Program-made: the position numbers and the translations under genes | From: a virus | Taxonomy: Duplodnaviria; Heunggongvirae; Uroviricota; Caudoviricetes | Reading direction: 5' to 3' (one strand) | Virus record (IMG/VR): IMGVR_UViG_2548876862_000021 | Location: 1-13,456 of that record | DNA length: 13,456 nt | Part shown: one piece after another, positions 1-13,456 of the stretch | Numbering within the stretch: the first letter of the stretch is position 1 | Layout of the letters: every line of letters starts with the position of its first letter | The notes under the pieces: generated by a model | Seen by the model: the letters and a program-made list of their open reading frames with translations, nothing else | Database searches by the model: none | What the model was told of the DNA's origin: nothing

Positions 1-597
1 CAAAACCGGCCAGAATAATCGGCGCCAGGCGGACTGAGTTATTGTCGTTTCATAGCGCCGGGAACCTGAAGCAATAAGGATTTTGTGATCGCGCATCCAC
101 GCAAACAGTTTGTTTGGACCAATACCAACAACCTTTGCAAAGTTTCCAATCAAAATTCCGCTGGCCTCGCCAACGCGATCGGCAAACTCAACTTTAGGTG
201 CGGCAATTGCGAGCTGGTTTTCCAGTTGCATTTTCTGCTCAGCAAGATCAGCAGCAAGGCGCAACGCTTCCGGTAACGTTTTTGGGATATTAACCGCAGT
301 TTCTTCAAGCTCTCGCCAACGGTCAACAAGACGAGCGGTGAACTCTGGCGACAACTGGGCAACAACGACAATACTGTCTCGCTTACCTTGTTCGCCCTCG
401 AAGACGTAATGCTCGTACTGAACACTGAACCCTAAGTTATTGATTCTTTCGGAAACCTCAATTTGAGGAAGCCGGATAACACCATTTTTAGCCAGCGTTT
501 CGATGGTACGTTTCACATTGTCATGACGCTTACCCACCAACTCAGCGATTTCAATGCTTGTCATTTTGATGGCATTGCCATTTATTAACTCATTCAT
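1..597 (-). CDS. Phage antirepressor, Rha N-terminal domain plus ANT/KilA-C-like C-terminal domain; partial, runs off window start
   Basis: Minus-strand ORF from ATG at 597-595 is open to position 1 (199 codons, no stop), so it is absent from the ORF track. I translated it by hand: MNELINGNAIKMTSIEIAELVGKRHDNVKRTIETL... (Rha-like) and ...GNFAKVVGIGPNKLFAWMRDHKIL... (ANT-like). Start overlaps the ninF-like stop by 8 nt. Confidence 0.6.
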   Translation of the reverse strand, partial: MNELINGNAIKMTSIEIAELVGKRHDNVKRTIETLAKNGVIRLPQIEVSERINNLGFSVQYEHYVFEGEQGKRDSIVVVAQLSPEFTARLVDRWRELEETAVNIPKTLPEALRLAADLAEQKMQLENQLAIAAPKVEFADRVGEASGILIGNFAKVVGIGPNKLFAWMRDHKILIASGSRRYETTITQSAWRRLFWPVL

Positions 598-766
598 CGT
601 CTTCTTCCTCGTACATTGAGCTATTCGGATCGCTCATCAGCTCTGCGCAGCAATCGGAGCATACGTGAACTTCCAGCACATGCAGTTTCTGACCGCAGTT
701 AGCGCACGTTAAAGCTCGCTCGACGCTTTCTTTCTGGTATTGAAGGGATTGGGATGGGCTAAGCAT
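590..766 (-). CDS. ninF: NinF-like small zinc-ribbon protein (58 aa)
   Basis: Hand-translated: MLSPSQSLQYQKESVERALTCANCGQKLHVLEVHVCSDCCAELMSDPNSSMYEEEDDE. Two CxxC-type pairs; start ATG overlaps the upstream stop (TAATG). Position matches ninF in the P22/lambda nin set. Below the 60-aa track threshold. Confidence 0.5.
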   Translation of the reverse strand: MLSPSQSLQYQKESVERALTCANCGQKLHVLEVHVCSDCCAELMSDPNSSMYEEEDDE

Positions 767-1125
767 TATTGGATTCTCTGCATCATGAGAAAGACAATCA
801 TGGCGGCGCGGAGGGGATTTTCATGTATAGCTCGCTTAGATTTACAGTAGGCCACACCGCGTGCACCCCACTCGTCTTCATCGAGATTGATAATGCTAAT
901 CCTGTATTTTTCAATAATCGGCCATGCGTCTGCTGGGTTTGCGCATGGGTTAAAGGAACCGCGCTCAACTTCTACTTCAACTGCGTCTCCGTTTACAATG
1001 TCTCCCTCAAATGAGACAAACACCATATCGCCATTCTCACCTTCTTTGTAATCCGGTGATCCGTTATGAATAGCTTCGAATACAGCCACGTTAATTTCAA
1101 AATCACTTAACTGTGAATAATCCAT
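766..1125 (-). CDS. NinX-like hypothetical protein (119 aa)
   Basis: Track ORF 766..1167; I prefer the internal ATG at 1125-1123, preceded by GAGGAA at about 7 nt and sitting 2 nt after the ninE-like stop. Sits between ninE-like and ninF-like as ninX does in P22. No recognisable catalytic motif. Confidence 0.5.
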   Translation of the reverse strand: MDYSQLSDFEINVAVFEAIHNGSPDYKEGENGDMVFVSFEGDIVNGDAVEVEVERGSFNPCANPADAWPIIEKYRISIINLDEDEWGARGVAYCKSKRAIHENPLRAAMIVFLMMQRIQ

Positions 1126-1127
1126 TG

Positions 1128-1304
1128 TCATTTCCTCGCACGATGTCTTAGCCACCGGATATCCCACAGGTGAGCCGTGTAATTGAAGGTTTTTACGTCA
1201 GATTCTTTTGGGATTGGCTTGGGTTTATTTCTGGAGCGCTTCGTTGGAAGGTATTTGCAGTTTTCGCAGATGATGTCGGTGATACTTCGTCGCTGTCGTC
1301 TCAT
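1128..1304 (-). CDS. ninE: NinE-like small basic protein (58 aa)
   Basis: Within track ORF 1128..1364, start at internal ATG 1304-1302, which overlaps the ninB stop (ATGA coupling). Protein [30 protein letters not shown]... Assignment by memory and position. Confidence 0.45.
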
Positions 1305-1741
1305 GCCGCCCTGTCTCCCCATCTCGCTTTCCACTCCAGAGCCAGTCGCGCTTCGTCTGACCACTTAACGCCATGTTCTGTACCGAATGCCTGTATAAGC
1401 TCTAATAGCTCCGCAAATTCGCTTACACGCATCCTGCTGGTTGACTGGCCTATTACCACAAAGCCATTCCCGGCAAGGTTAGGAACAACATCCTGCTGCT
1501 TTAATGCTGCGGTAAACACACACTTCCAGCTTTCTGCATCCAGCCAGCGACCATGCCATTCAACCTGACGAGAGACGTCACCAAGGCAAGCCCAAAGCTT
1601 TCGATTCTGGTCTAAGCTGCGGTTGCGTTCCTGAATGGTTACTACGATTGGTTTGGTTGGGTCTGGAAGAATTTGCTGTACCGCGTGAATAGCGTTTTGC
1701 TGATGTGCTGGGGATCGAATTTCAAAGGTTAGTTTTTTCAT
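1301..1741 (-). CDS. ninB: NinB (Orf-family recombination mediator)
   Basis: 146-aa [59 protein letters not shown]... recognised as lambda NinB family; same length as lambda NinB as I recall. Confidence 0.8.
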
Positions 1742-1934
1742 GACTTCCCTCTCTAACAGATTTCAGGTTATTCCACTCCGTTACCGCACTGCGATAATTC
1801 GCGGCCGCCACAGCGGCGTGGTTAGCGCAGTAGATTTGGCACCCGTTCTCCATGTCGAATATTGTCGGTGATTTTCCGCATTTACATTTTTTGGCACGCG
1901 GTGCGTCTGAACACATTCCGTTAACGGTGTCCAT
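1722..1934 (-). CDS. Small Cys-rich (putative zinc-binding) protein, nin-region, NinA/NinD-position
   Basis: 70-aa ORF with CxC...C...C pattern (CKCGK, CQIYC); GAGGGGGA Shine-Dalgarno upstream of ATG 1934; 3' end overlaps ninB start by 20 nt. Function not assignable. Confidence 0.5.
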   Translation of the reverse strand: MDTVNGMCSDAPRAKKCKCGKSPTIFDMENGCQIYCANHAAVAAANYRSAVTEWNNLKSVREGSHEKTNL

Positions 1935-1957
1935 CAGGATCCCCCTCGTTCTTAATC

Positions 1958-1990
1958 CAATAAAAAAGGGCTACTGTGTAAATAGCCCCT
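1958..1990 (-). terminator. Intrinsic terminator between helicase and nin genes (tR2-like position)
   Basis: On minus strand GGGCTA-TTTACACAG-TAGCCC stem-loop followed by TTTTTTATT, 29 nt downstream of the helicase stop. Confidence 0.5.
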
Positions 1991-2018
1991 GTTATTAGCT
2001 CAGTGATGTAGATGGTCA

Positions 2019-3455
2019 TCAGAATCCTCCTTTCTTCTTGGACTGCGGCTCCTCGCGTTCACGGCGGCGCATTTCAGCAGACTGTTGGTCTGTGTCATAA
2101 ATAGCGCCATTTGCCTGAATGCAATACACCGTGCCGGTATTGCCATGACGATTGAGACGAAGGATTAGTTCGGTTTCACCAGGTGGAACACTGTCATCAA
2201 AAGCACCTTCACGATGGATCCCCACCCAATAATCGCAATCCTGTTCAATCTGCCCTGTATCGCGCGAGTCACTTGGTAATGGGCGTTTATTGGTTCGGCT
2301 TTCCAATGCGCGGTTAAGCTGTGTCAGAAGCACAACAACGCAATCAAGCTCTTTGGCAAGGTTCTTCAATCCTTTGGTGATCATGCCGTAAGCAAGGTCG
2401 TTGCGATCGGCCTTCTCAGCAGTCATTAGTGTCAGGTAATCGACCAGAATCATGCCAACGCATCCTTTTTCTCGCTTGATTCGACGGCTTTCGCTGACGA
2501 TTTGAGCCAGAGATAATCCCGGCGTGTCGTCGATGTAAAGCATGTCGATTTCACTCAAGCGATTGGCTGTTTCGATCGCCCTGTTGAAGTCACCATCGTA
2601 ATCACCCTGATAGCCGTCATCGGCGTCATTTGTCGCCGGAAGGTAAAAAATATTCGGGTTAACACCAGACTTCTGCCCTACCAGTTTTTCCAGTATCTGG
2701 TCACCTGGCATTTCAAGGCTGAACATCAGAGCGGGCTTTTTCTCATGCACTGCGCAATTGATTGCCATCTGGCTGTATAGCGTCGTTTTCCCCATCTTAG
2801 GGCGAGCGCCAATGACAAACAGAGAGCCTTTCACCAGACCTTTCGGTGACAGCATCCTGTCCAGCGATGGGATCCCTGTGCTCATTCCTCGTTGTTCGCC
2901 TGACGGGTCAAATCGCTTCTCAAGGTCGCTAACCCAGTCTTCCATGACCTCACCAAATGAACGAAGGCCGCGACGCGATCCGGTTTTTGCATGGTCTGTC
3001 AGTTGCGTGAAAATCGACTGAATAGCTTCGTACTTCTGTGTTGCAGTCATTCCGTTGCGGGAATAGAGCAATTCCGTCGCTTCAGTCATGCGGTTGATGG
3101 CGTAGCGTTCCATTGCGGTTTCACGAACCTGCATTGCATAGGCAATGATGTTTGCTGCGCTTGGCGTGTTCTTTGCGATCTCAGCGATATAAGCAAAACC
3201 GCCAACAGACGCCGTTAACGATTTACGCTCCAGTTCATCGAAAAGCGTCAGGCCATCTACTGGCTTTTGCTCCCGGTGCATTCTGGTTATTTCTTCGAAA
3301 AGGATTTTGTGTGGTCGACTGTAAAATGAGTCAGGCTTCAGCATCGCCAGAACCTTCTGGACGCGCTCACTGCTGTCATCATCCAGAAGCAATCCACCAA
3401 TCACCGCCTGCTCTGCCTCGATGCTATGGGGCGGCGCATAAAAATTATCGGTCAT
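2019..3455 (-). CDS. Replicative DNA helicase, DnaB family (P22 gene 12-like)
   Basis: Strong resemblance to E. coli DnaB throughout (PHSIEAEQAVIGGLLLD, Walker A GARPKMGKTT, LVDYLTLM, LTQLNRALESR). Track starts at GTG 3470; I prefer ATG 3455-3453, preceded by GAGGGTG. Overlaps the O-like stop by 11 nt. Confidence 0.9.
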   Translation of the reverse strand: MTDNFYAPPHSIEAEQAVIGGLLLDDDSSERVQKVLAMLKPDSFYSRPHKILFEEITRMHREQKPVDGLTLFDELERKSLTASVGGFAYIAEIAKNTPSAANIIAYAMQVRETAMERYAINRMTEATELLYSRNGMTATQKYEAIQSIFTQLTDHAKTGSRRGLRSFGEVMEDWVSDLEKRFDPSGEQRGMSTGIPSLDRMLSPKGLVKGSLFVIGARPKMGKTTLYSQMAINCAVHEKKPALMFSLEMPGDQILEKLVGQKSGVNPNIFYLPATNDADDGYQGDYDGDFNRAIETANRLSEIDMLYIDDTPGLSLAQIVSESRRIKREKGCVGMILVDYLTLMTAEKADRNDLAYGMITKGLKNLAKELDCVVVLLTQLNRALESRTNKRPLPSDSRDTGQIEQDCDYWVGIHREGAFDDSVPPGETELILRLNRHGNTGTVYCIQANGAIYDTDQQSAEMRRREREEPQSKKKGGF

Positions 3456-4335
3456 CGTGTTCACCCTCACGAACTTTCAGGTAGGTATTATCGTTAAGCA
3501 GGAAATCAAATCCCTTTTTGTGCCAGACGGTTCCGCGCTGATGGTTTGGGCGCTCTTCGAACATCCATCGGCAATTTTCGCCTACGTAGCTCAAATAATT
3601 TCTCCAGTCCTGCATCGTGAAACCATGCCCGTCAAGCTGGCGGGTTATCACTCCGGCTTTGCGCCAGAACGTTCGGATCTGGTTTTTACGCTTGTCATTC
3701 AGTGCGCGGATTCTTGGCGCTTCAGGAAGGATTTCGTGGTAAGCATCGACAACATCCTGACAGCTAACGGAAGGTTTTTTCTTGTCAGACTTTTTGTCTG
3801 CTGTGGCACTCTCTAATACGTCAGTATTAGAGATATTATTTATATTATTGTTTATGGACAACCGTTGGACAACCGTTGGACAATCTCCGCTGAGAGCCGC
3901 GCCATTACTGGTGTTTGCGTTGGACAACCGTTGGACAACCGTTGGACAATTTTTTGCCTGAAAATCGTCATATTTAACGATTGTAAACAGGCTAAATTTC
4001 TTCCCCATCGAGCAAATATTAAGCATACCTTTCGACTCAAAAGTCCGTAATAAGCTCCGAACTTTGTTGTCGGGGATGAATGTTTCTCTGACCAGCGACG
4101 GGCGTCCAGTTATCATCTGACCGCGATCAACAGTTATCGGACCGATATCCGTATTGACGACAGTAGATTCGTGATTAGCCTTGAGGATTAAGTGAAGCCA
4201 AAGATGTACTGCCTGAGAGTCCTTATAGAGCCTGCTGTCCATAAACTGGCGGTGTATAGAGACATACCCCATACTGGATGCCTCCTGATGTTGTACAGGG
4301 TTATGCCTGTAATCAGCTAACTTAACGACGCCCAT
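3445..4335 (-). CDS. Replication initiator, lambda O-like (iteron-binding)
   Basis: 296-aa ORF immediately upstream of the helicase; contains the ori iterons inside its coding sequence (encoded peptide repeat CPTVVQRLSN), as in lambda O; AGGAG 6 nt upstream of the ATG. Confidence 0.75.
   Translation of the reverse strand: MGVVKLADYRHNPVQHQEASSMGYVSIHRQFMDSRLYKDSQAVHLWLHLILKANHESTVVNTDIGPITVDRGQMITGRPSLVRETFIPDNKVRSLLRTFESKGMLNICSMGKKFSLFTIVKYDDFQAKNCPTVVQRLSNANTSNGAALSGDCPTVVQRLSINNNINNISNTDVLESATADKKSDKKKPSVSCQDVVDAYHEILPEAPRIRALNDKRKNQIRTFWRKAGVITRQLDGHGFTMQDWRNYLSYVGENCRWMFEERPNHQRGTVWHKKGFDFLLNDNTYLKVREGEHDDR
3813..3950. repeat. Replication origin: two clusters of three direct ~11-bp iterons (GTTGGACAACC) plus flanking AT-rich stretch
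   Basis: Seen directly: 3856-3884 GGACAACCGTTGGACAACCGTTGGACAAT and 3919-3950 CGTTGGACAACCGTTGGACAACCGTTGGACAAT; AT-rich 3813-3855 (TATTAGAGATATTATTTATATTATTGTTTAT) lies downstream in the direction of O transcription, the lambda ori arrangement. Confidence 0.7.
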
Positions 4336-4483
4336 GTTTCACTCCTGCTTTGGCTAGTCTGTAAACACCAACAAGGCGCTCTGCGAACGCCCTGTTATTT
4401 GCTGCGGCTACCACTAATCCCTCAGGTGAATCAGGGTGTCGAATCTCTTCTTTTTCCTGGTATTTCTTACGACGTTTTGTCAT
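4322..4483 (-). CDS. Hypothetical small basic protein (53 aa) between cII and O
   Basis: Hand-found ORF MTKRRKKYQEKEEIRHPDSPEGLVVAAANNRAFAERLVGVYRLAKAGVKHGRR, AGGAG 6 nt upstream of ATG 4483-4481; 3' end overlaps the O start by 14 nt. Below track threshold. Confidence 0.35.
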   Translation of the reverse strand: MTKRRKKYQEKEEIRHPDSPEGLVVAAANNRAFAERLVGVYRLAKAGVKHGRR

Positions 4484-4517
4484 AATTACTCCTGTGGATT
4501 GATCCAGTCTTTCTACA

Positions 4518-4796
4518 TCAGGCCTCGAAGAATTCGCCGTTCTTCGGGGCTTTTTCTTTTGTCAGCATTCTGGCTACTTTCTTAGCCAGTTCCGCCAACT
4601 CCTCGTCTTCAACACCCCATTCAAGAACAGCCAGAAGCATTCCCATTTTGGGGATGAAGCTATCTTTCCATCGCGAAATTTGCGATTCATTAATCCCTAA
4701 CGCGTCGGCAACCTTTCGCTGACCACGTACAGCAATTCGATTCAGGATGTTGCTTGTAATTGCATTCGCTTTCTTGCGAGTACTTGTAAGTTGCAT
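4518..4796 (-). CDS. cII: cII-like transcriptional activator
   Basis: Track ORF 4518..4883 contains MQLTSTRKKANAITSNILNRIAVRGQRKVADALGINESQISRWKDSFIPKMGMLLAVLEWGVEDEE..., aligning with lambda CII (QISRWK...MLLAVLEWGV). Start set at ATG 4796-4794 so that nutR lies outside the gene. Confidence 0.8.
   Translation of the reverse strand: MQLTSTRKKANAITSNILNRIAVRGQRKVADALGINESQISRWKDSFIPKMGMLLAVLEWGVEDEELAELAKKVARMLTKEKAPKNGEFFEA
4522..4560 (+). terminator. Intrinsic terminator on the strand antisense to the cII 3' end (oop-like)
   Basis: 11-bp stem (GCCTCGAAGAA / TTCTTCGGGGC, one G-U) with 7-nt loop, directly followed by TTTTTCTTTT. Candidate extended -10 (TGtCATAAT, 4478-4486) about 40 nt upstream. 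Confidence 0.5.
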
Positions 4797-4854
4797 ATGT
4801 AAGTATTTCCTTAACAAATAAGAAGTTATGCGCATCAAATTATGCGCGTTGTAT

Positions 4855-4898
4855 TCCCGCATTTCGGCGGGAATGATGACCATGACTGTTAAAGAGCG
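4855..4898 (-). promoter_or_regulatory. nutR-like site: boxA (CGCTCTTTAACA) followed by boxB hairpin
   Basis: Read on minus strand: boxA at 4898-4887, 14-nt spacer, boxB TCCCGC-CGAAAT-GCGGGA at 4872-4855; the boxB 18-mer is identical to the one upstream of N. Confidence 0.6.
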
Positions 4899-4904
4899 GT
4901 GTTA

Positions 4905-5101
4905 CTATTTGTTTTTCTTGTTGCTTGGGAAAGGACGAACTTCCTCTCCAATCACACTGCCATCAGGCTTTACCGTAACCATGATGTTACGGCCTGCCAG
5001 AATGGCCTTGCTGATAGCGCACTGGATTACACCAAAGTCACTGGCTGCTTTAGCCTGTCCATGGATTTTGGCGTAATCGGCAAGTGTCATTCGAATCATA
5101 T
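4905..5101 (-). CDS. cro: Cro-like repressor
   Basis: [62 protein letters not shown] aligns with lambda Cro ([22 protein letters not shown]...PFPSNKK). Track start is GTG 5105; I prefer ATG 5101-5099 with GGAGAG upstream. Confidence 0.8.
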
Positions 5102-5128
5102 GCACTCTCCGTTATTAACCATGAACAA

Positions 5129-5198
5129 AGAATACCACAGGTATTCAAAGCAATCAATACTCAGGGTATTTTTAGTTTAAGTACCTTAGCTATTAGAA
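5129..5198. promoter_or_regulatory. OR region: three 15-bp operators (AATACC-N3-GGTATT) with divergent PR and PRM
   Basis: 5131-5145 AATACCACAGGTATT (perfect palindrome), 5156-5170 AATACTCAGGGTATT (1 mismatch), 5180-5194 AGTACCTTAGCTATT (2 mismatches); centre spacing 25 and 24 bp. PR on minus: -35 TTGATT (5157-5152), 17-bp spacer, -10 TATTCT (5134-5129). Candidate PRM -10 TAGAAT 5193-5198. Confidence 0.65.
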
Positions 5199-5205
5199 TT
5201 AAGCT

Positions 5206-5922
5206 ATGGAAAATAAAAAATCACTGACGACAGAACAGCTCGAAGACGCTAAGCGGCTTAAGGCTTTGTATGAGTCAAAAAAGAAAGAATTGGGAATAAC
5301 CCAATACTCAATCGCTGATGAACTGGGTATCACCCAAGGAGCGGTAGGGCATTATCTTAATGGCAGAAACGCGCTAAACGTTGAGGTCGCATCTGGTTTT
5401 GCACGTTTGTTGCAAGTCTCAATTGCTGATTTTAGCCAGTCAATTGCTGCCAAGGTTGCAGAACAGGCAGAAAGCCTTAAGAGCGATGCCAACGTAAGGT
5501 ATGCAGGGGAATACAGAGCAGGAAAGAGGTATCCGGTGTTAAGCAGTATCCAGGCTGGCTCGTGGTGTGAAGCATGCGAACCATACACCATTAAAGACAT
5601 AGATGTTTGGCTTGAGTCTGACGCGCATATTCAAGGTAATGCGTTCTGGCTTAAAGTGGAAGGTGATTCAATGACGGCACCGGTTGGGTTAAGCATTCCA
5701 GAGGGAACATTCGTTCTTTTCGATACCGGAAGGGAGGCGATCAACGGCAGCTTGGTCATAGCAAAACTTTCTGACTCTAACGAAGCAACATTCAAGAAGC
5801 TGATAATCGACGGCGGAAATAAATACCTCAAGGGACTTAATCCTGCATGGCCTCTCGTGCCAATCAATGGAAACTGCAAGATTATAGGCGTTGCAATTGA
5901 GACAAAACTAAGGCTGGTTTGA
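5206..5922 (+). CDS. cI: CI-type prophage repressor (HTH N-terminal domain plus S24 LexA-like autocleavage domain)
   Basis: 238 aa, collinear with lambda CI ([24 protein letters not shown] / FWLEVEGNSMTAP / FKKLIRD all matched by close variants). No Shine-Dalgarno upstream of the ATG. Confidence 0.9.
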   Translation: MENKKSLTTEQLEDAKRLKALYESKKKELGITQYSIADELGITQGAVGHYLNGRNALNVEVASGFARLLQVSIADFSQSIAAKVAEQAESLKSDANVRYAGEYRAGKRYPVLSSIQAGSWCEACEPYTIKDIDVWLESDAHIQGNAFWLKVEGDSMTAPVGLSIPEGTFVLFDTGREAINGSLVIAKLSDSNEATFKKLIIDGGNKYLKGLNPAWPLVPINGNCKIIGVAIETKLRLV

Positions 5923-5939
5923 TCACGCAAGGGGCGATT

Positions 5940-6308
5940 ATGGTTGGAACCGCTATAGCAAGCTTTTTTGGGATGTTGGCAATCTCGACAATTTACGGCT
6001 TAGCGCATGCTTTTATTGCGAAATCTCTATCAGAAAAAATAAGCCAGGCTTGGGCGCATAGATCAGCTCGTTTCATGATTCTGGTGATCATAGCAATACA
6101 AGGGATATCTGCATTTATCCTCTATGGATCAAGCTTATACCTATTGTATCAAGGCGCGACATTTACGCCTTACACCAGTGATTACGGAACTCTATACGAT
6201 GGTAGTGAAGACATCACTGTGGCTTGGATCGTCTTTGGTTTATCTATGGCCGTGTCTGTTGTAGCAGACATCATTAAGGTAATTCTCGTCTTAACCTTCG
6301 CTGACTAA
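5940..6308 (+). CDS. Small multi-pass membrane protein co-transcribed with cI (rexAB/sieB-position; candidate exclusion or abortive-infection factor)
   Basis: Track ORF 5919..6308 begins at a TTG overlapping the cI stop; ATG at 5940 has AAGGGG about 6 nt upstream. Several long hydrophobic segments consistent with transmembrane helices (AIASFFGMLAISTIYGLAHAFIA, FMILVIIAIQGISAFILYG, VAWIVFGLSMAVSVVADIIKVILVL). Confidence 0.6.
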   Translation: MVGTAIASFFGMLAISTIYGLAHAFIAKSLSEKISQAWAHRSARFMILVIIAIQGISAFILYGSSLYLLYQGATFTPYTSDYGTLYDGSEDITVAWIVFGLSMAVSVVADIIKVILVLTFAD

Positions 6309-6438
6309 CCTATAATCCCGGCAGCAATAGCTATCGGGATCCACTTCACATATCCCGCATAAAAAGCACTGAACAAGCAGACACCGAAAAAATAAATATC
6401 CTTTGTATTCATTTGCTTATCATTATTTCACCAAAAAT

Positions 6439-6480
6439 AAATACCTTGGGTATTTACACAATAAAATACCTACAGTATTC
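6439..6480 (+). promoter_or_regulatory. OL region: two operators of the same AATACC-N3-GGTATT family, with PL
   Basis: 6439-6453 AATACCTTGGGTATT (perfect), 6464-6478 AATACCTACAGTATT (1 mismatch), centres 25 bp apart. Candidate PL -35 TTTACA 6452-6457, 17-bp spacer, -10 TATTCT 6475-6480, the same -10 hexamer as PR. Confidence 0.6.
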
Positions 6481-6526
6481 TTTAGCCATCAGCAGGACGC
6501 TGGAAGCCAAACGGAACAGATTGGCA

Positions 6527-6568
6527 GGCTCTTTAACATTGATGGGATTGTCCCGCCGAAATGCGGGA
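6527..6568 (+). promoter_or_regulatory. nutL-like site: boxA (GGCTCTTTAACA) followed by boxB hairpin
   Basis: boxA 6527-6538 resembles the rrn/lambda boxA consensus; boxB TCCCGC-CGAAAT-GCGGGA at 6551-6568, identical to the nutR boxB; located between PL and N. Confidence 0.6.
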
Positions 6569-6675
6569 ACCAAAGAGTAGTTGGCTTTGGGGTGACGTGA
6601 AGTGCAGCTGCACGACGGCAACCGGAAGATAAGCACCCGGCGCGTCACCGCCAAAGTCAATCATCGGAGGTCAAC

Positions 6676-6975
6676 ATGACAGTAGTCATTACATATCTGG
6701 CTGACGATAACGCCAGAAATCGCCGCAGAGCACGCAGACAGGCTCAACGTGAGCAGGCAATGCAAGAGCAGCGACTGGCGCGAAAAATTGCGCTAAAGCT
6801 CTCTGGTTGCGTCAGAGCAGATAAAGCAGCATCACTCGGAAGCCTTCGCTGCAAGAAGGCAGAAGAAGTCGAGAGTAAACAGAATCGCATTTACTACCGC
6901 AAGCCACGCAGTGAAATGGGTGTGACTTGTGTTGGTCGCCAGAAAATGAAATTAAGCAGCAAACCACTTATTTGA
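6676..6975 (+). CDS. N: N-like transcription antiterminator
   Basis: 99 aa; N-terminal arginine-rich motif (NARNRRRARRQAQREQA); C-terminus RIYYRKPRSEMGVTCVGRQKMKLSSKPLI parallels lambda N (RTWYSKPGERGITCSGRQKIKGKSIPLI); GGAGG 6 nt upstream; directly downstream of nutL. Confidence 0.75.
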   Translation: MTVVITYLADDNARNRRRARRQAQREQAMQEQRLARKIALKLSGCVRADKAASLGSLRCKKAEEVESKQNRIYYRKPRSEMGVTCVGRQKMKLSSKPLI

Positions 6976-6983
6976 GGTGAGAT

Positions 6984-7070
6984 ATGGAAGAAGAATTTGA
7001 AGAGTTCGAAGAGCATCCGCAGGATGTGATGGAACAGTACCAGGACTATCCGTATGACTACGACTATTGA
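6984..7070 (+). CDS. Hypothetical 28-aa highly acidic, aromatic-rich peptide
   Basis: Hand-found: MEEEFEEFEEHPQDVMEQYQDYPYDYDY, preceded by GAGGTGAG. Very short, so coding status is uncertain. Confidence 0.3.
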   Translation: MEEEFEEFEEHPQDVMEQYQDYPYDYDY

Positions 7071-7254
7071 TAAAAATCAATGGTGTGGACAATTCAAGCG
7101 ATGCAATGGATGCAAGCTGCAATCGGAATGCATGGTTAAGCCTGAAGAAATGTTTCCTGTAATGGAAGATAGGAAATATGTCGATAAATGGGCAATACGA
7201 ACGACGGCAATGATTGCCAGAGAACTTGGTGAACTGAACAACAAGGCTGCCTGA
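7054..7254 (+). CDS. Hypothetical small Cys-containing protein (66 aa)
   Basis: Track ORF with C-x5-C-x2-C-x5-C spacing; weak ribosome-binding site; followed by a hairpin plus T-run. Confidence 0.35.
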   Translation: MTTTIDKNQWCGQFKRCNGCKLQSECMVKPEEMFPVMEDRKYVDKWAIRTTAMIARELGELNNKAA

Positions 7255-7290
7255 TGGTGGCCTTTATTTTCTTATTTGAGAGGAATTAAT

Positions 7291-7914
7291 ATGTCATCAA
7301 TCCGCTTAACTACGAGAATGAAAGAGGAAATCGCTCGTAACGCTTTAATTAAGTCTGGGGTTTTCACTGAGCTTGAAGAAGTAACAAAGTTAAAGAACCA
7401 GCTTGCACTTGACGCCAGAGTTATTGCGTTTGGCGGTAAAAAGAAAACTGAGGAAGTGGATCAGTTATCATCCAAGTTGGTAGCTATAAGTGAAGAACTT
7501 GAAAAGATGGGATGTTCATTTTACTCATACGATTTTCGTTCTACTTCAATTTATCTGACTGTATCTGGCAGAAGGGTTGGATGGCATTCATATGGGAAAG
7601 ACGGCAACGGCGAAGATATATTTCCCCCTACTCCAACCAAAGATAAATGCATGTTTGACGCAGAACACGAAATAACAAAAAGGTTTGATGAAATCTGCGC
7701 ATTGCAACAAAAACTTGAAGCCAAGAAAAAGGATATCGAATCAAATGTATGGGCTGCTTTGAACTCAGTCACAACAGTTAAGCGACTTATTGAGGTTTGG
7801 CCTGAAAGCAAAGAATTGCTACCAAAAGAAGCAGATAAAGCAAGTACAGCACTTCCTGCTTTACGGGTAGAAGATTTGAATAAGATGACTGGACTTCCTT
7901 CCGAGGCTGCATAG
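7291..7914 (+). CDS. Hypothetical protein (207 aa), first gene of low-GC cassette
   Basis: Track ORF 7276..7914; start set at ATG 7291 preceded by GAGAGGAA. GC about 38-40% in hand-counted 60-nt samples versus about 48-50% in flanking genes. No recognisable motif. Confidence 0.6.
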   Translation: MSSIRLTTRMKEEIARNALIKSGVFTELEEVTKLKNQLALDARVIAFGGKKKTEEVDQLSSKLVAISEELEKMGCSFYSYDFRSTSIYLTVSGRRVGWHSYGKDGNGEDIFPPTPTKDKCMFDAEHEITKRFDEICALQQKLEAKKKDIESNVWAALNSVTTVKRLIEVWPESKELLPKEADKASTALPALRVEDLNKMTGLPSEAA

Positions 7915-7977
7915 TCGGCCTTTATTTTTAGCATAAACAACAGAATAAACACTGCACTGAATTATTTGAGGTTAGAT

Positions 7978-8448
7978 ATGACAAAATCATGGAGCGTACC
8001 TTTTCCTGAATCAGAAACTGAACATGAGGGAATGCCTGTTTTCTGGAGATTCCAGGCGACAGTTGAAGAAGATGGAATCAAAATATTCGCACTTCAATAT
8101 ATAGCTTTTCATCAGACAGAGCATTATGCATGGTTGGTTCCTGCGCATTGGATTGTTAATTTTAAACCAGCACCAAATCAGTGGTTACAGGAATGGAAAC
8201 AAAAGAGAAATAGATATGCAATTAAGAAAGTAGCAAAAAATGCAGAAAGATCTTTTGCATTCCCAACGAAGAAACTTGCCATTGAGAGTTTATTGCGCCG
8301 GAAGAAATACCATTTAATGAGAATCAAACAAGATTTGGCTGTTGTATCAACTCTTGTTGATGGGATGAAGAATATTGATACATCAACACCAGATATTGAA
8401 TATAACTTTGGGCACAACCAAGAAACAGAAAATTGGGTATTTTATTAG
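7978..8448 (+). CDS. Hypothetical protein (156 aa), second gene of low-GC cassette
   Basis: Track ORF 7966..8448; start set at ATG 7978 preceded by GAGGT. Low GC; no recognisable motif. Confidence 0.6.
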   Translation: MTKSWSVPFPESETEHEGMPVFWRFQATVEEDGIKIFALQYIAFHQTEHYAWLVPAHWIVNFKPAPNQWLQEWKQKRNRYAIKKVAKNAERSFAFPTKKLAIESLLRRKKYHLMRIKQDLAVVSTLVDGMKNIDTSTPDIEYNFGHNQETENWVFY

Positions 8449-8552
8449 TACGAGTAAGCACTATGTATTCATTCCAACGAGTGAATACACGGAGCAATGT
8501 CGCTCGTAACTAAACAGGAGCCGACTTGTTCTGATTATTGGAAATCTTCTTT

Positions 8553-8578
8553 GCCCTCCAGTGTGAGGGCTTTTTTAT
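8553..8578 (+). terminator. Intrinsic terminator downstream of the low-GC cassette
   Basis: GCCCTC-CAGTGT-GAGGGC stem-loop immediately followed by TTTTTTAT. Confidence 0.6.
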
Positions 8579-8642
8579 ATGCATACCAATAACGCTTCAC
8601 TTGAGGCGTTTTCGTTATGCAATCAAATATAAGGAGTTACCC

Positions 8643-8777
8643 ATGATGCACTTTCAGCTCGCGGGTAGCGGCGTCATGTCCGCTTTCTACCCGCACGAAT
8701 CTGAATTATCACGCCGAGTTAAACAATTAATCAGAGCAGCAAAGAAACAACTGGAGGCGTTATGCGCAATGAGATAG
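8643..8777 (+). CDS. cIII: cIII-like small protein (44 aa; FtsH-inhibitor family)
   Basis: MMHFQLAGSGVMSAFYPHESELSRRVKQLIRAAKKQLEALCAMR resembles the lambda CIII core (AIAGWPVAGCPSESLLERITRKLR); AAGGAG upstream. The 79-aa track ORF 8538..8777 is an upstream TTG extension of it. Confidence 0.55.
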   Translation: MMHFQLAGSGVMSAFYPHESELSRRVKQLIRAAKKQLEALCAMR

Positions 8778-8914
8778 CCATCAATCACCAGATGCTTCGT
8801 GCTGCACAGAACAAAGCAGTAATAGCTAGATTTATTGGTGATTCCAAAATGTGGCTTGAAGCAAATAAAGCGATGAAATCAGCTATCAACCTTCCGTGGT
8901 ATCGCAGGAAATGA
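8762..8914 (+). CDS. Kil-like small protein (50 aa), overlapping the cIII-like 3' end
   Basis: Hand-found: MRNEIAINHQMLRAAQNKAVIARFIGDSKMWLEANKAMKSAINLPWYRRK. GGAGG upstream; overlap with cIII mirrors the lambda cIII/kil arrangement. Similarity to lambda Kil is from uncertain recall of an ATFIGDEKMF-type motif. Confidence 0.4.
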   Translation: MRNEIAINHQMLRAAQNKAVIARFIGDSKMWLEANKAMKSAINLPWYRRK

Positions 8915-8989
8915 GTTTTACAGATAACTGGTCAGACGAAGAATTCATTCGTCAGATGAAAGAATTAATCGGTAACGAAGGAGATATTC

Positions 8990-9160
8990 ATGTCACTTGC
9001 AACCACAGTGAAGGAGAGCAAGTTACAGAGACGCATGTACACGCAGAAAGCTCTCTGGTATCGCCATAATGGTGACCGCGAAGGAATGCGGGTATGCCTT
9101 AATTTGTCCCGAGTCGAAGTATTAAATCAGCGTTATTTCCTTGGGCCGTGTCCATTCTGA
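8990..9160 (+). CDS. Hypothetical small protein (56 aa)
   Basis: Hand-found: MSLATTVKESKLQRRMYTQKALWYRHNGDREGMRVCLNLSRVEVLNQRYFLGPCPF. AAGGAG upstream; ends 8 nt before the SSAP gene. Confidence 0.35.
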   Translation: MSLATTVKESKLQRRMYTQKALWYRHNGDREGMRVCLNLSRVEVLNQRYFLGPCPF

Positions 9161-9168
9161 GGTGAATT

Positions 9169-9876
9169 ATGGATTTGAATAAATTCGATGAGCCATTCAG
9201 CCCTGAAGATATCGAATGGCGAATACAGCAAAGCGGTAAAACACGCGATGGCAAAGTGTGGGCTATGGTGCTGGCTTATGTCACGAACCGGGCAATCATG
9301 AAACGCCTGGACGATGTTTGTGGCAAAGCAGGATGGCGCAATGAATACCGCGATATTCCCAACAACGGCGGCGTTGAATGCGGCATATCAATAAAGATTG
9401 ATTCCGAATGGGTAACCAAATGGGATGCTGCTGAAAACACGCAGGTAGAAGCCGTCAAAGGTGGTCGTTCAGGTGCAATGAAGCGCGCTGCCGTTCAGTG
9501 GGGAATCGGTCGGTATCTGTATAACCTTGAGGAAGGTTTCGCACAAACATCTCTCGACAAAAAGCAGGGATGGCACAGGGCAAAACTCAAGGATGGAACA
9601 GGATTTTACTGGCTCCCTCCATCGCTGCCAGGCTGGGCAATCCCAGCATCAGATAACAAACCATCACCAGAAAATACCAACCAGAAATCTCCATCGGTTG
9701 ACTGCGAGCAAATCCTGAAAGACTTCAGCGATTATGCGTCAACAGAAACTGACAAGAAAAAACTCATCGAGCGTTATCAGCGTGACTGGCAATTAATGGC
9801 TGGCAACGAGGAAGCGCAGGCTAAATGCGTTCAGGTAATGAACATCAGAGTTAACGAACTAAAACAGGCGGCATAA
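9169..9876 (+). CDS. Single-strand annealing protein, Rad52/Sak-like
   Basis: 235 aa; region KGGRSGAMKRAAVQWGIGRYLY fits the Rad52-family pattern; stop abuts the SSB start (TAAATG); GAGGTG upstream. Confidence 0.6.
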   Translation: MDLNKFDEPFSPEDIEWRIQQSGKTRDGKVWAMVLAYVTNRAIMKRLDDVCGKAGWRNEYRDIPNNGGVECGISIKIDSEWVTKWDAAENTQVEAVKGGRSGAMKRAAVQWGIGRYLYNLEEGFAQTSLDKKQGWHRAKLKDGTGFYWLPPSLPGWAIPASDNKPSPENTNQKSPSVDCEQILKDFSDYASTETDKKKLIERYQRDWQLMAGNEEAQAKCVQVMNIRVNELKQAA

Positions 9877-10383
9877 ATGGCAAGCAGAGGCGTAAATAAG
9901 GTGATTATCCTTGGTCGGGTAGGACAAGACCCGGAAGTTCGATACTCACCATCAGGAACAGCGTTCGCTAACCTGACAATAGCCACGTCAGAACAATGGC
10001 GAGATAAAAATACTGGCGAGCAAAAGGAATTGACTGAATGGCATCGTGTTGCTGTATCCGGGAAACTGGCTGAGGTCGTGGGGCAGTATGTGAAAAAAGG
10101 TGATCAGATTTATTTCGAGGGAATGCTGAGAACCAGAAAGTGGAAAGACCAGTCAGGACAAGACCGTTACACAACCGAGGTTCATGTCGGAATTAATGGC
10201 GTGATGCAAATGCTTGGCGGCATTGGCGACAGCAAACAACAAGCAGCCAGCAGGCAATCACAGAAGCCACAGCAGCAATCATCACCAGCACAACACAACG
10301 AACCACCTATGGATTTTGACGACGATATACCCTTTGCACCAGTAACTCTCCCCTTCCCTCGTCACGCTATTCACGCAATTTAA
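9877..10383 (+). CDS. ssb: Single-stranded DNA-binding protein (SSB) with a 15-aa extension beyond the canonical DDDIPF tip
   Basis: N-terminus [23 protein letters not shown]..., [14 protein letters not shown] and [11 protein letters not shown] all match E. coli SSB; the ORF continues [15 protein letters not shown] before the stop. Confidence 0.9.
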
Positions 10384-10396
10384 TCAGGAGAAAATC

Positions 10397-10690
10397 ATGC
10401 CAGCGCCTCTGTATTGTGCGGATGACGCGCGCCGCTGTTCCGGCAATTCCGTATCGGAGGTGCTGGATAAATTCAGAAAAAACTACGATCGAATAATGTC
10501 TCTACCGCAGGAAACGAAAGAGGAAAAGGAATTTCGCCACTGCGTATGGCTTGCAGAGAAAGAAGAACGCGAGCGAATTTACCAGACATCAATCCGACCA
10601 TTCCGCAAAGCCACATATACCCACTTCCCTGAAATTGACCCGCGCCTGCGTAATTACCGCTCACGCTATGGCGCTATCAGTAATGACTGA
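10397..10690 (+). CDS. Hypothetical protein (97 aa)
   Basis: Track ORF; AGGAG 6 nt upstream of the ATG. Confidence 0.55.
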
Positions 10691-10700
10691 GGAATTTACC

Positions 10701-10865
10701 ATGAGAGGACTTGCATACAATCCCGGCATTCTTCCGGCAGAAATGATTATTCGCCAACGCGTAAAGCCAATGCCATCGAGAGAGGAATTGCTTAAGAGAA
10801 ATAGTTTCGGTTCTGTTAATGACAACAAATATCTGAATGCGATGTTGCGGAGTGGGAAGAAATGA
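10701..10865 (+). CDS. Hypothetical small protein (54 aa)
   Basis: In-frame ATG inside track ORF 10551..10865, preceded by GAGGAA; stop overlaps the next start (ATGA). Confidence 0.4.
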
Positions 10866-11374
10866 AACAAATGTCACTAATTGAGATGGATGGTTTTCTG
10901 AAAGGTAAATGCATCCCAAGTGATTTAAAGGTTAACGAAACAACCGCTGAATATCTGGTGCGTAAGTTTGGTGAACTCGAATCAAAACTGGAAACGGCGT
11001 TGCGGGAGTGTCGTTCTGCTGGAATCACGATTGACAACCTTGAAGCCAAGTGCGATGCGCTGGCGGCGGAGAATGCGGCACTGAAGGCTGGCGCTATGGA
11101 CGAAATCAAGGTTATCAACCGTGGAGGTCAGGCATATTGCGTAAAAGATGGAGTGCAAGTTAATCCCATGTATGCAAGAGGGTGGAATGACTATCGCGCA
11201 AAGTCTATGCAATCAGACACCCCAGCCACCGATGCTTTCCTGGCTGAAGTTCGGGCGCAGGGCGTGGAGATGGCTATGGAGCATATGCAGTCGAGCGGTT
11301 CGTTAACATTTGGAGATTGCTACATATCACTTAACGAGTTCGCCGCCCAGCTTCGCAAAGGAGGCAACCAGTGA
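10862..11374 (+). CDS. Hypothetical protein (170 aa), predicted coiled-coil segment
   Basis: Track ORF; heptad-like segment [40 protein letters not shown]; translationally coupled on both sides. Confidence 0.6.
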
Positions 11375-11886
11375 GCGAAATTAATTACCAGGCACTGCGT
11401 GAGGCGGCGGAACGTGCAATTCCAGCAATGGAACGCCTGTTAATGTTGCCAGCTGATGATGATTTGTTAAGTGAACAGGAACTTAAAGATTACGGTGTGG
11501 ATATTGATGCGCTCAACGCCTTCAAATTTCTGACCGGACCAGAAACCGTGCTGGCGCTGCTGGATGAACGGGAAAGAAACCAGCAATACATCAAACGCCG
11601 CGACCAGGAGAACGAGGATATTGCGCTAACGGTAGGGAAACTGCGTGTTGAGCTTGAAGCAGCAAAATCAAAACTCAACGAGCAGCGTGAATATTACGAA
11701 GGCGTTATCTCTGATGGGAGCAAGCGTATTGCTGAACTGGAGGAGCGGGAAATACTGCTCCCGGAACGTAGCAGCATGCTTCATCGAACAGATTTTCACG
11801 ATGATTACCAAACGGTAATGGCATACAAAGTTTCTGAAGTCATCGCTGCAATCCGCGTCGCTGGCATTCGCATCAAAGGAGAGTGA
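11371..11886 (+). CDS. Hypothetical protein (171 aa), possibly Ead/Ea22-like
   Basis: Track ORF with GTG start overlapping the previous stop, AAAGGAGG 6 nt upstream; Ead/Ea22-like label is from memory of similar prophage proteins, unverified. Confidence 0.5.
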   Translation: MSEINYQALREAAERAIPAMERLLMLPADDDLLSEQELKDYGVDIDALNAFKFLTGPETVLALLDERERNQQYIKRRDQENEDIALTVGKLRVELEAAKSKLNEQREYYEGVISDGSKRIAELEEREILLPERSSMLHRTDFHDDYQTVMAYKVSEVIAAIRVAGIRIKGE

Positions 11887-11887
11887 T

Positions 11888-12151
11888 ATGGCAACTTTAA
11901 CAAAAAAAGAACGGGCATGGTTGAACGAATTACAGGACGTTCTTGATCGCTGCCCATCACCGAAAAAAATTGGTTTTTACACCATTGGCGATAAAAGCAT
12001 TTACCTGTATGACCTGCGCCGCATGGATGAAATCATGGAGGCTCTTGATAATCGTTCGTCGATGGATTGGTGTGTTGCTGTCCATGATATGAATGCCGGA
12101 TTTGATGAAAGGATTTTGTTCCCCTCATCAGTTGAAAGCACTGCGGGTTAA
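11888..12151 (+). CDS. Hypothetical protein (87 aa)
   Basis: Track ORF; AAAGGAG upstream; 1-nt gap after the previous stop. Confidence 0.55.
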   Translation: MATLTKKERAWLNELQDVLDRCPSPKKIGFYTIGDKSIYLYDLRRMDEIMEALDNRSSMDWCVAVHDMNAGFDERILFPSSVESTAG

Positions 12152-12161
12152 GGAGTAACAC

Positions 12162-12848
12162 ATGACCACTATTACCAAAGAACGTATTGAATTGTTCATT
12201 AAAAATCCGCTTGAAAACGGGCTTACCCGTGGTGAACAAATGGAACTGGCACGGATTGCGCTGGCATCGCTGGAAGCAGATCCAGTTGCTTATATTTTCA
12301 AACATCCGGCCGGGAAATTATTCTGGTCTTTAACGGATGAAAGCAATAAAGAGCAAGCGGACGTTATTCCTGTTTATGCTGCCGCGCCTGCGTCGGTTGT
12401 GCCGGATAATGCATCAGAGCCTCTTGCTTATGCTTACAAAGAGCTTACGCCTGAGATTATGCGCAACCATTTAGCTGTATTCGAGCGATATGGAATAGCC
12501 CCAAACGATAGCTCTACCACAATTCAGGCACTGCGAATCGCGCTGGATGGCATAGAGCGGAGAGACGCCATGCTTCATGGTGCCGAACCTGTAAGCCAAA
12601 CTTACAAGTTGAACCAGCTATCGGGCAACTATCCGGTAACTCCGGATGGTTGGATAAGATGTAGTGATCGAATGCCGGAAGACACCAAAATGTTACTGGC
12701 ATTTAGTCAAGGTGAAATCGTGGCCGCATATTGGAACTGGGTTGTAAATCCAATTGATTACAAAAAATATAGAGCTTTCACGTATTTATCAGGAAATATC
12801 TTGGATGACGTAACTCACTGGATGCCGCTACCAGAGCCTCCACTTTGA
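12162..12848 (+). CDS. Hypothetical protein (228 aa), C-terminal DUF551-like region
   Basis: Track ORF; TAAGGAG upstream; C-terminal ...VTHWMPLPEPPL resembles the DUF551 signature as I recall it. Confidence 0.55.
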   Translation: MTTITKERIELFIKNPLENGLTRGEQMELARIALASLEADPVAYIFKHPAGKLFWSLTDESNKEQADVIPVYAAAPASVVPDNASEPLAYAYKELTPEIMRNHLAVFERYGIAPNDSSTTIQALRIALDGIERRDAMLHGAEPVSQTYKLNQLSGNYPVTPDGWIRCSDRMPEDTKMLLAFSQGEIVAAYWNWVVNPIDYKKYRAFTYLSGNILDDVTHWMPLPEPPL

Positions 12849-12944
12849 AAGCGAAGCTTATACATATCTTTTACATCAGCAATCTATTGTTAATCTCCAA
12901 TCAATGTTACGTTGTCATCTCACTCATGCTTTGGAGGTAGTGAT

Positions 12945-13124
12945 ATGTCTTGTCCAAAATGCGGTTCTGGAAATATTGCAAAAGAAAAAACAATGCGTGG
13001 ATGGTCTGATGATTATGTGTGCTGCGATTGCGGATACAACGACTCTAAAGACGCATTTGGAGAGCGTGGTAAAAACGATTTTGTCAAAATTAATAAAGGA
13101 CGCGAAGGCAACGAAAAAAGCTAA
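12945..13124 (+). CDS. Small zinc-ribbon protein (59 aa)
   Basis: MSCPKCGSGN...CCDCGYN (CxxC...CxxC); GGAGG upstream of ATG 12945. The track ORF 12912..13124 uses an upstream TTG. Confidence 0.5.
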   Translation: MSCPKCGSGNIAKEKTMRGWSDDYVCCDCGYNDSKDAFGERGKNDFVKINKGREGNEKS

Positions 13125-13187
13125 TTTATTTATTCATATATGAAAACAATGTAACCAATATTCGAATTGAAGAACTGAAAGAACACC

Positions 13188-13212
13188 AAGCCGCCTGATG
13201 GCGGTTTTTTAT
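13188..13212 (+). terminator. Intrinsic terminator ending the leftward-operon accessory block
   Basis: CCGCC-TGAT-GGCGG stem-loop followed by TTTTTTATT. Confidence 0.6.
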
Positions 13213-13255
13213 TACCTGATTTGCAGGTTCGATTCCCTATTCGGAGATAGCACTC

Positions 13256-13456
13256 ATGCAACACGAACTACAGCCTGATTCCCTGGTTGATTTGAAATTC
13301 ATCATGGCCGATACTGGCTTCGGTAAAACCTTCATCTATGACCGGATTAAGTTCGGAGACCTGCCTAAAGCCAAAGTTATCCACGGGCGAGCAAGATGGT
13401 TATATCGTGACCATTGTGAATTCAAAAATAAGCTCTTAAGCCGCGCCAATGGGTAA
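13256..13456 (+). CDS. Excisionase / AlpA-family DNA-binding protein (probable Xis)
   Basis: 66 aa; ...MADTGFGKTFIYDRIKFGDLPKAKVIHGRARWLY... fits the AlpA/excisionase pattern; GGAGAT upstream; stop at the last base of the window. Confidence 0.5.
   Translation: MQHELQPDSLVDLKFIMADTGFGKTFIYDRIKFGDLPKAKVIHGRARWLYRDHCEFKNKLLSRANG

Follow-up and report, generated by a model that had tools for sequence, protein, structure and literature searches.

The window analysed here (the whole stretch of 13,456 nucleotides, from a Caudoviricetes virus in IMG/VR) carries on its minus strand an O-like initiator gene followed by a helicase gene, with an array of short direct repeats, an AT-rich tract and a palindrome lying inside the initiator coding sequence. 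The features discussed below are these:

2019 to 3470, minus strand: phage DnaB-family replicative helicase gene, matching Pfam DnaB and DnaB_C and scoring 582 bits against TIGR03600 phage_DnaB (cut-off 498.65)
3445 to 4335, minus strand: O-like replication initiator gene, an ORF of 296 aa matching PHROG 345, 'replication initiation O-like' (E 5.8e-85)
3919 to 3951, minus strand: iteron triplet 1, proximal to the part coding for the N-domain; three 11-bp units with TGTCCAAC cores, encoding CPTVVQRLSN (residues 130-139)
3886 to 3918, minus strand: inter-triplet spacer of 33 bp, fixed in length and variable in sequence
3853 to 3885, minus strand: iteron triplet 2, adjoining the AT-rich tract; two full TGTCCAAC cores and a last unit with TGTCCA alone, encoding CPTVVQRLSI (residues 152-161)
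3834 to 3852, no strand assigned: AT-rich tract, GC 0.12-0.22, encoding the Asn/Ile-rich NNINNI within INNNINNIS
3810 to 3833, no strand assigned: perfect palindrome (arms of 10 bp, loop of 4 nt), reading TCTCTAATAC gtca GTATTAGAGA on the plus strand and bordering the AT-rich tract on its distal side

The repeats are built on an 8-bp core that reads TGTCCAAC on the gene (minus) strand. Its reverse complement, GTTGGACA, occurs on the plus strand at 3864-3871, 3875-3882, 3919-3926, 3930-3937 and 3941-3948, and a sixth, partial copy, TATGGACA, lies on the plus strand at 3853-3860. The six 11-bp units form two triplets with a pitch of exactly 11 bp and an offset between triplets of 66 bp (6 x 11); at this offset, the 30-nt blocks at 3855-3884 and 3921-3950 are 100% identical. 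Both arrays were called by Tandem Repeats Finder (period 11, 100% matches), and an exact 30-nt duplicate would be expected by chance about 1e-10 times in 13.5 kb (~9e7 position pairs x 4^-30). Across the whole window a loose 9-mer was only weakly enriched (7 matches vs 3.5 expected), so the repeat signal resides in the clustering and the lattice. The spacer carries CCAGTAATGGCGCGG on the gene strand at 3897-3911, a motif common to a lineage with 12-bp units. Folding the iteron region as single-stranded DNA gave no significant structure (z -1.5), and the window has no match in Rfam.

These coordinates and repeat calls agree with the original prediction of six copies of about 11 bp in two clusters of three, set inside the initiator coding sequence and followed by an AT-rich stretch; the gene is now placed on the minus strand at 3445-4335, and the AT-rich stretch is the one at 3834-3852, downstream in the direction of the gene. 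The gap between the triplets, given there as 34 bp, is in fact 33 bp (3 x 11). The peptide CPTVVQRLS is indeed present twice in the 296-aa ORF (residues 130-138 and 152-160), although as a duplication with a 22-residue period and not as the strictly tandem repeat of CPTVVQRLSN first described.

The initiator gene is 99.2% identical to gene 43 of Shigella phage Sf6. Its product can be divided into an N-terminal putative origin-binding domain (residues ~20-128/129), an origin-carrying linker (~129-188) and a C-terminal domain (~190-290), with the repeats encoding residues 130-161 of the 296, between a G38P-like N-domain and a confidently modelled C-domain (190-290). The protein falls below threshold for every Pfam and NCBIfam model, Phage_rep_O included; with E values up to 10 allowed, the sub-threshold hits, seen in sister lineages alone, were to Phage_rep_org_N and HTH/wHTH families only. 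An AF2 model built from a 12-sequence alignment was usable and confident for the C-domain and had pLDDT <50 for residues 1-188. A Foldseek search of the PDB with this model returned nothing below E 0.68 and was discounted as meaningless, and sequence searches of the PDB with the single protein and with a profile found nothing relevant. In a comparison with G38P, the initiator of Bacillus phage SPP1, hhalign matched residues 20-129 to G38P residues 2-114 (probability 97.9%, E 4.8e-13), and tblastn with the initiator against G38P gave E 1e-5. Sequence similarity of this order indicates that the initiator N-domain is homologous to that of G38P. Because the AF2 model is unreliable in this region, the suggestion that the N-domain adopts a winged-helix fold comes from the weak HTH hits together with the G38P homology.

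The helicase ORF lies immediately downstream, directly overlapping the initiator gene at its 3' end, with no gene for a G39P-like loader between them. The order of initiator and helicase genes is identical in Sf6, HK620, L and HK022, and the P22 gene 18/gene 12-type module likewise has a DnaB-family helicase immediately 3' of the initiator. The helicase is the presumed partner of the initiator C-terminal domain. In SPP1, by contrast, a separate helicase loader, G39P, is encoded between initiator and helicase, while lambda P captures host DnaB and the window encodes its own DnaB-family helicase.

Comparison of 178 distinct relatives (linker sequences) shows how the repeat lattice has been maintained. 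The best self-match lag was 66 bp in 167/178 distinct linkers, the remainder falling on the same 11-bp lattice or being one-block variants, and the block offset was 66 bp in all 176 relatives with at least two blocks. The spacers were represented by 113 distinct sequences, compared with 47 for the blocks. Among 67 distinct TGTCCAAC-lineage sequences, third-codon-position heterozygosity was 0.281 in the N-domain (93/100 sites variable) and 0.006 in the iteron cores (2/15 variable); in the same 67 sequences all 15 sites of the 3-nt inter-core spacers varied, amino-acid-changing sites included. Selection on the repeats acts at the DNA level, not at the peptide level. These results leave little room for a protein-level explanation, in which a peptide of a flexible linker was duplicated by slippage and the DNA itself has no function. 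The protein does hold CPTVVQRLS twice, in a region modelled at low confidence and linker-like. However, the 11-bp unit is translated in each of the three frames, so an 11-bp period could not be selected through the peptide. The peptide also varies (V/D/N/G, R/Q/L/P, L/M/A) where the core bases at synonymous sites do not, and other lineages encode unrelated peptides (VPADYQQITT, VPTECQQSA, CPADVQPVS) on the same DNA lattice. This explanation is scarcely credible, having been effectively refuted by the analysis of core-site conservation.

The two blocks of a given genome were identical in 59% of sequences, with a median identity of 1.00 as against 0.57 between lineages, and so show concerted evolution. 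Block number varies between 1, 2 and 3, and many prophages have one block alone; either three units are sufficient in these prophages or the prophages are defective. The variants with one or three blocks are a modestly new observation. Concerted evolution and copy number changes in steps of the whole 66-bp unit (1, 2 or 3 blocks) are what would be expected if the binding unit were the whole ~30-bp block, giving two large sites that each hold an initiator oligomer, still within an origin but with a different stoichiometry. The HK620 record, which annotates two joined segments, not six repeats, and the retention of TGTCCA alone in the last unit of each block point in the same direction. Inside the block, however, conservation has a strict 11-bp period of eight invariant and three free bases, as from three equivalent contacts, and unequal recombination between identical 30-bp blocks would produce 66-bp steps in any case. 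We therefore favor the 11-bp unit as the binding site and consider a whole-block unit unlikely.

The relatives fall into four core lineages: TGTCCAAC, TGTCCAGC, TGCCAAC and TACCAGC. In a MAFFT-based table of N-domain identity by core lineage, identity was never >0.66 between core lineages and was at least 0.53 within them. The C-terminal domain behaved differently, with 102 pairs of sequences having different cores and C-termini >95% identical, and 411 pairs having the same core and C-termini <40% identical. From these alignments, core type tracks the N-terminal domain and is uncoupled from the C-terminal domain. The association of iterons with the N-domain could in part be plain physical linkage, since the iterons start just ~27 nt past the part coding for the N-domain.

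Behind the iterons, the AT-rich tract and then the palindrome followed in all relatives compared. The tract is conserved beside the iterons of every lineage. Despite lying within a gene, it equals the minimum GC content of any 33-mer in the 13.4-kb window, and it is presumed to be a DNA-unwinding element. Each of the 178 distinct relatives had the palindrome, in 11 stem variants overall; both sides had changed at nine of the ten stem pairs, and one-sided changes numbered 0. Its maintenance through compensatory changes is a modestly new observation. When folded as single-stranded DNA, either strand of the palindrome gave z scores of about -4.4 to -5. The palindrome at 3810-3833 falls within the interval given in the original prediction, yet was not mentioned there.

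Two other roles for this part of the locus were considered. The palindrome together with the T-rich tract was flagged as terminator-like on the plus strand, antisense to the gene. Because the stem is AT-rich and no plus-strand promoter-like site was found in 3400-3810, the stretch scanned and the side from which a transcript ending at the hairpin would come, an antisense-terminator reading was set aside as less probable. The AT-rich tract and palindrome could instead be mainly a recombination joint, a boundary where the N-terminal half of a lambdoid initiator meets the C-terminal half, kept for that purpose rather than for unwinding. The stem type of the palindrome tracks the C-terminal module while the iterons track the N-domain, so that crossovers fall in the common AT-rich tract, and chimeras such as Eho59 exist. 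A joint would nevertheless require neither a perfect palindrome with compensatory changes nor the lowest GC content of the window, and recombination here is compatible with an unwinding role, making it a consequence rather than an alternative. As the main reason for keeping these elements, recombination is highly improbable.

The same arrangement is found in several described phages. In the GenBank record of Sf6 (AF547987), a putative rep_origin at locus 2911-3006 maps exactly to window 3855-3950, with two point differences from the window inside the Sf6 units. In HK620 (AF335538), gene O is annotated with a rep_origin in two parts at the corresponding position, and it has the same lattice and a near-identical C-terminal half; the units of HK620 and HK022 have another core (TACCAGCA) and another N-domain, ~49% identical. 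For Salmonella phage L, a 'putative origin of replication' is annotated in gene 18 (MW013503); the TGTCCAACGG core, the number of units (six) and the layout are those of the window, and the 11-bp repeats described for phage L agree with the window's six 11-bp repeats with TGTCCAACGG in two groups (PMC8022706). In that study, L gp18 was 25% identical to P22 gp18, and P22 had four ~20-bp repeats (PMC8022706). The published grading of the Sf6, HK620 and L origins is 'putative' or 'likely'. A search of the searchable literature, to which the original HK620 and Sf6 papers do not belong, found the descriptive statement for phage L and no footprint, ori-plasmid or initiation-mapping experiments on the origins of HK022, HK620, Sf6 or L. 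A putative origin of this type is already known, and because the same repeats are annotated as a putative origin in Sf6, HK620 and L, the present finding is an ordinary one of small direct value. The observation is not as fresh as the original prediction implied, the same reading being found in the Sf6 and HK620 GenBank records and in the phage L paper (PMC8022706).

More distant systems share the architecture. Like the window, ori-lambda lies inside the initiator gene between the parts coding for the N- and C-domains, and in both, transcription passes first through direct repeats, then through an AT-rich tract and finally through a palindrome whose loop is 4 nt (GTCAGAGAATTC tggc GAATCCTCTGAC in lambda, with 12-bp arms as compared to the 10-bp arms of the window). 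Specificity is modular in lambda as well, the N-domain going with the iterons and the C-domain with the helicase system. The iterons themselves differ: lambda has four, annotated as 18 bp, at spacings of 20-24 bp, as against two in-phase triplets of 11-bp units, six in all, in the window. The original prediction that the window's iterons are short and unlike those of lambda holds, with six 11-bp units compared to four of about 18 bp. The proteins also differ in their profile matches: lambda O matches Pfam PF04492 Phage_rep_O with 123 bits whereas the window N-domain has no match at E <= 10. Residues 16-169 of lambda O match the PHROG 345 profile (E 5e-17), and an alignment of window-type sequences (A3) compared with lambda O by hhalign gave a probability of 0.3%. 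A mixed alignment (A1) scored 97.8% against lambda O, but A1 includes the lambda-type C-terminus of Eho59, which accounts for the match, and the value was rejected as evidence on the window protein for that reason.

In SPP1, as in the window, the origin is part of the initiator gene and follows directly on the N-domain. G38P binds the direct repeats of oriL, which is inside gene 38 beside an AT-rich unwinding element (PMC6316719), and both G38P binding and oriL-dependent replication were shown experimentally (cited in PMC6316719). The two systems differ in the sequences and spacings of their repeats and in the C-terminal domain, which in SPP1 is of another type (Phg_2220_C), and the SPP1 host is Gram-positive. 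Iteron number also varies among lambdoid origins elsewhere. The Shiga-toxin phages 933W and P27 have six-iteron origins in which extra iterons add residues to O and copy number is functionally important (PMC7466680); these iterons are lambda-type, ~19 bp, bound by a lambda-type O and unrelated in sequence to the window units.

Taken with this comparative evidence, window 3810-3951 is very probably the replication origin of an HK620/Sf6/L-type lambdoid module, set in the inter-domain linker of its own initiator gene. The parts of the original origin-iteron reading that can be tested by sequence have stood up, the evidence being the linker position, the helicase as the next gene, selection at the DNA level, covariation with the N-domain and the layout shared with ori-lambda. 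We infer that the O-like N-terminal domain would recognise the six 11-bp iterons (8-bp core TGTCCAAC), arranged as two triplets 66 bp apart with a pitch of one helical turn. The resulting nucleoprotein complex would then destabilise the neighboring 19-bp AT-rich tract, and the C-terminal domain would recruit the phage DnaB-type helicase, the product of the next gene. The palindrome may mark the far edge of the unwound region, and the duplicated peptide CPTVVQRLS is probably a by-product of DNA sites set into a tolerant protein linker.

Bound repeats might alternatively act as operators for expression of the O and helicase genes, occupied by the initiator or by another phage or host protein, with replication starting elsewhere. 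A direct origin assay for the module is absent from the searched literature, and the repeats contain weak sigma-70-like matches (TGGACA-18-GACAAT), although promoter-like matches in the repeats are an artefact of repetition and are not enriched over shuffled sequence (4 vs 2.8 +/- 1.4). Against such a function, the sites adjoin the window's most AT-rich tract and a palindrome in the order seen at ori-lambda, and the homologous SPP1 protein binds repeats within its own gene, which function as an origin in a reconstituted system. Phages that share hosts differ in their cores, and the cores track the phage N-domain, which makes a host factor unlikely. DnaA boxes, of which the window has two, a count no higher than chance expectation, are absent near the origin. 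We regard an operator function with replication starting elsewhere as very unlikely, and return to the origin reading.

The palindrome may be more than a passive neighbor, as a structured-DNA element that lambdoid origins cannot do without, and six cores at an 11-bp pitch may allow the initiator to lock an underwound helix (11 bp/turn) and so drive melting. The idea of a structured-DNA palindrome draws on its maintenance by compensatory double changes, seen throughout the relatives examined, and on the parallel element in lambda. As a hairpin or cruciform, the palindrome might bound unwinding or give the DnaB-type helicase a junction for loading or priming. Neither the structural palindrome nor the underwound helix appears in the annotation and papers found for this type of origin, and we offer the combined proposal tentatively, as a possibility that we would not yet favor.

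In summary, the replication module of the window is confirmed to be common, having been matched in 377/5426 complete E. coli genomes; for 144 of these the match covered at least 80% of the gene. The annotation of the initiator can be improved, since RefSeq labels it 'hypothetical protein' and both Pfam and NCBIfam lack a model for it. Four natural cores, with two or three positions differing among them, each go with one of four N-domain lineages, so that a recognition code for this initiator family could be worked out, and the natural one-, two- and three-block variants would provide a test of how many sites are needed per origin. The conserved palindrome poses a question that is common to the window-type origin and ori-lambda.

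The minus strand here carries the early-right operon of a lambdoid phage, which includes the following features:

3445-4335, minus strand: 296-aa ORF of the O-like initiator (PHROG 345 'replication initiation O-like', E 5.8e-85)
Overlapping the 3' end of the initiator gene: phage DnaB-family helicase gene (TIGR03600, 582 bits; Pfam DnaB and DnaB_C)
3810-3833: perfect palindrome with 10-bp arms, inside the initiator gene, bordering the AT-rich tract on the side away from the repeats
3834-3852: AT-rich tract, after the repeats in the gene's direction
4518-4883, minus strand: cII-like gene

There is no helicase-loader gene between the initiator and helicase genes. Upstream of the initiator are a 53-aa orf48-like ORF, the cII-like gene and, in divergent orientation, a gene for a cI-like repressor. 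The 53-aa ORF (4322-4483, minus strand; PHROG 1331, unknown function, E 1.4e-37) overlaps the initiator start and is the counterpart of P22 orf48 and HK022 gp53, conserved between cII and O in this module and absent from lambda. A strong terminator-like hairpin with a T-run (4520-4552, plus strand) faces the 3' end of the cII-like gene in antisense orientation, where lambda has the terminator of its oop RNA; Rfam gave no match anywhere in the window. An imperfect tandem repeat is found in the early-left region (10244-10292; 21-bp period, 2.3 copies, 74% matches). Overall the window is mosaic, the best coverage by any phage record being at most 65%.

The original prediction of six copies of about 11 bp in two clusters of three, inside the initiator coding sequence and followed by an AT-rich stretch, was borne out. 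The repeat finder returned six copies with successive spacings of 11, 11, 44, 11 and 11; GTTGGACA (plus strand; the reverse complement of TGTCCAAC) starts at 3864, 3875, 3919, 3930 and 3941, with a partial core copy, TATGGACA, at 3853 on the same strand. Both arrays have period 11 with 100% matches (Tandem Repeats Finder), and the AT-rich tract ties for lowest GC among the 33-mers of the window. The distance between clusters, predicted as 34 bp, is 33 bp, with a block offset of 66, so all six units share one 11-bp lattice. The two 30-nt blocks (3855-3884 and 3921-3950) are 100% identical, for which the chance expectation in a 13.5-kb window is about 1e-10 by an arithmetic estimate; a loose 9-mer count alone gave weak enrichment (7 versus 3.5 expected).

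The predicted doubled peptide is present as CPTVVQRLS at residues 130-138 and 152-160, and the array might thus be read as a repeat of the protein alone. Since 11 is not divisible by three, however, all three reading frames are used across successive units (TGT CCA ACG GTT GTC CAA CGG TTG TCC A). Heterozygosity at third codon positions, taken over 67 distinct members of the TGTCCAAC lineage, was 0.281 in the N-domain (93/100 sites variable) and 0.006 in the iteron cores (2/15 variable), while the 3-nt spacers between cores varied at each of their 15 positions, amino-acid-changing ones included, so that the encoded peptide drifts (V/D/N/G, R/Q/L/P, L/M/A). In other core lineages the lattice is kept but the peptides it encodes are unrelated. 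The near-invariant core third positions beside freely varying spacers contradict a pure peptide repeat, which is extremely unlikely; judged by these substitution patterns, the repeat is a DNA element.

Relatives collected from annotated phages and IMG/VR (268 loci, 178 distinct linker sequences) keep this lattice. The best self-match lag was 66 bp in 167 of the 178 linkers, the others having lags of 55, 77, 44 or 22 on the same lattice or being one-block variants, and every one of the 176 sequences that have two or more blocks showed a block offset of 66. Within a genome, the two blocks matched exactly in 59% of sequences (median identity 1.00; 0.57 between lineages), and the 33-bp spacer is free to vary (113 distinct spacers versus 47 distinct blocks). 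A variant of the origin reading, in which whole blocks rather than six independent units are the binding sites, is possible though rather unlikely. In all 178 linkers the AT-rich tract and then the palindrome come next. The pattern xxxCCAxC is common to four core lineages:

TGTCCAAC: window, Sf6, L
TGTCCAGC: CobraSix type
TGCCAAC: Klebsiella and Erwinia types
TACCAGC: HK022, HK620

Prophages differ in how many copies they have of the 66-bp unit, a triplet with its spacer (loci L060, with three blocks, and L062 and L130, with one each; initiator proteins P0001, P0036 and P0097). Initiators with three blocks have 318 aa and form at least 22 clusters; those with two have 296-299 aa, and those with one 274 or 277 aa (two clusters, on 33 and 26 contigs). 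[quoted passage not shown] The inter-triplet spacer carries a motif, CCAGTAATGGCGCGG (gene strand, 3897-3911), common to another lambdoid initiator lineage (loci L277, L288 and L271), whose units, CCGCACAT or CCGATGAAC, form two clusters at 12-bp pitch and whose C-domain is of lambda type. Common descent may account for the motif, or it may be one more conserved site.

The palindrome, which was not part of the original prediction, is present in 178/178 relatives, always with perfect pairing over 9-10 bp and a loop of 4 nt (T[G/A]A[C/A]); the stem comes in 11 variants. Among its 18 distinct types, two-sided changes occurred in 9 of 10 pairs and one-sided (G-T) changes in none; 96% of cells were paired, versus 30-49% with the partner slid, and the covariation score was reached by 0 of 500 shuffles. 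The encoded peptide varies (SNTDVLES, SLGKPNES, SLSKDKES, LLPNGSKY). Its pairing is strictly Watson-Crick, which favours a role at the DNA level over an RNA hairpin. On the plus strand it was also flagged as terminator-like, a reading that is possible. In lambda the AT-rich tract is immediately followed by a counterpart, GTCAGAGAATTC tggc GAATCCTCTGAC.

The proposal of a different initiator-ori specificity gained support, as core lineages track N-domains and are uncoupled from C-termini. Between core lineages the N-domains were no more than 0.66 identical, and within a lineage no less than 0.53 (proper alignment). For the C-terminal 105 residues there is no such coupling to the cores: 102 pairs have different cores and C-termini more than 95% identical (e.g. 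Sf6/HK022), and 411 pairs have the same core and C-termini less than 40% identical. No mismatched N-domain/iteron recombinant was seen among the 178 sequences, an association to which physical linkage contributes. The palindrome stem type goes with the C-terminal module, which places crossovers in the shared AT-rich tract and keeps the N-domain and its sites together. Erwinia phage Eho59 (vB_EhrS_59, MH443101; locus L008, 838-1788), a natural chimera, has the N-domain and TGCCAAC iterons of this initiator family, a lambda-O-type C-domain, and then a lambda-P-type gene, showing an exchange point at the origin. That the AT-rich tract and palindrome are mainly a recombination joint is highly improbable.

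Residues 20-129 of the N-domain are homologous to the N-domain of G38P, the replisome organizer of Bacillus phage SPP1 (hhalign probability 97.9%, E 4.8e-13; also tblastn). The oriL site, located within gene 38 beside an AT-rich unwinding element, has direct repeats that G38P binds, and oriL-dependent replication has been reconstituted in vitro (PMC6316719). In gene 38, as in the window initiator gene, the repeats directly follow the part coding for the N-domain. Weak HTH/wHTH matches fell at residues 77-126, in sister lineages, and the predicted initiator structure is confident for the C-domain only, a fold search with it being uninformative. Whereas lambda O matches Phage_rep_O, the window initiator matches no Pfam or NCBIfam model, and window-type sequences have no profile similarity to lambda O. 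A match between lambda O and a mixed alignment including Eho59 was rejected as evidence on the window protein, being carried by the lambda-type C-terminus of Eho59. Residues 16-169 of lambda O match the PHROG 345 profile (E 5e-17), making a remote common origin of the two DNA-binding domains plausible.

Anatomy, core selection, covariation, N-domain homology to an origin binder known from experiments, and helicase identity are all directly observed here, and the iteron region is probably an origin bound by the initiator N-domain. On the model of lambda and SPP1, the N-domain would bind the six cores, the complex would melt the AT-rich tract, and the C-domain would recruit the phage DnaB-type helicase. 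The 11-bp pitch places the three sites of a triplet on the same helix face; that all six are in phase at 11 bp per turn, as in underwound DNA, is speculation. Regulatory operators, with the origin elsewhere, are a quite improbable alternative.

The initiator gene is 99.2-99.4% identical to those of Sf6, HK106, mEp234, IME10 and others. After coordinate conversion, the Sf6 rep_origin feature ('putative; repeat region reminiscent of the phage lambda origin; similar to phage HK620') corresponds exactly to 3855-3950; the HK620 record has a two-segment rep_origin in the equivalent place, and that of phage L a 'putative origin of replication'. The predicted contrast of six 11-bp units with the lambda iterons also holds, the 11-bp repeats of phage L having been set against those of lambda and P22, which number four and measure about 20 bp (PMC8022706). 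Both the observation, confirmed here, and the origin interpretation, supported here, were therefore already public as predictions; our literature search found no experiments on an HK620/Sf6/L-type origin. Of 5426 complete E. coli genomes, 377 have matches to the initiator module, with at least 80% of the gene covered in 144, and the best eight RefSeq matches listed (H103-H110) are labelled 'hypothetical protein'. A common initiator thus named, with no Pfam or NCBIfam model, represents an annotation gap. What remains new is the compensatory palindrome, the strict lattice, and a natural specificity series.

What the first reader, a model, noticed from the sequence alone, without database searches (positions are those of the whole stretch)
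4478..4560. Candidate oop-like antisense RNA over the cII 3' end
A strong intrinsic terminator (11-bp stem plus T-run) lies on the strand opposite cII, ending about 40 nt inside the cII 3' end, with an extended -10-like element (TGtCATAAT) roughly 40 nt upstream. That predicts a short antisense transcript of about 65-70 nt covering the cII 3' end, the geometry of lambda OOP RNA, which destabilises cII mRNA.
Basis: partly seen in the sequence, partly recalled or inferred. Interest (0 to 1): 0.45.

Follow-up and report, generated by a model that had tools for sequence, protein, structure and literature searches.

The report
OOP antisense RNA of a lambdoid phage
This is the already-known OOP antisense RNA gene of lambda-like phages, in its short P22/BTP1 form: a small RNA made opposite the end of the lysogeny gene cII that most likely lowers cII expression.

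Summary
On the + strand a 14-pair hairpin (4520-4552) with a T-run to 4560 is the strongest terminator-like site in the window (-27 kcal/mol, z about -5). It lies inside the 3' end of a bona fide cII gene (minus strand 4518-4796, Pfam Phage_CII 1.8e-42). TGTCATAAT sits at 4478-4486.

The interpretation also holds, by homology and not only by geometry. Window 4476-4508 matches the lambda pO -10 / oop +1 / oop 5' end at 30 of 33 bases. The curated P22 genome annotates "promoter oop" and "terminator oop" at the homologous site. A 63-nt P22 oop RNA recovered by small-RNA sequencing shares its first 30 nt with the window. Prophage BTP1, where an OOP RNA was annotated from a transcriptome, is identical to window 4497-4564.

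Across 35 distinct homologues both hairpins are kept by compensatory changes: 98.4% of cells paired, and 13 of 15 terminator pairs changed on both sides. The cII C-terminal amino acids drift meanwhile.

The predicted RNA runs 4494 (or 4497) to about 4559, 63-66 nt. It belongs to the short P22/Sf6/BTP1 class, not lambda's 76-79-nt class.

Verdict: already known, merely unannotated in the closest records. Interest is low.

The parts
4478..4486 (+). Extended -10 element of the pO promoter (TGTCATAAT). It overlaps, on the other strand, the ATG (4481-4483) and codon 2 of the downstream 53-aa gene.
   Evidence: It is the only match in the window. Window 4476-4508 matches lambda TTTGTCATAATgACTCCTGTtGATaGATCCAGT at 30 of 33 bases. 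The homologous P22 site is annotated 'promoter oop'.
4494..4559 (+). Predicted OOP RNA, 63-66 nt. The start is G4494 by alignment to lambda +1 (38675), or G4497 by alignment to the 5' end of the P22 RNA-seq read. The 3' end falls in the T-run, at about 4557-4560.
   Evidence: Covariance model R1, built from P22-type sequences only, hits window 4494-4554 on the + strand at 69.1 bits, E = 7e-14, and this is the only hit in the window. BTP1 is identical over 4497-4564.
4494..4516 (+). Small 5' hairpin of the RNA (GUGGA..GAU...GUC..UCUAC). It is complementary to the cII-orf53 intergenic mRNA.
   Evidence: It appears in the minimum-free-energy folds. Helix 1 has 99.6% of cells paired, and 2 of its 8 pairs show changes on both sides (for example G-C to A-U at columns 4/20).
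4520..4552 (+). Stem-loop of the tO terminator: 14 pairs and a 5-nt loop, lying wholly inside the last 11 cII codons.
   Evidence: Searches show the stem-loop. In one search, helix 2 has 13 of 15 pairs with changes on both sides and 97.6% of cells paired.
4551..4560 (+). T-run of the terminator (TTTTTCTTTT).
   Evidence: It is read directly from the sequence. The P22 RNA-seq read ends in the equivalent UUUUCUUU.
4518..4796 (-). cII (P22 c1 / Sf6 gene 41 type), the presumed target mRNA. Its last 40 or so nt plus the stop codon are covered by the RNA.
   Evidence: Pfam Phage_CII, E = 1.8e-42, residues 1-91 of a 91-position profile. The closest records annotate it as cII.
4322..4483 (-). A 53-aa gene (homologue of HK97 gp53 and the ES18/Sf6 small ORF) between cII and O. 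Its Shine-Dalgarno sequence and start codon share DNA with pO.
   Evidence: The ORF list and its translation define it. mEpX2, Sf6 and ES18 annotate a homologue at the same position.

Best explanation
The segment is the oop gene of a lambdoid phage, from a mosaic early region resembling mEpX2 and HK620. A weak promoter that depends on an extended -10 (pO, TGTCATAAT at 4478-4486) fires on the + strand, against the pR early-right operon. Transcription starts at about G4494-G4497 and stops at the intrinsic terminator tO (4520-4560), giving a 63-66-nt RNA with a small 5' hairpin and a long terminator hairpin. The RNA is perfectly complementary to the cII mRNA, from about 40 nt inside the cII 3' end through the cII-orf53 intergenic spacer. 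By analogy with lambda, pairing creates a duplex that RNase III cleaves. That destabilises cII mRNA, lowers CII and biases the phage towards lytic growth. Firing of pO against pR may additionally damp rightward transcription into the replication genes. Shown here: the sequence features, homology to lambda and P22 oop, identity to BTP1, and conservation of structure by covariation. Taken from the literature: the homologous or identical RNA is actually made in P22 and BTP1. Inferred: the RNase III mechanism and the effect on cII in this particular phage.
For: Structure: the terminator is the strongest in the window and folds far better than shuffled sequence.

Homology to lambda: window 4476-4508 matches the lambda pO -10 / +1 / oop 5' end at 30 of 33 bases, and lambda's +1 G (38675) aligns with G4494.

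Annotation: P22 record BK000583 annotates 'promoter oop' and 'terminator oop; similar to phage lambda' at the site that is 86% identical to window 4474-4565.

Expression in relatives: P22 small-RNA sequencing yielded a 63-nt oop RNA whose first 30 nt equal window 4497-4526 (PMC13397905). OOP^BTP1 was annotated from the BTP1 transcriptome (PMC7067206), and BTP1 is identical to window 4497-4564.

Model search: a covariance model built only from P22-type sequences finds one hit in the window, 4494-4554 on the + strand, 69.1 bits, E = 7e-14.

Covariation: over 35 distinct homologues, 98.4% of cells are paired, against 31-53% when the 3' partner is slid by 1-3 columns. 15 of 23 pairs changed on both sides, and 0 of 500 shuffles reach the observed score. 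An independent register-based pair table shows the same result.

Coding strand: the cII tail encoded opposite the hairpin changes amino acids between alleles (KAPKNGEFFEA, KPQDCGNSFEA, KAPSCANSFEA, MAPKCSKHFEA), so the RNA structure rather than the peptide is what is kept.

Recurrence: of 55 distinct contexts downstream of the conserved pO box in viral contigs, all but about 4 have a hairpin plus T-run 60-80 nt downstream.

Mechanism in lambda: the RNase III-dependent antisense action on cII mRNA is described in PMC3985674 and PMC5869508.
Against: No expression data exist for this window itself. The -10 motif alone is at chance frequency, there is no recognisable -35, and the consensus promoter scan did not list the site. 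Conservation of the -10 is confounded, because the same bases encode the Shine-Dalgarno sequence, the ATG and codon 2 of the downstream gene. The alignment used for covariation was fitted to the model, which favours the structure (caveat). The short class overlaps cII almost only through its own terminator hairpin, 33 of about 42 nt, so the pairing kinetics may differ from lambda. No functional study of the P22-class RNA on c1/cII was found in the papers I read.
Confidence: 0.9

Rival explanations
1. The important element is the promoter pO, not the RNA. Convergent firing of pO against pR modulates rightward transcription through the replication genes and the origin, by transcriptional interference or as a 'dual promoter' control of replication. 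On this view the short RNA is mostly a by-product that is terminated quickly. This rival is not exclusive of the main explanation.
For: In lambda, pO -10 mutations lower plasmid replication and raise pR read-through, while altered OOP RNA levels had little effect on copy number (PMC3985674). In the window pO sits directly upstream, in pR terms, of orf53, O with its ori iterons (3855-3950) and the helicase gene.
Against: Interference alone does not require the 5' hairpin or a terminator stem kept by compensatory changes at 13 of 15 pairs. It also does not explain placing the terminator inside cII rather than in the spacer. In lambda the antisense effect on cII is shown experimentally.
Confidence: 0.3
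2. The hairpin is only a protective terminator, or an mRNA-end structure, with no dedicated promoter. It would stop stray leftward transcription from the replication region before it enters the immunity region, or its complement would stabilise the 3' part of the cII message.
For: The -10 motif is not significant on its own and no -35 is visible. A hairpin of equal strength necessarily forms in the cII mRNA as well.
Against: Discrete RNAs of 63 nt with 5' ends a few nt downstream of the -10 were recovered in P22 and annotated in BTP1. The distance from the -10 and +1 box to the terminator is held at 60-80 nt across dozens of mosaics. The lambda promoter at the homologous bases is experimentally defined.
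Confidence: 0.05
3. The match is a chance hairpin within coding sequence and has no function.
For: Terminator-like patterns are common: 21 in the window against 13.4 expected.
Against: z is about -5 with 0 of 200 shuffles as stable. Covariation runs across 35 distinct sequences. Homology extends to a characterised RNA gene.
Confidence: 0.01

Closest known systems
Phage lambda OOP RNA (pO-tO, 77 nt, lambda 38675-38599)
   Same: It has the same position and strand: between cII and the replication gene, antisense, overlapping the cII 3' end. The -10, the +1 and the first 15 or so nt are homologous, 30 of 33 bases identical. It also has an intrinsic terminator inside cII, and pO overlaps the Shine-Dalgarno sequence and ATG of the next rightward gene.
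   Different: Lambda-class RNAs are 76-79 nt, with a larger 5' stem-loop and an unrelated terminator sequence. The P22-class model R1 does not hit lambda or HK022 at E <= 0.01. Overlap with cII is 52-55 nt in lambda (coordinates) against about 42 nt here. The gene downstream of pO is O in lambda and a 53-aa ORF here. The CTGT upstream of lambda's -10, where a LexA site has been reported, is replaced by CGACGT in the window. LexA control was not tested.
Salmonella phage P22 oop RNA (annotated in BK000583; 63-nt RNA by small-RNA sequencing)
   Same: It is an orthologue, 86% identical over window 4474-4565. The first 30 transcribed nt are identical, and it has the same two-hairpin architecture and length class. 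It is antisense to c1, the cII homologue.
   Different: The upper terminator stem differs by compensatory substitutions: G-C to A-U, A-U to C-G, and a 1x1 internal loop in P22. The -10 is TGGCATAAT rather than TGTCATAAT. The downstream gene is orf48 rather than the 53-aa ORF.
OOP^BTP1 of Salmonella prophage BTP1 (Owen et al. 2020, PMC7067206)
   Same: The transcribed sequence is identical to window 4497-4564, including the whole terminator allele. It was annotated as an ncRNA from transcriptome data, at the lambda-OOP position.
   Different: The promoter-proximal bases differ slightly (TGGCATAATTACCCCTGTTGATT against TGTCATAATTACTCCTGTGGATT), and the flanking genes differ. I could not retrieve the mapped transcription start coordinates.

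Membership tests
OOP antisense RNA of lambdoid phages (pO-oop-tO) | Encoded between cII and the replication-initiator region, on the strand opposite pR transcription, with its 3' part overlapping the cII 3' end | tested here: met
   cII lies at 4518-4796 on the minus strand (Pfam Phage_CII). The RNA lies at 4494 to about 4559 on the + strand. Gene order is cI-cro-cII-orf53-O-helicase.
OOP antisense RNA of lambdoid phages (pO-oop-tO) | Sequence homology to the lambda pO -10 / +1 / oop 5' end | tested here: met
   30 of 33 bases are identical between window 4476-4508 and lambda.
OOP antisense RNA of lambdoid phages (pO-oop-tO) | Rho-independent terminator (tO) ending the RNA after about 60-80 nt | tested here: met
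   A 14-pair stem plus T-run at 4520-4560, z about -5. It is conserved with compensatory changes.
OOP antisense RNA of lambdoid phages (pO-oop-tO) | A discrete small transcript is actually produced | not testable with these tools
   There are no expression data for the window. The literature reports a 63-nt P22 oop read and OOP^BTP1, and BTP1 is identical to window 4497-4564.
OOP antisense RNA of lambdoid phages (pO-oop-tO) | RNase III-dependent cleavage or destabilisation of cII mRNA and reduced CII activity | not testable with these tools
   This is established for lambda only (Krinke and Wulff, as cited). Here only the perfect cis-complementarity is shown.
P22-class (short, 60-63-nt core) OOP subfamily | Match to a covariance model built from P22, ES18, HK140, an Stx2c phage and viral contig L041: a 5' mini-hairpin plus a terminator of about 15 pairs | tested here: met
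   R1 hits window 4494-4554 on the + strand over the full model length, 69.1 bits, E = 7e-14.
Lambda-class (76-79-nt) OOP subfamily | A long 5' stem-loop (GAUAGAUCCAG...CUGGAUUUGUU) and a GCUCGGUUGCCGCCGGGCG-type terminator | tested here: not met
   The window shares only the first 15 or so nt with this class, and the remainder is unrelated. It is therefore filed in the P22 class, not the lambda class.
Rfam curated family | Score at or above the gathering threshold of an Rfam model | tested here: inconclusive
   The window gives no hit. Lambda's own oop also gives no hit, so Rfam 15 appears to have no OOP family and the null result is uninformative.

The most novel reading that the evidence does not exclude
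The short P22/Sf6/BTP1-class OOP may not work like lambda OOP. Nearly all of its overlap with cII is locked in its own terminator hairpin. Its free or weakly structured part, about 4494-4519, pairs with the cII-orf53 intergenic mRNA just upstream of the orf53 Shine-Dalgarno sequence. Its main target could therefore be processing or translation of the downstream orf53-O-helicase message, that is replication timing, rather than cII. Together with the conserved 'boundary sequence', it could also act as a portable module at a recombination joint between cII and replication cassettes.
Probability: 0.1. Interest if true: 0.3.

Novelty: already known. Interest (0 to 1): 0.1.

Why it matters
It matters little as a discovery. 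OOP is a textbook antisense RNA, and its P22 and BTP1 versions are already annotated or detected. The practical value lies in annotation. The closest records (mEpX2, HK620, Sf6, ES18, IME10) do not mark oop, and Rfam has no OOP model. Pipelines therefore miss a conserved regulator of the lysis-lysogeny decision that is present in hundreds of coliphage, Shigella, Salmonella and Stx-phage genomes. The alignment made here shows two structural classes sharing one promoter/5' box, with strong covariation in the short-class structure that was tested, and would be enough to seed such a model.

Tried and rejected
Rfam search of the whole window at gathering threshold and of 4400-4650 at E <= 1 gave only noise: ctRNA_p42d at 19 bits and sX13 at 18 bits, both far below gathering. 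Lambda's own oop also gave nothing, so Rfam simply lacks the family.

The sigma-70 consensus scan did not list pO, because the -35 is too weak. The bare TGNCATAAT motif is at chance frequency. Motif statistics cannot support the promoter, so homology was used instead.

A plain MAFFT alignment of 12 short-class sequences (A1) put the 3' arm of P22-type rows one column out of register. It was not used for pair counting. I replaced it with a register-based table and a covariance-model alignment.

I looked for the mapped OOP^BTP1 coordinates in the supplements of PMC7067206 and found none in the files held.

The annotations of Sf6, ES18, mEpX2 and HK620 do not mention oop. Sf6 labels the conserved box only as 'bsq5 boundary sequence'.

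I considered a bidirectional terminator and rejected it, because there is no T-run on the minus strand.

Full report
**Context.** The window is the early region of a mosaic lambdoid phage or prophage. The 4300-4900 segment is 99.5% identical to Escherichia phage mEpX2 and 97-99% identical to IME10, HK542, HK446 and Sf6. The whole window matches mEpX2, IME10, Huey and HK620 in patches of about 97% identity. The genes found, in window order, are:
- NinX (766-1167, minus) and NinB (1301-1741, minus)
- a DnaB-type helicase (2019-3470, minus)
- an O-like initiator containing ori iterons (3445-4335, minus)
- a 53-aa ORF (4322-4483, minus)
- cII (4518-4796, minus; Pfam Phage_CII, E = 1.8e-42)
- cro (4905-5105, minus)
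- a cI-type repressor (5206-5922, plus)

The window's + strand is therefore lambda's "leftward" strand, the strand on which lambda oop is transcribed.

**Checking the observation.** The terminator is real and strong.
- Position 4520-4552 forms a 14-pair stem (6 G-C pairs, 5-nt loop) followed by TTTTTCTTTT to 4560. It has the most pairs of the 21 terminator-like sites in the window.
- Folding gives -27.9 kcal/mol for 4490-4562 (z = -4.8) and -27.2 kcal/mol for 4494-4559 (z = -5.2). No shuffle out of 200 is as stable.
- The minus strand has no T-run after the complementary hairpin, so the terminator works only in the + direction.
- TGTCATAAT is at 4478-4486, but one such match is about what chance gives (0.73 expected). 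No -35 is evident, and the consensus scan did not list the site.

The coordinates and geometry are confirmed. The only corrections are the stem length (14 pairs, not 11) and the fact that the -10 is not significant on its own.

**What it is.** Comparison with lambda settles the promoter question.
- Lambda reads TTTGTCATAATGACTCCTGTTGATAGATCCAGT across the pO -10, the oop +1 (G at 38675) and the oop 5' end.
- The window reads TTTGTCATAATTACTCCTGTGGATTGATCCAGT at 4476-4508, identical at 30 of 33 positions. Lambda's +1 G aligns with G4494.
- In both phages the same bases encode, on the other strand, the Shine-Dalgarno sequence and ATG of the next rightward gene: O in lambda, the 53-aa ORF here.
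- The curated P22 genome (BK000583) annotates "promoter: oop; similar to phage lambda" and "terminator: oop; similar to phage lambda" at the site that is 86% identical to window 4474-4565.

Expression evidence comes from close relatives.
- A 2026 small-RNA sequencing study of P22 infection recovered a 63-nt oop RNA, GAUUGAUCCAGUCUUUCUACAUCAGGCCUC...GAGGCUUUUCUUU (PMC13397905). Its first 30 nt are identical to window 4497-4526, and its 3' end corresponds to about 4559.
- Owen et al. annotated an OOP ncRNA in the transcriptome of prophage BTP1 (PMC7067206). I fetched BTP1 (LT714109) and found it identical to the window from 4497 to 4564, including the entire terminator allele.
- The RNA predicted here has therefore, in effect, already been observed experimentally in another phage.

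- Downstream of the box there are two architectures. One is a 76-79-nt lambda/HK022 class. The other is a 60-63-nt P22/Sf6 class, to which the window belongs. An identical 61-nt core is found in 23 of the sequences held.
- Almost every distinct context, about 51 of 55, has a hairpin plus T-run at the expected distance.
- Within the short class the terminator sequence varies, but pairing is kept. A register-based table shows G-C/A-U/U-A, A-U/C-G/G-C and similar exchanges in the upper stem.
- For a formal test I built a covariance model from five P22-type sequences only, excluding the window's allele. I then searched 71 sources.
- The window gave a single full-length hit, 4494-4554 on the + strand, 69.1 bits, E = 7e-14. 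Lambda and HK022 were not hit, which confirms that the two classes are structurally distinct.
- On the resulting alignment of 35 distinct rows, 98.4% of cells form standard pairs, against 31-53% when the 3' partner is slid by 1-3 columns. 15 of 23 pairs show changes on both sides, 13 of them among the 15 terminator pairs. The covariation score of 0.449 exceeds all 500 shuffles.
- The alignment is fitted to the model, which favours the structure. The slid controls and the independent table agree with it.
- The cII C-terminal peptide encoded on the opposite strand differs between alleles: KAPKNGEFFEA here, KPQDCGNSFEA in P22, KAPSCANSFEA in Erwinia phage 49, and MAPKCSKHFEA in a Klebsiella phage. 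Selection therefore appears to act on the RNA hairpin rather than on those residues.

**Mechanism.**
- Shown here: a homologous promoter box, a conserved two-hairpin RNA, a unidirectional terminator, and perfect complementarity to the cII mRNA from about 40 nt inside the ORF to the intergenic spacer.
- From the literature on lambda: OOP pairs with cII mRNA and triggers RNase III-dependent cleavage, which lowers CII and favours lytic growth. The cleavage sites lie just outside cII (PMC5869508; PMC3985674).
- Also from the literature: pO activity itself influences pR read-through and replication. I keep this as a non-exclusive rival.
- Inferred: the same events occur in this phage.
- A caveat specific to the short class: 33 of the roughly 42 nt that overlap cII are sequestered in the RNA's own terminator stem. 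Initial pairing probably uses the 5' part, 4494-4519, opposite the intergenic spacer.

**Comparison with the known, and novelty.** The element meets every testable defining feature of the lambdoid OOP family: position, strand, homology to pO/+1, and an intrinsic terminator within cII. It also matches the P22-class model. It does not have lambda's 77-nt architecture, so it belongs to the P22/BTP1 subclass. Rfam offers no test, because lambda's own oop gets no Rfam hit. None of the closest GenBank records (mEpX2, HK620, Sf6, ES18) annotates oop, and Sf6 marks the conserved box only as "bsq5 boundary sequence". The finding fills an annotation gap and is not a discovery.

**Verdict.** The feature is already known. 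Interest is about 0.1.

Noticed in passing
window 3844-3961: Origin-like iterons lie inside the O-like gene. There are two clusters, 3855-3884 and 3921-3950, each with three 11-bp-spaced copies of TGGACAACCGT (the last copy ends AAT). The clusters are 66 bp apart, and the second is followed by an A/T-rich stretch.
   Followed up: partly
window 3445-4335 (-): The 296-aa protein that related records call 'replication protein O' has no Pfam hit at E <= 0.001, not even Phage_rep_O. The neighbouring helicase, cII, cro and cI all hit strongly.
   Followed up: no
window 4751-4764 (+): A TTGC-N6-TTGC motif (TTGCTTGTAATTGC) lies inside the 5' end of cII. It is the expected CII-binding box of the pRE promoter, which points in the + direction towards cro and cI. 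mEpX2 annotates the same site.
   Followed up: partly
window 4521-4553 (-), cII codons for the last 11 residues: The cII C-terminal tail between '..EK' and 'FEA*' changes amino acids from allele to allele, while the antisense terminator hairpin is maintained by compensatory substitutions. RNA structure seems to constrain this stretch more than the peptide does.
   Followed up: yes
window 4476-4508, and loci L008-L180: One conserved box of about 33 bp (pO -10, +1, the first 15 or so nt of oop, and the Shine-Dalgarno sequence and ATG of the next gene) is shared by two structurally different OOP classes and by different downstream genes: O, orf48 or the 53-aa ORF. It coincides with the Sf6 'bsq5 boundary sequence' and so probably serves as a recombination joint in lambdoid mosaicism.
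   Followed up: partly
window 4478-4480, and homologous loci: Codon 2 of the gene downstream of cII is NCA (Thr, Pro or Ala) in most loci. This keeps the TG of the extended -10 on the opposite strand: TGNC precedes ATAAT in 99 of 115 distinct sequences. The sample is biased, because the first scan required TGTC.
   Followed up: partly
window 5919-6308 (+) and 6676-6975 (+): Two ORFs (129 and 99 aa) lie beyond cI in the immunity-left region and have no Pfam match. The first corresponds in position to HK620 hkaS, which is annotated 'unknown'.
   Followed up: no
window 7243-7264 (+), 8553-8570 (+), 13188-13207 (+), 1990-1966 (-): These are other strong terminator-like hairpins with T-runs. By position they probably correspond to the tL-series and tR2-type terminators annotated in HK620.
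   Followed up: no
Rfam release 15: Lambda's own oop region gets no Rfam hit, so this classic antisense RNA apparently has no curated covariance model.
   Followed up: yes

Follow-up and report, generated by a model that had tools for sequence, protein, structure and literature searches.

Putative nutL and nutR sites of a lambdoid prophage of HK620 type and their relationship to the N-boxB systems of P22, phage 21 and lambda

Introduction

Among the closest described systems to the locus considered here is that of phage HK620, whose GenBank entry (AF335538) has nutL described as 'putative N-utilization leftward' and nutR as 'putative N-utilization rightward'. Structures are available for the boxB elements of two other phages. 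In P22 nutR (ACCGCCGACAACGCGGT; NMR structure 1A4T) a C.C mismatch is reported to close the loop of boxB-right (PMC6023938). In the complex with the N peptide, the looped-out C of the loop is reported to make contact with peptide residues His7 and Arg11 (PMC12550061). In phage 21 (NMR structure 1NYB) the four central nucleotides of the hexaloop make a GNRA-like core, enclosed by a C.C pair. For boxA the rrn consensus reads UGCUCUUUA (PMC6614797), and NusA and NusB/E have a higher affinity for the rrn-type boxA, owing to its extra U, than for that of lambda (PMC2724277; PMC6614797).

Here we compare with these systems a viral DNA stretch of 13,456 nt, hereafter the window. The original prediction was that an identical 18-nt boxB hairpin occurs once on each strand, after cro on the minus strand and before N on the plus strand, each copy lying 12-14 nt downstream of a near-identical boxA, and that these are N-utilisation sites. 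Each of these points was borne out, as detailed below. The two hairpins are very probably, judging from their sequence and surroundings, the boxB elements of nutL and nutR in a lambdoid prophage of HK620 type.

Results and discussion

Sequence and predicted structure of the two sites

The window contains just two copies of the 18-mer TCCCGCCGAAATGCGGGA, one on the minus strand at 4855-4872 and one on the plus strand at 6551-6568, with no third copy even when up to two mismatches are allowed. By chance 0.01 copies would be expected, and two or more copies were seen in 0 of 200 shuffles. The perfect inverted repeat around boxB is slightly longer, at 19 nt (4854-4872 and 6551-6569). The boxA sequence GCTCTTTAACA also has exactly two copies in the window, at 4887-4897 (minus strand) and 6528-6538 (plus strand); extended to 12-mers, the nutR and nutL versions agree at 11 of 12 positions. 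The components of the two sites are as follows.

6527..6538, plus strand: nutL boxA, GGCTCTTTAACA, with the rrn-type core GCUCUUUA
6539..6550, plus strand: nutL spacer, 12 nt, TTGATGGGATTG
6551..6568, plus strand: nutL boxB hairpin, stem UCCCGC/GCGGGA and loop CGAAAU, inside the nutL annotated in HK620
4887..4898, minus strand: nutR boxA, CGCTCTTTAACA, to which the HK620 nutR annotation maps
4873..4886, minus strand: nutR spacer, 14 nt, GTCATGGTCATCAT, one base different from HK620
4853..4874, minus strand: nutR boxB hairpin, containing the common 18-mer at 4855-4872, its stem reaching 8 bp in context

The first seven nucleotides of the nutL spacer resemble the nutR spacer (inverted repeat I3). 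At both sites GCTCTTTAACA has the form CGCUCUU(U)A expected of a boxA and matches the rrn consensus. At each site it is followed, in sense orientation and within the usual distance of some 8-15 nt, by a hairpin with a purine-rich loop of the usual 5-6 nt. The RNA fold prediction proposed as a check gave the hairpin in native context at both sites, with a stem of 6-8 bp and the 6-nt loop CGAAAU, and the isolated 18-mer has a folding free energy of -9.7 kcal/mol. No Rfam covariance model matched anywhere in the window at E-values up to 1.

Genomic setting

Each boxA-spacer-boxB unit has the orientation of the early transcript on which it lies, nutR that from pR and nutL that from pL. The features that define this setting are listed here.

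6453..6481, plus strand: pL-like early leftward promoter for the nutL and N transcript, TTTACA-17-TATTCT in a promoter scan
6676..6975, plus strand: N antiterminator gene, 99 aa, with the arginine-rich motif (ARM) at residues 12-28 (NARNRRRARRQAQREQA, encoded at 6709-6759)
4905..5105, minus strand: cro, which immediately precedes nutR on the pR transcript (Pfam Cro, E = 3.6e-26; HK620 cro maps to 4905-5099)
4518..4796, minus strand: cII, the next gene after nutR/tR1 (Pfam Phage_CII, E = 3.5e-42, residues 30-120; annotated as cII in HK620)
7243..7264, plus strand: terminator-like hairpin with T-run from a terminator scan, the first after N on the pL transcript
7903-7922, 8553-8570 and 8591-8610, plus strand: further terminator-like hairpins after N, from the same scan

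The nutL boxB lies about 70 nt downstream of the pL-like promoter and 108 nt upstream of N. The nutR site, boxA first, begins 7 nt past the cro stop codon and precedes cII. The mechanically called cII reading frame extends to 4883; since the CII domain begins only at residue 30, the true start is placed near 4796 and cII would not overlap the nutR hairpin. The stretch between the two sites contains cI (5206-5922) and an ORF of 129 aa that has no match in Pfam. A third inverted repeat (5127-5171 and 6439-6483) is made up of the operator regions OR and OL. Both sites are thus on early transcripts, after pL and after pR/cro respectively, and before the first terminators. The four terminator-like hairpins after N are likely to be the signals that N-modified polymerase would read through. 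The HK620 early left operon has annotated tL1, tL2A, tL2B and tL2C; homology between the window and HK620 stops near 6867.

Stable GC-rich hairpins shortly after promoters might themselves be intrinsic terminators or attenuators of early transcription rather than sites of antiterminator recruitment, and the HK620 record does place tR1 directly after nutR. Neither hairpin is followed by a T-run, however, the nutL hairpin running into ACCAAAGAG and that of nutR into AUACAACG, and the terminator scan detects neither of them; on these two grounds we reject the terminator reading, which we consider extremely unlikely. The presence of boxA points the same way. In an exact-match scan of IMG/VR for the 18-mer, which found at least 119 contigs, most with two inverted copies, GCTCTTTAACA precedes the hairpin at the fixed nutL- or nutR-type spacing in 210 of 211 copies among the matches listed.

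Relatives, annotation and prevalence

Region 4400-7100 of the window is 98.6% identical to phage HZ41 over its full length and 98-99.6% identical to phi296, HK140, HK620, HK630 and mEpX2 over 88-94% of its length. When the whole 13.5-kb window is considered, coverage by any one phage record stays below 80%; the best matches are mEpX2, with 65%, and IME10, Huey and HK620. With HK620 coordinates converted by adding 2973 to the position in its locus (L001), the annotated nutL (3554-3595) falls at 6527-6568 and nutR (1880-1925) at 4853-4898. These features coincide base for base with the boxA-to-boxB spans in the window, which agrees with the original assignment of N-utilisation sites. The pL annotation (3480-3515 in L001) falls at 6453-6488, the HK620 record also annotates pR, and both boxA sites are marked in the mEpX2 GenBank record too.

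The elements have therefore already been annotated, and the nutL and nutR sites and N of HK620-type phages are known since the HK620 genome of 2001. They are also common: the segment comprising nutL, leader and ARM is present in 526 of 5426 complete Escherichia coli genomes (~10%), coverage being 80% or more in 413 of these. Among the RefSeq E. coli matches listed, N is labelled 'hypothetical protein' and there is no nut feature. Annotated in GenBank since 2001 and carried by about one in ten complete E. coli genomes, the sites are an ordinary finding in themselves, and since the nut mechanism is textbook lambda biology they carry little weight as a discovery.

The N protein

The arginine-rich N-terminus attributed to N is indeed present, as MTVVITYLADDNARNRRRARRQAQREQAM. 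Beyond it, residues 33-99 are ~90% identical to phage 21 N, whereas residues 1-32 are unrelated to that protein. Over its C-terminal 37 residues the protein can be matched to lambda N as present in 6GOV, the structure of an antitermination complex (E = 5e-4). The Pfam N_peptide match to the window N is weak and under the gathering threshold. A tblastn search of the phage collection with the 44 N-terminal residues gave no match, presumably through masking of the ARM as low-complexity sequence, and ARMs in other loci were read from direct translations.

Association of boxB with the N-terminal ARM

The proposal that hairpin and N-terminus form a specific pair gains support from the company that each keeps in other genomes. 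Among the IMG/VR matches listed, 104 nutL-type copies of the 18-mer have enough downstream sequence, and in 101 of these an ARM of the form (N/T)(A/T)R(N/S)(R/S)RRARR follows; in the remaining three the sequence downstream of nutL is unrelated, and we take these to be rearranged or truncated loci. The co-occurrence of boxB and ARM is thus strict across more than 100 viral contigs, and other boxB sequences go with other ARMs. A scan of sites sharing the leader and nutL boxA gave the reciprocal result, with HK620-type boxB accompanied by HK620-type ARM. All 26 cases of phage 21 boxB with the same leader have the ARM of phage 21, while a third boxB class, GGGGATGATTCGTCCCC, the same at nutL and nutR, accompanies a third ARM, KAREIRKLERARKHK. 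For 61 boxA-linked copies of P22 boxB-left, every resolved downstream ARM is RRH(E/A)RRR and none is HK620-type. An N whose ARM varies together with boxB is thus what lies downstream of nutL, and these comparisons of sequence support the HK620-type boxB and ARM as a cognate pair.

Among the matches listed, the distance between the two copies of the 18-mer falls into at least seven classes, from 1152 to 2990 nt. The copies thus flank at least seven lengths of immunity region, from which it follows that the hairpin travels with N and not with cI/cro. The ARM itself occurs in IMG/VR contigs with no fewer than three kinds of C-terminal end. A sequence marking the boundary of an exchanged module would be expected to flank regions of varied length in just this way, and the 19-nt inverted repeat might accordingly act as DNA, either as a protein-binding palindrome or as a recombination or boundary pair for exchange of the immunity module. 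Yet the loop CGAAAT is asymmetric and always lies in the sense of the local transcript, and it is for this asymmetry and orientation that we reject the DNA reading and hold it to be very unlikely. Furthermore, it is the ARM of N, rather than cI/cro, that changes together with the element, and the homology of nut and N leader shared in the flanks is enough to account for module exchange, with no need of a dedicated DNA site.

Members of the HK620 class differ in the spacer and 3' flank but share an invariant hairpin core, a point in favour of its assignment as the boxB of nutL and nutR; in one variant U.G replaces U-A. The stem being invariant, there is no covariation inside the class, so that the RNA structure rests on conservation, orientation and analogy. 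A search of IMG/VR for a changed loop-closing pair (boxA, gap, non-C, CGAAAT) gave 12 matches, all of them unrelated or P22-type, and so no variant of the closing C-G pair within the class. The 16-nt core was also sought in 185,579 species genomes (596 Gb), where 120 copies were found, all single and in unrelated, mostly GC-rich genomes; one has GCTCTT upstream and none is paired. We estimate that a 16-mer should turn up ~280 times by chance in that much sequence; the scan therefore gives no information on host range and serves as a negative control only.

Proposed mode of action

Going by the homologous systems of lambda, P22 and phage 21, RNA polymerase starting from pL or pR would transcribe boxA and then boxB, and the boxB RNA would fold into the hairpin of 6-8 bp with its CGAAAU loop. 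The N protein of the phage itself could then bind the hairpin through its N-terminal ARM, while the rrn-type boxA would recruit NusB/NusE, with NusA and NusG joining. The lambda- and phage-21-like C-terminal part of N would hold the complex on the polymerase which, so modified, would read through the tR1 and tL terminators. Binding of boxB by N, use of Nus factors and read-through of terminators are all inferred here by homology. In the searchable literature, which does not extend to the subscription-journal HK620 genome paper, we found no binding or antitermination data for an HK620-type ARM/boxB, and literature text searches with the boxB or ARM sequence strings gave no match.

Comparison with known systems

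The locus shares with HK620, grouped here with HK140, mEpX2 and HZ41, a nutL that is identical across boxA, spacer and boxB, an identical N ARM and the order cII-nutR-cro-OR-cI-hkaS-OL/pL-nutL-N. It differs from HK620 by the single base in the nutR spacer and in the C-terminal third of N, which in the window reads ...GRQKMKLSSKPLI, of phage 21/lambda type, against ...CLPNVAIYAAGYRKSKQLTAR in HK620.

With lambda there is likeness in the layout and positions of the sites, in the RRRxRR helix motif, in a GNRA-like loop and in a homologous C-terminal RNAP-binding segment. The prediction that boxB differs from that of lambda is correct: the lambda elements, GCCCUGAAGAAGGGC and GCCCUGAAAAAGGGC, have a pentaloop closed by a U-A pair, unlike the window. 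In addition, the lambda boxA (CGCUCUUA) has one U fewer than that of the window, the lambda spacer is 8-9 nt rather than 12-14 nt, and the position of lambda N Trp18 has no aromatic counterpart in the window N. Lambda is, however, the least informative comparison for this boxB, phage 21 being closer for the body of N and P22 nutR for the ARM and boxB.

The resemblance to phage 21 covers the pL leader, the boxA GCTCTTTAACA and residues 33-99 of N, and the DNA is 84.5% identical from window position 6481 on. The loops also have something in common, each being a hexaloop in which pyrimidines enclose four core nucleotides, C[UAAC]C in phage 21 and C[GAAA]U in the window. Otherwise the phage 21 boxB sequences (nutL UCUCAAC-CUAACC-GUUGAGA, nutR CACCU-CUAACC-GGGUG) are both unlike that of the window, and their two stems are unlike each other whereas the window's two are identical. 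The ARM differs too, GTAKSRYKARRAELIAERR in phage 21 against NARNRRRARRQAQREQA here. With neither the hexaloop CUAACC nor that ARM, only the leader and residues 33-99 of N are of phage 21 type.

P22 provides the nearest match to the ARM and boxB. Its boxA is also of rrn type, with the same core in nutL as the window nutL. Its N (gp24) begins with MTVITY, followed by NAKTRRHERRR, where the window N has MTVVITY and NARNRRRARRQ. In BLASTP the similarity of the two N-terminal segments (MTVITYGKSTFAGNAKTRRHERRRKLAIER in P22, MTVVITYLADDNARNRRRARRQAQREQAM in the window) is weak, with 10/22 identities and E = 0.042, and the rest of the P22 protein is unrelated to the window N. The boxB stems share CCGC/GCGG, as seen when A-CCGC-C-GACAA-C-GCGG-U of P22 nutR is set against C-CCGC-C-GA_AA-U-GCGG-G of the window. 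A C.C mismatch closes the loop in P22 and a C.U mismatch in the window, and the loop bases G-A-(C)-A-A of P22 correspond to GAAA in the window, without the looped-out C. Reasoning from P22 nutR and from the phage 21 hexaloop, we consider that CGAAAU most likely forms a GAAA tetraloop of GNRA type stacked on a C.U mismatch.

With so much in common – the CCGC/GCGG stem, a pyrimidine-pyrimidine closing mismatch, the G-A-A-A loop bases and N-termini that align as MTV(V)ITY...NA(K/R)xRR – the nut sites could be served by P22-type specificity, the pair being functionally interchangeable with P22 N and nutR. We regard this as doubtful. Among the resolved ARMs none of HK620 type is found beside a P22-type boxB, nor is the reverse seen. 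The P22 type is further defined by the pentaloop GACAA and the ARM NAKTRRHERRRKLAIER, whereas the window loop lacks the C and, in our own alignment and numbering, the P22 residues His7 and Arg11, reported to contact that looped-out C (PMC12550061), are replaced by Arg and Gln. Judged by sequence, then, the ARM and boxB of the window appear to be related to those of P22 but not the same.

A fourth N-peptide/boxB specificity is accordingly a candidate that we consider evenly balanced between true and false: the P22 nutR type minus its looped-out C, leaving a GAAA tetraloop on a C.U mismatch, with His to Arg and Arg to Gln changes in step, and the whole module grafted onto a phage-21-type N body. 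If true, this would be a clean natural case of stepwise ARM/boxB co-evolution, and the relation to P22 nutR offers a simple, testable example of RNA-peptide co-evolution. Should the pair also prove selective against the partners from lambda, P22 and phage 21, RNA-peptide tethering would gain an orthogonal natural pair. As matters stand, the N encoded in the window appears to be phage-21-like in its body, whereas its ARM/boxB module lies closest to that of P22 nutR.

N mosaicism and boxB variants

When the N gene of the window (6676-6975, plus strand) is compared with those of IMG/VR loci L004-L122, a single arginine-rich motif (ARM) is found joined to at least three distinct C-terminal ends. 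One is phage 21/lambda-like (...GRQKMKLGSKPLI), one HK620-like (...CLPNVAIYAAGYRKSKQLTAR) and a further one ends ...CSGRQKQRGKSIPAYYD, the mosaic joints lying near residues 32 and 62.

Variation is also seen in boxB itself. A third class, GGGGAUGAUUCGUCCCC, is present in loci L140 and L144, the nutL and nutR copies being identical to one another; in L140 they are located as follows.

3598-3614, plus strand, third-class boxB
6986-7002 (minus-strand coordinate, as printed), third-class boxB

The partner N protein has a GVG/GTG start codon, the ARM KAREIRKLERARKHKEATAKRK and a C-terminus of HK620 type. Among the P22-type loci of IMG/VR, one nutR variant reads GCCAC-C-GAUAA-C-GUGGC as against ACCGC-C-GACAA-C-GCGGU; the stem is altered on both sides with pairing preserved, and U replaces the looped-out C.

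Among 5426 complete E. coli genomes, 526 carry the segment running from nutL through the leader to the start of N (for example NZ_CP162987.1, 1420751-1421011). Among the RefSeq matches listed, the N gene beneath the segment is annotated only as 'hypothetical protein'.

RNA structure around the nut sites

Fold prediction gives a long hairpin in the part of the N leader that separates nutL from the N ribosome-binding site (6580-6660, plus strand), and the fold of the entire leader has a z-score of -3.24. Comparison of leaders shows the outer stem, (U/G)UGG(C/U)UUUGG / CCAAAG(U/C)CA(A/C), to be preserved between the HK620-type and phage 21-type classes despite changes on both of its sides; the inner portion is variable and bears insertions of 35-70 nt in some contigs. 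The hairpin presumably recalls the RNase III-sensitive stem of the lambda N leader.

At nutL, boxA (GCUCUUU, 6529-6535, plus strand) is predicted to be able to pair with AAAGAGU at 6571-6577, immediately 3' of boxB, in which case a larger stem encloses boxB. Among the leaders compared, AAAGAG is found at this position in the HK620-type and third-class (L140) sets and is missing from the phage 21-type leaders and from one 11-copy variant. The pairing may be incidental.

At nutR, the minimum-energy fold pairs boxA with the purine-rich Shine-Dalgarno region of cII (4803-4812, minus strand), and the region has a z-score of -3.2. A second hairpin follows nutR, at the tR1 position of the HK620 record.

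4830-4847, minus strand, hairpin GCGCAU-AAUUUG-AUGCGC

A hairpin occupies this position in phage 21 and in the L140 class as well, in each case different from that of the window.

Neighbouring features

A promoter scan returned two matches with identical hexamers, spaced 66 nt apart within the O gene.

3855-3884, plus strand, promoter-like match TGGACA-18-GACAAT
3921-3950, plus strand, promoter-like match TGGACA-18-GACAAT

The annotated rep_origin of HK620 (locus 884-979, corresponding to window 3857-3952) coincides with both, and they are probably origin iterons rather than promoters.

One open reading frame occupies the interval between cI and OL/pL.

5919-6308, plus strand, 129-aa open reading frame

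A Pfam search gave no match to its product. It corresponds to hkaS of HK620, labelled 'unknown' there, and the slot that it holds is filled in lambda by rexAB.

Follow-up and report, generated by a model that had tools for sequence, protein, structure and literature searches.

Around the repressor gene of one virus of the class Caudoviricetes lies a family of short inverted repeats, AATACC-N3-GGTATT. Are these the operators of a lambda-type switch and, if so, which immunity do they specify? The DNA in question, called here the window, is a stretch of 13,456 nucleotides (positions 1 to 13,456 of IMG/VR record IMGVR_UViG_2548876862_000021).

Here, positions 4905-6975 very probably form an HK620-type immunity (lysis/lysogeny) module, homologous to the cI/Cro switch of phage lambda. 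The module is real yet ordinary, because it is an already annotated HK620-type switch, a close copy of lambda's with a different repressor-binding sequence.

Identity and spread of the module

The operators are, of course, already known from phage HK620. Its GenBank entry AF335538 (Clark, Inwood, Cloutier & Dhillon 2001, J Mol Biol 311:657) annotates OR1-3 and OL1-3 at equivalent positions, together with pR, pL, nutL/R, cI and cro. Between 4900 and 6700, the window is 99.3% identical in nucleotide sequence to HK620 and 99.9% identical to phi296; across nine phages that carry the module, identity ranges from 99.1 to 99.9%. Carriers are HK620, HK630, HK140, mEpX2, HF4s, HZ41, phi296/phi367 and some Stx2c phages, and the module is present in 146 of 5426 complete E. 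coli genomes.

The resemblance to HK620 extends to organization, with OR1-3, OL1-2, pR, pL, nutL, cI, hkaS, cro and N found in the same order and at the same positions. The operators of the window are those of the HK620 type except for C in place of T at position 5136, and a few further single-base differences separate the window from HK620-type phages. The N-terminal domain of cI is 99% identical to that of HK620 and 100% identical to those of HK140 and mEpX2. Near-identity of the cI DNA-binding domain, of Cro and of the operators places the window in the HK620 immunity type, for which homoimmunity is predicted.

Neither the exact operator strings nor the cI accession (WP_000428318) had a match in the literature searched, where HK620 operators, repressor and immunity receive incidental mentions only and the papers on mEpX2 are irrelevant to operators. 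No Rfam family reached its gathering threshold anywhere in the window.

Genes of the module

The initial annotation described a lambdoid immunity region, and the gene arrangement bears this out. Divergent cI and cro genes start at 5206 (plus strand) and 5099 (minus strand), with three operators between them; two or three more lie at PL, upstream of N.

The cro gene (4905-5099, minus strand) encodes 64 amino acids from an ATG at 5099 that is preceded by GGAGAG. It is annotated as cro in HK620, its product matches the Pfam family Cro (PF09048, E=3.6e-26), and that product is 63% identical to lambda Cro.

The cI gene (5206-5922, plus strand) encodes 238 amino acids, with an N-terminal helix-turn-helix and a C-terminal S24 self-cleaving domain (Pfam HTH_3 and Peptidase_S24). 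Its best match among solved structures is the lambda repressor (3bdn, E=2.9e-52). Ala117-Gly118, Ser155 and Lys197/198 align with the cleavage site and catalytic residues of the lambda protein, all in invariant columns, as is Asp38, the residue used by lambda for activation. Thus, the repressor is of the LexA/S24 class: it has the Ala-Gly cleavage site and the Ser/Lys dyad, and the self-cleavage residues of lambda are conserved. The protein had been described as lambda-like with a differing helix-turn-helix. Both halves of that description hold, since identity to lambda cI is 43% over the full length and the recognition helix reads QGAVGHYLN rather than QSGVGALFN.

In the position that rexAB occupies in lambda, the window carries hkaS instead (5940-6308, plus strand, 122 amino acids). 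Annotated as hkaS in HK620 and assigned to phrog_6534, of unknown function, it is presumably co-transcribed with cI. Pfam offers a single similarity, below threshold, to the membrane part of a cation ATPase.

The nutL site (6527-6568, plus strand), also annotated in HK620, joins a boxA-like GCTCTTTAA at 6528-6536 to a boxB, TCCCGC-CGAAAT-GCGGGA, at 6551-6568. The boxB hairpin appears in the minimum-energy fold, and the nutL sequence is conserved in Erwinia phage 49. The first gene of the PL operon (6676-6975, plus strand, 99 amino acids) encodes an N-like antiterminator (phrog_271, E=2.4e-36). Its residues 1-57 are identical to those of phi296 N; the sequences diverge from residue 58, so that the two proteins differ in the C-terminal third.

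Operator dyads and promoters

The initial annotation listed five sites of the form AATACC-N3-GGTATT, three at OR and two at OL, and all five are present where it placed them. OR1 (17-mer GAATACCACAGGTATTC, 5130-5146; core AATACCACAGGTATT, 5131-5145) matches the consensus without mismatch. OR2 (CAATACTCAGGGTATTT, 5155-5171; core AATACTCAGGGTATT, 5156-5170) carries one mismatch and OR3 (AAGTACCTTAGCTATTA, 5179-5195; core AGTACCTTAGCTATT, 5180-5194) carries two. At the left, OL2 (AAATACCTTGGGTATTT, 6439-6455; core AATACCTTGGGTATT, 6440-6454) has no mismatch and is a perfect 7+7 palindrome, and OL1 (AAATACCTACAGTATTC, 6464-6480; core AATACCTACAGTATT, 6465-6479) has one. The list was incomplete, as a sixth dyad, discussed below, lies at 6395-6409.

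These dyads are real and far beyond chance. At two mismatches or fewer, the window holds six sites, against 0.35 +/- 0.59 expected from 200 dinucleotide-preserving shuffles, none of which reached six. The signal appears at this threshold; at three mismatches or fewer, nine sites against 4.5 expected is not significant. A motif scan of the window also upheld the observation, made earlier by eye, that no comparable density occurs elsewhere, with all six sites in the two control regions and none at two mismatches or fewer outside them. A position-weight matrix trained on the original five gives them 16-24 bits, against 8.1 bits for the best non-operator position.

The promoters interlock with the sites. 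PR (5129-5157, minus strand, read from the sequence) has a -35 of TTGATT at 5157-5152 overlapped by OR2, a 17-bp spacer, and a -10 of TATTCT at 5134-5129 overlapped by OR1. It falls within the annotated pR of HK620, which maps to 5122-5157. A promoter scan requiring 9 of 12 consensus positions did not report PR, because PR scores 8 of 12 against the sigma-70 consensus. A "terminator" that the terminator scan placed on the minus strand at 5146-5130 is simply the OR1 palindrome.

PL (6453-6481, plus strand) lies within the annotated pL of HK620 and is the one candidate promoter that the scan returned between 4850 and 6750. Its -35 is TTTACA (6453-6458), its spacer is 17 bp, and its -10 is TATTCT (6476-6481), so the two promoters do share a -10 hexamer, as first noticed. 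The interval originally described ends at 6480 and cuts the PL -10 by one base. That description also placed perfect palindromes at the PR -10 and at PL. Both exist, but the one at PL is OL2, which overlaps the -35; the site over the PL -10 is OL1, with its one mismatch.

A putative PRM (5171-5199, plus strand) combines a weak -35, TTTAGT at 5171-5176, which OR2 abuts, with a -10, TAGAAT, at 5194-5199. In an alignment of 17 diverged loci, every one has TAnnAT 6-8 nt ahead of the cI ATG. The -10 of the window stops 6 nt short of that ATG; by analogy with lambda, the PRM transcription start would then yield a cI mRNA that has no leader.

A lambda architecture with a different recognition sequence

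Comparison with lambda shows how much of the architecture is retained. Counted from the cI ATG, lambda OR3, OR2 and OR1 lie at 11-27, 34-50 and 58-74, and those of the window at 11-27, 35-51 and 60-76. OR3 is therefore exactly where lambda has it, and every operator is within 2 bp of its lambda counterpart. Spacings between operators are 24/23 bp in lambda and 25/24 bp here, with the three cores beginning at 5131, 5156 and 5180. In both phages, the PR -10 and -35 sit inside OR1 and OR2, a weak PRM lies beside OR2, and OL1 and OL2 cover PL, upstream of nutL and N. At the position of lambda OL3, the window has no clear site.

The recognition sequence is another matter. In the 17-mer frame, the lambda half-site TATCACCG and the AATACY of the window share A2, A5, C6 and C7 and differ at positions 1, 3, 4 and 8, which agrees with the earlier proposal of a recognition sequence distinct from that of lambda. 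The recognition helices differ at lambda positions 45, 46 and 49-51, where Ser45 has become Gly, Gly46 has become Ala and Ala49 has become His; Gln44 and Asn55 are kept. Any argument from these residues to particular bases draws on contacts reportedly seen in crystal structures of the lambda repressor-operator complex. The hallmarks of imm lambda itself, operators TATCACCGCCGGTGATA and the helix QSGVGALFN, were not found in the window, where half-site and helix both differ.

The recognition helix and the operator go together

Dyads and recognition helices were compared across 81 related loci. Among those sharing the recognition helix (defined as [TS]QG[AG][VI][GA]HY[LIM]N[GA]R), 24 of 26 have at least two dyads within 120 bp upstream of cI; the helix-sharing set extends to Microbulbifer loci of about 44% identity. 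Among loci with other helices, only 1 of 55 has at least two dyads anywhere (Fisher p=3e-17, a value overstated because related loci are treated as independent).

In Erwinia phage vB_EhrS_49, the N-terminal domain of cI is 68% identical and the recognition helix is identical; OR and OL hold three dyads each, within DNA that has otherwise diverged. Prophages of Lelliottia, Serratia, Pantoea, Tatumella, Proteus, Yersinia and Microbulbifer have the same helix. In them and in the Erwinia phage, the dyad family keeps its offsets both ahead of cI and at PL; the repressors are 44-76% identical and the intergenic spacers have diverged. In the OR alignment of 17 loci, conservation falls on the half-sites and on the TAnnAT of PRM; the spacers vary in sequence, yet the spacing of 24-25 bp between operators is conserved.

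This comparison across 81 loci supports reading the dyads as operators. It also bears on the suggestion that they are by-products of AT-rich promoter sequence and bind no protein. The dyad-bearing regions are indeed AT-rich, and both -10 hexamers include the outer TATT of the half-site. Against it, shuffles that preserve dinucleotides give 0.35 sites where six are observed, the dyads occur only beside repressors with one particular recognition helix, and they keep a 24-25 bp spacing while the spacers diverge. This suggestion is effectively refuted and retains almost no probability. The assignment of the dyads as repressor operators is a well-supported prediction.

A working model of the switch

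By homology to lambda, we infer binding, cooperativity, PRM activation and induction as follows. Dimers of cI would bind 17-bp pseudo-palindromes whose half-site is A-A-T-A-C-(C/T), that is, AATACY-N3-RGTATT. With OR1 and OR2 filled, PR would be blocked; its -10 and -35 fall within these two operators. Repressor at OR2 would adjoin the weak PRM -35 and probably activate PRM, and OR3, at -11 to -27 of PRM, would provide negative autoregulation. At the left, OL1 and OL2 would block PL and hence N. Cro, with its lambda Cro fold, would be expected to act at the same operators. Upon SOS induction, RecA would stimulate self-cleavage of cI at Ala117-Gly118 via Ser155 and Lys198.

A third site at OL

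The sixth dyad (17-mer AAATATCCTTTGTATTC, 6394-6410; core AATATCCTTTGTATT, 6395-6409) lies 45 bp upstream of OL2. It has two mismatches and scores 13.0 bits against the 8.1 bits of the best background position, although it was left out of the training of the matrix. In other family members, the canonical OL3 sits about 21 bp from OL2. Many of the same-helix loci described above have that arrangement, with no dyad at 45 bp.

Two assignments compete for this region. In the deposited annotation of HK620 (AF335538), the sixth dyad is part of tIMM, an intrinsic terminator of the cI-hkaS transcript at 6390-6420, and OL3 is TTATCATTATTTCACCA at 6417-6433 (core TATCATTATTTCACC). A short A/U hairpin could fold from the dyad, with T-rich sequence after it. 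Yet the predicted RNA fold of 6380-6425 is worth only -0.6 kcal/mol, no better than shuffles (z=+0.68), and the terminator scan makes no call at 6390-6420, so that an intrinsic terminator there was rejected. The annotated OL3 likewise fails to fit the dyad, matching at 3 of 12 positions in a hand comparison with the consensus, and it is not among the top positions of the matrix, in a list that ends at 5.9 bits. The deposited assignment of terminator and OL3 is decidedly improbable.

Our assignment of the third OL site therefore differs from the deposited one: the dyad at 6395-6409 may be a genuine third OL operator that replaces the canonical OL3. The poor fit of the annotated OL3 and the score of the sixth dyad favor this, as do the relatives. 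A dyad at -45, with two or three mismatches, occurs in five diverged loci without the -21 site (Serratia L014, Kluyvera L031, Tatumella L012 and L013, Pantoea L064), and in loci with the -21 site, the right half-site is missing at -45. Against it, several of the -45 dyads carry three mismatches, and a spacing of 45 bp (about 4.3 helical turns) is ill-suited to the cooperativity of adjacent dimers seen in lambda. Further, the left part of the dyad falls within AAAAATAAAT, a block that the two OL classes both retain, with or without a complete dyad, and some other function may therefore explain the conservation. Phages with just two OL operators also exist, 933W being one. A distal OL operator has somewhat less than an even chance.

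An ORF of 35 amino acids on the minus strand (6305-6412) runs over the sixth dyad. It has no Pfam match, its relatives are similar over only the first eight or so codons with ORF lengths from 5 to 78 amino acids, and we do not regard it as a gene.

The graded match and a rare allele in OR1

The initial annotation further proposed that the match to consensus is graded, reproducing the lambda affinity order OR1 > OR2 > OR3. In the window, mismatch counts at OR1, OR2 and OR3 are indeed 0, 1 and 2. The statement that the site nearest cI is the most degenerate holds beyond the window as well, with OR3 the poorest match on average across 27 loci that have this recognition helix (2.0 mismatches, against 1.5 for OR1 and 1.2 for OR2).

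The remainder of the gradient is weak. The strict order occurs in only one of the 27 loci, the window itself, and OR2 is strictly the best in 12. Without a rare C at 5136, OR1 would not be a perfect palindrome. That position is T in HK620, mEpX2, phi296, HK630 and the two E. coli chromosomes checked, and among IMG/VR contigs it is T in 90 and C in 1. The contig with C5136 (L087) is not where the window comes from: over 3 kb it shows 21 mismatches (99.3% identity), and its other segments differ. With the common T, the counts become 1, 1 and 2. Even this difference may be no real mismatch. Of 152 half-sites in the family, 62% have C and 36% have T at position 6, making T probably a tolerated alternative. 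At OL, it is OL2 rather than OL1 that matches perfectly. Further, scoring sites against a consensus that those few sites themselves define is circular, and such a score does not measure affinity. That mismatch grade encodes a lambda-like order of intrinsic affinity is therefore rather unlikely.

The rare C has a second effect. On the minus strand, T5137 and G5136 add a TGn extended -10 to PR in the window, and its TG is due to that C. Thus, C5136 both makes OR1 perfectly symmetric and creates the extended -10 of PR. Perhaps going further than the deposited annotation, one can propose that HK620-type phages have lost the canonical OL3 and use the distal operator at 6395-6409, and that C5136 is a natural variant of the set-point; this joint proposal is possible, if somewhat doubtful.

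Implications

This is a common immunity type, present also in some Stx-converting phages, and much of what is described here has little importance beyond correct annotation. Two small corrections, both open to test, concern the misfitting OL3/tIMM annotation of HK620 and the rare allele in OR1. If the distal operator is genuine, its placement 45 bp from OL2 is a geometry unlike that of lambda, which could alter looping between OL and OR and, with it, the autoregulation of PRM. The operator code AATACY-N3-RGTATT, in turn, helps to predict homoimmunity among prophages. The comparison across loci offers a clean natural case in which a recognition helix and its operator have changed together on the lambda scaffold.

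Operator dyads and promoters

Five sites with a 15-bp predicted operator core, AATACC-N3-GGTATT (here called the dyad, against which mismatches are counted), had been listed in the initial annotation, and all five are present in the window sequence. Three lie between the divergent genes cI (plus strand) and cro (minus strand): OR1 (5131-5145, AATACCACAGGTATT), with no mismatch; OR2 (5156-5170, AATACTCAGGGTATT), with one; and OR3 (5180-5194, AGTACCTTAGCTATT), with two. OR3, the site nearest cI, is indeed the most degenerate of the five. Two lie at PL, upstream of N: OL2 (6440-6454, AATACCTTGGGTATT), without mismatch, and OL1 (6465-6479, AATACCTACAGTATT), with one. The two perfect palindromes reported earlier are therefore OR1 and OL2, the latter overlying the -35 of PL.

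A motif scan of the window allowing two mismatches or fewer returned six sites, all within 5131-5194 or 6395-6479 and none elsewhere, against an expectation of 0.35 ± 0.59; none of 200 shuffles reached six. With three mismatches or fewer, the count in the window is unremarkable (9 versus 4.5 expected). A weight matrix trained on the five sites gave them 16-24 bits. It gave 13.0 bits to a sixth dyad (6395-6409, AATATCCTTTGTATT), which lies upstream of OL2 outside the training set, and at most 8.1 bits to anything else in the 13.5 kb.

PR, on the minus strand, has its -10 (TATTCT) at 5134..5129 and its -35 (TTGATT) at 5157..5152; PL has its -35 (TTTACA) at 6453-6458 and its -10 (TATTCT) at 6476-6481. 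Both spacers are 17 bp. The two -10 hexamers agree, as had been noticed, because each begins with four bases that form the outer end of an operator half-site (GGTATT).

A mobile module, annotated since 2001

These operators are already known. They have been annotated since 2001 in coliphage HK620 (GenBank AF335538; Clark et al., 2001), whose deposited features were mapped onto window coordinates: cro (4905-5099), pR (5122-5157), OR1 (5130-5146), OR2 (5155-5171), OR3 (5179-5195), cI (5206-5922), hkaS (5940-6308), tIMM (6390-6420), OL3 (6417-6433), OL2 (6439-6455), pL (6453-6488), OL1 (6464-6480), nutL (6527-6568) and N (from 6676). The five dyads are thus exactly the published OR1-3, OL2 and OL1. 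No experimental footprint of HK620-type operators was found in the literature searched.

Over 4900-6700, the window is 99.9% identical to phi296 and phi367, 99.7% to mEpX2, 99.3% to HK620 and HK630, 99.1-99.2% to HK140 and HF4s, and 98.7% to two Stx2c-converting phages. These phages differ widely in virion type, which makes this a mobile immunity module. Among 5426 complete E. coli genomes, 146 carry it. Taken whole, the window is a lambdoid genome of mosaic make-up that matches mEpX2 best overall, at 65% coverage.

Mosaicism is also seen within N (6676-6975), which encodes 99 amino acids here and 90 in phi296 and HK620. Its residues 1-57 are identical to those of phi296 N and its C-terminal part is different, so the gene contains a mosaic junction. 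The slot of lambda rexAB is filled by hkaS (122 amino acids, phrog_6534), which could be a gene that the prophage expresses for exclusion or fitness. Just past its stop lies a stable hairpin (6315-6340, AUCCCGG...UCGGGAU; -15.3 kcal/mol, z=-2.75) with no U tract after it, which could mark where the cI-hkaS transcript really ends or else stabilise that transcript.

Repressor and operators compared with lambda

The cI protein (238 amino acids, domains HTH_3 and Peptidase_S24) finds its best solved-structure match in lambda repressor, to which it is 43% identical over its whole length and 53% in the N-terminal domain. The alignment retains the Ala-Gly cleavage site (here A117-G118), the catalytic residues Ser (S155) and Lys (K197/198), and the activation-patch residue Asp38. 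In the recognition region, the sequence is TQGAVGHYLNGRNALN here and GQSGVGALFNGINALN in lambda; Gln44, Val47, Gly48, Asn52 and Asn55 are retained, while Ser45 has become Gly, Gly46 Ala, Ala49 His, Leu50 Tyr and Phe51 Leu. The view that the repressor is lambda-like yet differs in its helix-turn-helix is thereby upheld. Cro (64 amino acids) belongs to the lambda Cro family, with 63% identity to lambda Cro.

The operator geometry is almost the same as that of lambda. Measured from the cI ATG, OR3 lies at 11-27 in both, OR2 at 35-51 (lambda, 34-50) and OR1 at 60-76 (lambda, 58-74). In a 17-mer frame, the half-site is T-A-T-C-A-C-C-G in lambda and (A/G)-A-A-T-A-C-C-N in the dyad family; positions 2, 5, 6 and 7 are common, and 1, 3, 4 and 8 differ. 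In structures of the lambda repressor-operator complex, Gln44 reportedly contacts base pair 2, Asn55 base pair 6, Ser45 base pair 4, and Ala49 and Gly46 base pair 3. In the window, residue and base are both retained for the first two contacts and all altered for the others. Retained residues would therefore face retained bases, and altered residues altered bases.

The dyad follows the recognition helix

Erwinia phage vB_EhrS_49 has a cI whose N-terminal domain is 68% identical and whose recognition helix is identical. Its OR carries AATACTCTAAGTATT, AATACTTGCGGTATT and AATAGCACAGGTATT, spaced 24-25 bp apart, and its OL three further dyad sites, the surrounding DNA having diverged. A one-genome-per-species scan gave 80 loci. 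Where the repressor matched [TS]QG[AG][VI][GA]HY[LIM]N[GA]R (26 loci, including the Erwinia phage), at least one dyad was found in every case, and in 24 loci two or more lay in the 120 bp upstream of cI. Among loci with other helices, 1 of 55 had at least two dyads anywhere in about 4.5 kb. The Fisher p-value (3e-17) exaggerates the significance of this association, since the loci share ancestry.

Marine Microbulbifer prophages (three loci), with cI about 44% identical, share the helix and have dyads at OR and OL; the operator code thus reaches well beyond Enterobacterales.

The family half-site (n=152) is A-A-T-A-C-(C 62% / T 36%). When the OR regions of 17 loci are aligned, the columns that stay constant are those of the half-sites and of a TAnnAT located 6-8 nt ahead of the cI ATG, and the spacers differ. 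In the window, TAGAAT (5194-5199) stops 6 nt short of the ATG and there is no Shine-Dalgarno sequence, which suggests that the PRM transcript, like that of lambda, has no leader.

A gradient that depends mostly on one allele

The initial annotation saw in the sites the lambda order of affinity, OR1 > OR2 > OR3. In the window, the left half of OR1 has C as its sixth base (position 5136), and this C makes OR1 a perfect palindrome. HK620, mEpX2, phi296, HK630, two E. coli chromosomes checked and 90 IMG/VR contigs have T. Beyond the window, C was found only in one IMG/VR contig, from a different phage, 99.3% identical; none of the 146 E. coli genomes that carry the module was identical to the window over 5080-5230. 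With T prevalent, the usual OR mismatches are 1, 1 and 2, the OR1 mismatch falling at a position where half-sites commonly carry either C or T.

Among 27 loci, the strict mismatch order OR1<OR2<OR3 occurs in the window alone, and OR2 is strictly the best match in 12. At OL, moreover, the perfect site is OL2, not OL1, contrary to a lambda-like grading there. The C5136 allele thus accounts for most of the gradient. What survives is the position of OR3, poorest on average (2.0 mismatches, versus 1.5 for OR1 and 1.2 for OR2), which gives some support to the view that OR3 tends to be weakest. C5136 also places T-G at -15/-14 of PR on the minus strand (TGG-TATTCT), a TGn extended -10 that the common T5136 allele lacks.

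A possible third site at OL

A hand count on the core of the annotated OL3 (6417-6433, TTATCATTATTTCACCA) finds agreement with the dyad at 3 of 12 positions. The annotated tIMM (6390-6420) includes the sixth dyad; as RNA, the region folds with only -0.6 kcal/mol, and a terminator scan gives no call. OL regions fall into two classes. In Erwinia phage 49, Lonsdalea, Pantoea B9002 and Pectobacterium, OL3 lies 21 bp from OL2. The window, Serratia L014, Kluyvera L031, Tatumella L012/13 and Pantoea L064 have no 21-bp site; in these, OL2 and a dyad with 2-3 mismatches are exactly 45 bp apart. That complementarity makes 6395-6409 a tentative candidate for a distal OL operator, although its left part lies within a block, AAAAATAAAT, common to both classes, so that some other function may explain its conservation; on balance we lean slightly against the operator reading.

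The block itself (6388-6398, at the same offset in L006-L064) lies about 70-75 bp upstream of OL1 and is kept across diverged loci of both architectures, whether a full dyad follows or not. It might serve PL as a distal UP-like or bending element, as happens in lambda, or be left over from a duplication of OL2. A minus-strand hydrophobic ORF of 35 amino acids (6305-6412, MNTKDIYFFGVCLFSAFYAGYVKWIPIAIAAGIIG) starts adjoining the sixth dyad; it is probably no gene, since among relatives similarity is limited to the first ~8 codons and the length runs from 5 to 78 amino acids.

Implications for the switch

To the published operators, the present analysis makes minor additions: a consensus for the whole family, tied to the recognition helix; the finding that the deposited OL3 and tIMM fit poorly; and the rarity of the OR1 allele. 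What the sequence comparisons show is the layout of the parts, their homologies and the pairing of helix with operator. By homology, the module would operate like the lambda switch in binding, cooperativity, activation and induction. Here, cI dimers on OR1 and OR2 would turn PR off and activate PRM, OR3 would limit cI, and OL1 and OL2 would turn off PL and N. Cro would use the same operator sites as cI, and RecA-stimulated self-cleavage of cI would induce the prophage.

Follow-up and report, generated by a model that had tools for sequence, protein, structure and literature searches.

The cI-hkaS segment of the immunity region

The DNA analysed here (hereafter the window) is a stretch of 13,456 nucleotides from a Caudoviricetes virus record, IMGVR_UViG_2548876862_000021, whose immunity region is laid out as cro<-OR->cI->hkaS->hairpin->OL/pL->nutL->N, parallel to the cI-rexA-rexB-OL-N order of lambda. 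Features annotated in coliphage HK620 were transferred to the window by the relation window position = L001 + 4399, and the segment comprises the following elements:

4773-4812, plus strand: pRE, establishment promoter activated by cII (taken over from the HK620 annotation)
4905-5099, minus strand: cro (HK620 annotation; open reading frame present; Pfam Cro in homologous loci)
5130-5195, no strand assigned: OR1 (5130-5146), OR2 (5155-5171) and OR3 (5179-5195), with divergent pR and pRM (HK620 annotation)
5206-5922, plus strand: cI repressor, HTH_3 N-terminal and Peptidase_S24 C-terminal domains (Pfam, 8.1e-10 and 5.2e-24; PHROG 4)
5929-5934, plus strand: Shine-Dalgarno sequence of hkaS, AAGGGG, 5 nt ahead of the ATG at 5940 (sequence)
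5940-6308, plus strand: hkaS, 122 aa, three predicted transmembrane helices (HK620 annotation, PHROG 6534, hydropathy, AlphaFold2, dN/dS)
6315-6340, plus strand: stable hairpin, 7 nt past the hkaS stop (-13.7 kcal/mol, z = -4.0; none of 200 shuffles equally stable)
6390-6420, plus strand: tIMM, an AT-rich weak hairpin overlapping OL3 (HK620 annotation)
6417-6488, plus strand: OL3 (6417-6433), OL2 (6439-6455), OL1 (6464-6480) and pL (6453-6488) (HK620 annotation)
6527-6568, plus strand: nutL, with boxA (GCTCTTTAA) and a boxB hairpin that appears in the fold (HK620 annotation)
6676-6975, plus strand: N-like antiterminator (PHROG 271, E 2.4e-36; weak Pfam N_peptide match)

The palindromes GAATACC-N3-GGTATTC are visible in the OR region, and the repressor is 99-100% identical to cI of phages with HK620 immunity. 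By comparison with HK620, positions 5940-6308 are identified as its gene hkaS, annotated in 2001 as ‘unknown’ (GenBank AAK28867) and labelled ‘unknown’ or ‘hypothetical protein’ in all records examined (HK620, HK630, phi296 and others). The product encoded in the window shares 99% protein identity with HkaS of HK620, with start, length and neighbours alike, and matches PHROG 6534, a family of unknown function, from end to end (E 2.4e-79; residues 1-122 aligned to all 122 positions of the profile). Literature searches on HK620, mEpX2 and ‘hkaS’ turned up no paper on the gene, the term ‘hkaS’ matching fungal-herbarium items only.

The first-pass annotation of this DNA had called an open reading frame on the plus strand from 5919 to 6308. 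The frame is present and the gene is real; the start, placed at a TTG at 5919, needs to be moved to the ATG at 5940, which is the annotated start in HK620, HK630 and phi296 and gives the product of 122 aa. An SD-like purine run occupies the equivalent place in all five hkaS lineages, and diverged homologues carry an in-frame stop either immediately before the ATG (L004) or seven codons upstream of it (L010), so that only the ATG start is conserved. The TTG was therefore rejected.

The cI gene ends with a TGA at 5920-5922, leaving a gap of 17 nt to hkaS, in line with the earlier statement that hkaS begins within 20 nt of the cI stop; the gap measures 17-20 nt in all homologous loci. By layout, this spacing shows a tight, presumably co-transcriptional linkage of the two genes, and a consensus and terminator scan of the interval revealed no promoter-like or terminator-like site. 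The description of the two genes as translationally linked is overstated, there being no overlap between them and a separate Shine-Dalgarno sequence in front of hkaS. Borne out is the placement of hkaS in the slot in which lambda carries rexA and rexB, directly behind cI, on the same strand and before OL/pL; hkaS is the only open reading frame between cI and OL, and the N-like gene marks the far boundary of the cI-N accessory slot. On the upstream side, pRE would read through cro, in antisense, into cI-hkaS. Consensus scanning found no internal hkaS promoter comparable to lambda pLIT, the sole promoter-like site between 5000 and 6800 being TTTACA-17-TATTCT at 6453-6481, within the annotated pL.

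The hairpin at 6315-6340, which is devoid of a U-tract, is probably the 3' end or a stabiliser of the cI-hkaS transcript. Hairpins of unrelated sequence lie 3' of the hkaS stop in all five lineages, that of L039 being a canonical terminator with a U-run. The annotated tIMM was not picked up by the terminator scan, and Rfam searches detected no known RNA family within the window. A hydrophobic minus-strand frame of 35 residues (6305-6412), which converges on the hkaS stop and has its start codon within the annotated tIMM stretch a few bases before OL3, was considered as a type I toxin-like candidate. It was discarded: hand translation of the homologous regions of L004 and L009-L012 runs into a stop after ~10-12 codons. 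This frame has no Shine-Dalgarno sequence and no family match in Pfam, PHROG, PADLOC or NCBIfam searches.

Predicted topology and family relationships of HkaS

HkaS is strongly hydrophobic (GRAVY +0.98), and hydropathy analysis delimits hydrophobic segments at residues ~3-27, 45-70 and 93-121. The topology predicted from these consists of TM1 (~3-27), a cytoplasmic loop (28-44), TM2 (~45-70), a periplasmic loop (71-92) and TM3 (~93-121). A topology prediction had been put forward with the first-pass annotation as a check on its membrane-protein claim, and the three segments, together with loop charges that obey the positive-inside rule in all six lineages (+3 to +5 in loop 1, -1 to -4 in loop 2), speak for that claim. 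AlphaFold2 returned a confident model (mean pLDDT 92) from only seven sequences, with helices at 2-29, 31-38, 41-73 and 89-121 and a short beta-hairpin in the 74-88 loop; the earlier wording, ‘almost entirely hydrophobic helices’, is roughly right. HkaS is accordingly predicted to be an inner-membrane protein of three helices, with its N-terminus out and its C-terminus in.

The periplasmic loop is the fastest-evolving part of the protein (47% mean identity, 2 of 22 residues invariant), which fits a surface facing incoming phage. Conservation is highest on the predicted cytoplasmic side, in the motif KISQAWxHRxARF and in ILVLTFAD at the C-terminus, which suggests that the partner is a conserved one of the host or the cytoplasm and not a phage target in the periplasm. 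D110 and K113 are invariant.

Relatives of HkaS are few in large sequence collections: a set of 5.8 billion proteins yielded 12 clusters, and one of 1.84 billion yielded two representatives. No model matched in Pfam, NCBIfam or PADLOC, and the PHROG search returned PHROG 6534 and no exclusion family. The sub-threshold Pfam matches, to Cation_ATPase_C (17.6 bits against a cut-off of 27.3) and TssN, are consistent with hydrophobic composition. No sequence match was found in the PDB, and fold searches yielded generic helical bundles only. A homology search against known exclusion proteins, likewise proposed at the outset, gave no match in Pfam, PHROG or PADLOC, nor by hhalign against RexB (probability 0.7%), lambda SieB (1.8%) or 434 Hex (0.08%), in agreement with the initial impression that the protein resembles neither RexB nor SieB. 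By these searches, HkaS is an orphan.

Selection, distribution and the cargo of the cI-N slot

hkaS is under purifying selection and is a real gene, not a chance open reading frame. One might suppose a spurious or decaying frame, hydrophobic by chance, in the cI-OL spacer, given that the family is tiny and without known domain and that a few frameshifted variants occur (P0006, P0007, P0009). The conservation data effectively refute this supposition: dN/dS lies well below 1 (0.13-0.20 where synonymous sites are unsaturated), synonymous sites are saturated while the protein is still 52-61% identical, the length stays at exactly 122 codons, free of indels, in homologues as distant as 52% identity, and the gene, with its conserved start and Shine-Dalgarno sequence and its confident structural model, is intact in 80 of 80 IMG/VR copies. 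The dS values of hkaS and cI are equal (0.69 vs 0.76) and the two genes have therefore been co-inherited; non-synonymous change is ~4 times faster in hkaS than in cI.

cI lies directly upstream of hkaS in 79 of the 80 IMG/VR loci, the remaining one beginning at the gene, without upstream sequence, and every hkaS locus examined has the gene directly downstream of an HK620-type cI C-terminal domain and upstream of OL/pL. The gene was found in 16 sequenced phages, which are all 16 of the sequenced phages with an HK620-type cI, and in 146 of 5426 complete E. coli genomes (~2.7%); its hosts beyond E. coli include Salmonella, Enterobacter, Hafnia and Buttiauxella. It moves with the immunity module over unrelated virion types, among them the P22-like HK620, the lambda-like HK630 and Stx2c phages. 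In L039 both the operators and the DNA-binding domain of cI differ, yet hkaS and a ~90% identical cI C-terminal domain have been kept, and an obligate functional tie of HkaS to operator specificity can on this account be set aside.

The slot behind cI is occupied by other genes elsewhere. In other species, 79 of 80 cI relatives are without hkaS, and at the 36 of these loci for which downstream open reading frames are listed the slot genes are unrelated to it; in lambda the slot holds rexAB and in 434 it holds hex. Because related cI genes in other genera are followed by unrelated genes, hkaS is read here as one cargo of a known accessory-gene hotspot behind cI. Genes co-transcribed with cI most often confer exclusion, as is the case for rexAB, stk, hex, sim and glo (PMC3564112) and for bstA (PMC8585504, PMC7067206), and transcription together with cI in the lysogen has been shown for 434 hex and BTP1 bstA (PMC3564112, PMC7067206).

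The position can also be read otherwise. HkaS might tune the maintenance or establishment of lysogeny rather than exclude phages, acting on repressor cleavage as 434 Hex does or, via a host membrane protease or chaperone, on cII or cI levels. In 434 the identical position, in a PRM-cI-hex operon, belongs to Hex, which keeps spontaneous induction down by preventing the repressor autocleavage that RecA stimulates (PMC3564112). In keeping with such a role, hkaS accompanies every HK620-type cI among the sequenced phages, is linked to the C-terminal (autocleavage) domain of cI and not to operator specificity, as L039 illustrates, would be made from pRE too, during establishment, and encodes a protein best conserved in its cytoplasmic loop and C-terminus. 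HkaS and Hex are unrelated, however, and the 17 nt separating hkaS from cI can by themselves explain the linkage to the C-terminal domain. We know of no precedent for an integral membrane protein acting in repressor cleavage. Moreover, cI relatives of 64-76% identity are without hkaS, with other genes in the slot where open reading frames are listed; the repressor therefore does not need HkaS. We regard a part in the lysogeny switch or in prophage stability as unlikely.

A contribution to host fitness by lysogenic conversion, through envelope physiology, stress tolerance, transport or colonisation, strikes us as somewhat less improbable than that. HkaS would be constitutive in the lysogen if co-transcribed with cI as the layout suggests, the range of enterobacterial hosts and the share of E. 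coli genomes given above are compatible with a benefit to the bacterium, conservation of the cytoplasmic face is a pointer to a host partner that is itself conserved, and host-fitness factors are numerous among the accessory genes of prophages (PMC7067206). Against this, no transporter, regulator or virulence family was matched, and hkaS is strictly found in one immunity module and never outside prophage immunity regions; of a gene generally useful to the host, a wider spread might be expected.

A candidate role in membrane-level exclusion

The most likely reading, to which we tentatively give a probability of about 0.45, is that HkaS protects the lysogen by a membrane-level block of heterologous phages. 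The case for a role in exclusion or abortive infection is one of position, membrane location and precedent (rexAB, 933W stk, 434 hex, BTP1 bstA). In this proposal the HK620-type immunity module carries hkaS as an accessory (‘moron’) gene that would share the transcripts of cI, the one begun at pRM in the lysogen as well as the one begun at pRE when lysogeny is being established; its own Shine-Dalgarno sequence would serve for translation. HkaS would insert in the inner membrane by its three helices, with the N-terminus on the periplasmic and the C-terminus on the cytoplasmic side, and would act there against heterologous, non-repressible phages, shielding the lysogen. It could block genome entry, like P22 SieA, HK97 gp15 and T4 Imm; less likely, it might abort infection through a collapse of membrane function, as is thought for RexB and SieB. 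The in silico data establish a real gene for a membrane protein, in an operon-like arrangement and tightly linked to cI in a slot of variable cargo; expression in the lysogen and any anti-phage activity are inferred.

Among the known systems with which HkaS can be compared is lambda RexB, whose gene has the same slot and strand between cI and OL/pL and which is likewise a small polytopic inner-membrane protein (144 aa, against 122 aa for HkaS). RexB is usually described with four transmembrane helices, whereas three are predicted for HkaS; the two proteins show no sequence relationship, no Pfam or PHROG RexB family being matched, and the hkaS operon is without a RexA-like partner gene and without an internal promoter of the pLIT kind. 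SieB of lambda and P22 differs both in sequence, with no Pfam or PHROG match, and in the location of its genes, in the pL arm beyond N as opposed to between cI and OL.

P22 SieA, HK97 gp15 and T4 Imm are, as is predicted for HkaS, small integral inner-membrane proteins, and are made from the prophage or early; they serve as the working model for HkaS. SieA has been shown to be required for the block on DNA delivery and to be enough for it by itself (PMC10883804). Their genes lie outside the repressor operon, whereas hkaS lies inside it, and HkaS matched none of their families in Pfam, PHROG and PADLOC profile searches. The gene of 434 Hex immediately follows a cI that is related to the HK620 cI in its C-terminal domain (73% nucleotide identity), and it is co-transcribed from PRM; Hex excludes P22 in Salmonella and protects the repressor (PMC3564112). 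Hex differs from HkaS in its unrelated sequence and in having one N-terminal hydrophobic segment in an otherwise non-hydrophobic protein instead of three transmembrane segments. The likeness to BTP1 BstA is positional, both genes being downstream of cI. BstA is transcribed from the cI promoter in lysogens, has a defence function, and is reported to act where incoming phage DNA replicates and to possess an aba self-immunity element (PMC8585504, PMC7067206); it is thus not a membrane-level block, and HkaS has no PADLOC match of any kind.

Defence and other accessory roles cannot be told apart by position; 434 Hex has roles of both kinds. A non-defence role of HkaS has to be kept in mind because Hex, from the same slot, also stabilises the repressor against RecA. 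We note in addition that beyond N the HK620 annotation lists hkaP, a separate gene put down as a putative exclusion gene of the sieB-like kind; this putative exclusion gene already annotated in HK620, the conserved cytoplasmic side of HkaS and the lack of a match to an exclusion or defence family all count against an exclusion role.

The predicted topology (three transmembrane segments, N-out, C-in) and size of HkaS also recall class I holins such as lambda S105. HkaS has no charged cytoplasmic C-terminal tail, ending at TFAD right after TM3; its gene belongs to the immunity operon and not to a lysis cassette, and no holin family was matched. Two further ideas, which we consider quite improbable, build on this topology and on the conserved cytoplasmic face. 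HkaS may sit inert in the inner membrane of the lysogen as a one-gene sensor-effector until an incoming phage, or a partner on the cytoplasmic face, trips it to depolarise the cell, so that one protein would do the work of RexAB. In the other idea, the face formed by KISQAWxHRxARF and ILVLTFAD may bind a host inner-membrane protease or the C-terminal domain of cI, in which case envelope state would feed into the lysis-lysogeny switch.

The cI-to-N slot of lambdoid prophages has repeatedly been a source of defence systems (rexAB, stk, hex, bstA), and hkaS is another occupant. A candidate exclusion role for it is in our view a sound but ordinary lead that holds no conceptual surprise. If HkaS does exclude phages, membrane exclusion factors that work as single proteins would gain a new family, a very small one, and phage host range among E. 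coli lysogens would become easier to understand; should HkaS tune repressor stability instead, it would be relevant to the induction of Stx phages. About 3% of complete E. coli genomes have the gene, Stx2c-converting phages are among its carriers, and so are model phages with easy genetics (HK620, HK630 and mEpX2).

Immunity region and the cI-hkaS unit

The window corresponds to the early region of an E. coli phage or prophage of the lambdoid, HK620-immunity type; overall it matches mEpX2, IME10, Huey, HK620 and phi296 best, in a mosaic fashion. Over positions 5900-6450, identity reaches 100% to the Stx-host phages phi296 and phi367, 99.8% to mEpX2 and 98.7% to HK620 and HK630. The flagged ORF has been annotated since 2001, so its observation is not new: it is named hkaS, product "unknown", in the HK620 record, "HkaS protein" in HK630 and "hypothetical protein" in phi296 and RefSeq. 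The layout below was transferred from the HK620 annotation with a constant offset (window = HK620 record L001 + 4399).

Features of the immunity region, from the HK620 annotation (window positions)
4773-4812, promoter pRE
4905-5099, minus strand, cro
5130-5195, operators OR1-3
5206-5922, plus strand, cI
5940-6308, plus strand, hkaS
6390-6420, tIMM
6417-6488, operators OL3-1 and promoter pL
6527-6568, nutL
from 6676, N

The first-pass annotation had placed the ORF in the lambda rexA/rexB slot, correctly, since the lambda arrangement, cI-rexA-rexB-OL-N, agrees in both order and orientation. A mechanical ORF call begins at TTG 5919, overlapping the cI stop; the true start is ATG 5940, which is preceded by AAGGGG at 5929-5934 and is used by all annotators. 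TTG 5919 was rejected, ATG alone being conserved among diverged homologues: the Salmonella/Enterobacter locus L004 has TAA immediately 5' of the ATG, and in the Hafnia-type locus L010 a TGA lies seven codons upstream and no start codon intervenes.

The distance to the cI stop, put earlier at within 20 nt, spans 17 nt in the window and 17-20 nt in all other lineages, each with a Shine-Dalgarno (SD)-like purine run in the gap. A consensus scan of 5000-6800 detected just one promoter-like site, which is pL as annotated (6453-6481), and no terminator-like site between cI and hkaS. Given the short gap and the lack of either kind of site between the two genes, co-transcription of hkaS with cI is a strong inference from sequence. 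The shared transcript first proposed is thus likely; translational coupling may occur but is not needed, hkaS having its own SD. A stable hairpin just past the hkaS stop (6315-6340; -13.7 kcal/mol, z = -4.0) has counterparts of unrelated sequence in all four other lineages, that of the Buttiauxella locus L039 being a canonical intrinsic terminator with a U-run; it probably marks the end of the cI-hkaS unit before OL.

Three other features of this region were noted. A 35-aa hydrophobic ORF (MNTKDIYFFGVCLFSAFYAGYVKWIPIAIAAGIIG; 6305-6412, minus strand) lies antisense, converging on the hkaS stop, with its start codon within the annotated tIMM stretch a few bases before OL3. It is probably spurious, as it has no SD and hand translation of the homologous frame downstream of hkaS in L004 and L009-L012 meets a stop after ~10-12 codons. 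A 65-aa ORF (6403-6600, plus strand), "hypothetical protein" in HK630 (HK630_043) and phi296, spans OL3-OL1, pL and nutL of the HK620 annotation and probably reflects a gene-calling error in both records. The N leader also contains a long, stable hairpin (6580-6660, plus strand) that lies after nutL and before the N start and is built on GGCUUUGGGGUGACG...CGUCACCGCCAAAG. It is reminiscent of the hairpin that RNase III processes in the N leader of lambda; its flanking arms GCTTTGG...CCAAAG are also present in the diverged loci L004 and L008.

Conservation and distribution of hkaS

hkaS is a real gene. In five lineages (the window, Hafnia-type L010, Salmonella/Enterobacter L004, L008, and Buttiauxella L039) every copy is exactly 122 codons long and free of indels, with protein identities to the window of 83%, 61%, 52% and 57%, respectively. 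dN/dS is 0.13-0.20 where synonymous sites are unsaturated; in the other comparisons pS is saturated at ~0.8 against a pN of only 0.27-0.33. The 80 IMG/VR copies retrieved are all intact; 79 lie directly behind the cI C-terminus, and the remaining locus begins at the gene. A spurious ORF is effectively excluded. cI and hkaS have diverged together as one block, their dS being the same (0.76 and 0.69), with amino-acid change about four times faster in hkaS (dN 0.33-0.42 vs 0.08). Within the close IMG/VR clade, 17 synonymous and 23 non-synonymous sites segregate, the latter mostly in TM1 and around residues 85-107.

The last eight codons (6282-6308) are nearly identical in nucleotides across lineages, including an invariant TTA Leu, even where synonymous sites are saturated elsewhere; this could reflect nucleotide-level constraint or a recombination joint. 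Rare variants P0006, P0007 and P0009 (1-2 members each), whose first ~30 residues are swapped for a frameshifted MITQGGAYGWNRYSKLFGDVGNLNNLRLSAC..., are either decaying copies or assembly errors.

HkaS has no Pfam, NCBIfam or PADLOC family and no sequence relative in the PDB; the sole family to contain it is the small PHROG 6534 (annotated as of unknown function), which is its own. Twelve clusters, all from Enterobacterales, were found among 5.8 billion clustered proteins, and when 1.84 billion representatives were searched exhaustively with a profile, two matched, including a 44-aa fragment. In a set of 50,697 phage records, HK620-type cI and hkaS occur in exactly the same 16. The gene occurs in 146 of 5426 complete E. 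coli genomes, chromosomal every time, and the exact protein lies on at least 1000 contigs, always named "hypothetical". HkaS is an orphan bound to one immunity module.

Among 80 cI relatives from other species (40-76% identity), only Buttiauxella L039 carries hkaS. This locus (L039:2440-3600, uncultured) is a hybrid immunity module: its operators (TTAAGT-type repeats) and the DNA-binding domain at the N-terminus of its cI are different, whereas the cI C-terminal domain is ~90% identical to that of HK620 and is followed by hkaS and the terminator. The retention of hkaS beside different operators shows that it does not depend on operator specificity; it simply keeps its place behind the cI 3' end. 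For 36 of the cI-relative loci the downstream ORFs were listed; none of the genes behind cI there is related to hkaS, and they include 250-380-aa soluble proteins, a five-TM protein of 260 aa and small peptides with a single TM. Examples from these other Enterobacterales (L014-L049 and L071) are the five-TM protein of Tatumella L017, a 44-aa single-TM peptide of Proteus L026, and 256-376-aa proteins directly behind cI in L015, L018, L020-L022 and L025; the 36 loci could be mined for new repressor-operon cargo.

HkaS topology and proposed role

Topology prediction agrees with the membrane protein first described: HkaS has a GRAVY of +0.98 and three hydrophobic segments (~3-27, 45-70, 93-121), and AlphaFold2 (7-sequence alignment; mean pLDDT 92, pTM 0.79) models three long helices plus a short amphipathic one (31-38), with a small beta-hairpin as part of the periplasmic loop. 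Because loop 1 (28-44) is basic (+3 to +5) and loop 2 (71-92) acidic (-1 to -4) in all six lineages compared, the positive-inside rule predicts a periplasmic N-terminus and loop 2, with loop 1 and the C-terminus cytoplasmic.

Conserved elements of HkaS
Residues 33-45, cytoplasmic motif K-I-S/T-Q-A/S-W-x-H-R/K-x-A-R-F
Periplasmic end of TM2, YLLY
Inside TM3, invariant D110 and K113 pair
C-terminus, ILVLTFAD

On the best-supported reading, cI and hkaS would be transcribed together, from pRM in lysogens and from pRE while lysogeny is being established, and HkaS, translated from its own SD, would insert as a three-helix inner-membrane protein and act at the membrane against heterologous phages beyond repressor silencing. 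Its likeliest mode would be a block of genome entry, as demonstrated for P22 SieA (PMC10883804), and less likely a triggered, membrane-level abortive response. We put this reading as a whole at roughly 0.45; what is established is anatomy, and we infer anti-phage activity from position, location and precedent. Published descriptions of the cI-N interval call it a mosaic hotspot of accessory loci (PMC8585504, PMC7067206), bstA within it is transcribed from the cI promoter (PMC7067206), and exclusion is the most frequent phenotype of genes co-transcribed with cI (PMC3564112).

The fast-evolving periplasmic loop, the least conserved region (47% mean pairwise identity, 2 of 22 residues invariant), fits a phage-facing surface, whereas the strongly conserved cytoplasmic face does not (cytoplasmic loop 65%; TM3 and C-terminus 62%). 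This conservation keeps two alternatives alive: a host-fitness role unrelated to phages, which we consider unlikely, and a contribution to the switch or to stability of the lysogen, slightly less likely still in our estimate. The latter draws on 434 Hex, which both excludes P22 and protects repressor from RecA (PMC3564112).

rexAB, hex, stk and bstA are positional analogues. Phage 434, whose cI C-terminal domain shows 73% nucleotide identity, carries hex in the hkaS slot. No sequence test places HkaS with RexB, SieB or Hex (hhalign probabilities of 0.7% and 1.8% for the lambda proteins and 0.08% for 434 Hex), in keeping with the initial impression that it resembles neither RexB nor SieB. Class I holins share its topology, but their charged C-terminal tail, genomic context and family match are all missing from HkaS. 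No viral fold matched at E <= 0.001, and PDB fold matches were only generic helical bundles. An exclusion function, if shown, would define a new family within a well-known kind of system and hardly surprise a phage biologist; the experiment is easy and well posed, with tractable phages and some relevance to Stx2c prophages.

Hex of phage 434 (L174:2166-2570), as its record annotates it, begins with a signal-peptide-like hydrophobic N-terminus (MIRIAALLSILLTTSANSEC...), and a note in that record states that the original paper inferred the wrong hex start codon. Export would be awkward to square with the cytoplasmic action proposed for Hex on RecA-stimulated repressor cleavage.

Follow-up and report, generated by a model that had tools for sequence, protein, structure and literature searches.

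The whole stretch of DNA analysed here (the window, 13,456 nt of a Caudoviricetes record) carries on one strand, and in this order, cI, a small membrane ORF, N, orf28 and ral, which is the gene order of the lambdoid PL operon. The initial annotation had placed two small ORFs early in the PL operon and directly after N, and this agrees with the gene order: N occupies 6676-6975 and is of the phage-21 type, with a weak match to Pfam N_peptide and 97% DNA identity to the N-annotated records of phage 21, DE3 and HK544, while the N protein has a net charge of about +15.5. The features of this segment are as follows:

6676..6975, + strand: N antiterminator gene, phage-21 type, 99 aa (ORF list, Pfam, DNA identity)
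6974..6980, + strand: Shine-Dalgarno sequence of orf28, GAGGTGA, 3 nt 5' of the ATG at 6984 (sequence)
6984..7070, + strand: orf28 (lambda lambdap47 / PHROG 16060), acidic aromatic micro-protein gene, 28 aa (ORF, identity, selection)
7042..7045, + strand: Shine-Dalgarno sequence of ral, AGGA, inside orf28 codons Q20-D21, 8 nt 5' of the ral ATG (sequence)
7054..7254, + strand: ral, restriction-alleviation protein Ral, 66 aa, Cys11/17/20/26 (Pfam PF11058, PHROG 1055)
7243..7274, + strand: terminator-like hairpin AAGGCTGCC-TGAT-GGTGGCCTT followed by a T-run, with the ral stop codon in the loop (consensus scan)

The first small ORF in the ORF list (6984-7070, plus strand) starts with ATG and has 28 codons encoding MEEEFEEFEEHPQDVMEQYQDYPYDYDY, a peptide of 3.7 kDa with a net charge of about −12. 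It contains eight Glu and four Asp, no Lys or Arg, one His, two Phe and five Tyr, and seven of the Glu are found within residues 2-10 (positions 2, 3, 4, 6, 7, 9 and 10). The count of 13 acidic residues given in the initial annotation is thus one too high, while its statement that there is no basic residue apart from one His was correct. The Shine-Dalgarno sequence that it had called good is GAGGTGA at 6974-6980, which overlaps the N stop codon (TGA, 6973-6975), and a purine-rich GAGG-type element is found at the equivalent position in diverged homologues of otherwise different sequence. The overlapping 66-aa ORF with four Cys was likewise found as described, at 7054-7254 on the plus strand and sharing 17 nt with the 28-aa ORF.

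Judged by sequence, both ORFs are beyond doubt annotated genes of phage lambda, namely orf28 and ral. The 28-aa ORF has 100% amino acid identity to orf28 of lambda and P22; in lambda this is J02459 complement 34271-34357 (lambdap47, UniProt Q38269), annotated as hypothetical, and the DE3 record carries the note 'orf28; similar to lambdap47' on the matching ORF. It also matches PHROG 16060 ('unknown function') over positions 1-28 of 28 (E = 7.1e-19), and the exact peptide is present under the lambda accession AAA96576.1 and, labelled as hypothetical, on no fewer than 182 contigs in public databases. The orf28 DNA is found at 984 E. coli places and in 878 of 5,426 complete genomes, and none of the E. 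coli chromosome rows inspected had a PGAP feature under the match. The first reading had recognised neither the Cys-rich ORF as Ral nor the peptide as lambda orf28.

A literature search with orf28 and lambdap47 gave no functional study of orf28, only strain tables and one CRISPRi table; the papers searched also contained no mention of orf28 translation. The designation 'delta orf28-ral' occurs in strain names (PMC2327257), and in the CRISPRi essentiality table orf28 is listed as non-essential, with knock-down giving no plaque defect on a host without a functional type I system, whereas ral gained conditional importance in the same study when the type I system of the host was active (PMC10695390). 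As both ORFs are textbook features of lambda, the catalogue gains no new element from this locus; what is new here is the purifying selection on orf28, the conservation of its core across genera, and its persistence without ral. Lambda has a 28-codon gene without assigned function at the head of its PL operon.

The assignment of the second ORF to Ral is based on Pfam PF11058 (154.7 bits against a cut-off of 25, residues 1-66 of 66) and PHROG 1055 'restriction alleviation ral' (E = 3.5e-47). The window Ral is 95% identical to lambda Ral, and near-identical E. coli prophages carry the RefSeq label 'antirestriction Ral family protein'. In alignments all hallmarks of Ral are present in the window copy (W10-C11, C17-x2-C20, C26 and the C-terminal helix WAIRTTAMIARE), and the four Cys, spaced C-x5-C-x2-C-x5-C, show little or no variation across the family, where they would form a plausible metal site. 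In the window copy a Gly that is almost never exchanged is replaced (G40R, found in 2 of 121 unique sequences), and the copy also differs from lambda Ral by K60E and Q61L. The family is narrow: its 76 clusters share at least 61% identity, and the named members are all from Enterobacterales. A scan of genome contigs gave mostly ral copies nearly identical to lambda, often in genomes of unrelated taxa and on contigs that are short or of low coverage, which we take to be lambda DNA contamination, while a plasmid search returned lambda-like records only. An AlphaFold2 (AF2) model of Ral (pLDDT 70.6) shows a beta-hairpin and a long helix at the C-terminus, with low confidence in the Cys region, and gave no fold match in the PDB (best E = 2.3); a PDB sequence search found no solved structure of Ral or a relative, and NCBIfam has a family for neither orf28 nor Ral. 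According to reviews, Ral makes type IA enzymes such as EcoKI methylate, and not cut, unmodified phage DNA, and it is reported to do its work by stimulating methylation (PMC3874165).

The two genes are closely interlocked. The ral CAGGA and ATG lie within orf28 codons 20-24, both are unchanged in 12/12 diverged loci containing ral, and in every ral-containing locus seen the orf28 stop codon is at most 5 nt 5' or 17 nt 3' of the ral ATG. From the location of the ral Shine-Dalgarno sequence and start inside orf28 and from this placement of the stop codon, we infer that orf28 and ral are translationally coupled. Co-occurrence in the phage collection is near-perfect, with orf28 in 117 records and Ral in 119. 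Ral does not strictly need the peptide, as ral is also found in a few phages with a broken orf28 (a stop at codon 4 in L037, a stop at codon 20 in one allele) and in Citrobacter-type phages, where an unrelated 66-aa ORF replaces orf28 and likewise overlaps ral (ATGA). Natural orf28-Ral fusions (P0001, P0006 and P0011) were also seen, and these arise, as read from their sequences, from deletions of 1 nt or of short stretches; P0006 (five members) and P0011 (one member) are rare, while P0001 represents a cluster of 76 members. The fusions were left out of the evidence for an interaction between orf28 and Ral. In a single-sequence AF2 model of P0001, residues 2-25 form a helix, with a pLDDT of 66-74 over residues 1-20 and of 52 overall, and the docking of the two parts is unreadable.

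Such an arrangement could be accounted for by a spacer ORF, which would only deliver ribosomes to ral or not be translated at all, the sequence of the peptide being irrelevant. This is consistent with the invariant ral signals inside orf28 and with the different upstream ORF of the Citrobacter-type phages, and also with the near-identical DNA of lambda and P22, which looks like a mosaic block: the orf28 DNA of these two phages is 97% identical at the nucleotide level, against 74% for ral, a near-identity which reflects in part mosaic recombination, alongside selection. We considered the pattern of variation within orf28, using about 190 loci gathered through Ral and about 150 gathered through a degenerate DNA pattern of the peptide core, where both ascertainment schemes favour intact copies of their bait gene.

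The orf28 frame is intact in about 98% of the 192 Ral-ascertained loci, the exceptions being a stop at codon 4 (L037), an allele that ends after residue 19, and a deletion at the 5' end. Counted over the 23 codons outside the ral overlap in 121 unique sequences, 20/23 third codon positions are variable, versus 19/46 first and second positions (Fisher p = 3e-4). Summed over pairs, pN/pS amounts to 0.14 for the orf28 frame, where synonymous sites are saturated, and to 4.8 and 1.9 for the two shifted ones. Both the wobble bias and the low pN/pS span codons 2-19 and hence lie beyond the ral signals, the shifted frames lack the wobble pattern, and the antisense ORFs at 6952-7122 and 6894-7016, which were considered and rejected, do not match it either, their variable sites falling at their codon positions 2 and 1, respectively. 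Together with the intact and wobble-biased copies at loci where ral is gone (see below), this makes a mere spacer ORF a scarcely credible explanation. The initial annotation had stated that it would be refuted if related prophages did not conserve the frame; they do conserve it, at the pN/pS given above, and this check thus fails to refute it.

Homologues outside the lambda-type loci were found in Providencia (MEEDIEEFDEHPDDDMRQYQDYPYEYDY), Pantoea (MDEEEFDEHPADDMSQYQDYPYEFDY), Erwinia (MEEFDQHPDDDMSQYQDYRYEY) and Kluyvera (VEDEFDEHPDDDMSRYQDYPYDH), all of which keep the core [DE]F[DE][DE]HPxD[DEV]Mx[QRK]YQDY. Among the diverged homologues every indel has a length divisible by three, and the prevailing exchanges are E/D and F/Y. 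The best-conserved part of the peptide is HPxDxMxxYQDY and not the acidic run; the acidic N-terminal part accepts E/D swaps and length changes with its acidity kept, and the C-terminal YPYDYDY is variable or missing among intact homologues. A search of the whole window against Rfam found no family, the local RNA fold is unremarkable (z = −1.69), and there is no conserved RNA structure from the ORF to the ral start (alifold −0.69 kcal/mol). A 9-bp hairpin around the orf28 stop codon was examined separately and discarded, as it is built from the Ral codons TID/NQW and is absent from Pantoea and Erwinia. The wobble bias, the pN/pS, the frame-keeping indels and the lack of conserved RNA structure all indicate that it is the peptide sequence itself which is under purifying selection, and orf28 is very probably a real protein-coding gene.

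The loci without ral bear on what the peptide is kept for. Among the lambda-type loci that could be evaluated, ral is deleted or truncated with orf28 intact in 14/114, and a usable ral is missing in 12 of the 25 evaluable diverged loci (11 absent, one frameshifted), again with an intact orf28. A recurrent internal deletion of about 100 nt cuts Ral to MTTTIDKNQWCGQYERRQ* and leaves orf28 unaffected. At ral-less loci a hairpin equivalent to the terminator-like one of the window follows directly 3' of the orf28 stop codon (TGA-GGCTGCC...), and phage L has an annotated terminator at the equivalent place. The ral-less loci have at least four different junctions: in L237, L333, L336 and L351 an orf28 ending in ...YQDYED* is fused to the terminator, L332 has a different terminator, L350 ends in ...DYEN*, and a fourth group has the order N, a 62-aa ORF, a 77-aa ORF, the orf28 homologue and a terminator. 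As orf28 stays intact and wobble-biased where ral is absent, it is more than a coupling leader for ral, and the peptide is evidently maintained by selection independently of ral.

The main rival to a trans-acting peptide is a function in cis. As a cis-acting leader, the MEEEFEEFEE start would pause or destabilise the ribosome, in a manner rescued by EttA and sensitive to Mg2+ and energy, and would set the supply of ribosomes to ral or to the terminator; if true, this would adjust downstream expression to the physiological state of the host. In E. coli, a run of acidic residues among the first 30 is known to make translation pause or abort, and MgtL uses this property (PMC11282234; bioRxiv 10.1101/2021.02.02.429294). 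The seven Glu in residues 2-10, the maintenance of acidity through E/D swaps and length changes, and the position of the orf28 stop codon, either overlapping the ral start or abutting the terminator stem where ral is missing, all fit such a leader. However, a destabilisation driven by charge leaves the conserved HPxDxMxxYQDY core unexplained, and the conserved RNA structure that might have extended to the ral start is absent, as noted above. N antitermination overrides terminators in lambda, and should already do so at the terminator considered here. Overall we regard a cis-acting leader as unlikely, and a trans-acting peptide as the probable function of orf28.

In the fourth group of ral-less loci the 77-aa ORF is a Lar-family gene by its match to PF14354 (36.6 bits, cut-off 28.6), is 30% identical to Lar/RalR of the Rac prophage, and overlaps the orf28 homologue by 14 nt. 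Lar is functionally analogous to Ral, according to King and Murray (1995) as cited in PMC6158711. The peptide gene is present beside all nine close relatives of this Lar gene (9/9, in loci that are 83-99% identical), and of the 16 variable orf28 sites within this lineage, 13 are third and three are second codon positions, while no first position varies (binomial p = 1e-4). With only one lineage involved, the association with Lar counts as a single evolutionary event, and lar of Rac itself has no acidic neighbour, being followed by rcbA, which is not acidic. By gene neighbourhood, orf28 is adjacent to members of two unrelated families of restriction-alleviation genes.

Taken together, we propose the following role for the orf28-ral cassette of lambdoid phages, which in the PL operon is transcribed first after N. 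Translation of orf28 would start from its own strong ribosome-binding site, and the ribosomes finishing orf28 would be handed over to the ral start. The peptide, very acidic, possibly partly helical and made early, would then bind a conserved host protein or complex in trans, and may share the restriction-alleviation pathway with Ral and Lar. The orf28 peptide is identical in lambda, 21-type and P22-type phages, despite their differing N proteins and a Ral identity of only about 70%, and this identity, part of which stems from the shared mosaic block, points to a target in the host and not to a co-evolving phage partner. Pfam, NCBIfam and PDB sequence searches and the AF2 model of the fusion yielded no binding partner, fold or homologue with known function. 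We consider an early, acidic, trans-acting micro-protein, coupled to ral and perhaps taking part in restriction alleviation, to be the best reading of these data, with the chances for this full description being about even. Its anti-restriction component, which derives from the gene neighbourhood (ral and the Lar-family gene), is taken by itself a possible but rather doubtful role.

In a further reading the partner would be N, with the acidic peptide, encoded immediately after it, binding the arginine-rich N protein and adjusting its activity or stability. The opposite charges of N and the peptide would suit such a complex, and in almost all contexts, those without ral included, orf28 follows N directly or with one or two genes between them. 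Against this, the identical orf28 is found with N proteins of lambda, 21 and P22 specificity, hence there is no co-variation; in lambda and P22 sieB lies between N and orf28 while ral still adjoins orf28, and at one locus (L343) the upstream gene is not N-like. Modulation of N is on these grounds very improbable.

The initial annotation had suggested that the peptide may be a DNA mimic or an inhibitor of host nucleic-acid enzymes. The first interpretation as a whole is partly supported, by the conserved frame and the anti-restriction setting described above, while the specific idea of a mimic or inhibitor is neither favoured nor refuted. On this idea, the peptide would be a direct nuclease inhibitor of the Ocr/ArdA kind, in which carboxylates imitate the DNA backbone and fill the DNA-binding groove of the enzyme. 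The strong negative charge (about −12 over 28 residues, with neither Lys nor Arg) and the early gene adjoining anti-restriction genes are both what would be expected of such an inhibitor, and the N-terminal 20-25 residues are predicted as helical, albeit at low confidence, in the model of the natural fusion. The known mimics of this kind are, however, folded proteins of roughly at least twice 28 residues, often dimers, with Ocr and ArdA being much larger, next to which orf28 is short. Its conserved residues F8, H11, P12, M16, Y19 and Y22 are largely aromatic or hydrophobic and do not form a periodic array of carboxylates, and there is no similarity to any Pfam family or to any PDB chain at E ≤ 10, nor an NCBIfam family. 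Ral itself is reported to stimulate methylation rather than to act as a mimic (PMC3874165). A DNA mimic of this type is therefore improbable, though a little less so than modulation of N.

A related candidate, mimicry of the SSB C-terminal tail, was considered and rejected. The SSB tail is acidic and ends in hydrophobic-Pro-aromatic at a free C-terminus (DDDIPF-COOH), whereas the DYPY of orf28 is internal and the C-terminus varies or is missing in intact homologues (...YQDYED*, ...YQD*).

Within the preferred reading of a trans-acting peptide, orf28 might found a family of acidic anti-defence peptides of about 25 residues, acting in trans on type I enzymes or on another conserved host nuclease; this wider proposal is speculative, and we hold it to be somewhat less likely than the anti-restriction role as such. 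If true, the peptide would be either a co-factor common to Ral and Lar or an independent effector, and its retention both beside two unrelated alleviation genes and alone would be explained. A construct with ral only was reported in one study to give little alleviation (PMC9410887), versus the 800-fold originally reported (PMC3874165). The presence or absence of orf28 in the constructs may bear on this discrepancy.

When compared with known systems, the closest is lambda itself, in which orf28 encodes the identical 28 amino acids, has the same overlap with the ral start and the same Shine-Dalgarno context; the difference lies upstream, where orf28 of the window is preceded immediately by a phage-21-type N and orf28 of lambda is separated from N by the sieB segment. 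With the acidic leaders of the MgtL type, orf28 has in common that it is a short ORF with an acidic run in the first 10 codons and a coupled downstream gene or terminator, but it differs from these in having a conserved non-acidic core and several downstream contexts. Extreme negative charge, early expression and an anti-restriction neighbourhood are shared with Ocr and ArdA (PMC9410887), whereas homology to these is absent and the conserved positions of orf28 are mainly aromatic or hydrophobic. Lar (of Rac, PF14354) is unrelated in sequence to Ral, and no Lar gene is present in the window; beside the orf28 homologue of one phage lineage, a member of the Lar family takes the place of ral. Finally, Stp of phage T4 is an early anti-restriction peptide of 26 residues, which acts on the type Ic enzyme EcoprrI and is not known to be acidic. 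Stp and orf28 have no sequence similarity, but both are early phage peptides of fewer than 30 residues, and by analogy Stp offers a precedent that peptides as small as that encoded by orf28 may be capable of anti-restriction.

The Ral protein encoded in the window (7054-7254, + strand) carries a G40R substitution (ral codon 40, window position 7171), in which a near-invariant glycine in a predicted beta-turn is replaced, and this change is shared by just 2 of the 121 unique sequences. K60E and Q61L are also present, and this copy of Ral may be impaired. Among the collected loci, an internal deletion in ral, located between GGACAAT and GGGCAAT, is recurrent and leaves MTTTIDKNQWCGQYERRQ followed by a stop as product. 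It occurs in several sequence backgrounds, with orf28, the gene for the 28-aa acidic peptide, intact in every case.

L028, L210, L212, L213, L261, L265, L283, L303, L311 and L319; ral region; deletion of about 100 nt

Apparent natural fusions of orf28 to Ral were also found in assemblies, represented by the Ral-family proteins P0001, P0006 (89 aa) and P0011 (85 aa); they may be either genuine alleles or artefacts of assembly. As read from the sequences, one type appears to have arisen by a 1-nt deletion in CAGGAC, joining orf28 residues 1-20 to full-length Ral, and the other by a short deletion joining the complete orf28 to Ral from W10. A ral near-identical to that of lambda (about 95% to that of the window) was present in assemblies of unrelated bacteria (L004-L020 and others), including Nocardioides, Paenibacillus, Pseudoxanthomonas and Shewanella; the contigs are often short or of low coverage, and these copies are taken to be contamination of the assemblies with lambda DNA.

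In both lambda and P22, a short segment directly upstream of orf28 looks, in a gappy alignment, like an N gene at its 3' end (TTTACTACCGCAA.CCAC-TATTT.AGGTGA). This segment weakly suggests that N-orf28-ral was the ancestral order, with the sieB segment a later insertion. In Citrobacter-type phages the place of orf28 before ral is taken by an unrelated 66-aa ORF (MAKITFGFC...), which is joined to ral by an ATGA stop-start overlap and for which no family was found in Pfam or NCBIfam.

L001 (lambda), about 1490-1524, and L029 (P22), about 680-712; stretch resembling the N 3' end; compared with window 6900-6983
L198, 2304-2504, and L200, 2304-2504; 66-aa ORF MAKITFGFC...

In the ral-less loci where a Lar-family gene overlaps the orf28 homologue, the latter is followed by a terminator and then by a 28-aa hydrophobic ORF (MISTGNYIFGWLVIGVLMGLGFIAGGNG), conserved in several of these loci.

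L228, 3435-3521, - strand; 28-aa hydrophobic ORF, with equivalents in L321-L329

Further along the window, the prophage SSB extends 15 residues beyond the canonical C-terminal tip DDDIPF, and the phenylalanine that usually bears the free carboxylate is therefore internal. The gene directly after ral in the window, at the place occupied by ea10 in lambda, is Nmad5, named for 'nucleotide modification associated domain 5'.

9877-10383, + strand; SSB gene
7291-7914, + strand; Nmad5 gene (PF18757, 236 bits)

Follow-up and report, generated by a model that had tools for sequence, protein, structure and literature searches.

The window analysed here, a stretch of 13,456 nt, is a lambdoid prophage whose early-left (pL) operon lies on the + strand in the order N, orf28, ral, Nmad5, orf156, an LPR1-like sRNA, cIII, kil and a Rad52-type recombinase. 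Beside N, Ral, Nmad5, cIII, Kil and the Rad52-family recombinase, the same strand also encodes a cI-like repressor, SSB and Abc2. GC content is 0.37-0.41 over positions 7000-8600, compared with 0.47-0.52 in the rest of the window. Within this low-GC stretch, the three cassettes of the window (orf28-ral, Nmad5 and orf156) account for three 5′ blocks (r, ribosome site plus start) and two 3′ blocks (h, hairpin plus T-run), placed at the junctions N to orf28 (J0), ral to Nmad5 (J1) and Nmad5 to orf156 (J2):

6956-6986, + strand: r0, GCAGCAAACCAC-TTATTTGAGG-TGAGAT-ATG, the N to orf28 junction (J0), a block that is joined to many unrelated genes
6984-7254, + strand: cassette 1, the overlapping genes orf28 (6984-7070, phrog_16060) and ral (7054-7254, Pfam Ral, E = 4.5e-46)
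7243-7270, + strand: hA (J1, from a terminator scan), hairpin AAGGCTGCC-TGAT-GGTGGCCTT at 7243-7264 followed by TATTTT
7271-7293, + strand: r1, CTTATTTGAGAGGAATTAAT-ATG, translation start region of Nmad5 (J1; ATG at 7291-7293)
7291-7914, + strand: cassette 2, Nmad5-family gene of 207 aa (Pfam PF18757, E = 4.6e-70, residues 4-203)
7903-7929, + strand: hB (J2, from a terminator scan), hairpin GAGGCTG-CATAGT-CGGCCTT at 7903-7922 followed by TATTTTT
7929-7959, + strand: spacer blocks s and t, TAGCATAAACAACAGA-ATAAACACTGCACTG (TAGCATAAACAACAGAATAAACACTGCACTG, 31 nt), conserved backbone
7960-7980, + strand: r2, AATTATTTGAGGTTAGAT-ATG, translation start region of orf156 (J2; ATG at 7978-7980)
7978-8448, + strand: cassette 3, orf156 (phrog_1636), function unknown
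8464-8576, + strand: LPR1-like sRNA region with its terminator (8553-8576), near-identical to lambda and the conserved right anchor of the accessory region

The arrangement of cassette 1 matches orf28-ral of lambda. Nmad5 is a DNA-modification protein that is sensed by the Tmn defence system (PMC11846954); its alleles at 90% identity or more are found in lambdoid and Stx phages only, the next homologues reaching at most 35%, and travel of an Nmad5 cassette with its adaptors beyond the lambdoid phages was ruled out on that ground. Because the Pfam domain stops at residue 203 of 207, the final codons of Nmad5 lie in what appears to be a grafted hairpin arm. The 3′ flank of orf156, GAGTAAGCACTA (8452-8463), is an imperfect repeat of the t block, GAATAAACACTG (7944-7955), and in lambda and in a second group of loci (L005-type) that also lack orf156 the gap falls exactly between CACTG and TGTATTC.

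Block r0 contains the last codons of N, its stop codon TGA (6973-6975, within TTATTTGAGG), the Shine-Dalgarno sequence GAGGTGA and the ATG of orf28. The ribosome-site block TTATTTGAG(G) is common to the three junctions: the J0 and J2 copies are identical at 18 of 19 positions (TTATTTGAGGTGAGATATG vs TTATTTGAGGTTAGATATG), and the site at J1, TTATTTGAGAGG, has a single mismatch to TTATTTGAGG. The initial annotation had reported one motif at two junctions, J1 and J2; this holds for the hairpin, but for the ribosome-site block a third copy, at 6968-6977 in J0, had been overlooked. In its general form, (GCAGCAAACCAC)TTATTTGAGGTGAKAT-ATG, the 5′ block consists of an A/U-rich leader, a GAGG(TGA) Shine-Dalgarno sequence and a correctly spaced ATG, to which the stop codon of N is added when the block follows that gene. 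It measures about 32-37 nt, is 90-100% identical among copies and is present in 263 phage records.

Both hairpins have the anatomy of intrinsic terminators, that is, a GC-rich stem of at least 5 bp, a loop of 3-8 nt and a U tract at a gene end. The hA stem has 9 pairs (5 G-C) around a 4-nt loop and the hB stem 7 pairs (4 G-C) around a 6-nt loop; the U-rich tract, TATTTTCT at J1 and TATTTTTA at J2, follows the stem directly in the sense orientation of the pL operon (+ strand), and on the - strand no T-run follows the stem at either junction. hA was described at first as weak, but its predicted stability is -13.9 kcal/mol (z = -3.96), compared with -8.8 for hB and -11.1 for the LPR1/tL2a terminator. 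It is also the first intrinsic-terminator-like site 3′ of pL on the + strand, and most relatives retain it behind ral; it is degenerate in lambda, where the ral hairpin (-4.3 kcal/mol) lies about 130 nt upstream of the LPR1/tL2a terminator. To our knowledge, no mapped terminator coincides with the position of the ral hairpin. hB is a C to T (G·U wobble) variant of the consensus GGCCGCATAGTCGGCC, which would fold at -11.0 kcal/mol, and the GenBank record of phage mEp234 annotates the same hairpin as a rho-independent terminator, on in-silico grounds only. The two hairpins are of distinct types, A and B, that differ in inner stem and loop and both fold; since each type is separately conserved, a recent tandem duplication within this genome was rejected. 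No relevant Rfam family was found at a permissive threshold over 6300-9200.

The stop codons of the upstream genes fall inside the loops, the TGA of ral (7252-7254) in that of hA and the TAG of Nmad5 (7912-7914) in that of hB, so that a ribosome stopping there would cover the 3′ arm and make transcription termination less efficient. According to PMC4824070, a terminator that stands only a few bp behind a gene is almost completely repressed. Processing of the hairpins by RNase III was rejected, the stems of 7-9 bp being too short for the substrate requirement of that enzyme. By our tally, the hairpin reaches -8 kcal/mol or better in roughly 80-85% of the spacer-anchored copies; the stem has decayed in about 15-20% of copies, including that of lambda. 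Variation of the stem among relatives is mostly one-sided or wobble, with one clearly compensatory variant (GGACG...CGTCC); the type B hairpins unbiased by the search pattern number seven, and the larger, spacer-anchored sample contains mainly one-sided changes. One-sided and wobble changes together with decayed copies suggest that structural selection is weak or lineage-specific.

In its general form the 3′ block consists of a GC-rich hairpin at or over a stop codon, then TTTATTTTT and, in many cases, the spacer GGCATAAACAACAGA(ATAAACACNGCACTG). The two junctions of the window differ in this respect: at J1 the T-run and the ribosome-site block adjoin, whereas at J2 the 31-nt spacer separates them. 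In lambda the s-t spacer connects the ral hairpin to the LPR1 sRNA region. The h-s-t block spans about 55-57 nt, is 90-100% identical across 221 phage records and occurs in 1539 of 5426 complete E. coli genomes (28%). It is found at a median of one place per record, always in the N-cIII region, and exact 14-mer matches outside lambdoid contexts are singletons in unrelated surroundings.

How are these blocks combined in other phages? A census of 130 loci (119 distinct sequences) was collected with exact block patterns and is a biased sample, so that its counts refer to the matches listed. Among these, at least 21 ORF families and at least 40 gene orders occur with both blocks nearly unchanged, and the loci follow the grammar r cassette (h [r | s | s t r] cassette)* h s t LPR1. 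Lambda represents the order ral-h-s-t-LPR1 with an undivided h-s-t. In phi367, from which Nmad5 is missing, ral is joined straight to orf156 through a hybrid junction formed by the J1 hairpin followed by the J2 spacer and ribosome site. In DP051 and L117, N is joined straight to Nmad5 through the left half of J0 and the right half of J1, and a block identical to r1 stands directly 3′ of N in DP051 and in 13 other loci among the matches listed. In L142-type loci, N leads to orf156 via J0, and orf156 is joined to r0-type sequence right after N in 19 of the matches listed. All four single-step recombinants between the internal repeats of the window are found in nature, and their hybrid junctions are those predicted. 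At their edges the blocks adjoin or run over stop codons and reach the ATG, and unrelated genes flank them on both sides, as is characteristic of boundary sequences.

These loci, together with those of the L005 type and the census as a whole, bear out the suggestion of the initial annotation that genes arrived as modular cassettes, each with its own junction, and the shared architecture and sequence of J1 and J2 are present essentially as it described them. Some particulars have to be changed. Cassettes are swapped, but they are not always single genes, as orf28 and ral travel together. Junctions do recur as units, but they are not one fixed module, as the 5′ and 3′ blocks are separable. Finally, the start given for J1, 7243, was right, and that of J2 moves from 7901 to 7903, 2 nt later, where the hairpin begins.

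The blocks mark where accessory genes were swapped in and out, just 3′ of gene N in lambda-like prophages. The reading that we regard as probable is that they are conserved boundary (linker) blocks of the N-cIII accessory region which also provide short homology for exchanging accessory genes. According to this model, the window contains a lambdoid pL operon with its hypervariable accessory region, set between N and the LPR1/cIII backbone. The 5′ block would act as a ready-made translation start adaptor and the 3′ block as an intrinsic-terminator-like adaptor, at which unmodified RNA polymerase would stop and N-modified polymerase would read through. The model also predicts that ral, like N, is situated upstream of the first intrinsic terminator of this phage, so that it could be made before antitermination is established. 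Homologous recombination at the blocks would exchange, add or delete cassettes, and the hybrid junctions are consistent with crossovers inside the blocks. The likely agents are phage annealing proteins of the Rad52 type, such as the one specified further downstream in this operon, RecA probably having a lesser role. The minimal segment for efficient pairing is 23-27 bp for Redβ and 31-34 bp for RecA (PMC3945230), and the 5′ and 3′ blocks are at or above this minimum. The same blocks, 25-57 nt long, separate genes unrelated to one another in hundreds of phages and prophages and would therefore offer short homologies for cassette exchange. The 5′ block is fused at its ATG to at least 11 unrelated genes and has at least 8 different left contexts, which would often make it the sole homology available; the 3′ block has at least 8 different genes on its left and at least 7 different right contexts. 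The accessory genes so exchanged would often be anti-defence genes. Against this model, many exchanges could instead use the long flanking homologies (N, LPR1-cIII), leaving the blocks as passive flanks.

Why do the same short sequences recur between unrelated genes? That AT-rich intergenic DNA should resemble itself by chance is virtually inconceivable here. The J0-J1 common 10-mer is marginal on its own (54 of 2000 shuffles), but the exact string TTATTTGAG occurs four times against 0.17 expected (0 of 200 shuffles reach four), the J1-J2 local alignment scores 31 against 14.3 ± 2.6 in shuffles (1 of 2000 reaches 31), and J0-J2, the top-scoring pair among all 19 + strand junctions of the window, scores 33 against 13.7 ± 2.5 (0 of 2000). 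In addition, the hairpin and T-run of J1 and J2 share 12 identical nt, GGCCTTTATTTT, present in exactly two copies in the window (7259 and 7917), and the blocks are conserved in hundreds of genomes. Searching related prophages, as the initial annotation had proposed, likewise found them at other junctions between unrelated genes. A purely regulatory origin, in which the recurrence came about by convergence, with good terminators or RNA-stabilising hairpins and strong ribosome sites being selected and gene shuffling playing no part, seems very unlikely to us. The canonical terminator and Shine-Dalgarno anatomy and the mEp234 annotation speak for it, but the identity of 90-100% over 25-57 nt in hundreds of genomes covers positions without known function (GCAGCAAACCAC; GGCATAAACAACAGAATAAACAC), and convergence does not give rise to such identity; the ribosome site serves just 3 of the 19 + strand starts in the window and the stems have decayed in some lineages. 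We consider it extremely improbable that a MITE-like small mobile element, or a site-specific system for cassettes akin to integron attC, inserts itself or genes at these sites. Each cassette does end 3′ in an imperfect inverted repeat, the hairpin, that is superficially attC-like, and the architecture is that of a cassette array. Against this, the blocks are confined to one region per prophage, not dispersed over many unrelated sites as MITE or REP-like elements are; terminal inverted repeats are absent apart from the 5-9-bp stem, as are target duplications; Pfam identifies no integron-type integrase among the 10 + strand operon genes; the annotation of relatives shows ordinary lambdoid gene content; and the joints lie at variable points.

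A further explanation, which we judge rather unlikely, is that the blocks are passive scars, leftover backbone, namely the N-distal leader and the ancestral spacer between ral and LPR1, on either side of insertions made by illegitimate recombination, with joints at gene ends through selection for intact genes, as in the Hendrix model, and later spread by long flanking homology. The undivided h-s-t backbone of lambda, the position of the right-hand joints at several discrete points within the s-t spacer, the flanks of orf156, which are merely an imperfect 12-nt repeat, the internal exact repeats of the window, which at just 10-12 nt are under the pairing minimum, and the many phage mosaics without boundary sequences (PMC3233612) all fit with it. 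What it does not account for is that the hairpin block is duplicated rather than split in 24 of the 130 regions (among the matches listed), that at least 8 unrelated genes have a type B hairpin behind them, at internal positions where both neighbours vary, that the 5′ block has so many partners on either side, and that the hybrid junctions are exactly those that crossovers inside the blocks would give.

The principle of our preferred reading, conserved boundary blocks, is already known from lambdoid boundary sequences and from the promoter-early stem-loop (PeSL) cassettes of T4-type phages. Lambdoid boundary or linker sequences (the modular theory of Susskind & Botstein 1978 and Clark et al. 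2001, the latter on phage HK620, both as cited in PMC3233612) are short and conserved, lie at gene boundaries between non-homologous neighbours and have been proposed as recombination foci that reassort modules; phage group and principle are thus the same. For the blocks described here, the anatomy (a 5′ start adaptor and a 3′ terminator-like adaptor) and the place, between N and LPR1/cIII, are defined, and the grammar has been quantified. PeSLs (PMC2839356, PMC4122927) are also small conserved motifs with a terminator stem-loop, placed between non-essential genes of hyperplastic regions at points of indel or replacement, and the window blocks likewise repeat a terminator stem-loop at the indel points of a hyperplastic region. 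PeSLs differ in having a strong sigma-70 early promoter and in mini-circles, which are not known for the present system, and the T4-type family is unrelated; the cassettes of the window would rely on pL, N read-through and a common ribosome site. No promoter-like site was found on the + strand between 6481 and 8917, so that the promoter of PeSLs, and also that of morons, has no counterpart here. Juhala et al. and Hendrix et al., both in 2000, are said to have described morons as extra genes between lambdoid backbone genes, with their own promoter and a 3′ terminator. The cassettes share with them the insertion between backbone genes, a deviant base composition (low GC in the window) and a terminator or terminator-like site at the 3′ end, but morons are autonomous and without standardised junctions, whereas the window cassettes share junctions. 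Integron cassettes also form a promoterless single-gene array behind one promoter, with an imperfect inverted repeat at the cassette 3′ end, but here the joints are variable, the hairpin measures only 5-9 bp, no attC core sites are apparent and the 10 + strand operon genes scanned with Pfam include no integrase; cassette exchange would be general and homology-dependent rather than site-specific.

As to the lambda tL2 cluster, operon, orientation and the combination of hairpin and U-run are alike, and the LPR1/tL2a terminator is kept at 8553-8576; tL2a itself corresponds to the LPR1 3′ end and not to the ral hairpin (bioRxiv 10.1101/2024.10.31.621285). The ral-containing region has been presented by Silas et al. 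(bioRxiv 10.1101/2023.04.06.535777) as one accessory region with variable genes that interact with host defences; in the passages retrieved from that work, accessory regions are defined by gene content and conserved junction blocks are not mentioned. A study of lambdoid co-transfer (PMC9836094) makes no mention of ral, breakpoints or boundaries, and the exact motif strings matched only unrelated primers in the full-text literature.

A bolder proposal, which we put forward tentatively and hold to be doubtful, is that the N-cIII region works as a genuine plug-and-play system of cassettes, equivalent in lambdoid phages to the T4 PeSLs or to an integrase-free integron, whose blocks have been selected as recombination adaptors rather than tolerated as flanks. 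The single-strand-annealing recombinase of the phage itself would then capture and reshuffle early anti-defence genes among co-resident prophages, perhaps through excised circular intermediates, and the hairpin might grade the N dependence of each cassette.

Expression upon infection or induction begins with the N-cIII interval. Besides Ral, which counters restriction, and Nmad5, this interval contains numerous genes without a known function, and it belongs to the accessory regions that are now mined for counter-defence genes. The grammar r cassette h ... h s t LPR1 would allow cassettes to be precisely delimited and harvested from thousands of prophages, and, as natural adaptors, the blocks may permit the insertion of genes into lambdoid phages with native expression. 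Beyond these uses, the blocks give the old boundary-sequence model of phage mosaicism, the rival of the illegitimate-recombination model, a concrete case that can be tested.

Comparison with relatives shows the junctions in the early-left region of the window as mosaic breakpoints. The gene map of the + strand, based on annotated relatives, Pfam and PHROGs, is as follows.

5206-5922, +, cI-like repressor
about 6385-6481, +, pL and operators
6676-6975, +, N
6984-7070, +, orf28
7054-7254, +, ral
7291-7914, +, Nmad5-family gene
7978-8448, +, orf156
8464-8576, +, LPR1-like sRNA region
3′ of the LPR1-like region, +, cIII, kil, Rad52-family recombinase (9169-9876), SSB, Abc2

On this map the junctions fall within the early-left operon, with pL lying 0.8-1.5 kb upstream of them, and GC content in the junction region is 0.37-0.41 vs 0.47-0.52 elsewhere in the window. 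The LPR1-like region, near-identical to the lambda LPR1 small-RNA region with its terminator included (8553-8576), is the invariant anchor at the right-hand end of the variable region; this terminator is named tL2a, which in lambda is the 3′ end of LPR1 and not the ral hairpin (bioRxiv 10.1101/2024.10.31.621285). Operator-like repeats (AAATACC...GGTATTT) flank the repressor gene on both sides, at 6385-6480 and 5127-5171, overlap a promoter-like site (6453-6481) and are probably oL/pL and oR. TCCCGCCGAAATGCGGGAA, 19 nt long, forms a perfect inverted repeat between 4854-4872 and 6551-6569, and the two divergent early transcripts would each carry the same stem-loop; these boxB-like hairpins fit nutR and nutL and are probably their boxB elements. 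Within the - strand ORF 3445-4335, the stretch 3855-3961 holds about eight copies of an 11-nt repeat, TGGACAACCGT, in tandem or clustered, which look like origin iterons in a replication-initiator gene.

The initial annotation had described the ral-Nmad5 junction (J1, 7243-7293) and the Nmad5-orf156 junction (J2, 7903-7980) as sharing a hairpin, a T-run and a ribosome site. This observation is confirmed with three corrections: in J2 an extra 31-nt spacer lies between the T-run and the ribosome-site block, the J1 copy of that block carries one mismatch, and a third, better copy is found at 6968-6977, in the N-orf28 junction (J0, 6956-6986). The likeness exceeds chance, as local alignment scored 31 for J1 against J2 (dinucleotide shuffles 14.3 ± 2.6, reached by 1/2000) and 33 for J0 against J2 (13.7 ± 2.5, reached by 0/2000), the latter being the top-scoring pair among the window's 19 + strand junctions. 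Exact repeats within the window are only 10-12 nt long; GGCCTTTATTTT has exactly two copies and exact TTATTTGAG four, vs 0.17 expected, a number reached in 0/200 shuffles. The fourth TTATTTGAG, at 3590-3598 on the - strand, sits inside ORF 3445-4335, with the next - strand ORF beginning about 120 nt downstream of it, and is probably a chance match or unrelated.

Both hairpins pass the terminator scan, with folding energies of -13.9 kcal/mol (z = -4.0) for J1 and -8.8 kcal/mol for J2, compared with -11.1 kcal/mol for the LPR1/tL2a-type terminator at 8553. Their loops hold the stop codons of ral (J1) and Nmad5 (J2), and the TGA of N lies inside TTATTTGAGG. The end of Nmad5 (7903-7914), outside the Pfam Nmad5 domain (residues 4-203), is E-A-A-stop encoded by the hairpin 5′ arm and loop, and ral ends K-A-A-stop in the equivalent place, so both have a common grafted 3′ end. 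Among relatives, stem variation is mainly one-sided or wobble (one compensatory case), about 15-20% of hairpin copies have decayed stems, lambda's included (-4.3 kcal/mol), and one further type of hairpin, AAGGCTGCCTGATGGTGGCCTT, is seen solely at the end of ral. Another hairpin with a T-run, at 13185-13215 (AAGCCGCCTGATGGCGGTTTTTT, -13.0 kcal/mol), shares its loop region, CCTGATGG, with the ral hairpin; across 31 related loci its left flank is constant and at least four different right flanks directly follow the T-run, so that it is a further terminator-like mosaic boundary.

How widespread are these blocks? Pattern scans of IMG/VR gave at least about 260 loci, picked by exact block patterns; the counts thus describe this sample and not the population. 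The 3′ block, of the form stop codon, (A/G)GGCCGCATAGTCGGCC, TTTATTTTT, GGCATAAACAACAGA(ATAAACACNGCACTG), is preceded by at least eight unrelated genes and followed by at least seven different right-hand contexts, and is present in 221 phage records and 1539/5426 complete E. coli genomes. The 5′ block (r), GCAGCAAACCACTTATTTGAGGTGAKAT-ATG, has at least eight left contexts, and its ATG is the exact point of fusion to at least 11 unrelated genes, many starting ATGGAA; of the 263 phage records that contain it, Escherichia, Stx phages, Salmonella and Shigella account for most and Cronobacter for a few. A census of the 130 loci, among the matches listed, whose region is complete, running from the first 5′ block as far as the start of LPR1, comprised 119 distinct sequences of 265-1533 nt, at least 21 ORF families and at least 40 gene orders. 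Its grammar, in which h is the hairpin with its T-run and s and t are spacer blocks, is r cassette (h [r / s / s t r] cassette)* h s t LPR1. Among these loci the hairpin has no copy in 22, one in 84 and two in 24, and three 5′ block copies occur in the window only. A further boundary block in the same region of relatives (L002 7560-7590; L035, L048, L050 and others) consists of one 3′ coding tail, GCAATCAGCAAAGCTCTTGGGGATAAGTA-ATG, shared without change by different genes, which it joins to several different downstream genes; common blocks can therefore extend into coding ends, like N's last codons in the window.

The relatives also support the proposal that the genes are modular cassettes carrying their own junction. 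In phage phi367, ral is joined straight to orf156, the joint consisting of the J1 hairpin and then the spacer and ribosome site of J2; this is what loss of the Nmad5 cassette between the two copies of GGCCTTTATTTT would leave. E. coli DP051 and one sampled locus (L117) have N fused straight to Nmad5 via the left half of J0 and the right half of J1, N and orf156 are joined through the J0 block in at least 16 loci, and in at least 10 loci orf156 is absent and the spacer leads directly into the LPR1 region, as in lambda. All four single-step recombination products of the window's own repeats are therefore natural. By BLAST, 6600-8600 matched hundreds of lambdoid and Stx phages and 2280/5426 complete E. 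coli genomes, always in pieces. Every pairwise combination of the orf28-ral, Nmad5 and orf156 cassettes exists; the exact three-cassette order was found in no other member of the 130-locus sample, being unique to the window among the loci listed, nor contiguously in the 5426 genomes, where the best one-place coverage was 83%.

These comparisons support evolution by exchange at the blocks, probably by a Rad52-like phage recombinase. Where homologies are short and diverged, exchange is mainly the work of Rad52-like phage recombinases, and the minimal pairing lengths quoted are 23-27 bp for Redβ and 31-34 bp for RecA (PMC3945230). The blocks, 25-57 nt of near-identity amid otherwise unrelated DNA, are at or above these lengths, and the window's operon encodes a Rad52-family recombinase (Pfam). 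TTATTT is common to the 3′ block T-run and the 5′ block start, and this may, speculatively, be the reason why h and r are fused directly at J1. Alternatively, the blocks could be partly passive flanks, many exchanges being carried by the long flanking homology of N and LPR1-cIII. Morons were rejected, as no promoter-like site was detected in the junction region (+ strand 6481-8917), and dispersed mobile elements were rejected for the blocks; nor do the cassettes look like those of integrons, since their joints vary and a scan of operon genes revealed no integrase.

For expression, anatomy suggests that the 5′ block supplies a translation start in full, the ATG being preceded by an A/U-rich leader and, at 6-7 nt, by GAGG(TGA), and that the 3′ block, of canonical intrinsic terminator shape, may act as a terminator; the annotators of phage mEp234 labelled it so. 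The terminator scan found no terminator-like site between pL and 7243 on the + strand, which would make J1 the first barrier to polymerase unmodified by N; the immediate-early transcript would then include N, orf28 and ral. Polymerase would meet further barriers at J2, at the LPR1 terminator and at a hairpin at 8591. With the stop codons in the loops, the 3′ arm should be masked by a ribosome that is terminating (compare PMC4824070), so that termination would be strongest on untranslated RNA.

The ral region is a recognised accessory region for counter-defence genes (bioRxiv 10.1101/2023.04.06.535777), and Nmad5 is a DNA-modification protein sensed by Tmn defence in Dhillonvirus (PMC11846954). 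Only lambdoid and Stx phages carry the lambdoid Nmad5 allele; in many Stx2a phages (e.g. LC616077.1 11131-11652) the match covers only residues 34-207, at two places per record, suggesting a disrupted or rearranged copy. In principle the blocks match what has been proposed for lambdoid phages under the name of boundary or linker sequences (Susskind & Botstein 1978; Clark et al. 2001, as cited in PMC3233612). Among systems that have been worked out, their closest analogue is the PeSL of T4-type phages, which combines a promoter with a terminator stem-loop and mediates modular shuffling in hyperplastic regions (PMC2839356, PMC4122927). Unlike PeSL, the lambdoid blocks have a ribosome site in place of a promoter, which fits a single N-antiterminated operon. 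This kind of element is already known, and the window's blocks are a well-defined further example, whose value lies in an explicit grammar, a measure of prevalence and a boundary-sequence model made directly testable.

Follow-up and report, generated by a model that had tools for sequence, protein, structure and literature searches.

The low-GC stretch downstream of ral in a lambdoid phage comprises two separately shuffled, already catalogued genes beside a known lambda small RNA

In the early-left (PL) operon of the phage DNA analysed here (13,456 nucleotides, hereafter the window), two adjacent low-GC genes, designated A and B in this study, lie between N and cIII. A first-pass annotation had put them forward as the best candidate for a new two-gene anti-defence or defence cassette closed by its own terminator, and the question raised by this locus is whether A and B form such a unit. 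The low GC content, the two ORFs, the ribosome-binding sites and the hairpin of that reading were all recovered, whereas the pair, the ownership of the terminator and the novelty were not. The low-GC stretch consists of two separately shuffled phage genes, already catalogued and with no function assigned, beside a known lambda small RNA. The main value of the analysis lies in this correction, by which the new pair with its own terminator becomes two orphan genes, both catalogued, beside an sRNA already published.

Composition and insertion map of the low-GC stretch

The two ORFs have the lengths first reported (Table 1), and their ATG starts match the N-termini of the homologues. A GAGG motif is located 7–8 nt upstream of both ATGs, in agreement with the ribosome-binding sites that had been noted. 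The GC contents of A and B were 40.2% and 36.3% (GC3, 33.7% and 29.3%), compared with 45.8% for the window. Taken together, A and B had a GC content of 38.2% against 46.5% in the remaining window, and they form essentially the lowest-GC stretch of their length in it (lowest value, 0.380 at a start of 7252; mean, 0.459; sd, 0.030). The reported contrast was thus confirmed by computation for the genes themselves, but the flanks ranged from 43 to 50% and did not show the uniform 48–50% that had been stated. ral (41.8%) is part of the same low-GC zone. orf28, which is preceded by a TTATTTGAGG linker, belongs to the backbone and lies outside the low-GC insertions.

Table 1. Features of the region from orf28 to cIII (coordinates refer to the window)
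Feature	Position	Strand	Evidence and remarks
orf28	6984–7070	+	28-aa highly acidic peptide ORF, net charge approximately −12; overlaps the ral start as in lambda orf28-ral
ral, restriction-alleviation gene	7054–7254	+	Pfam Ral, E 4.5e-46, full length; phrog_1055
Terminator-like hairpin over the ral stop codon, then TATTTT	7243–7270 (hairpin 7243–7264)	+	Scan; homologous to the lambda ral 3' end, 29/31 identity
Insertion 1 relative to lambda, 658 nt	7271–7928	+	Aligned to the lambda ral-ea10 spacer
Gene A	7291–7914	+	207 aa, Nmad5 family
Terminator-like hairpin over the A stop codon, with the second GGCCTTTATTTT copy	7903–7928 (hairpin 7903–7922)	+	Scan, alignment
Lambda-type spacer segment (AGCATAAACAACAGAATAAACACTGCACTG)	7929–7959	+	Alignment; ends in GCACTG (7954–7959), the first 6-nt repeat copy
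Insertion 2 relative to lambda, 504 nt	7960–8463	+	Alignment; TTATTTGAGG linker with RBS plus gene B
Gene B	7978–8448	+	156-aa basic protein, HK97 gp45 / 933W ST933Wp19 / H-19B family (phrog_1636)
PreS/LPR1 homologue	8489–8576	+	Bounds approximate, from the published length of approximately 88 nt
Second terminator-like hairpin, cIII leader	8591–8610	+	Scan; common to HK97 and mEp235, absent from lambda (ea10 follows instead)
cIII, downstream backbone gene	8643–8777	+	Pfam cIII, E 2e-30

Alignments to lambda, HK97, mEp235 and phi367 show a lambda-like backbone (N, orf28, ral, spacer, PreS with tL2a, cIII and kil), and two single-gene modules have each entered the ral-PreS spacer by an insertion of their own. 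The placement of the genes between N and cIII, in a PL accessory slot, is correct, but their position is more exactly between ral and PreS/tL2a. Insertion 1 consists of gene A, preceded by a TTATTTGAG linker with a ribosome-binding site and closed by a second ral-type hairpin. Its flanks are formed by 12-nt direct repeats, the first of which, GGCCTTTATTTT at 7259–7270, lies within the ral 3' hairpin segment, and the second at 7917–7928. All of the 80 IMG/VR copies of A end in the ral-type hairpin, and all 80 are preceded by TTATTTGAG. The AGCATAAACAACAGAATAAACACTGCACTG spacer segment runs straight into the PreS region in lambda and mEp235; here it is followed by insertion 2, which is flanked by GCACTG and GCACTA (8458–8463) and is also present at the same site in phi367, which lacks A. 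The TTATTTGAG(G/A) translation-initiation linker starts both modules, and it also stands upstream of orf28 here and, in other phages, of A or B. Such short common junctions are the likely crossover points for module swapping. Three terminator-like hairpins had been overlooked previously: those over the stop codons of ral and A, and the one before cIII.

Morons and the exchange of mosaic modules at conserved gene-boundary sequences are an established concept from the comparative genomics of HK97, HK022 and lambda. A and B resemble such modules in being low-GC single-gene units with short junctions and 3' hairpins that are present or absent between near-identical backbones. Each has a distinct composition, contains one gene and is followed by a hairpin, namely the hairpin at its own 3' end for A and tL2a for B. 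Classic morons, however, carry their own promoter and are expressed in the prophage, whereas no promoter was detected for A and B. With its short repeats, common TTATTTGAG linker and duplicated ral-type hairpin, the insertion map provides a clean example of single-gene slotting into the PL operon.

The tL2a terminator, the PreS homologue and expression from PL

A hairpin followed by a T-run is indeed present where the terminator had been placed (8553–8578), at 8553–8576. It is lambda tL2a and forms the 3' end of a PreS/LPR1 homologue. In lambda, LPR1 sits between ral and ea10 and ends at tL2a, and PreS is an Hfq-dependent, Hfq-bound RNA of approximately 68–88 nt that is present in lytic growth, is undetected in lysogens and takes part in dnaN regulation (bioRxiv 10.1101/2024.10.31.621285). 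The homologue is composed of a 5' stem-loop, a U/A-rich single strand, the tL2a hairpin (8553–8570; a 6-bp stem with five G-C pairs) and the T-run (8571–8576), and thus has the same architecture as lambda PreS/tL2a and the same place downstream of ral in the PL operon. Positions 8458–8570 were identical to the lambda ral-ea10 spacer at 112 of 113 nucleotides, up to the end of the terminator stem. The predicted fold had an MFE of −29.8 kcal/mol (z, −3.8), and 0 of 200 shuffled sequences folded as well. An Rfam search of 6300–9200 gave no real match; PreS has no Rfam family. In contrast to lambda, there is a 2-nt deletion between the stem and the T-run, and tL2a is followed by the second hairpin and cIII instead of ea10. 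In addition, the two inserted genes part PreS from ral, so that it is predicted to be the 3' UTR of B and not of ral; the B 3' UTR would then serve as the PreS precursor.

PreS was located downstream of B in 73 of 75 loci and downstream of A in 70 of 75 loci, at fixed spacings. Lambda, with neither gene, HK97, with B alone, and mEp235, with A alone, all have a nearly identical copy of the tL2a hairpin segment. Because it is conserved in phages lacking one or both genes, the terminator belongs to the backbone and not to A or B.

A consensus scan, which weak or non-sigma-70 promoters could escape, detected no sigma-70-like site with at least 9/12 matches in 6481–8917. At the lower threshold of at least 8/12 matches, the scan gave no promoter-like site upstream of A and only weak internal sites approximately 350 nt upstream of B. 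Since no promoter was detectable and both genes follow terminator-like hairpins on the PL strand, transcription from PL during lytic growth is probably their only source of expression. Their synthesis would begin only upon infection or induction, on PL transcripts antiterminated by N, which also carry ral, PreS, cIII, kil, erf and abc2.

Occurrence of A and B in other phages and in E. coli genomes

By sequence comparison, both genes are already known: B corresponds to HK97 gp45 and 933W ST933Wp19, and A to mEp235 gp37, named "Nmad5 family" in RefSeq. B showed 98.1% identity to HK97 gp45 and 98.7% identity to ST933Wp19, the gene adjoining N in 933W, over the full length of the protein, and these genes have the same TTATTTGAGG start linker. 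They also have the same downstream neighbour as B, the PreS/tL2a hairpin, after which cIII follows in HK97. However, B directly follows N in HK97 and 933W, both without A, whereas it follows ral and A in the present phage. Near-identical copies of A are carried by mEp235, HK542, Kapi1 and Stx phages, and RefSeq proteins with 94–96% identity to A bear the Nmad5 family name.

In a set of 5,426 complete E. coli genomes, 211 carried A, 598 carried B and 48 the A-B junction. The observed adjacency (48–49) was no higher than the approximately 59 cases expected from random assortment over 3,236 related places, an approximate figure because any place with a match, even a partial one, to the 1,725-nt query was counted as a slot. 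Approximately 77% of the A-bearing genomes had no adjoining B, and approximately 92% of the B-bearing genomes had no A. In IMG/VR, 5 of the 80 loci with B and 7 of the 80 with A had the two genes paired. Single carriage was also seen in model phages and in other genera: phi367 has ral and then B, without A; mEp235, HK542 and Kapi1 have A without B; the Klebsiella homologues of A (57% identity) form the first gene after the repressor, without B; and a Pectobacterium homologue of B adjoins xis-int, without A. Phages with A only, B only, both and neither all occur. Because adjacency is near chance and model phages carry one gene without the other, A and B assort independently and not as a pair. 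Their co-occurrence was at or below chance.

Protein families and candidate functions of A and B

The first-pass annotation had assigned no motif to either protein, but A is a full-length member of the Nmad5 family (Pfam PF18757), matching profile positions 1–206 of 206 with residues 4–203 (score, 236.3 bits; curated gathering cutoff, 27; E 4.6e-70). Nmad5 stands for "nucleotide modification associated domain 5"; the name is based on gene neighbourhood alone. The structure model of A combines a helical hairpin with a small beta hairpin, a long helix and a C-terminal block that is conserved (TxK[KR]LIxxWPE ... LPALxVxDLNxxIGLP), and its best Foldseek matches in BFVD were Nmad5 proteins (E down to 5.8e-13; TM, 0.75), so that A is predicted to have the same fold as other phage members. 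No relative of the model was found among solved structures, including solved anti-defence proteins, and a PADLOC search with A gave no matches. In lytic phages, Nmad5 genes adjoin DNA polymerase, thymidylate synthase or helicase-primase genes; the homologue in Pseudomonas phage M6 lies inside a thymidine-hypermodification and thymidylate-synthase cluster, and that in N4-like SP-076 adjoins ThyX. A, on the other hand, stands alone in a temperate-phage PL operon without nearby modification enzymes. No demonstrated biochemical activity was found for any Nmad5 member in the literature searched.

The sole experimental lead is from a Dhillonvirus, in which a point mutation in Nmad5 permits escape from the Tmn defence (PMC11846954). 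If the SMA8 protein is numbered like its 254-aa Oekolampad homologue, the escape position K216 aligns with K164/R165 of A, in the most conserved Nmad5 motif. The C-terminal motif block is kept in the Dhillonvirus and M6 homologues, including the K/R position at issue. The Dhillonvirus protein differs from A in being longer (254 aa) and encoded among structural genes, and the two are 33% identical only over the C-terminal 100 or so residues.

B matched phrog_1636 over residues 1–156 of 156 (E 1.5e-111). The profile search that had been proposed thus placed both proteins in families, neither of which has a characterised function. A search of Pfam, NCBIfam and PADLOC with B gave no family, the PADLOC output being a sub-threshold chance match (E 0.0096). 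When 1.84 billion representatives were searched with the HMM profile of B, the family grew to approximately 85 small phage-type proteins with no consistent Pfam domain; Pfam matches on two long proteins were discarded as isolated, unrelated repeats. B has a pI of 9.05 and a net charge of +13 in residues 61–120. Its structure model is unreliable (pLDDT 59), and on that model no structural relative was found among solved anti-defence proteins. Sequence searches of solved structures with the A and B family profiles gave nothing below E 0.6. An AP2-like DNA-binding fold, considered from a beta-beta-beta-helix pattern in B, was supported by no search, and an equivalence of B to P22 gene 17 or sieB was discarded, as tblastn found B in one Salmonella phage only and not in P22. 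Literature searches with HK97 gp45, accession numbers and locus tags yielded nothing on A or B; ral is mentioned both in the accessory-gene screen of the Silas lab and in the EHEC phage paper, but neither A nor B is.

That A and B work together as a two-component anti-defence or defence system is very unlikely. The genes are adjacent, co-oriented and low in GC, they lie beside ral where anti-restriction and exclusion genes are known to occur, and their arrangement recurs in the 48 E. coli genomes noted above. However, this reading is largely refuted by the distribution of the genes, and the separate insertion boundaries, the hairpin between A and B and the lack of PADLOC matches also stand against it. 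We give little credence to the idea that A, B or both are expressed in the prophage to protect the lysogen through defence or superinfection exclusion, like the morons lambda sieB/rex and HK97 gp15. Such a role would suit low-GC, moron-like single-gene modules with 3' hairpins in a region where lambda has sieB. Against it, A and B are encoded on the PL strand with the cI-repressed PL and terminator-like hairpins upstream, the adjoining PreS is undetected in lambda lysogens, membrane segments and PADLOC matches are lacking in both proteins, and the homologues in N4-like, M6-like and Dhillonvirus lytic phages cannot serve lysogen defence. The probable lytic-only expression argues against prophage defence; with no promoter-like site upstream of either gene beyond the weak internal ones, and with a slot that is lytic-only in lambda, the defence half of the original proposal is disfavoured.

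It is likewise quite improbable that A is part of a base-modification pathway altering phage DNA or nucleotides to evade restriction. The full-length Nmad5 match, the neighbourhoods in M6 and SP-076 and the place beside ral, which suits an anti-restriction theme, are in favour of this pathway. No kinase, transferase, hydroxymethylase, glycosylase or other base- or nucleotide-modification enzyme was found, however, across the 13.4-kb window or beside the Klebsiella homologues, the invariant residues of A are mostly structural with no evident catalytic or active-site motif, and its modelled helical-hairpin fold has no enzyme-like relative; the family name, too, comes from gene neighbourhood alone. 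Rather doubtful is the reading that A, B or both act singly as counter-defence or defence-sensed proteins, for instance A with KAP-NTPase systems of the Tmn type and B by inhibiting another host system. Both are early lytic genes of the anti-host cluster that includes ral, abc2, kil and cIII. Their distribution is patchy and varies between strains, as is typical of arms-race genes, and the Dhillonvirus escape mutations map to a motif kept in A. On the other hand, A is unlike solved anti-defence proteins, the comparison for B carries no information, having been made on an unreliable model, and the anti-Tmn activity of the Dhillonvirus belongs to another gene, and deletion of nmad5 left Tmn sensitivity in place (PMC11846954).

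We consider it likely that the region is a mosaic accessory slot of the lambdoid PL operon and not a two-gene system. Each protein may act alone as a non-essential early accessory factor, although this is put forward tentatively. From the lack of a catalytic signature, the lytic-phage neighbourhood and the Tmn-escape mutation in a conserved motif, A could, with similar reserve, be a binding or adaptor protein acting on DNA replication, nucleotide metabolism or a host sensor of these. The strongly basic central segment of B hints at a small nucleic-acid-binding or host-factor-binding protein. Both may have a role in host takeover or counter-defence. A more specific version, rather unlikely as a whole, is that A and B are each stand-alone early arms-race effectors, with A being recognised by, or blocking, Tmn-type (KAP NTPase) or similar immune sensors and B being a new inhibitor, small and basic, directed at a host factor that handles nucleic acids or serves defence. 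If this version holds, lambdoid and Shiga-toxin phages would have in the ral-PreS spacer a defined and recombination-ready "landing pad" for genes of counter-defence. B, which is carried by 933W, H-19B and many Stx1/Stx2 phages in addition to the E. coli genomes, and A both remain functionally blank, and the Dhillonvirus observation offers a concrete and cheap lead for A. Lambda with neither gene, mEp235 with A, HK97 with B and the present prophage with both constitute a natural isogenic comparison set.

Gene organization and base composition

Pfam and PHROG scans indicated that the window covers the immunity and early region of a prophage that is lambdoid but has recombination genes of the P22/HK97 type, and that its + strand runs in the PL direction. 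The two ORFs reported in the first-pass annotation as a low-GC cassette, gene A (207 aa) and gene B (156 aa), were both recovered; their ATG starts fitted the N-termini of their homologues, and a GAGG ribosome-binding site was found 7–8 nt upstream of each. Their low GC content was upheld by proper computation (38.2%, compared with 46.5% for the rest of the window). GC and GC3 were 40.2% and 33.7% for A, and 36.3% and 29.3% for B. The 1,158-nt stretch of minimum GC in the whole window begins at 7252 (0.380, compared with a mean of 0.459, sd 0.030), and ral also lies in the low-GC zone (41.8%). A second low-GC patch (0.38–0.39) encloses a Cys-rich 70-aa ORF, whose matches to the Lar restriction-alleviation protein (E 1.6e-4) and a small zinc-finger family were weak and below the cutoff.

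Features of the window and the evidence or description for each
Feature	Position	Strand	Evidence or description
NinX, NinB, DnaB-type helicase, O-like protein		-	Pfam/PHROG
cII	4518-4883	-	Pfam/PHROG
cro	4905-5105	-	Pfam/PHROG
cI	5206-5922	+	Pfam/PHROG
Membrane ORF, 129 aa	5919-6308	+	
N	6676-6975	+	Pfam/PHROG
Linker	6968-6976		before orf28
orf28-like peptide ORF, 28 aa	6984-7070	+	
ral	7054-7254	+	Pfam Ral, E 4.5e-46
Spacer piece 1	7240-7270		lambda ral 3' end and hairpin; 29/31 identical
Terminator-like hairpin	7243-7264	+	over ral stop codon
Direct repeat, copies 1 and 2	7259-7270, 7917-7928		12 nt
Insertion 1	7271-7928		contains A
Linker	7272-7280		before A
Gene A	7291-7914	+	Nmad5
Terminator-like hairpin	7903-7922	+	over A stop codon
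Spacer piece 2	7906-7959		second hairpin copy and lambda spacer up to TGCACTG
Flanks of insertion 2	7954-7959, 8458-8463		GCACTG, GCACTA
Insertion 2	7960-8463		contains B
Linker	7962-7970		before B
Gene B	7978-8448	+	phrog_1636
Spacer piece 3	8458-8570		remaining spacer through tL2a stem; 112/113 identical
Putative PreS homologue, about 88 nt	8489-8576	+	
Hairpin (tL2a)	8553-8576		GCCCTCCAGTGTGAGGGC then T6
Terminator-like hairpin	8591-8610	+	AACGCTTCACTTGAGGCGTT then TTCGTT; between tL2a and cIII start
cIII	8643-8777	+	Pfam/PHROG
kil	8762-8914	+	Pfam/PHROG
Erf/Rad52	9169-9876	+	Pfam/PHROG
SSB	9877-10383	+	Pfam/PHROG
Abc2	10397-10690	+	Pfam/PHROG
Ead/Ea22, then DUF551	3' of Abc2	+	Pfam/PHROG
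Second low-GC patch	12750-13350		
Cys-rich ORF, 70 aa	12912-13124	+	

Two insertions and the backbone PreS/tL2a element

When the 182-nt ral-ea10 spacer of lambda was aligned to the window, it was found to be split into three pieces. Compared with lambda, two separate insertions are therefore present in the window, the first bounded by the direct repeat GGCCTTTATTTT. A terminator scan upheld the hairpin regarded as the cassette's own terminator, and located three further + strand terminator-like sites that had been overlooked. The most downstream of these is common to HK97 and mEp235 and is missing from lambda, in which ea10 comes after tL2a.

In lambda, the Hfq-dependent sRNA LPR1, renamed PreS, lies between ral and ea10 and ends in the terminator tL2a; the RNA of about 88 nt is processed to about 68 nt, is detected only during lytic growth, and raises translation of the host dnaN (bioRxiv 10.1101/2024.10.31.621285). 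Judged by alignment, the window appears to encode a near-perfect homologue of PreS, predicted to fold into a 5' stem-loop and a terminator joined by a U-rich single strand (z = -3.8), for which Rfam has no model; relative to lambda, its tL2a has a 2-nt deletion ahead of the T-run. The region from 8465 to cIII is near-identical in HK97, where it follows B, and in mEp235, where it follows A. Therefore, the clean terminator belongs to the backbone and is not the cassette's own. The PreS core was present 3' of B in 73 of 75 informative IMG/VR loci (57 at the same 71-nt spacing) and 3' of A in 70 of 75 loci (52 at 101 nt). In the window the PreS homologue would make up the 3' UTR of B, and not of ral, and this UTR would be the PreS precursor.

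The linker TTATTTGAG(G/A) opens every module a few bases 5' of the ATG, and the form ahead of the 28-aa ORF, TTATTTGAGG, is the same as at A and B. Elsewhere it preceded all 80 copies of A and 75 of the 77 copies of B, as well as the counterparts of orf28, A and B in HK97, mEp235 and phi367 (loci L001, L002 and L170), and all 80 A copies ended in the GGCCTTTATTTT hairpin. The linker and these hairpins mark the boundaries where modules differ between phages, which suggests that such short shared junctions act as crossover points for module swapping. This is consistent with the established mosaicism of lambdoid phages, of which the architecture, consisting of moron-like units in which no promoter was detected, is a classic case.

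The 28-aa ORF is extremely acidic (MEEEFEEFEEHPQDVMEQYQDYPYDYDY; net charge about -12) and overlaps the ral start, as the annotated orf28 of lambda does. In mEp235 (L002, about 2925-2990), an approximately 65-nt remnant of the 3' end of a window-type N gene, matching window 6900-6965, is located downstream of the Nun gene and just 5' of the linker and the Nmad5 (A-family) gene; it appears to be the footprint of a past recombination that imported the module together with the N tail.

Genes A and B assort independently

A and B had been proposed to form a functional pair; however, phages carry either gene alone and their adjacency is not above chance. Phage phi367 has ral followed by B without A, mEp235, HK542 and Kapi1 have A and lack B, and B directly follows N in HK97 and 933W. 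Among 5,426 complete E. coli genomes, A occurred at 229 places (211 genomes), B at 833 places (598 genomes), and the A-B junction, covered to at least 80%, in 49 records (48 genomes). Given about 3,236 E. coli places matching some part of this slot, random assortment expects 229 x 833 / 3,236 = about 59 adjacencies, and 48–49 were observed. Among close relatives in IMG/VR, A was upstream in 5 of 80 B loci and B downstream in 7 of 80 A loci, and the ral-A-B order of the window was absent from all 5,426 E. coli genomes and all 160 IMG/VR loci. Klebsiella prophages have their A homologue directly after the repressor, ahead of kil and without B, and in Pectobacterium the B homologue adjoins xis-int without A. 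A and B are thus independent of each other, and we tentatively suggest that each acts alone.

Gene products and expression

A is a member of the Nmad5 family by sequence and fold. It matched Pfam PF18757 (Nmad5, 'nucleotide modification associated domain 5') over the full profile (positions 1-206 of 206; 236 bits, E 4.6e-70), and also phrog_1965. E. coli proteins 94–96% identical to A are named 'Nmad5 family putative nucleotide modification protein' in RefSeq, and homologues with 41–60% identity occur in Klebsiella, Enterobacter, Raoultella, Pantoea, Providencia and Serratia. In the confident AlphaFold model (pLDDT 86.9), residues 8-72 form an antiparallel helical hairpin, residues 86-100 a small beta hairpin and residues 127-158 a long helix, followed by short helices and by a poorly ordered linker (184-191) ahead of a conserved tail; a Foldseek search of viral models retrieved solely other Nmad5 proteins, from diverse phages. 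The invariant residues cluster in a C-terminal block (NSVTTxKRLIEVWPESKELxP ... LPALxVxDLNxxIGLP), and no catalytic-looking constellation was evident among them. The neighbourhood trait behind the Nmad5 name is absent from the A locus, and Pfam and PHROG scans detected no modification enzyme encoded within the window.

Relatives of A in lytic phages are located in replication or nucleotide-metabolism modules: between hypermodification genes and thymidylate synthase plus DNA polymerase in M6, after DNA polymerase and ThyX in the N4-like SP-076, and after helicase-primase in eiAU. In temperate phages they stand alone in early operons. In the sole experiment touching the family, a K-to-E change in the Nmad5 of a Dhillonvirus led to escape from Tmn defence; this nmad5 was toxic to clone, but its deletion gave no escape (PMC11846954). 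Presuming the numbering of a 254-aa homologue, the altered residue corresponds in the alignment to K164/R165 of A, within its most conserved motif. Based on the seemingly non-enzymatic character of A, the context of its relatives and the Tmn escape, we tentatively favour a binding or adaptor role for the protein, with DNA metabolism, or a sensor of it, as the target. The rightward early region of Nmad5-carrying Klebsiella prophages (metagenome contig L165, 1-1668) encodes HTH_ParB and, in one case, DndB-family proteins.

B had no family in Pfam, NCBIfam or PADLOC, and matched phrog_1636 end to end (E 1.5e-111). It is HK97 gp45: it is 98–99% identical to that protein, to the 933W gene adjoining N (ST933Wp19), and to ORFs of H-19B, BP-4795, Min27, Stx2 phage 86 and many Stx1a phages. 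Pectobacterium, Brenneria, Cronobacter and Rosenbergiella have homologues that are 55–85% identical. When 1.84 billion representatives were searched with a profile, the family widened to 85 small proteins, which belong to phrog_13631 and phrog_25384 and share no consistently present Pfam domain. Since both proteins are conserved at full length across genera, A and B are real genes. B is basic (pI 9.05; net charge +13 in residues 61-120), and may be a small nucleic-acid-binding or host-factor-binding protein. The region thus consists of catalogued genes and a published sRNA, contrary to the novelty first suggested; its modest remaining interest lies in the absence of an assigned function for A and B, the broad distribution among Stx phages and the lead from Tmn.

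A consensus scan detected no sigma-70-like site with at least 9 of 12 matches in 6481-8917, and lowering the threshold to 8 of 12 still gave none upstream of A; B had only weak sites, inside A, about 350 nt upstream. A and B lie on the PL strand and are each preceded by terminator-like hairpins, which N-modified polymerase would read through. Taken together with the downstream position of PreS, which is lytic-only in lambda, these features suggest that both proteins are probably produced in the delayed-early phase of lytic growth, alongside ral, cIII, kil, erf and abc2. Such expression disfavours lysogen defence by either gene, the defence side of the role first proposed for the pair.

The 129-aa ORF, which occupies the slot that rexAB has in lambda, is a stronger candidate than A or B for an exclusion or defence gene expressed in the lysogen. 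The beginning of this ORF overlaps the stop codon of cI, and in the lysogen the two genes are therefore probably transcribed together. The ORF has several hydrophobic membrane-like segments and matches phrog_6534 (unknown function); Pfam gave no confident match (sub-threshold TssN only, E 0.043), and PADLOC and NCBIfam searches gave none. The cI-orf129-N order was found again in other prophages.

Follow-up and report, generated by a model that had tools for sequence, protein, structure and literature searches.

What does it mean for the acidic tip of an SSB to be preserved intact and yet not form the end of the protein? In the textbook view, bacterial-type SSBs organize genome maintenance through this tip, where more than 12 partners grip the carboxylate of the terminal Phe; the host proteins that interact with SSB are understood to hold the α-carboxylate of that last residue. 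The window (the whole 13,456-nucleotide stretch of DNA that was analyzed) carries an ssb gene in which the reading frame does not stop after DDDIPF.

The gene occupies positions 9877..10383 of the plus strand (168 codons plus stop, from the open reading frame list and its translation). Translation reproduced exactly the coordinates and peptide that an earlier note had reported for a 15-residue extension past DDDIPF, and the description of the protein in that note as an otherwise textbook SSB also held. In a profile search, Pfam SSB (PF00436) matched residues 6–104 with E = 1.6e-36, and the NCBIfam profile TIGR00621 (“ssb”) scored 166.9 bits against a cut-off of 53.95. Residues 6–104 (9892..10188, plus strand) form an OB-fold domain, putatively for ssDNA binding and tetramerization, that was assigned from the PF00436 match and from AlphaFold2, which predicted a β-barrel with a pLDDT of about 70–84 from a 30-sequence alignment. 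A Gln/Pro/Ser-rich, intrinsically disordered linker follows (10189..10302, plus strand, residues 105–142), delimited by pLDDT and by its identity of 0.55; pLDDT is below 50 from residue 107 onward, that is, in the linker and the tail. Beyond the linker stands the acidic motif D-F-D-D-D-I-P-F, as in bacterial-type SSBs, within an 11-residue SSB-Ct tip (10303..10335, plus strand, residues 143–153). The chromosomal SSB of E. coli shares the PF00436 OB fold, the disordered Gln/Pro-rich linker and an identical 11-residue acidic tip, but there the tip is terminal, whereas the SSB of the window has 15 residues beyond it and belongs to a prophage-borne module. TIGR00621 ends precisely at residue 153, and the 15 codons of the extension (10336..10380, plus strand, residues 154–168) lie outside every SSB profile. 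Because these residues follow the tip, Phe153 (codon 10333–10335) has no free carboxylate. AlphaFold2 predicted the extension to be disordered (pLDDT 31–40) and not to dock onto the protein itself. As read from its sequence, the protein is an SSB by fold that departs from the canonical protein-interaction architecture.

The genomic setting identifies the gene as one carried on a lambdoid element and not as a housekeeping ssb. Its start abuts the stop of a gene for an erf-like single-strand annealing protein of the Rad52/22 fold (9169..9876, plus strand; PF04098 Rad52_Rad22, E = 5e-26), which is annotated as Erf-like in phages Huey, Sf6 and epsilon34. The anti-RecBCD gene abc2 (10397..10690, plus strand; PF11043 Anti-RecBCD_p2, E = 1.1e-61) begins 13 nucleotides 3′ of the ssb stop, with a GGAG ribosome-binding site at 10387–10390. 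This prophage-borne erf–ssb–abc2 recombination module sits in a lambdoid early region that is intact (ninX, ninB, DnaB-like helicase, cII, cI, ral, cIII, kil, erf, ssb and abc2).

The earlier note had allowed that the extension might be unique to this isolate; instead, it is conserved in viable phages and in hundreds of genomes. An identically extended ssb of 169 codons is found in the viable phages HK75, mEp235, mEpX2, epsilon34 and g341c, and the window gene is 98.7–99% identical in nucleotide sequence to the annotated ssb of HK75, mEp235 and mEpX2. The tail was present in 408 of 5,426 complete E. coli genomes, and in 297 of these it followed the tip without a break. Conservation among related SSBs, for which the same note had proposed an alignment, was borne out: 109 of the 120 closest SSB clusters (90% identity) carry an extension, always of exactly 15 residues, and their sources include Klebsiella, Citrobacter, Enterobacter, Kluyvera and Salmonella. 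A degenerate DNA scan of 185,579 species-representative genomes (one genome per species) yielded 33 real loci with the extension. These fall in Enterobacterales, Vibrio, Pseudoalteromonas, Glaciecola, Oceanisphaera, Oceanimonas and Zobellella, and the forms among them include APIGLPYPRHAIYVI, APIGLPFPSHSIYAL and APIGLQYPALLSVM. Related forms of 14–15 residues occur on prophages and plasmids of Morganellaceae, Vibrio, Alteromonadales and Aeromonadales, and diverged forms span four gammaproteobacterial orders. Most SSBs of conjugative plasmids end at the tip, without an extension.

Tip and extension together were found on at least four ssDNA-binding scaffolds, comprising the canonical PF00436 SSB, a divergent PF00436 SSB, that of phrog_743 and another OB-like protein. 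A profile-free search with the last 33 residues against 1.84 billion representatives turned up an additional scaffold (P0134) as well as a chimera (P0122); its 14 matches, mostly fragments, say little about prevalence because, at 50% identity, extended and canonical SSBs fall into common clusters. Elsewhere, extended SSBs have RecT, ERF, phage Dam, an antirepressor or DUF2303 as neighbors. The upstream partner may be RecT, ERF, a Rad52-like Erf or no annealing protein at all, and this variation gives no support to a specific link with the adjacent Rad52-like Erf. The extension goes beyond what was first noted in that it is itself a conserved motif and not just a cap, and in that it is common to several unrelated SSB scaffolds. 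It is a conserved, so far uncharacterized feature of many mobile-element SSBs. Searches of the literature on prophage SSB C-terminal extensions and on the Sf6 HNH gene and ssb gave no description of it, and a literature search with the extension peptide strings gave no relevant paper.

Length alone proves nothing, since 15 stop-free codons are expected by chance with a probability of about 0.5, or (61/64)^15. The extension stands above chance because it is conserved, with DNA identical at 48 of 48 nucleotides, a fixed length of 15 residues and diverged forms in four orders. Among 110 extended SSBs, mean pairwise identity was 0.82 in the extension, compared with 0.55 in the linker and 0.95 in the tip. 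Residues P155 and L158 are invariant, and F160, P161, R162 and H163 are nearly so. The 14–15 residues after IPF share a core, A/S-P-[VIL]-[GT]-L-[PQ]-[FY]-[PG], together with a non-polar C-terminus; the window sequence fits this pattern, as do the 109 clusters and the 33 genome loci. Conservation is highest in its N-proximal form, AP-x-[GT]-L-[PQ]-[FY]-P, and the final residues vary by clade (RHAIHAI versus ALLLAM). Estimates of pN/pS were about 0.28 for the extension and 0.11 for the tip, from a sample that carries some bias from the search patterns with which it was collected.

In sister phages the tip of the same SSB is left unmasked, because its junction with the extension is the insertion site of a putative HNH homing endonuclease. 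In the window this site is empty (10335..10336, strandless, between the codons of Phe153 and Ala154). An occupied site in Salmonella (locus L129) reads ...CCT TTT [TAG GAGTAAGC ATG ... endonuclease ... GAC GAG] GCA CCA GTA..., and the extended ssb loses no nucleotide. Huey and Sf6 share this arrangement, and the endonuclease gene lies exactly at the boundary in both of them and in about 100 E. coli prophages; it was present in 99 E. coli genomes. Since the cassette supplies a stop codon, the SSB of these phages regains a free ...IPF* end. The endonuclease frame has no stop of its own and reads into the resident ssb extension, taking its 14–15 codons as a C-terminus. A DNA alignment of the window, HK75, Huey and Sf6, together with a listing of junctions, showed that the TAA of ssb (10381..10383, plus strand) is the stop that ends the endonuclease frame in the sister phages. 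In at least 119 IMG/VR loci the tail always comes directly after ...IPFA or after the endonuclease end ...IYPDEE. The window is thus the uninterrupted, endonuclease-free allele.

We favor, at slightly better than even odds (roughly 0.55 for the reading as a whole), the view that the extension is a genuine, translated and selectively maintained module that masks host docking and adds a docking motif of its own, and that extended SSBs are a widespread mobile-element (prophage and phage-plasmid) SSB subfamily of Gammaproteobacteria. The module order would be OB fold, disordered linker, host-identical acidic tip and an extension of 14–15 residues. With Phe153 no longer C-terminal, the docking of ExoI, RecQ, PriA, χ and others would be blocked or weakened. 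The conserved extension would serve as a separate short linear docking motif whose partner is probably encoded by the host; the predicted disorder of the tail is consistent with this, since linear motifs are expected to be disordered. The phage ssDNA intermediates used by Erf could then be coated by SSB without recruitment of host nucleases and helicases, and such coating would complement the neutralization of RecBCD by Abc2.

That a buried DDDIPF tip alters which partners SSB recruits, as originally proposed, is plausible by analogy with an engineered protein. In SSB-C-term-GFP, GFP directly follows the terminal Phe of E. coli SSB; the fusion bound ssDNA normally, ExoI binding was abolished, and it appeared dominant negative when expressed from a plasmid (Dubiel et al., 2020, PMC7293020). 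By this analogy it is the best experimental proxy for the effect of the natural extension on tip docking, although it places an artificial, folded 27-kDa domain where the natural protein has a short, disordered and conserved peptide. Pure masking is not the whole story, because a dead tip should decay, yet pN/pS is lower in the tip than in the extension. At least under laboratory conditions phages can do without the extension, since Sf6 and Huey, with endonuclease-split and unmasked SSBs, are viable. We offer only tentatively a more detailed scheme of a bipartite tail, in which the host-identical SSB-Ct of mobile-element SSBs is internalized by the AP-x-G/T-L-P/Q-F/Y-P motif, a switch from the host SSB interactome to another conserved partner, or conditional exposure of the tip, leaves the ssDNA intermediates of the element shielded or re-routed, and a homing endonuclease specific for the ssb tip toggles phage lineages between masked and unmasked states.

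Two groups of phage SSBs help to place the extended proteins. The lambdoid “SSB-1” proteins (Sf6 gp27 and ES18 gp48; Zheng et al., 2025, PMC12315714) belong to the same gene family and take the same position in the module, and Sf6-type and window-type SSB bodies are interchangeable mosaics. The end of Sf6 gp27 is canonical (...DDSDIPF*), the extension having been separated from it by the HNH endonuclease gene. Zheng et al. make no mention of an extension on SSB-1 proteins and describe the SSBs of lambdoid Rec modules as not yet studied by experiment (PMC12315714). A precedent for specialized phage SSB tails is the SSB of phage HK620, which acts with Sak4 and whose last residues, NDYPPF, are the handle for stimulating its cognate annealing protein (Hutinet et al., 2018, PMC5928155). 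The HK620 protein differs in being of an unrelated SSB family with a truly terminal tip and no post-tip extension, and window-type SSBs, unlike it, showed no tie to a particular annealing-protein family.

The extension could instead be a pro-peptide that is cut off, or a signal for degradation at the C-terminus, with a host protease either trimming it to expose DDDIPF or keeping the level of the mobile-element SSB low. Later exposure would readily explain why the internal tip is still host-identical and under strong purifying selection, and the F|A-P junction between tip and extension is invariant. Every variant also has a non-polar end (such as ...HAI, ...YVI and ...LAM): nearly all of them close with I, L, M or V, although the residues before this last one vary (HAI, YVI, YAL, LAM and HCM). 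Work by Parsell, Silber and Sauer from 1990, and that on ssrA/ClpX C-motifs, reportedly established non-polar C-termini as classic determinants of proteolysis in the E. coli cytoplasm. We nevertheless consider regulated unmasking or degradation unlikely, as conservation peaks in the N-proximal core and not in the last residues, the extension does not match the LAA-type consensus, and we know of no protease that cuts after ...IPF. On the side of this reading is the harm done by an excess of C-terminally blocked SSB (PMC7293020).

It is distinctly unlikely, in our view, that the extension simply adds a docking motif for one particular conserved host protein, such as the sliding clamp, with masking incidental. 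The core does show the spacing x-hydrophobic-x-L-x-hydrophobic (PVTLPF or PIGLQY), its last position being aromatic, in a disordered tail, for which the clamp-binding peptides of Hda (QLSLPL) and Pol IV (QLVLGL) offer a comparison. Moreover, the motif is kept across hosts, scaffolds and different annealing proteins, which points to a conserved host partner and not to one from the phage. Position 1, however, is an invariant Pro (110/110) in place of the Gln of QL[SD]LF and QLxLxL, and the clamp-binding consensus of Dalrymple from 2001 is said to have Gln there. The literature on clamp-binding motifs yielded no link to SSBs, and we treat this likeness between short peptides as only a lead.

Selection might also act on the DNA of the 45-nucleotide tail, as a recombination junction or as a homology arm or target of the endonuclease in the lambdoid phages found in E. 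coli and Salmonella, with the peptide incidental. In these phages the extension DNA is conserved beyond what synonymous drift allows: it is identical at 48/48 nucleotides between phages whose OB-fold DNA is only 68–87% identical, and pS is lower in the extension (0.49) than in the tip (0.83). The right flank of the endonuclease is invariably this tail, which is followed downstream by one of two alternative genes, abc2 or that of a DnaQ-like exonuclease. Within this subgroup the 48/48 identity may reflect recombination or co-conversion and not selection on the protein. We consider it quite improbable that the tail is kept mainly for such a role at the DNA level. Outside E. coli and Salmonella the peptide is kept while its DNA has diverged freely, with 3–8 distinct codons per position encoding conservative sets of amino acids, and the motif recurs in Vibrio, in Alteromonadales and on other scaffolds. 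RNA folding of the extension region gave no structure (z = +1.05), and an Rfam search of the region gave a sub-threshold chance match only.

The final 14 residues of both Sf6 gp26 and the Huey endonuclease match the SSB extension exactly, in protein and DNA (an identity remarked on in the Sf6 record), and this invites the reverse interpretation: ssb once ended in ...DDDIPF*, and an internal deletion left the C-terminus of the endonuclease behind as a scar. Comparison of the loci effectively refutes this. Endonuclease homologues in other contexts end in ...P[IV]Y* or in unrelated short tails without the extension, and the phrog_2340 profile ends at endonuclease residue 143, before the tail. Where endonuclease and tail are joined, the tail follows the local variant of the ssb extension (RHTIHAI, for example). 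The extension also occurs in orders and on scaffolds with no adjacent endonuclease, junction and length are the same in all 109 clusters, and the cassette has entered cleanly between Phe and Ala. At one locus (L251) an intact extended ssb lies upstream of the endonuclease. The extension is therefore older than the endonuclease and independent of it. An error of sequencing or assembly, or a recently lost stop in a degenerating prophage, both raised by the earlier note, has a negligible chance of being correct, given that viable phages sequenced independently and the 297 complete E. coli genomes share the frame and the stop, that the extension is under purifying selection and that the surrounding early region is intact. 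Read by eye, a frameshift does not restore a canonical end: in the +1 frame the sequence runs IPF-HQ*, and in the −1 frame no stop comes early.

Extended SSBs constitute a large natural class in which the tip is kept perfectly and yet is not terminal; some 5% of complete E. coli genomes have one, and the class spans four gammaproteobacterial orders. Should partner recruitment be blocked or re-routed by the extension, prophages and phage-plasmids could shield their recombination and replication intermediates from host nucleases; alternatively, they could interfere with host SSB hubs through mixed tetramers. Such an effect would be relevant to recombineering, where the pairing of SSB and annealing protein limits portability, to defense systems that sense phage SSBs, and to antibacterial design directed at the SSB-Ct. 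The endonuclease-split alleles provide natural controls, being the same SSB with and without the extension.

The endonuclease itself has the marks of a mobile element. Between Huey and the window, 2 of 429 nucleotides are different in the ssb body but 7 of the last 30 beside the insertion, and Huey compared with the window and HK75 shows presence and absence at one site with variant flanks among near-identical genomes. Endonuclease-adjacent tips are always DDSDIPF, DDEIPF or similar, and never DDDIPF. With this clustered variant tract, its presence/absence pattern and relatives annotated as intron-encoded I-KsaII, the element is mobile on comparative grounds. It resembles phage HNH homing endonucleases, free-standing or intron-encoded (I-KsaII of Staphylococcus phage K; PHROG 2340) in its one-site polymorphism and variant tract; it is unusual in lacking a stop of its own and borrowing the last 14–15 codons of its host gene. 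Searches of Pfam, NCBIfam and PDB sequences gave no match, so its identification comes from PHROG 2340 (“endonuclease”, E = 2.6e-47) and the I-KsaII annotations; phrog_2633 (“endonuclease VII”) matched at 1.6e-4. The alignment has an invariant AHHCDY...WLC..(C)H..WH..N and N-terminal CxxC pairs, which may represent a His-Me finger catalytic motif and zinc-binding Cys pairs. A derivation of the endonuclease end HKHNKPIY from ssb QHNEPPM was considered and rejected, as a Pectobacterium homologue natively ends in ...HLNNDPVY*. Ends of the form P/G-[DE]-[DE]... (PEDLEAA*, GEAA* and GDEEPAF*) also occur in endonuclease lineages without fusion to the extension.

The ssb gene of the window (9877–10383, plus strand) encodes a 168-residue protein. 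On translation, the Pfam SSB domain PF00436 covers residues 6–104 (E = 1.6e-36) and the acidic tip residues 143–153. Phe153 is the exact end of the match to the NCBIfam ssb profile TIGR00621, and it is followed in frame by 15 codons (10336–10380) and a TAA stop (10381–10383); translation of the ORF bore out the coordinates and peptide that the earlier note had given for this extension. A run of fifteen stop-free codons arises by chance in about one case in two; the argument for the extension is therefore its conservation and not its length. The ORF list and profile matches identify the window as a lambdoid early region that is intact. The ninX, ninB, DnaB-like helicase and cII genes lie on the minus strand; cI (S24 peptidase/HTH), ral, an Nmad5 gene, cIII, kil, erf (Rad52-fold, 9169–9876), abc2 (anti-RecBCD, 10397–10690) and Ead/Ea22 and DUF551 genes lie on the plus strand. 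The Nmad5 gene (nucleotide-modification-associated domain 5; PF18757, E = 5e-70) stands beside ral in the early-left operon (7276–7914 and 7054–7254, respectively). ORFs 6676–6975 and 7966–8448 gave no Pfam match.

Phages HK75, mEp235 and mEpX2 carry a 169-codon ssb that includes the extension and stop (98.7–99% nucleotide identity to the window), as do Salmonella phages epsilon34 and g341c (88.8%). The tail was found in 408 of 5,426 complete E. coli genomes; tip and tail are contiguous, and annotated as ssb, in 297. When related SSBs were aligned, the extension proved to be conserved: among the best 120 relatives obtained when 5.8 billion protein clusters were searched, it is exactly 15 residues long in 109 full-length clusters (from Klebsiella, Citrobacter, Enterobacter, Kluyvera, Pluralibacter, Phytobacter, Salmonella and E. 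coli), the others being three truncated entries with the extension, one frameshifted entry and seven with canonical ends. This retention in phages, E. coli genomes and clusters led us to reject both a sequence error and the suggestion that a stop codon had been lost in a decaying prophage. Pairs of extended proteins have a mean identity of 0.95 in the tip, 0.88 in the OB fold, 0.82 in the extension and 0.55 in the linker. Within the extension, P155 and L158 are invariant and F160, P161, R162 and H163 nearly so. A Nei-Gojobori count over 40 distinct DNA alleles, a sample partly biased by the patterns that gathered it, gave the extension a pN/pS of 0.28 and the tip one of 0.11.

The ssb genes of phages Huey and Sf6 have canonical ends (...MNFDDEIPF and ...NFDDSDIPF, each followed by a stop). 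Directly after ssb, both phages have an ORF of 155–159 amino acids whose last 14 residues are identical to the window extension in protein and DNA; the Sf6 record remarks on 14 residues in common with "E. coli SSB". The ORF falls in PHROG 2340 ("endonuclease"), whose profile stops at residue 143, short of the tail. Its alignment contains an AHHCDY...WLCxxCHxxWH motif, and among its relatives is the intron-encoded I-KsaII of Staphylococcus phage K. The endonuclease gene, putatively of the HNH type and immediately 3′ of ssb in many lambdoid phages, has no stop of its own and runs into the last 14–15 codons of ssb. It occupies 1978–2445 of the Huey locus (L001), 1984–2463 of the Sf6 locus (L003) and about 3468–3947 of a Salmonella locus (L129); the insertion site in the window, between 10335 and 10336, is empty. 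Two endonuclease lineages, Sf6-type and Huey-type, share this junction and are only 48% identical. The exact 45-nt tail occurs in more than 119 IMG/VR loci, always preceded by ...IPFA (~95) or the endonuclease end ...IYPDEE (~30), and followed 3′ by abc2 or a DnaQ-like exonuclease gene. The latter (3′-5′, PF16473-type) lies directly 3′ of ssb/extension in epsilon34-like phages (L004, 2016–2564; L007, 2472–3020); its pairing with ssb recurs in the annotation of Vibrio plasmids (H144–H146) and is absent from the window.

We reject an origin of the extension from the endonuclease. Endonuclease homologues in other settings end in ...P[IV]Y or unrelated short tails, and endonuclease-borne tails match the local ssb variant (e.g., RHTIHAI). 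At L129 the cassette (TAG-RBS-ATG...GAC GAG) has TTT (Phe) immediately before it and GCA (Ala) immediately after it, and ssb has lost no sequence; a further locus (L251) has an intact extended ssb followed by the endonuclease gene. We conclude that the extension belongs natively to SSB and that the endonuclease captured it. We put at roughly 0.9 the probability that this module is native to SSB, conserved and under selection, and that 10335/10336 is a homing-endonuclease insertion site.

In Vibrio phage 252E42.2 (L128, ~1075–1125) the ssb tip is broken: ...DFDDD-RS and a stop are followed in frame by GAC ATC CCG TTC TAA (DIPF, stop), and an endonuclease homologue starts ~80 nt downstream. One possible cause is a 9-nt insertion that disrupts the target site and removes the IPF end of the SSB. 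Pectobacterium phage DU_PP_I encodes a 405-residue phrog_4477 protein (L127, 269–1486; no Pfam match) ending ...DVDFDLDIPF, which places an SSB-Ct-like tip on a scaffold other than SSB, and an endonuclease homologue (1486–1926) overlaps its stop codon.

Between Huey and the window, ssb shows 2 differences in the first 429 nt and 7 in the last 30. In the tip (window 10303–10335, L001 1930–1962), Huey has AAC TTC GAC GAT GAG ATC CCA TTT where the window has GAT TTT GAC GAC GAT ATA CCC TTT. Endonuclease-adjacent tips are all DDSDIPF, DDEIPF or DSDIPF and never DDDIPF, the form in ~95% of extended genes lacking the endonuclease. The Sf6-type endonuclease gene is present in 99 E. coli genomes, unannotated in those RefSeq records. 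This distribution, the endonuclease-specific tips and the Huey 3′ variant tract are evidence of a mobile element. In phage CP-1639 a Huey-like NFDDEIPF tip runs straight into the extension, with no endonuclease gene in between. Extension DNA (10336–10383) matches the window at 48/48 positions in epsilon34 and CP-1639 and 46/48 in ECP1, and OB-fold DNA is 87%, 68% and 71% identical, respectively. The sharp mosaic boundary at the ssb 3′ end possibly reflects a junction between modules, or co-conversion tied to homing of the endonuclease. Identity over 48 nt between E. coli and Salmonella phage genomes with OB-fold DNA 68–87% identical is also consistent with a partly DNA-level role for the extension in these phages; folding of the region and an Rfam search found no RNA structure or family that accounts for it.

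One genome from each of 185,579 species was scanned with degenerate DNA for D-D-I-P-F-[AS]-P-x-x-L-x-[FY]. This gave 36 loci, 33 of them real, against an estimated ~1.6 chance matches. Among the taxa are Proteus, Providencia, Moellerella, Pantoea, Sodalis, a Symbiopectobacterium plasmid, a Vibrio plasmid, Pseudoalteromonas, Glaciecola, Oceanisphaera, Oceanimonas and Zobellella. The extension takes such forms as APIGLPYPRHAIYVI, APIGLPFPSHSIYAL, APIGLQYPALLSVM and APLGLQFPALLLAM, with a common core, A-P-[VIL]-[GT]-L-[PQ]-[FY]-P, and then a variable segment with a non-polar last residue. The tip-plus-extension module is borne by at least four scaffolds: canonical SSB, a divergent PF00436 SSB (MAINTITISG...), a 243-residue phrog_743 SSB without a Pfam match, and another OB-like protein (P0134). 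Upstream genes encode RecT, ERF, Rad52-like Erf, phage Dam, an antirepressor or DUF2303; the contexts are thus mobile elements, and the extension is not bound to one annealing-protein family. Most conjugative-plasmid SSBs end at the tip, with the extension only in some Vibrio, Aeromonas and Salmonella Newport plasmids. A predicted 120-residue protein (P0122), apparently a deletion chimera, joins an unrelated N terminus to the ssb tail.

The tail is predicted to be disordered (pLDDT 31–40), as expected of a short linear motif. An E. coli SSB whose terminal Phe was followed directly by GFP kept its ssDNA binding intact but showed no detectable ExoI binding, and the plasmid-borne fusion behaved as a dominant negative (PMC7293020). 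By analogy, the natural extension would block docking that depends on a free Phe carboxylate, and it is plausible, as the earlier note proposed, that the buried tip alters partner choice. Simple masking fits less well, as purifying selection acts even more strongly on the internal tip than on the extension and phages with an endonuclease-split, unmasked SSB are viable. A mere cap needs no conserved sequence, which suggests that the extension is also a docking motif in its own right; its conservation across hosts, scaffolds and annealing-protein partners points to a conserved host protein as partner. We tentatively favor masking combined with a new docking motif, at slightly under even odds. 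A plausible net effect in the erf-ssb-abc2 module would be to keep host nucleases and helicases recruited by SSB away from Erf substrates, in parallel with the action of Abc2 on RecBCD. Alternatively, the tip may be unmasked by proteolysis, or the extension may be a C-terminal degron. It may also be a clamp-binding-like motif, whose spacing fits, but the signature Gln is replaced by the invariant Pro.

By fold and tip the window protein is a bacterial-type SSB, but its tip is internal whereas that of the family is terminal. A 2025 survey of lambdoid recombination modules names these proteins "SSB-1" (PMC12315714), and the epsilon34 genome paper terms the gene a bacterial-type SSB without further comment (PMC2629481). 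In HK620 the phage SSB's final six residues control the cognate annealing protein (PMC5928155); that SSB is unrelated and, unlike the window SSB, has a terminal tip. Full-text searches with extension peptide strings returned nothing relevant. Although public, the sequences carry only the annotation SSB, and we found no literature description of a conserved post-tip module or of how it relates to the endonuclease. Residue 7 of the window Abc2 (10415–10417) is Cys (TGT) versus Gly (GGT) in HK75, Huey, Sf6, ECP1 and CP-1639, a single non-synonymous difference.

Follow-up and report, generated by a model that had tools for sequence, protein, structure and literature searches.

Six tightly packed early genes of a P22/HK620-like Escherichia coli prophage: probably Abc2 and a mosaic stretch of ea accessory genes

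We analysed a stretch of 13,456 nucleotides from a Caudoviricetes virus record (the window), in which six genes, ORF1 to ORF6, are packed closely between positions 10397 and 12848. We consider it very probable that these genes are Abc2 and the 'ea' accessory genes next to it in an E. coli prophage of the P22/HK620 type, that they form the distal part of the prophage's leftward (pL) early operon, and that they do not encode a six-subunit complex. A sequence-only reading of the same DNA had taken the coupling of the genes to suggest a multi-protein function. We found no support for this, as alleles and domains were scattered among phages and the six families were never together in the profiles that we compared. 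The genes reassort independently between phages, and this argues against one multi-protein machine; only the junctions and the order of the families are conserved across phages. All features given below are on the + strand.

On reading the sequence directly, we found all six ORFs with the coordinates and lengths noted earlier. The earlier descriptions of the junctions also held, with ATGA at 10862-10865, GTGA at 11371-11374, and TGA-T-ATG, with its 1-nt gap at 11887, between ORF4 and ORF5, while the ORF1/ORF2 and ORF5/ORF6 junctions have 10-nt gaps. A purine-rich Shine-Dalgarno motif precedes each of the six starts at 6-9 nt upstream, again as noted before (CAGGAG, TGAGGA, GGAGTGGGAAG, AAAGGAGG, AAAGGAGAG and TAAGGAG). 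Such packing would allow translational coupling, in which ribosomes probably move on from one gene to the next where a stop and a start codon overlap or nearly abut. Genes outside the block are packed in the same way. The tight run is in fact wider than six genes, with gaps of <=13 nt from the annealase gene (9169) through ORF6 (annealase/SSB gap 0; SSB/ORF1 gap 13). We counted the junction spacings in relatives wherever both flanking termini were homologous, with starts and stops mapped by homology. The spacing was 10 nt in 143/144 relatives at ORF1/ORF2, -4 in 170/170 and 90/90 at the next two junctions, +1 in 15/15 at ORF4/ORF5 and +10 in 63/63 at ORF5/ORF6, and the annealase/SSB abutment (gap 0) was seen in 71/71. 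As these spacings are kept in relatives, the arrangement is inherited and is not a chance feature of the window.

ORF1 (10397..10690, 97 aa) is Abc2, anti-RecBCD protein 2. It matched Pfam PF11043 over residues 1-97 of the 97-position profile (1.1e-61, 205.5 bits, cut-off 25), phrog_656 ('abc2 anti-RecBCD') in PHROGs, and the solved Abc2 structure in the PDB (8b1t_A, 6.8e-56), and it is 91% identical to P22 Abc2 and 94% identical to HK620 HkaJ. P22 Abc2 is a RecC-binding modifier of RecBCD, and its P68 enters the active site of PpiB (PMC9836394); Pro68 is present in the ORF1 translation. Directly upstream of ORF1 are a Rad52/22-family single-strand annealing protein (9169..9876; PF04098, 5e-26) and a phage SSB (9877..10383; PF00436, 1.6e-36). 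The annealase gene opens both the recombination module and the tightly packed run, and the protein has an Erf-like C-terminal tail (residues 157-235, 63% identical to P22 Erf 134-205). The position of the SSB matches that of the HK620 SSB (hkaK), which adjoins abc2, and abc2 is counted in the HK620 recombination module (PMC5928155).

The block had been placed downstream of the recombination module, and none of its members was thought to have an assignable activity. Neither statement survives, since ORF1 is a RecBCD modifier that itself belongs to the recombination module and should be grouped with it, and ORF4 is a homologue of Ea22, which has a published phenotype. From its identity to P22 Abc2, for which this has been demonstrated, ORF1 would bind RecC of the host RecBCD. 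With Abc2 bound, RecBCD would no longer destroy the ends of phage DNA but would resect them for the benefit of the annealase and SSB encoded just upstream.

ORF2 (10701..10865, 54 aa) is a DUF2737 protein of the P22 orf56/HK620 HkaI/HK97 gp38 family (PF10930, 4.9e-31, 106.8 bits, cut-off 25, residues 1-53 of 53). It is very basic (pI 10.7) and shares 94% identity with HkaI and 75% with P22 orf56, and when we searched the PDB by sequence and by profile we found no relative of solved structure. A longer ORF2 with a TTG start (10551-10865, 104 aa) is also open, but we rejected it, as the homologues and the gene calls in the related loci L401-L404 support the 54-aa ATG start.

ORF3 (10862..11374, 170 aa) is a modular protein of the HkaH/EaE family (phrog_614, 6.9e-58), with 55% identity to HK620 HkaH and a partial match to P22 EaE. 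In the alignment, we observed a conserved N-terminal head, a heptad-rich segment, a variable middle, a conserved 16-residue motif and a C-terminal QLRKGGNQ. The protein had no match in Pfam, nor in the PDB by sequence or profile. Relatives in the same slot (VSe13 gp29, HK629) carry the label 'HNH endonuclease'. We rejected this reading because Pfam detects no HNH domain in VSe13 gp29, HkaH, EaE or ORF3, and the annotation of the slot-3 relatives, being without Pfam support, should be corrected.

ORF4 (11371..11886, 171 aa, GTG start) is an Ead/Ea22-like protein (PF13935, 7.7e-38, 130.6 bits, cut-off 27). It shares with lambda Ea22 the N-terminal and coiled-coil half (residues 1-128, 66% identical to Ea22 1-105), and its residues 62-105 are 77% identical to P22 EaD. 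The BLASTP similarity stops at residue 105 of the 182 of lambda Ea22, so that ORF4 lacks the lambda-type C-terminal part, as the non-lambda variants typically do (PMC10834534). [quoted passage not shown] Ea22 is a tetramer with this three-part architecture, and its family has mosaic C-terminal domains that include DUF551 (PMC10834534, PMC7093339). A pro-lysogenic role has been deduced for the family from a deletion phenotype (PMC7093339, PMC10834534). Searches of the PDB matched no solved structure to ORF4 beyond chance, including any chain named Ea22. Only one member of the block had earlier been credited with a coiled coil; coiled-coil-like heptad segments do exist, but in two members, ORF3 and ORF4.

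ORF5 (11888..12151, 87 aa) is a small acidic protein of phrog_1714, an Enterobacterales-only family. It fills the slot of P22 EaI and HK620 HkaF, yet is unrelated to both. Its fold is predicted with confidence and is without an annotated relative, and neither sequence nor profile searches gave a match in the PDB.

ORF6 (12162..12848, 228 aa) is an EaA-like modular protein, and the DUF551 C-terminus proposed earlier for one member was borne out here (residues 163-227, PF04448, 7.5e-20, 72 bits, cut-off 22). Residues 1-76, an EaA-type N-terminal head, are 61% identical to P22 EaA 1-76 and residues 153-228 are 41% identical to EaA, and residues 1-49 are 80% identical to HkaE. The middle module matched phrog_6847 only. 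Pfam finds the dATP/dGTP pyrophosphohydrolase domain PF04447 in mid-protein in EaA and VSe13 gp26 and does not find it in ORF6. The structure model of ORF6 was unusable (pLDDT 44), and PDB sequence and profile searches gave no match. ORF3, ORF4 and ORF6 are all acidic (pI 4.8-5.1). In Pfam, NCBIfam, PHROGs and PADLOC, ORF2, ORF3, ORF5 and ORF6 matched only DUF or unnamed families.

The operon continues beyond the block described earlier, which overlooked its last gene, an EaG homologue (12945..13124). This small zinc-ribbon protein is 93% identical to both P22 EaG and HK620 HkaD, and has a weak, sub-threshold match to the Lar-like PF14354 (22.9 bits, cut-off 28.6). An intrinsic terminator-like stem-loop at 13188..13207, whose 8-bp stem with 5 G-C pairs is followed by the T-run TTTATT, probably closes the leftward transcription unit; it is the strongest of the terminator-like sites, whose number is at chance level. 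A second, weaker match lies inside ORF6 (12269-12286, 6-bp stem, 3 G-C pairs). No promoter-like site was found on the + strand within 9000-13456, and Rfam had no match in the window. The order of the genes (cI, N-like, Ral, cIII, Kil etc.) points to transcription from pL under N antitermination. The prophage ends with a TorI-like excisionase (13256..13456), a homologue of HK620 hkaC with 98% identity (65/66). In three of the related loci (L401, L402 and L404), the host genes (csc, dsdC-dsdXA) follow directly after the excisionase. The prophage of the window is flanked by the host genes dsdC-dsdXA-emrYK-evgA, presumably the same genes that flank the cryptic prophage CPS-53 in K-12.

We examined how far the six genes occur together. 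None of the 563 phage records with a match, and none of 5,426 complete E. coli genomes, had at least 80% of the block in one place. The DNA of the window is present in draft E. coli assemblies at 99.98-99.99% identity, and public databases already contain identical proteins. We also compared 400 related loci. For each anchor these were its 80 nearest relatives from a single viral collection, with redundancy crudely removed, and this choice makes the set phylogenetically biased. None of the 223 distinct allele profiles in these loci had all six families at full length, and no single record or locus held all six genes outside near-identical copies of the window's prophage. Among the 31 ORF5-anchored profiles, Abc2 was present in 4 (absent in 27), ORF3 in 3 and ORF6 in 7. 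Even the Abc2-DUF2737 pair is separable, by a 93-aa insert or by a RecT-type module without Abc2, and the contents of slots 3-5 vary among P22, HK620, VSe13 and the window.

Similarity breakpoints fell at gene junctions and also within genes. The locus L403, for example, is 99.7% identical to the window over 11548-13210, but its ORF3 (68%), ORF4 (77%) and SSB (70%) are diverged and its xis/int are different. The C-terminal module of ORF4 (O4C) recurs with Ead heads in 49 distinct proteins, and elsewhere other modules replace it; the C-terminal module of ORF3 (O3C) is fused to Ead/Ea22 heads in 23, and DUF551 is joined to the Ead head in 14. Explicit chimeras are seen at L049:6448-7371, L093:3859-4446 and L052:7057-7695. 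The families nevertheless keep their order: Abc2 is followed by DUF2737 in 153/161 loci, DUF2737 directly by the ORF3 family in 134/181 (57/58 in the DUF2737-anchored set), the ORF3 family by Ead in 168/195, and ORF5 by the EaA family in 42/44. Members scattered without conserved linkage were what the sequence-only reading had named as evidence against its proposal. We observed such scattering for alleles and domains; at the family level order and junction sequences are conserved, and linkage is therefore not wholly absent.

In the explanation that we prefer, ORF2-ORF6 would be separately acting 'ea' accessory genes, each of them dispensable. ORF4, and by architecture also ORF3 and ORF6, would be acidic modular proteins in which a conserved N-terminal head and usually a coiled-coil oligomerisation segment carry an exchangeable C-terminal domain. 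By analogy with Ea22 of lambda and Stx phages, the three most likely bind host factors and, early in infection or induction, most likely bias the lysis-lysogeny decision and host physiology; for ORF3 and ORF6 it is their Ea22-like architecture that suggests such a role. Gene ends and junctions that are conserved (head sequences and Shine-Dalgarno-bearing tails) would serve as joints for homologous recombination, so that alleles and domains would be shuffled while order and spacing stay fixed. Junctions that are fixed despite shuffling would make the tight packing a matter of operon economy and shared ancestry. Two observations run against this explanation: conserved order and junction spacing are also expected of a co-functional unit, and the fusions among ORF3, ORF4 and ORF6 modules are readable as a Rosetta-stone sign of shared function.

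These observations belong to the alternative that the six genes are subunits or steps of one multi-protein function, with a stoichiometry set by translational coupling. The overlapping or abutting stops and starts with their Shine-Dalgarno motifs favour it, as do the order and spacing conserved in relatives and the joining of ORF3, ORF4 and ORF6 modules in single proteins of other phages. We judge it very unlikely, however, since ORF1 has a separate, known role with the upstream annealase and SSB, ORF5 mostly travels without ORF1-3, and the co-occurrence data give no record or locus with all six beyond near-identical prophage copies. The slots, moreover, hold unrelated genes in P22, HK620 and VSe13 (EaF/orf45, EaI/HkaF, the PF04447 domain), the junctions are just as tight outside the block, and lambda Ea22 had no partner in published yeast two-hybrid surveys (reported in PMC10834534). 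It is extremely improbable that the block is a moron which the lysogen expresses for defence or superinfection exclusion, and we rejected this reading on the PADLOC result and the promoter/terminator scan. Cassettes of that kind are frequent in prophage accessory regions, and in the P22-like VSe13 the annotation places sieB and superinfection-exclusion genes ahead of the recombination genes within the same operon; but in the window the PADLOC matches were at chance level only (E >=0.015), there is no coding-strand promoter-like site and no strong bracketing terminator, and the genes are part of the pL operon, which is under repressor control, share its orientation and have coupled junctions.

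It is also unlikely, in our view, that ORF3, ORF4 and ORF6, and perhaps ORF5, are a combinatorial family of oligomeric scaffolds whose exchangeable C-terminal 'warheads' serve counter-defence or host takeover and not the regulation of lysogeny. Such proteins would diversify under an arms race, and their targets would be factors of host defence or of the cell cycle. The frequent swapping of domains among the three, their very high allele diversity and the host-takeover genes nearby (Ral, Abc2, Kil and cIII) agree with this, as does the dATP/dGTP pyrophosphohydrolase module that relatives carry in the same scaffold; all are acidic, like the C-terminal domains of Ea22 (PMC10834534). Against it, of the families in the block only Abc2, which served as a control, appears among the hits or named controls in the papers on accessory-gene and counter-defence screens that we examined (Abc1, a hit there, is unrelated), and the only experimental phenotypes of the family are modest effects on lysis-lysogeny (PMC7093339). 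Going beyond our preferred explanation, we put forward tentatively, and as a doubtful proposal when taken as a whole, that ORF3, ORF4 and ORF6 form one combinatorial system of host-factor binders with ORF5 as a dedicated partner of slot 6. Heads and coiled coils would display acidic C-terminal domains (O3C, O4C, DUF551, the pyrophosphohydrolase and others), swapped among the three slots by recombination at the conserved junctions. The suggestion for ORF5 comes from its confidently predicted fold without a known relative and its nearly constant place before an EaA-type head. If such a system exists, the ea region would be a diversity-generating panel for counter-defence or host cell-cycle control.

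This type of region is already known, and its value as a discovery is low; it has reportedly been described since the genome papers of P22 and HK620. The exo-xis/Ea22 literature covers it as well (PMC10834534, PMC7093339). Tight stop/start coupling in early operons of phages is by itself no evidence of a protein complex. Some interest is left in four of the six families (DUF2737, HkaH/EaE, phrog_1714 and EaA/DUF551), those with only DUF or unnamed matches, as they are present in thousands of Enterobacterales prophages, Stx phages included. The module-swapping pattern gives a concrete handle for the choice of test constructs.

When we compared the block with known phage regions, its location was equivalent to the exo-xis region of lambda and Stx phages (orf60a, orf63, orf61, orf73, ea22, ea8.5), with the Ea22 homologue in common. 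The block had been likened to the ea/b region of lambda; the ea position, between the recombination genes and xis, is correct, whereas the b region of lambda is found beyond attP and int, on the side away from xis. In BLASTP, lambda orf60a, orf61, orf63 and ea8.5 had no homologue among the window proteins, and lambda has the recombination module Gam/Bet/Exo where the window has Abc2/annealase/SSB. The yfdQRST cluster of the cryptic prophage CPS-53 (KpLE1) also holds a DUF551 protein, YfdS; we saw its likeness to ORF6 only in this domain and in the RefSeq name 'YfdS family' of neighbouring matches. Nothing in the window corresponds to YfdQ and YfdR (DUF2303, HD domain). Over-expression of the CPS-53 cluster alters host physiology, namely DnaA/replication initiation and oxidative stress (PMC4776307).

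P22 has the genes abc2-orf56-eaE-(orf45, eaF)-eaD-eaI-eaA-eaG in the same position (early-left, from erf/abc to xis), orientation and slot order, and shares with the window the Ead core, the EaA N-terminal head and the DUF551 tail. It carries abc1 where the window has SSB; the window lacks orf45 and eaF, and its annealase is of the Rad52 type, with only the C-terminal tail like P22 Erf. Salmonella phage VSe13 has the slot order of the window. By layout, HK620 (hkaJ-hkaI-hkaH-hkaG-hkaF-hkaE-hkaD-hkaC) is the closest named phage, and the HK620 record describes the integrase as similar to the one of CPS-53. Its annealase is Sak4, unlike that of the window, its HkaE is without the ORF6-type middle module, and its ORF3 and ORF4 alleles are ~50% diverged from those of the window, with indels (HkaG and ORF4 are 48% identical). 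The junction types of HK620, with the 10-nt gap, the ATGA, the 4-nt overlap and the 1-nt gap, are identical to those of the window.

The window covers the early region of a P22-like, temperate lambdoid prophage. Its minus strand carries cro (4905-5105), cII, an O-like replication gene, a DnaB-type helicase and NinB; its plus strand carries the cI-type repressor gene (5206-5922) and, after it, the leftward early operon, with an N-like antiterminator (6676), Ral (7054), a 207-aa Nmad5-domain protein directly after it (7291-7914), a 156-aa ORF (7978-8448), cIII (8643), Kil (8762), a 57-aa ORF (8896-9069), a Rad52/22-family annealase (9169-9876) and SSB (9877-10383). Next on this strand is the six-ORF block, followed by an EaG homologue (12945-13124), a terminator (13188-13207) and, as the last gene of the window, a TorI-like excisionase (13256-13456). 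We observed that draft E. coli assemblies carry the DNA of 4162-13456 at 99.98-99.99% identity, with the host csc or dsdC-dsdXA genes straight after the excisionase gene. Of four related loci (L401-L404), L401, L402 and L404 have the prophage end just past the TorI-like excisionase, beside csc (sucrose) genes or dsdC-dsdXA-emrYK-evgA, the latter being the neighbourhood of the CPS-53/KpLE1 cryptic prophage. An end at this place points to an attP that separates xis from int; the HK620 record places attP there, next to a TorI-like xis, which explains why no integrase follows the excisionase in the window.

We also examined the accessory genes of this operon. The Pfam family Nmad5 ('nucleotide modification associated domain 5') covers the 7291-7914 protein at full length (4.6e-70), and the gene, also found in L401-L404, is possibly a DNA or nucleotide-modification, anti-restriction accessory gene. 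The products of 7978-8448 and 8896-9069 are without any Pfam family, and both ORFs are kept in L401, L402 and L404. The annealase is chimeric, with a Rad52/22-family N-terminal domain (PF04098) and 79 C-terminal residues that are 63% identical to the P22 Erf tail; this tail could be a contact with SSB or with Abc2-modified RecBCD. The EaG homologue, a small zinc-ribbon protein, is 93% identical to P22 EaG and HK620 HkaD. Its match to the Lar restriction-alleviation family PF14354 is weak and sub-threshold (22.9 bits; cut-off 28.6), and its longest-ORF start at 12912 (TTG) was rejected as an overextended call.

The sequence-only reading had described the six ORFs (97, 54, 170, 171, 87 and 228 aa) as a tightly coupled unit. 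ORF calls and direct reading of the sequence bore out the ORFs and their lengths, and the stated junctions (ATGA at 10862, GTGA at 11371, 1-nt gap at 11887) are present, as is a Shine-Dalgarno motif before each of the six starts. The six-gene limit is arbitrary, since equally tight junctions and genes of the same unit exist outside it: the annealase/SSB gap is 0, the SSB/ORF1 gap of 13 nt is no looser than the internal 10-nt gaps, overlaps of 16 and 19 nt join cIII/Kil and the next ORF, and EaG lies after ORF6 in the same transcription unit. There were no promoter-like sites on the coding strand. Among terminator-like sites, only that at 13188-13207, past EaG, combines a strong G+C-rich stem with a T-run; ORF6 contains a weaker consensus match (12269-12286), and an Rfam search of the window gave no match. 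The block would be transcribed from pL under N antitermination, with translational coupling along its genes.

On sequence grounds, ORF1 (10397-10690) is Abc2. It matches PF11043 at full length (1.1e-61) and phrog_656 'abc2 anti-RecBCD', with identities of 91% to P22 Abc2 and 94% to HK620 HkaJ; a further match is the RecBCD-bound chain of structure 8b1t (6.8e-56). Pro68 is kept, a residue that the cryo-EM structure shows in the active site of PpiB (PMC9836394). As abc2 of P22 and HK620 is grouped in the recombination module with the annealase and abc1 or SSB (PMC5928155), the description of the block as function-unknown and downstream of that module fails for ORF1. ORF2 (10701-10865) is DUF2737 (P22 orf56, HK620 HkaI); a 104-aa form (10551-10865, plus strand, TTG start, overlapping the end of abc2) was discarded as a product of mechanical ORF calling, since homologues and public gene calls back only the 54-aa ATG start at 10701. 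ORF3 (10862-11374) belongs to the HkaH/EaE family, with 55% identity to HkaH. Some of its relatives (gp29 of Salmonella phage VSe13, L002 3469-4095, and HK629) are labelled 'HNH endonuclease', likely a propagated mis-annotation; Pfam shows no HNH domain there or in ORF3. ORF4 (11371-11886, GTG start) is Ead/Ea22-like (PF13935, 7.7e-38); it shares 66% identity with lambda Ea22 over residues 1-128 (Ea22 1-105) and has a different C-terminal domain. ORF5 (11888-12151) is 94% identical to VSe13 gp27 and has no relation to P22 EaI or HK620 HkaF, which occupy the same slot. ORF6 (12162-12848) shares its N-terminal head and DUF551 tail with P22 EaA, and Pfam bore out the predicted DUF551 C-terminus; the middle module differs, EaA and VSe13 gp26 having a dATP/dGTP pyrophosphohydrolase domain there.

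The proposal of one multi-protein function had been tied to conserved linkage of the members, and this is what we evaluated. By megablast, pieces of the block are present in 563 phage records and in 3,388 of 5,426 complete E. coli genomes, and at least 80% of it in one place was found in none of the 563 records or 5,426 genomes. We scored all six proteins in the 80 closest viral matches per anchor (ORF1 to ORF6) from one viral collection, and counted allele profiles from loci with at least 2.5 kb on each side, collapsing identical profiles, which removes redundancy crudely. None of the 223 profiles held all six families at full length, as judged by tblastn and HMM thresholds, which very divergent alleles may escape and at which many 'partial' hits are shared modules. 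ORF5-anchored profiles (n=31) held Abc2 in 4, DUF2737 in 4, ORF3 in 3, ORF4 in 11 and ORF6 in 7; Abc2-anchored profiles (n=58) held ORF5 in 2, ORF3 in 26, ORF4 in 24 and ORF6 in 19, the partner almost never being the window's allele. The strongest links were Abc2 then DUF2737 (58/58 seen from Abc2, 44/58 seen from DUF2737) and DUF2737 then an ORF3-type head (57/58). Both can be broken: in some phages a gene of about 93 aa separates Abc2 from DUF2737, and in others DUF2737 lies behind a RecT-type module without Abc2. The ~93-aa gene (MKLNIDLGKYVITGTKHDL...) sits directly upstream of DUF2737 in either setting (4723-5004 in L421, L424 and L423/L425), and looks like a moron-like insertion there. 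The related locus L403 is a direct example of reassortment. Its DNA at 11548-13210 is 99.7% identical to the window and its ORF5, ORF6 and EaG proteins 98.6-100%, with ORF3 at 68%, ORF4 at 77% and SSB at 70%, and it has a different, lambda-type excisionase and integrase (Exc/Int) and another chromosomal site.

Among the loci sampled, order was kept at the family level (Abc2 to DUF2737, 153/161; ORF3 family to Ead, 168/195; ORF5 to EaA family, 42/44), and junction spacing is constant in relatives wherever the termini on both sides are homologous. Breakpoints in nucleotide similarity cluster at the junctions (~10380, 10700, 10850, 11350, 11870 and 12160); the few internal ones (~10960, 11540/11660, 11730, 12250/12280 and 12600-12680) are module boundaries, as defined with locally built domain HMMs. 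Ead heads are joined to the ORF4 C-terminal module (49 distinct proteins), that of ORF3 (23), DUF551 (14) or other tails, and EaA-type heads precede DUF551 with (84) or without (81) the ORF6 middle module. Clear chimeras exist; one such protein (L049:6448-7371) combines an ORF3 head (95% identity), an ORF4 coiled-coil piece (90%) and an ORF6-like DUF551 tail. The invariant C-terminal peptide of the ORF3/HkaH/EaE family, QLRKGGNQ, is coded by AAAGGAGG (window 11350-11374), which is the next gene's Shine-Dalgarno sequence; what conserves it may therefore be the translation signal and the recombination joint rather than the function of the protein. Because of these breakpoints, swaps, chimeras and this overlap, we take the conserved heads, tails and junctions to be recombination joints and expression signals. 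Such joints would keep order and spacing, with the contents exchanged. Exchange of content at fixed order is what the classic modular view of lambdoid genomes describes. Mosaicism of ea22, with DUF551 as a 'portable domain', has been published (PMC10834534).

P22 Abc2 binds RecC, redirecting RecBCD to serve the phage annealase (PMC9836394), and the 91% identity of ORF1 to it makes this the putative activity of ORF1. Ea22 proteins, homologues of ORF4, form tetramers in which a short N-terminal region and a coiled coil precede an acidic C-terminal domain that varies, and ea22 deletion gives a shorter latent period, larger burst size, lower host survival and altered lysogenisation (PMC7093339, PMC10834534). 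ORF3, ORF4 and ORF6 are all acidic (pI 4.8-5.1). The coiled-coil segment earlier ascribed to one member is present in two, ORF3 and ORF4, as heptad-rich, coiled-coil-like stretches. We infer an Ea22-type design common to ORF3, ORF4 and ORF6, each of which would probably bind host factors on its own, at an early stage after infection or induction. An alternative, in which the three belong to a single combinatorial family of scaffold-plus-warhead proteins and ORF5 is a partner of the slot-6 protein (slots being positions in the P22/HK620 gene order), seems to us rather unlikely.

PADLOC did not call the block a defence system. The positional equivalent in lambda is the exo-xis region, whose orf60a, orf61, orf63 and ea8.5, the genes covered by the comparison, have no counterpart in the block. 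Proteins identical to those of the block have already been deposited and named (e.g. ORF6 = P0001, 'DUF551 domain-containing protein'). The block belongs to the P22/HK620 'ea' region and has the same overall order as abc2-orf56-eaE-(orf45-eaF)-eaD-eaI-eaA-eaG of P22 and hkaJ-I-H-G-F-E-D of HK620.
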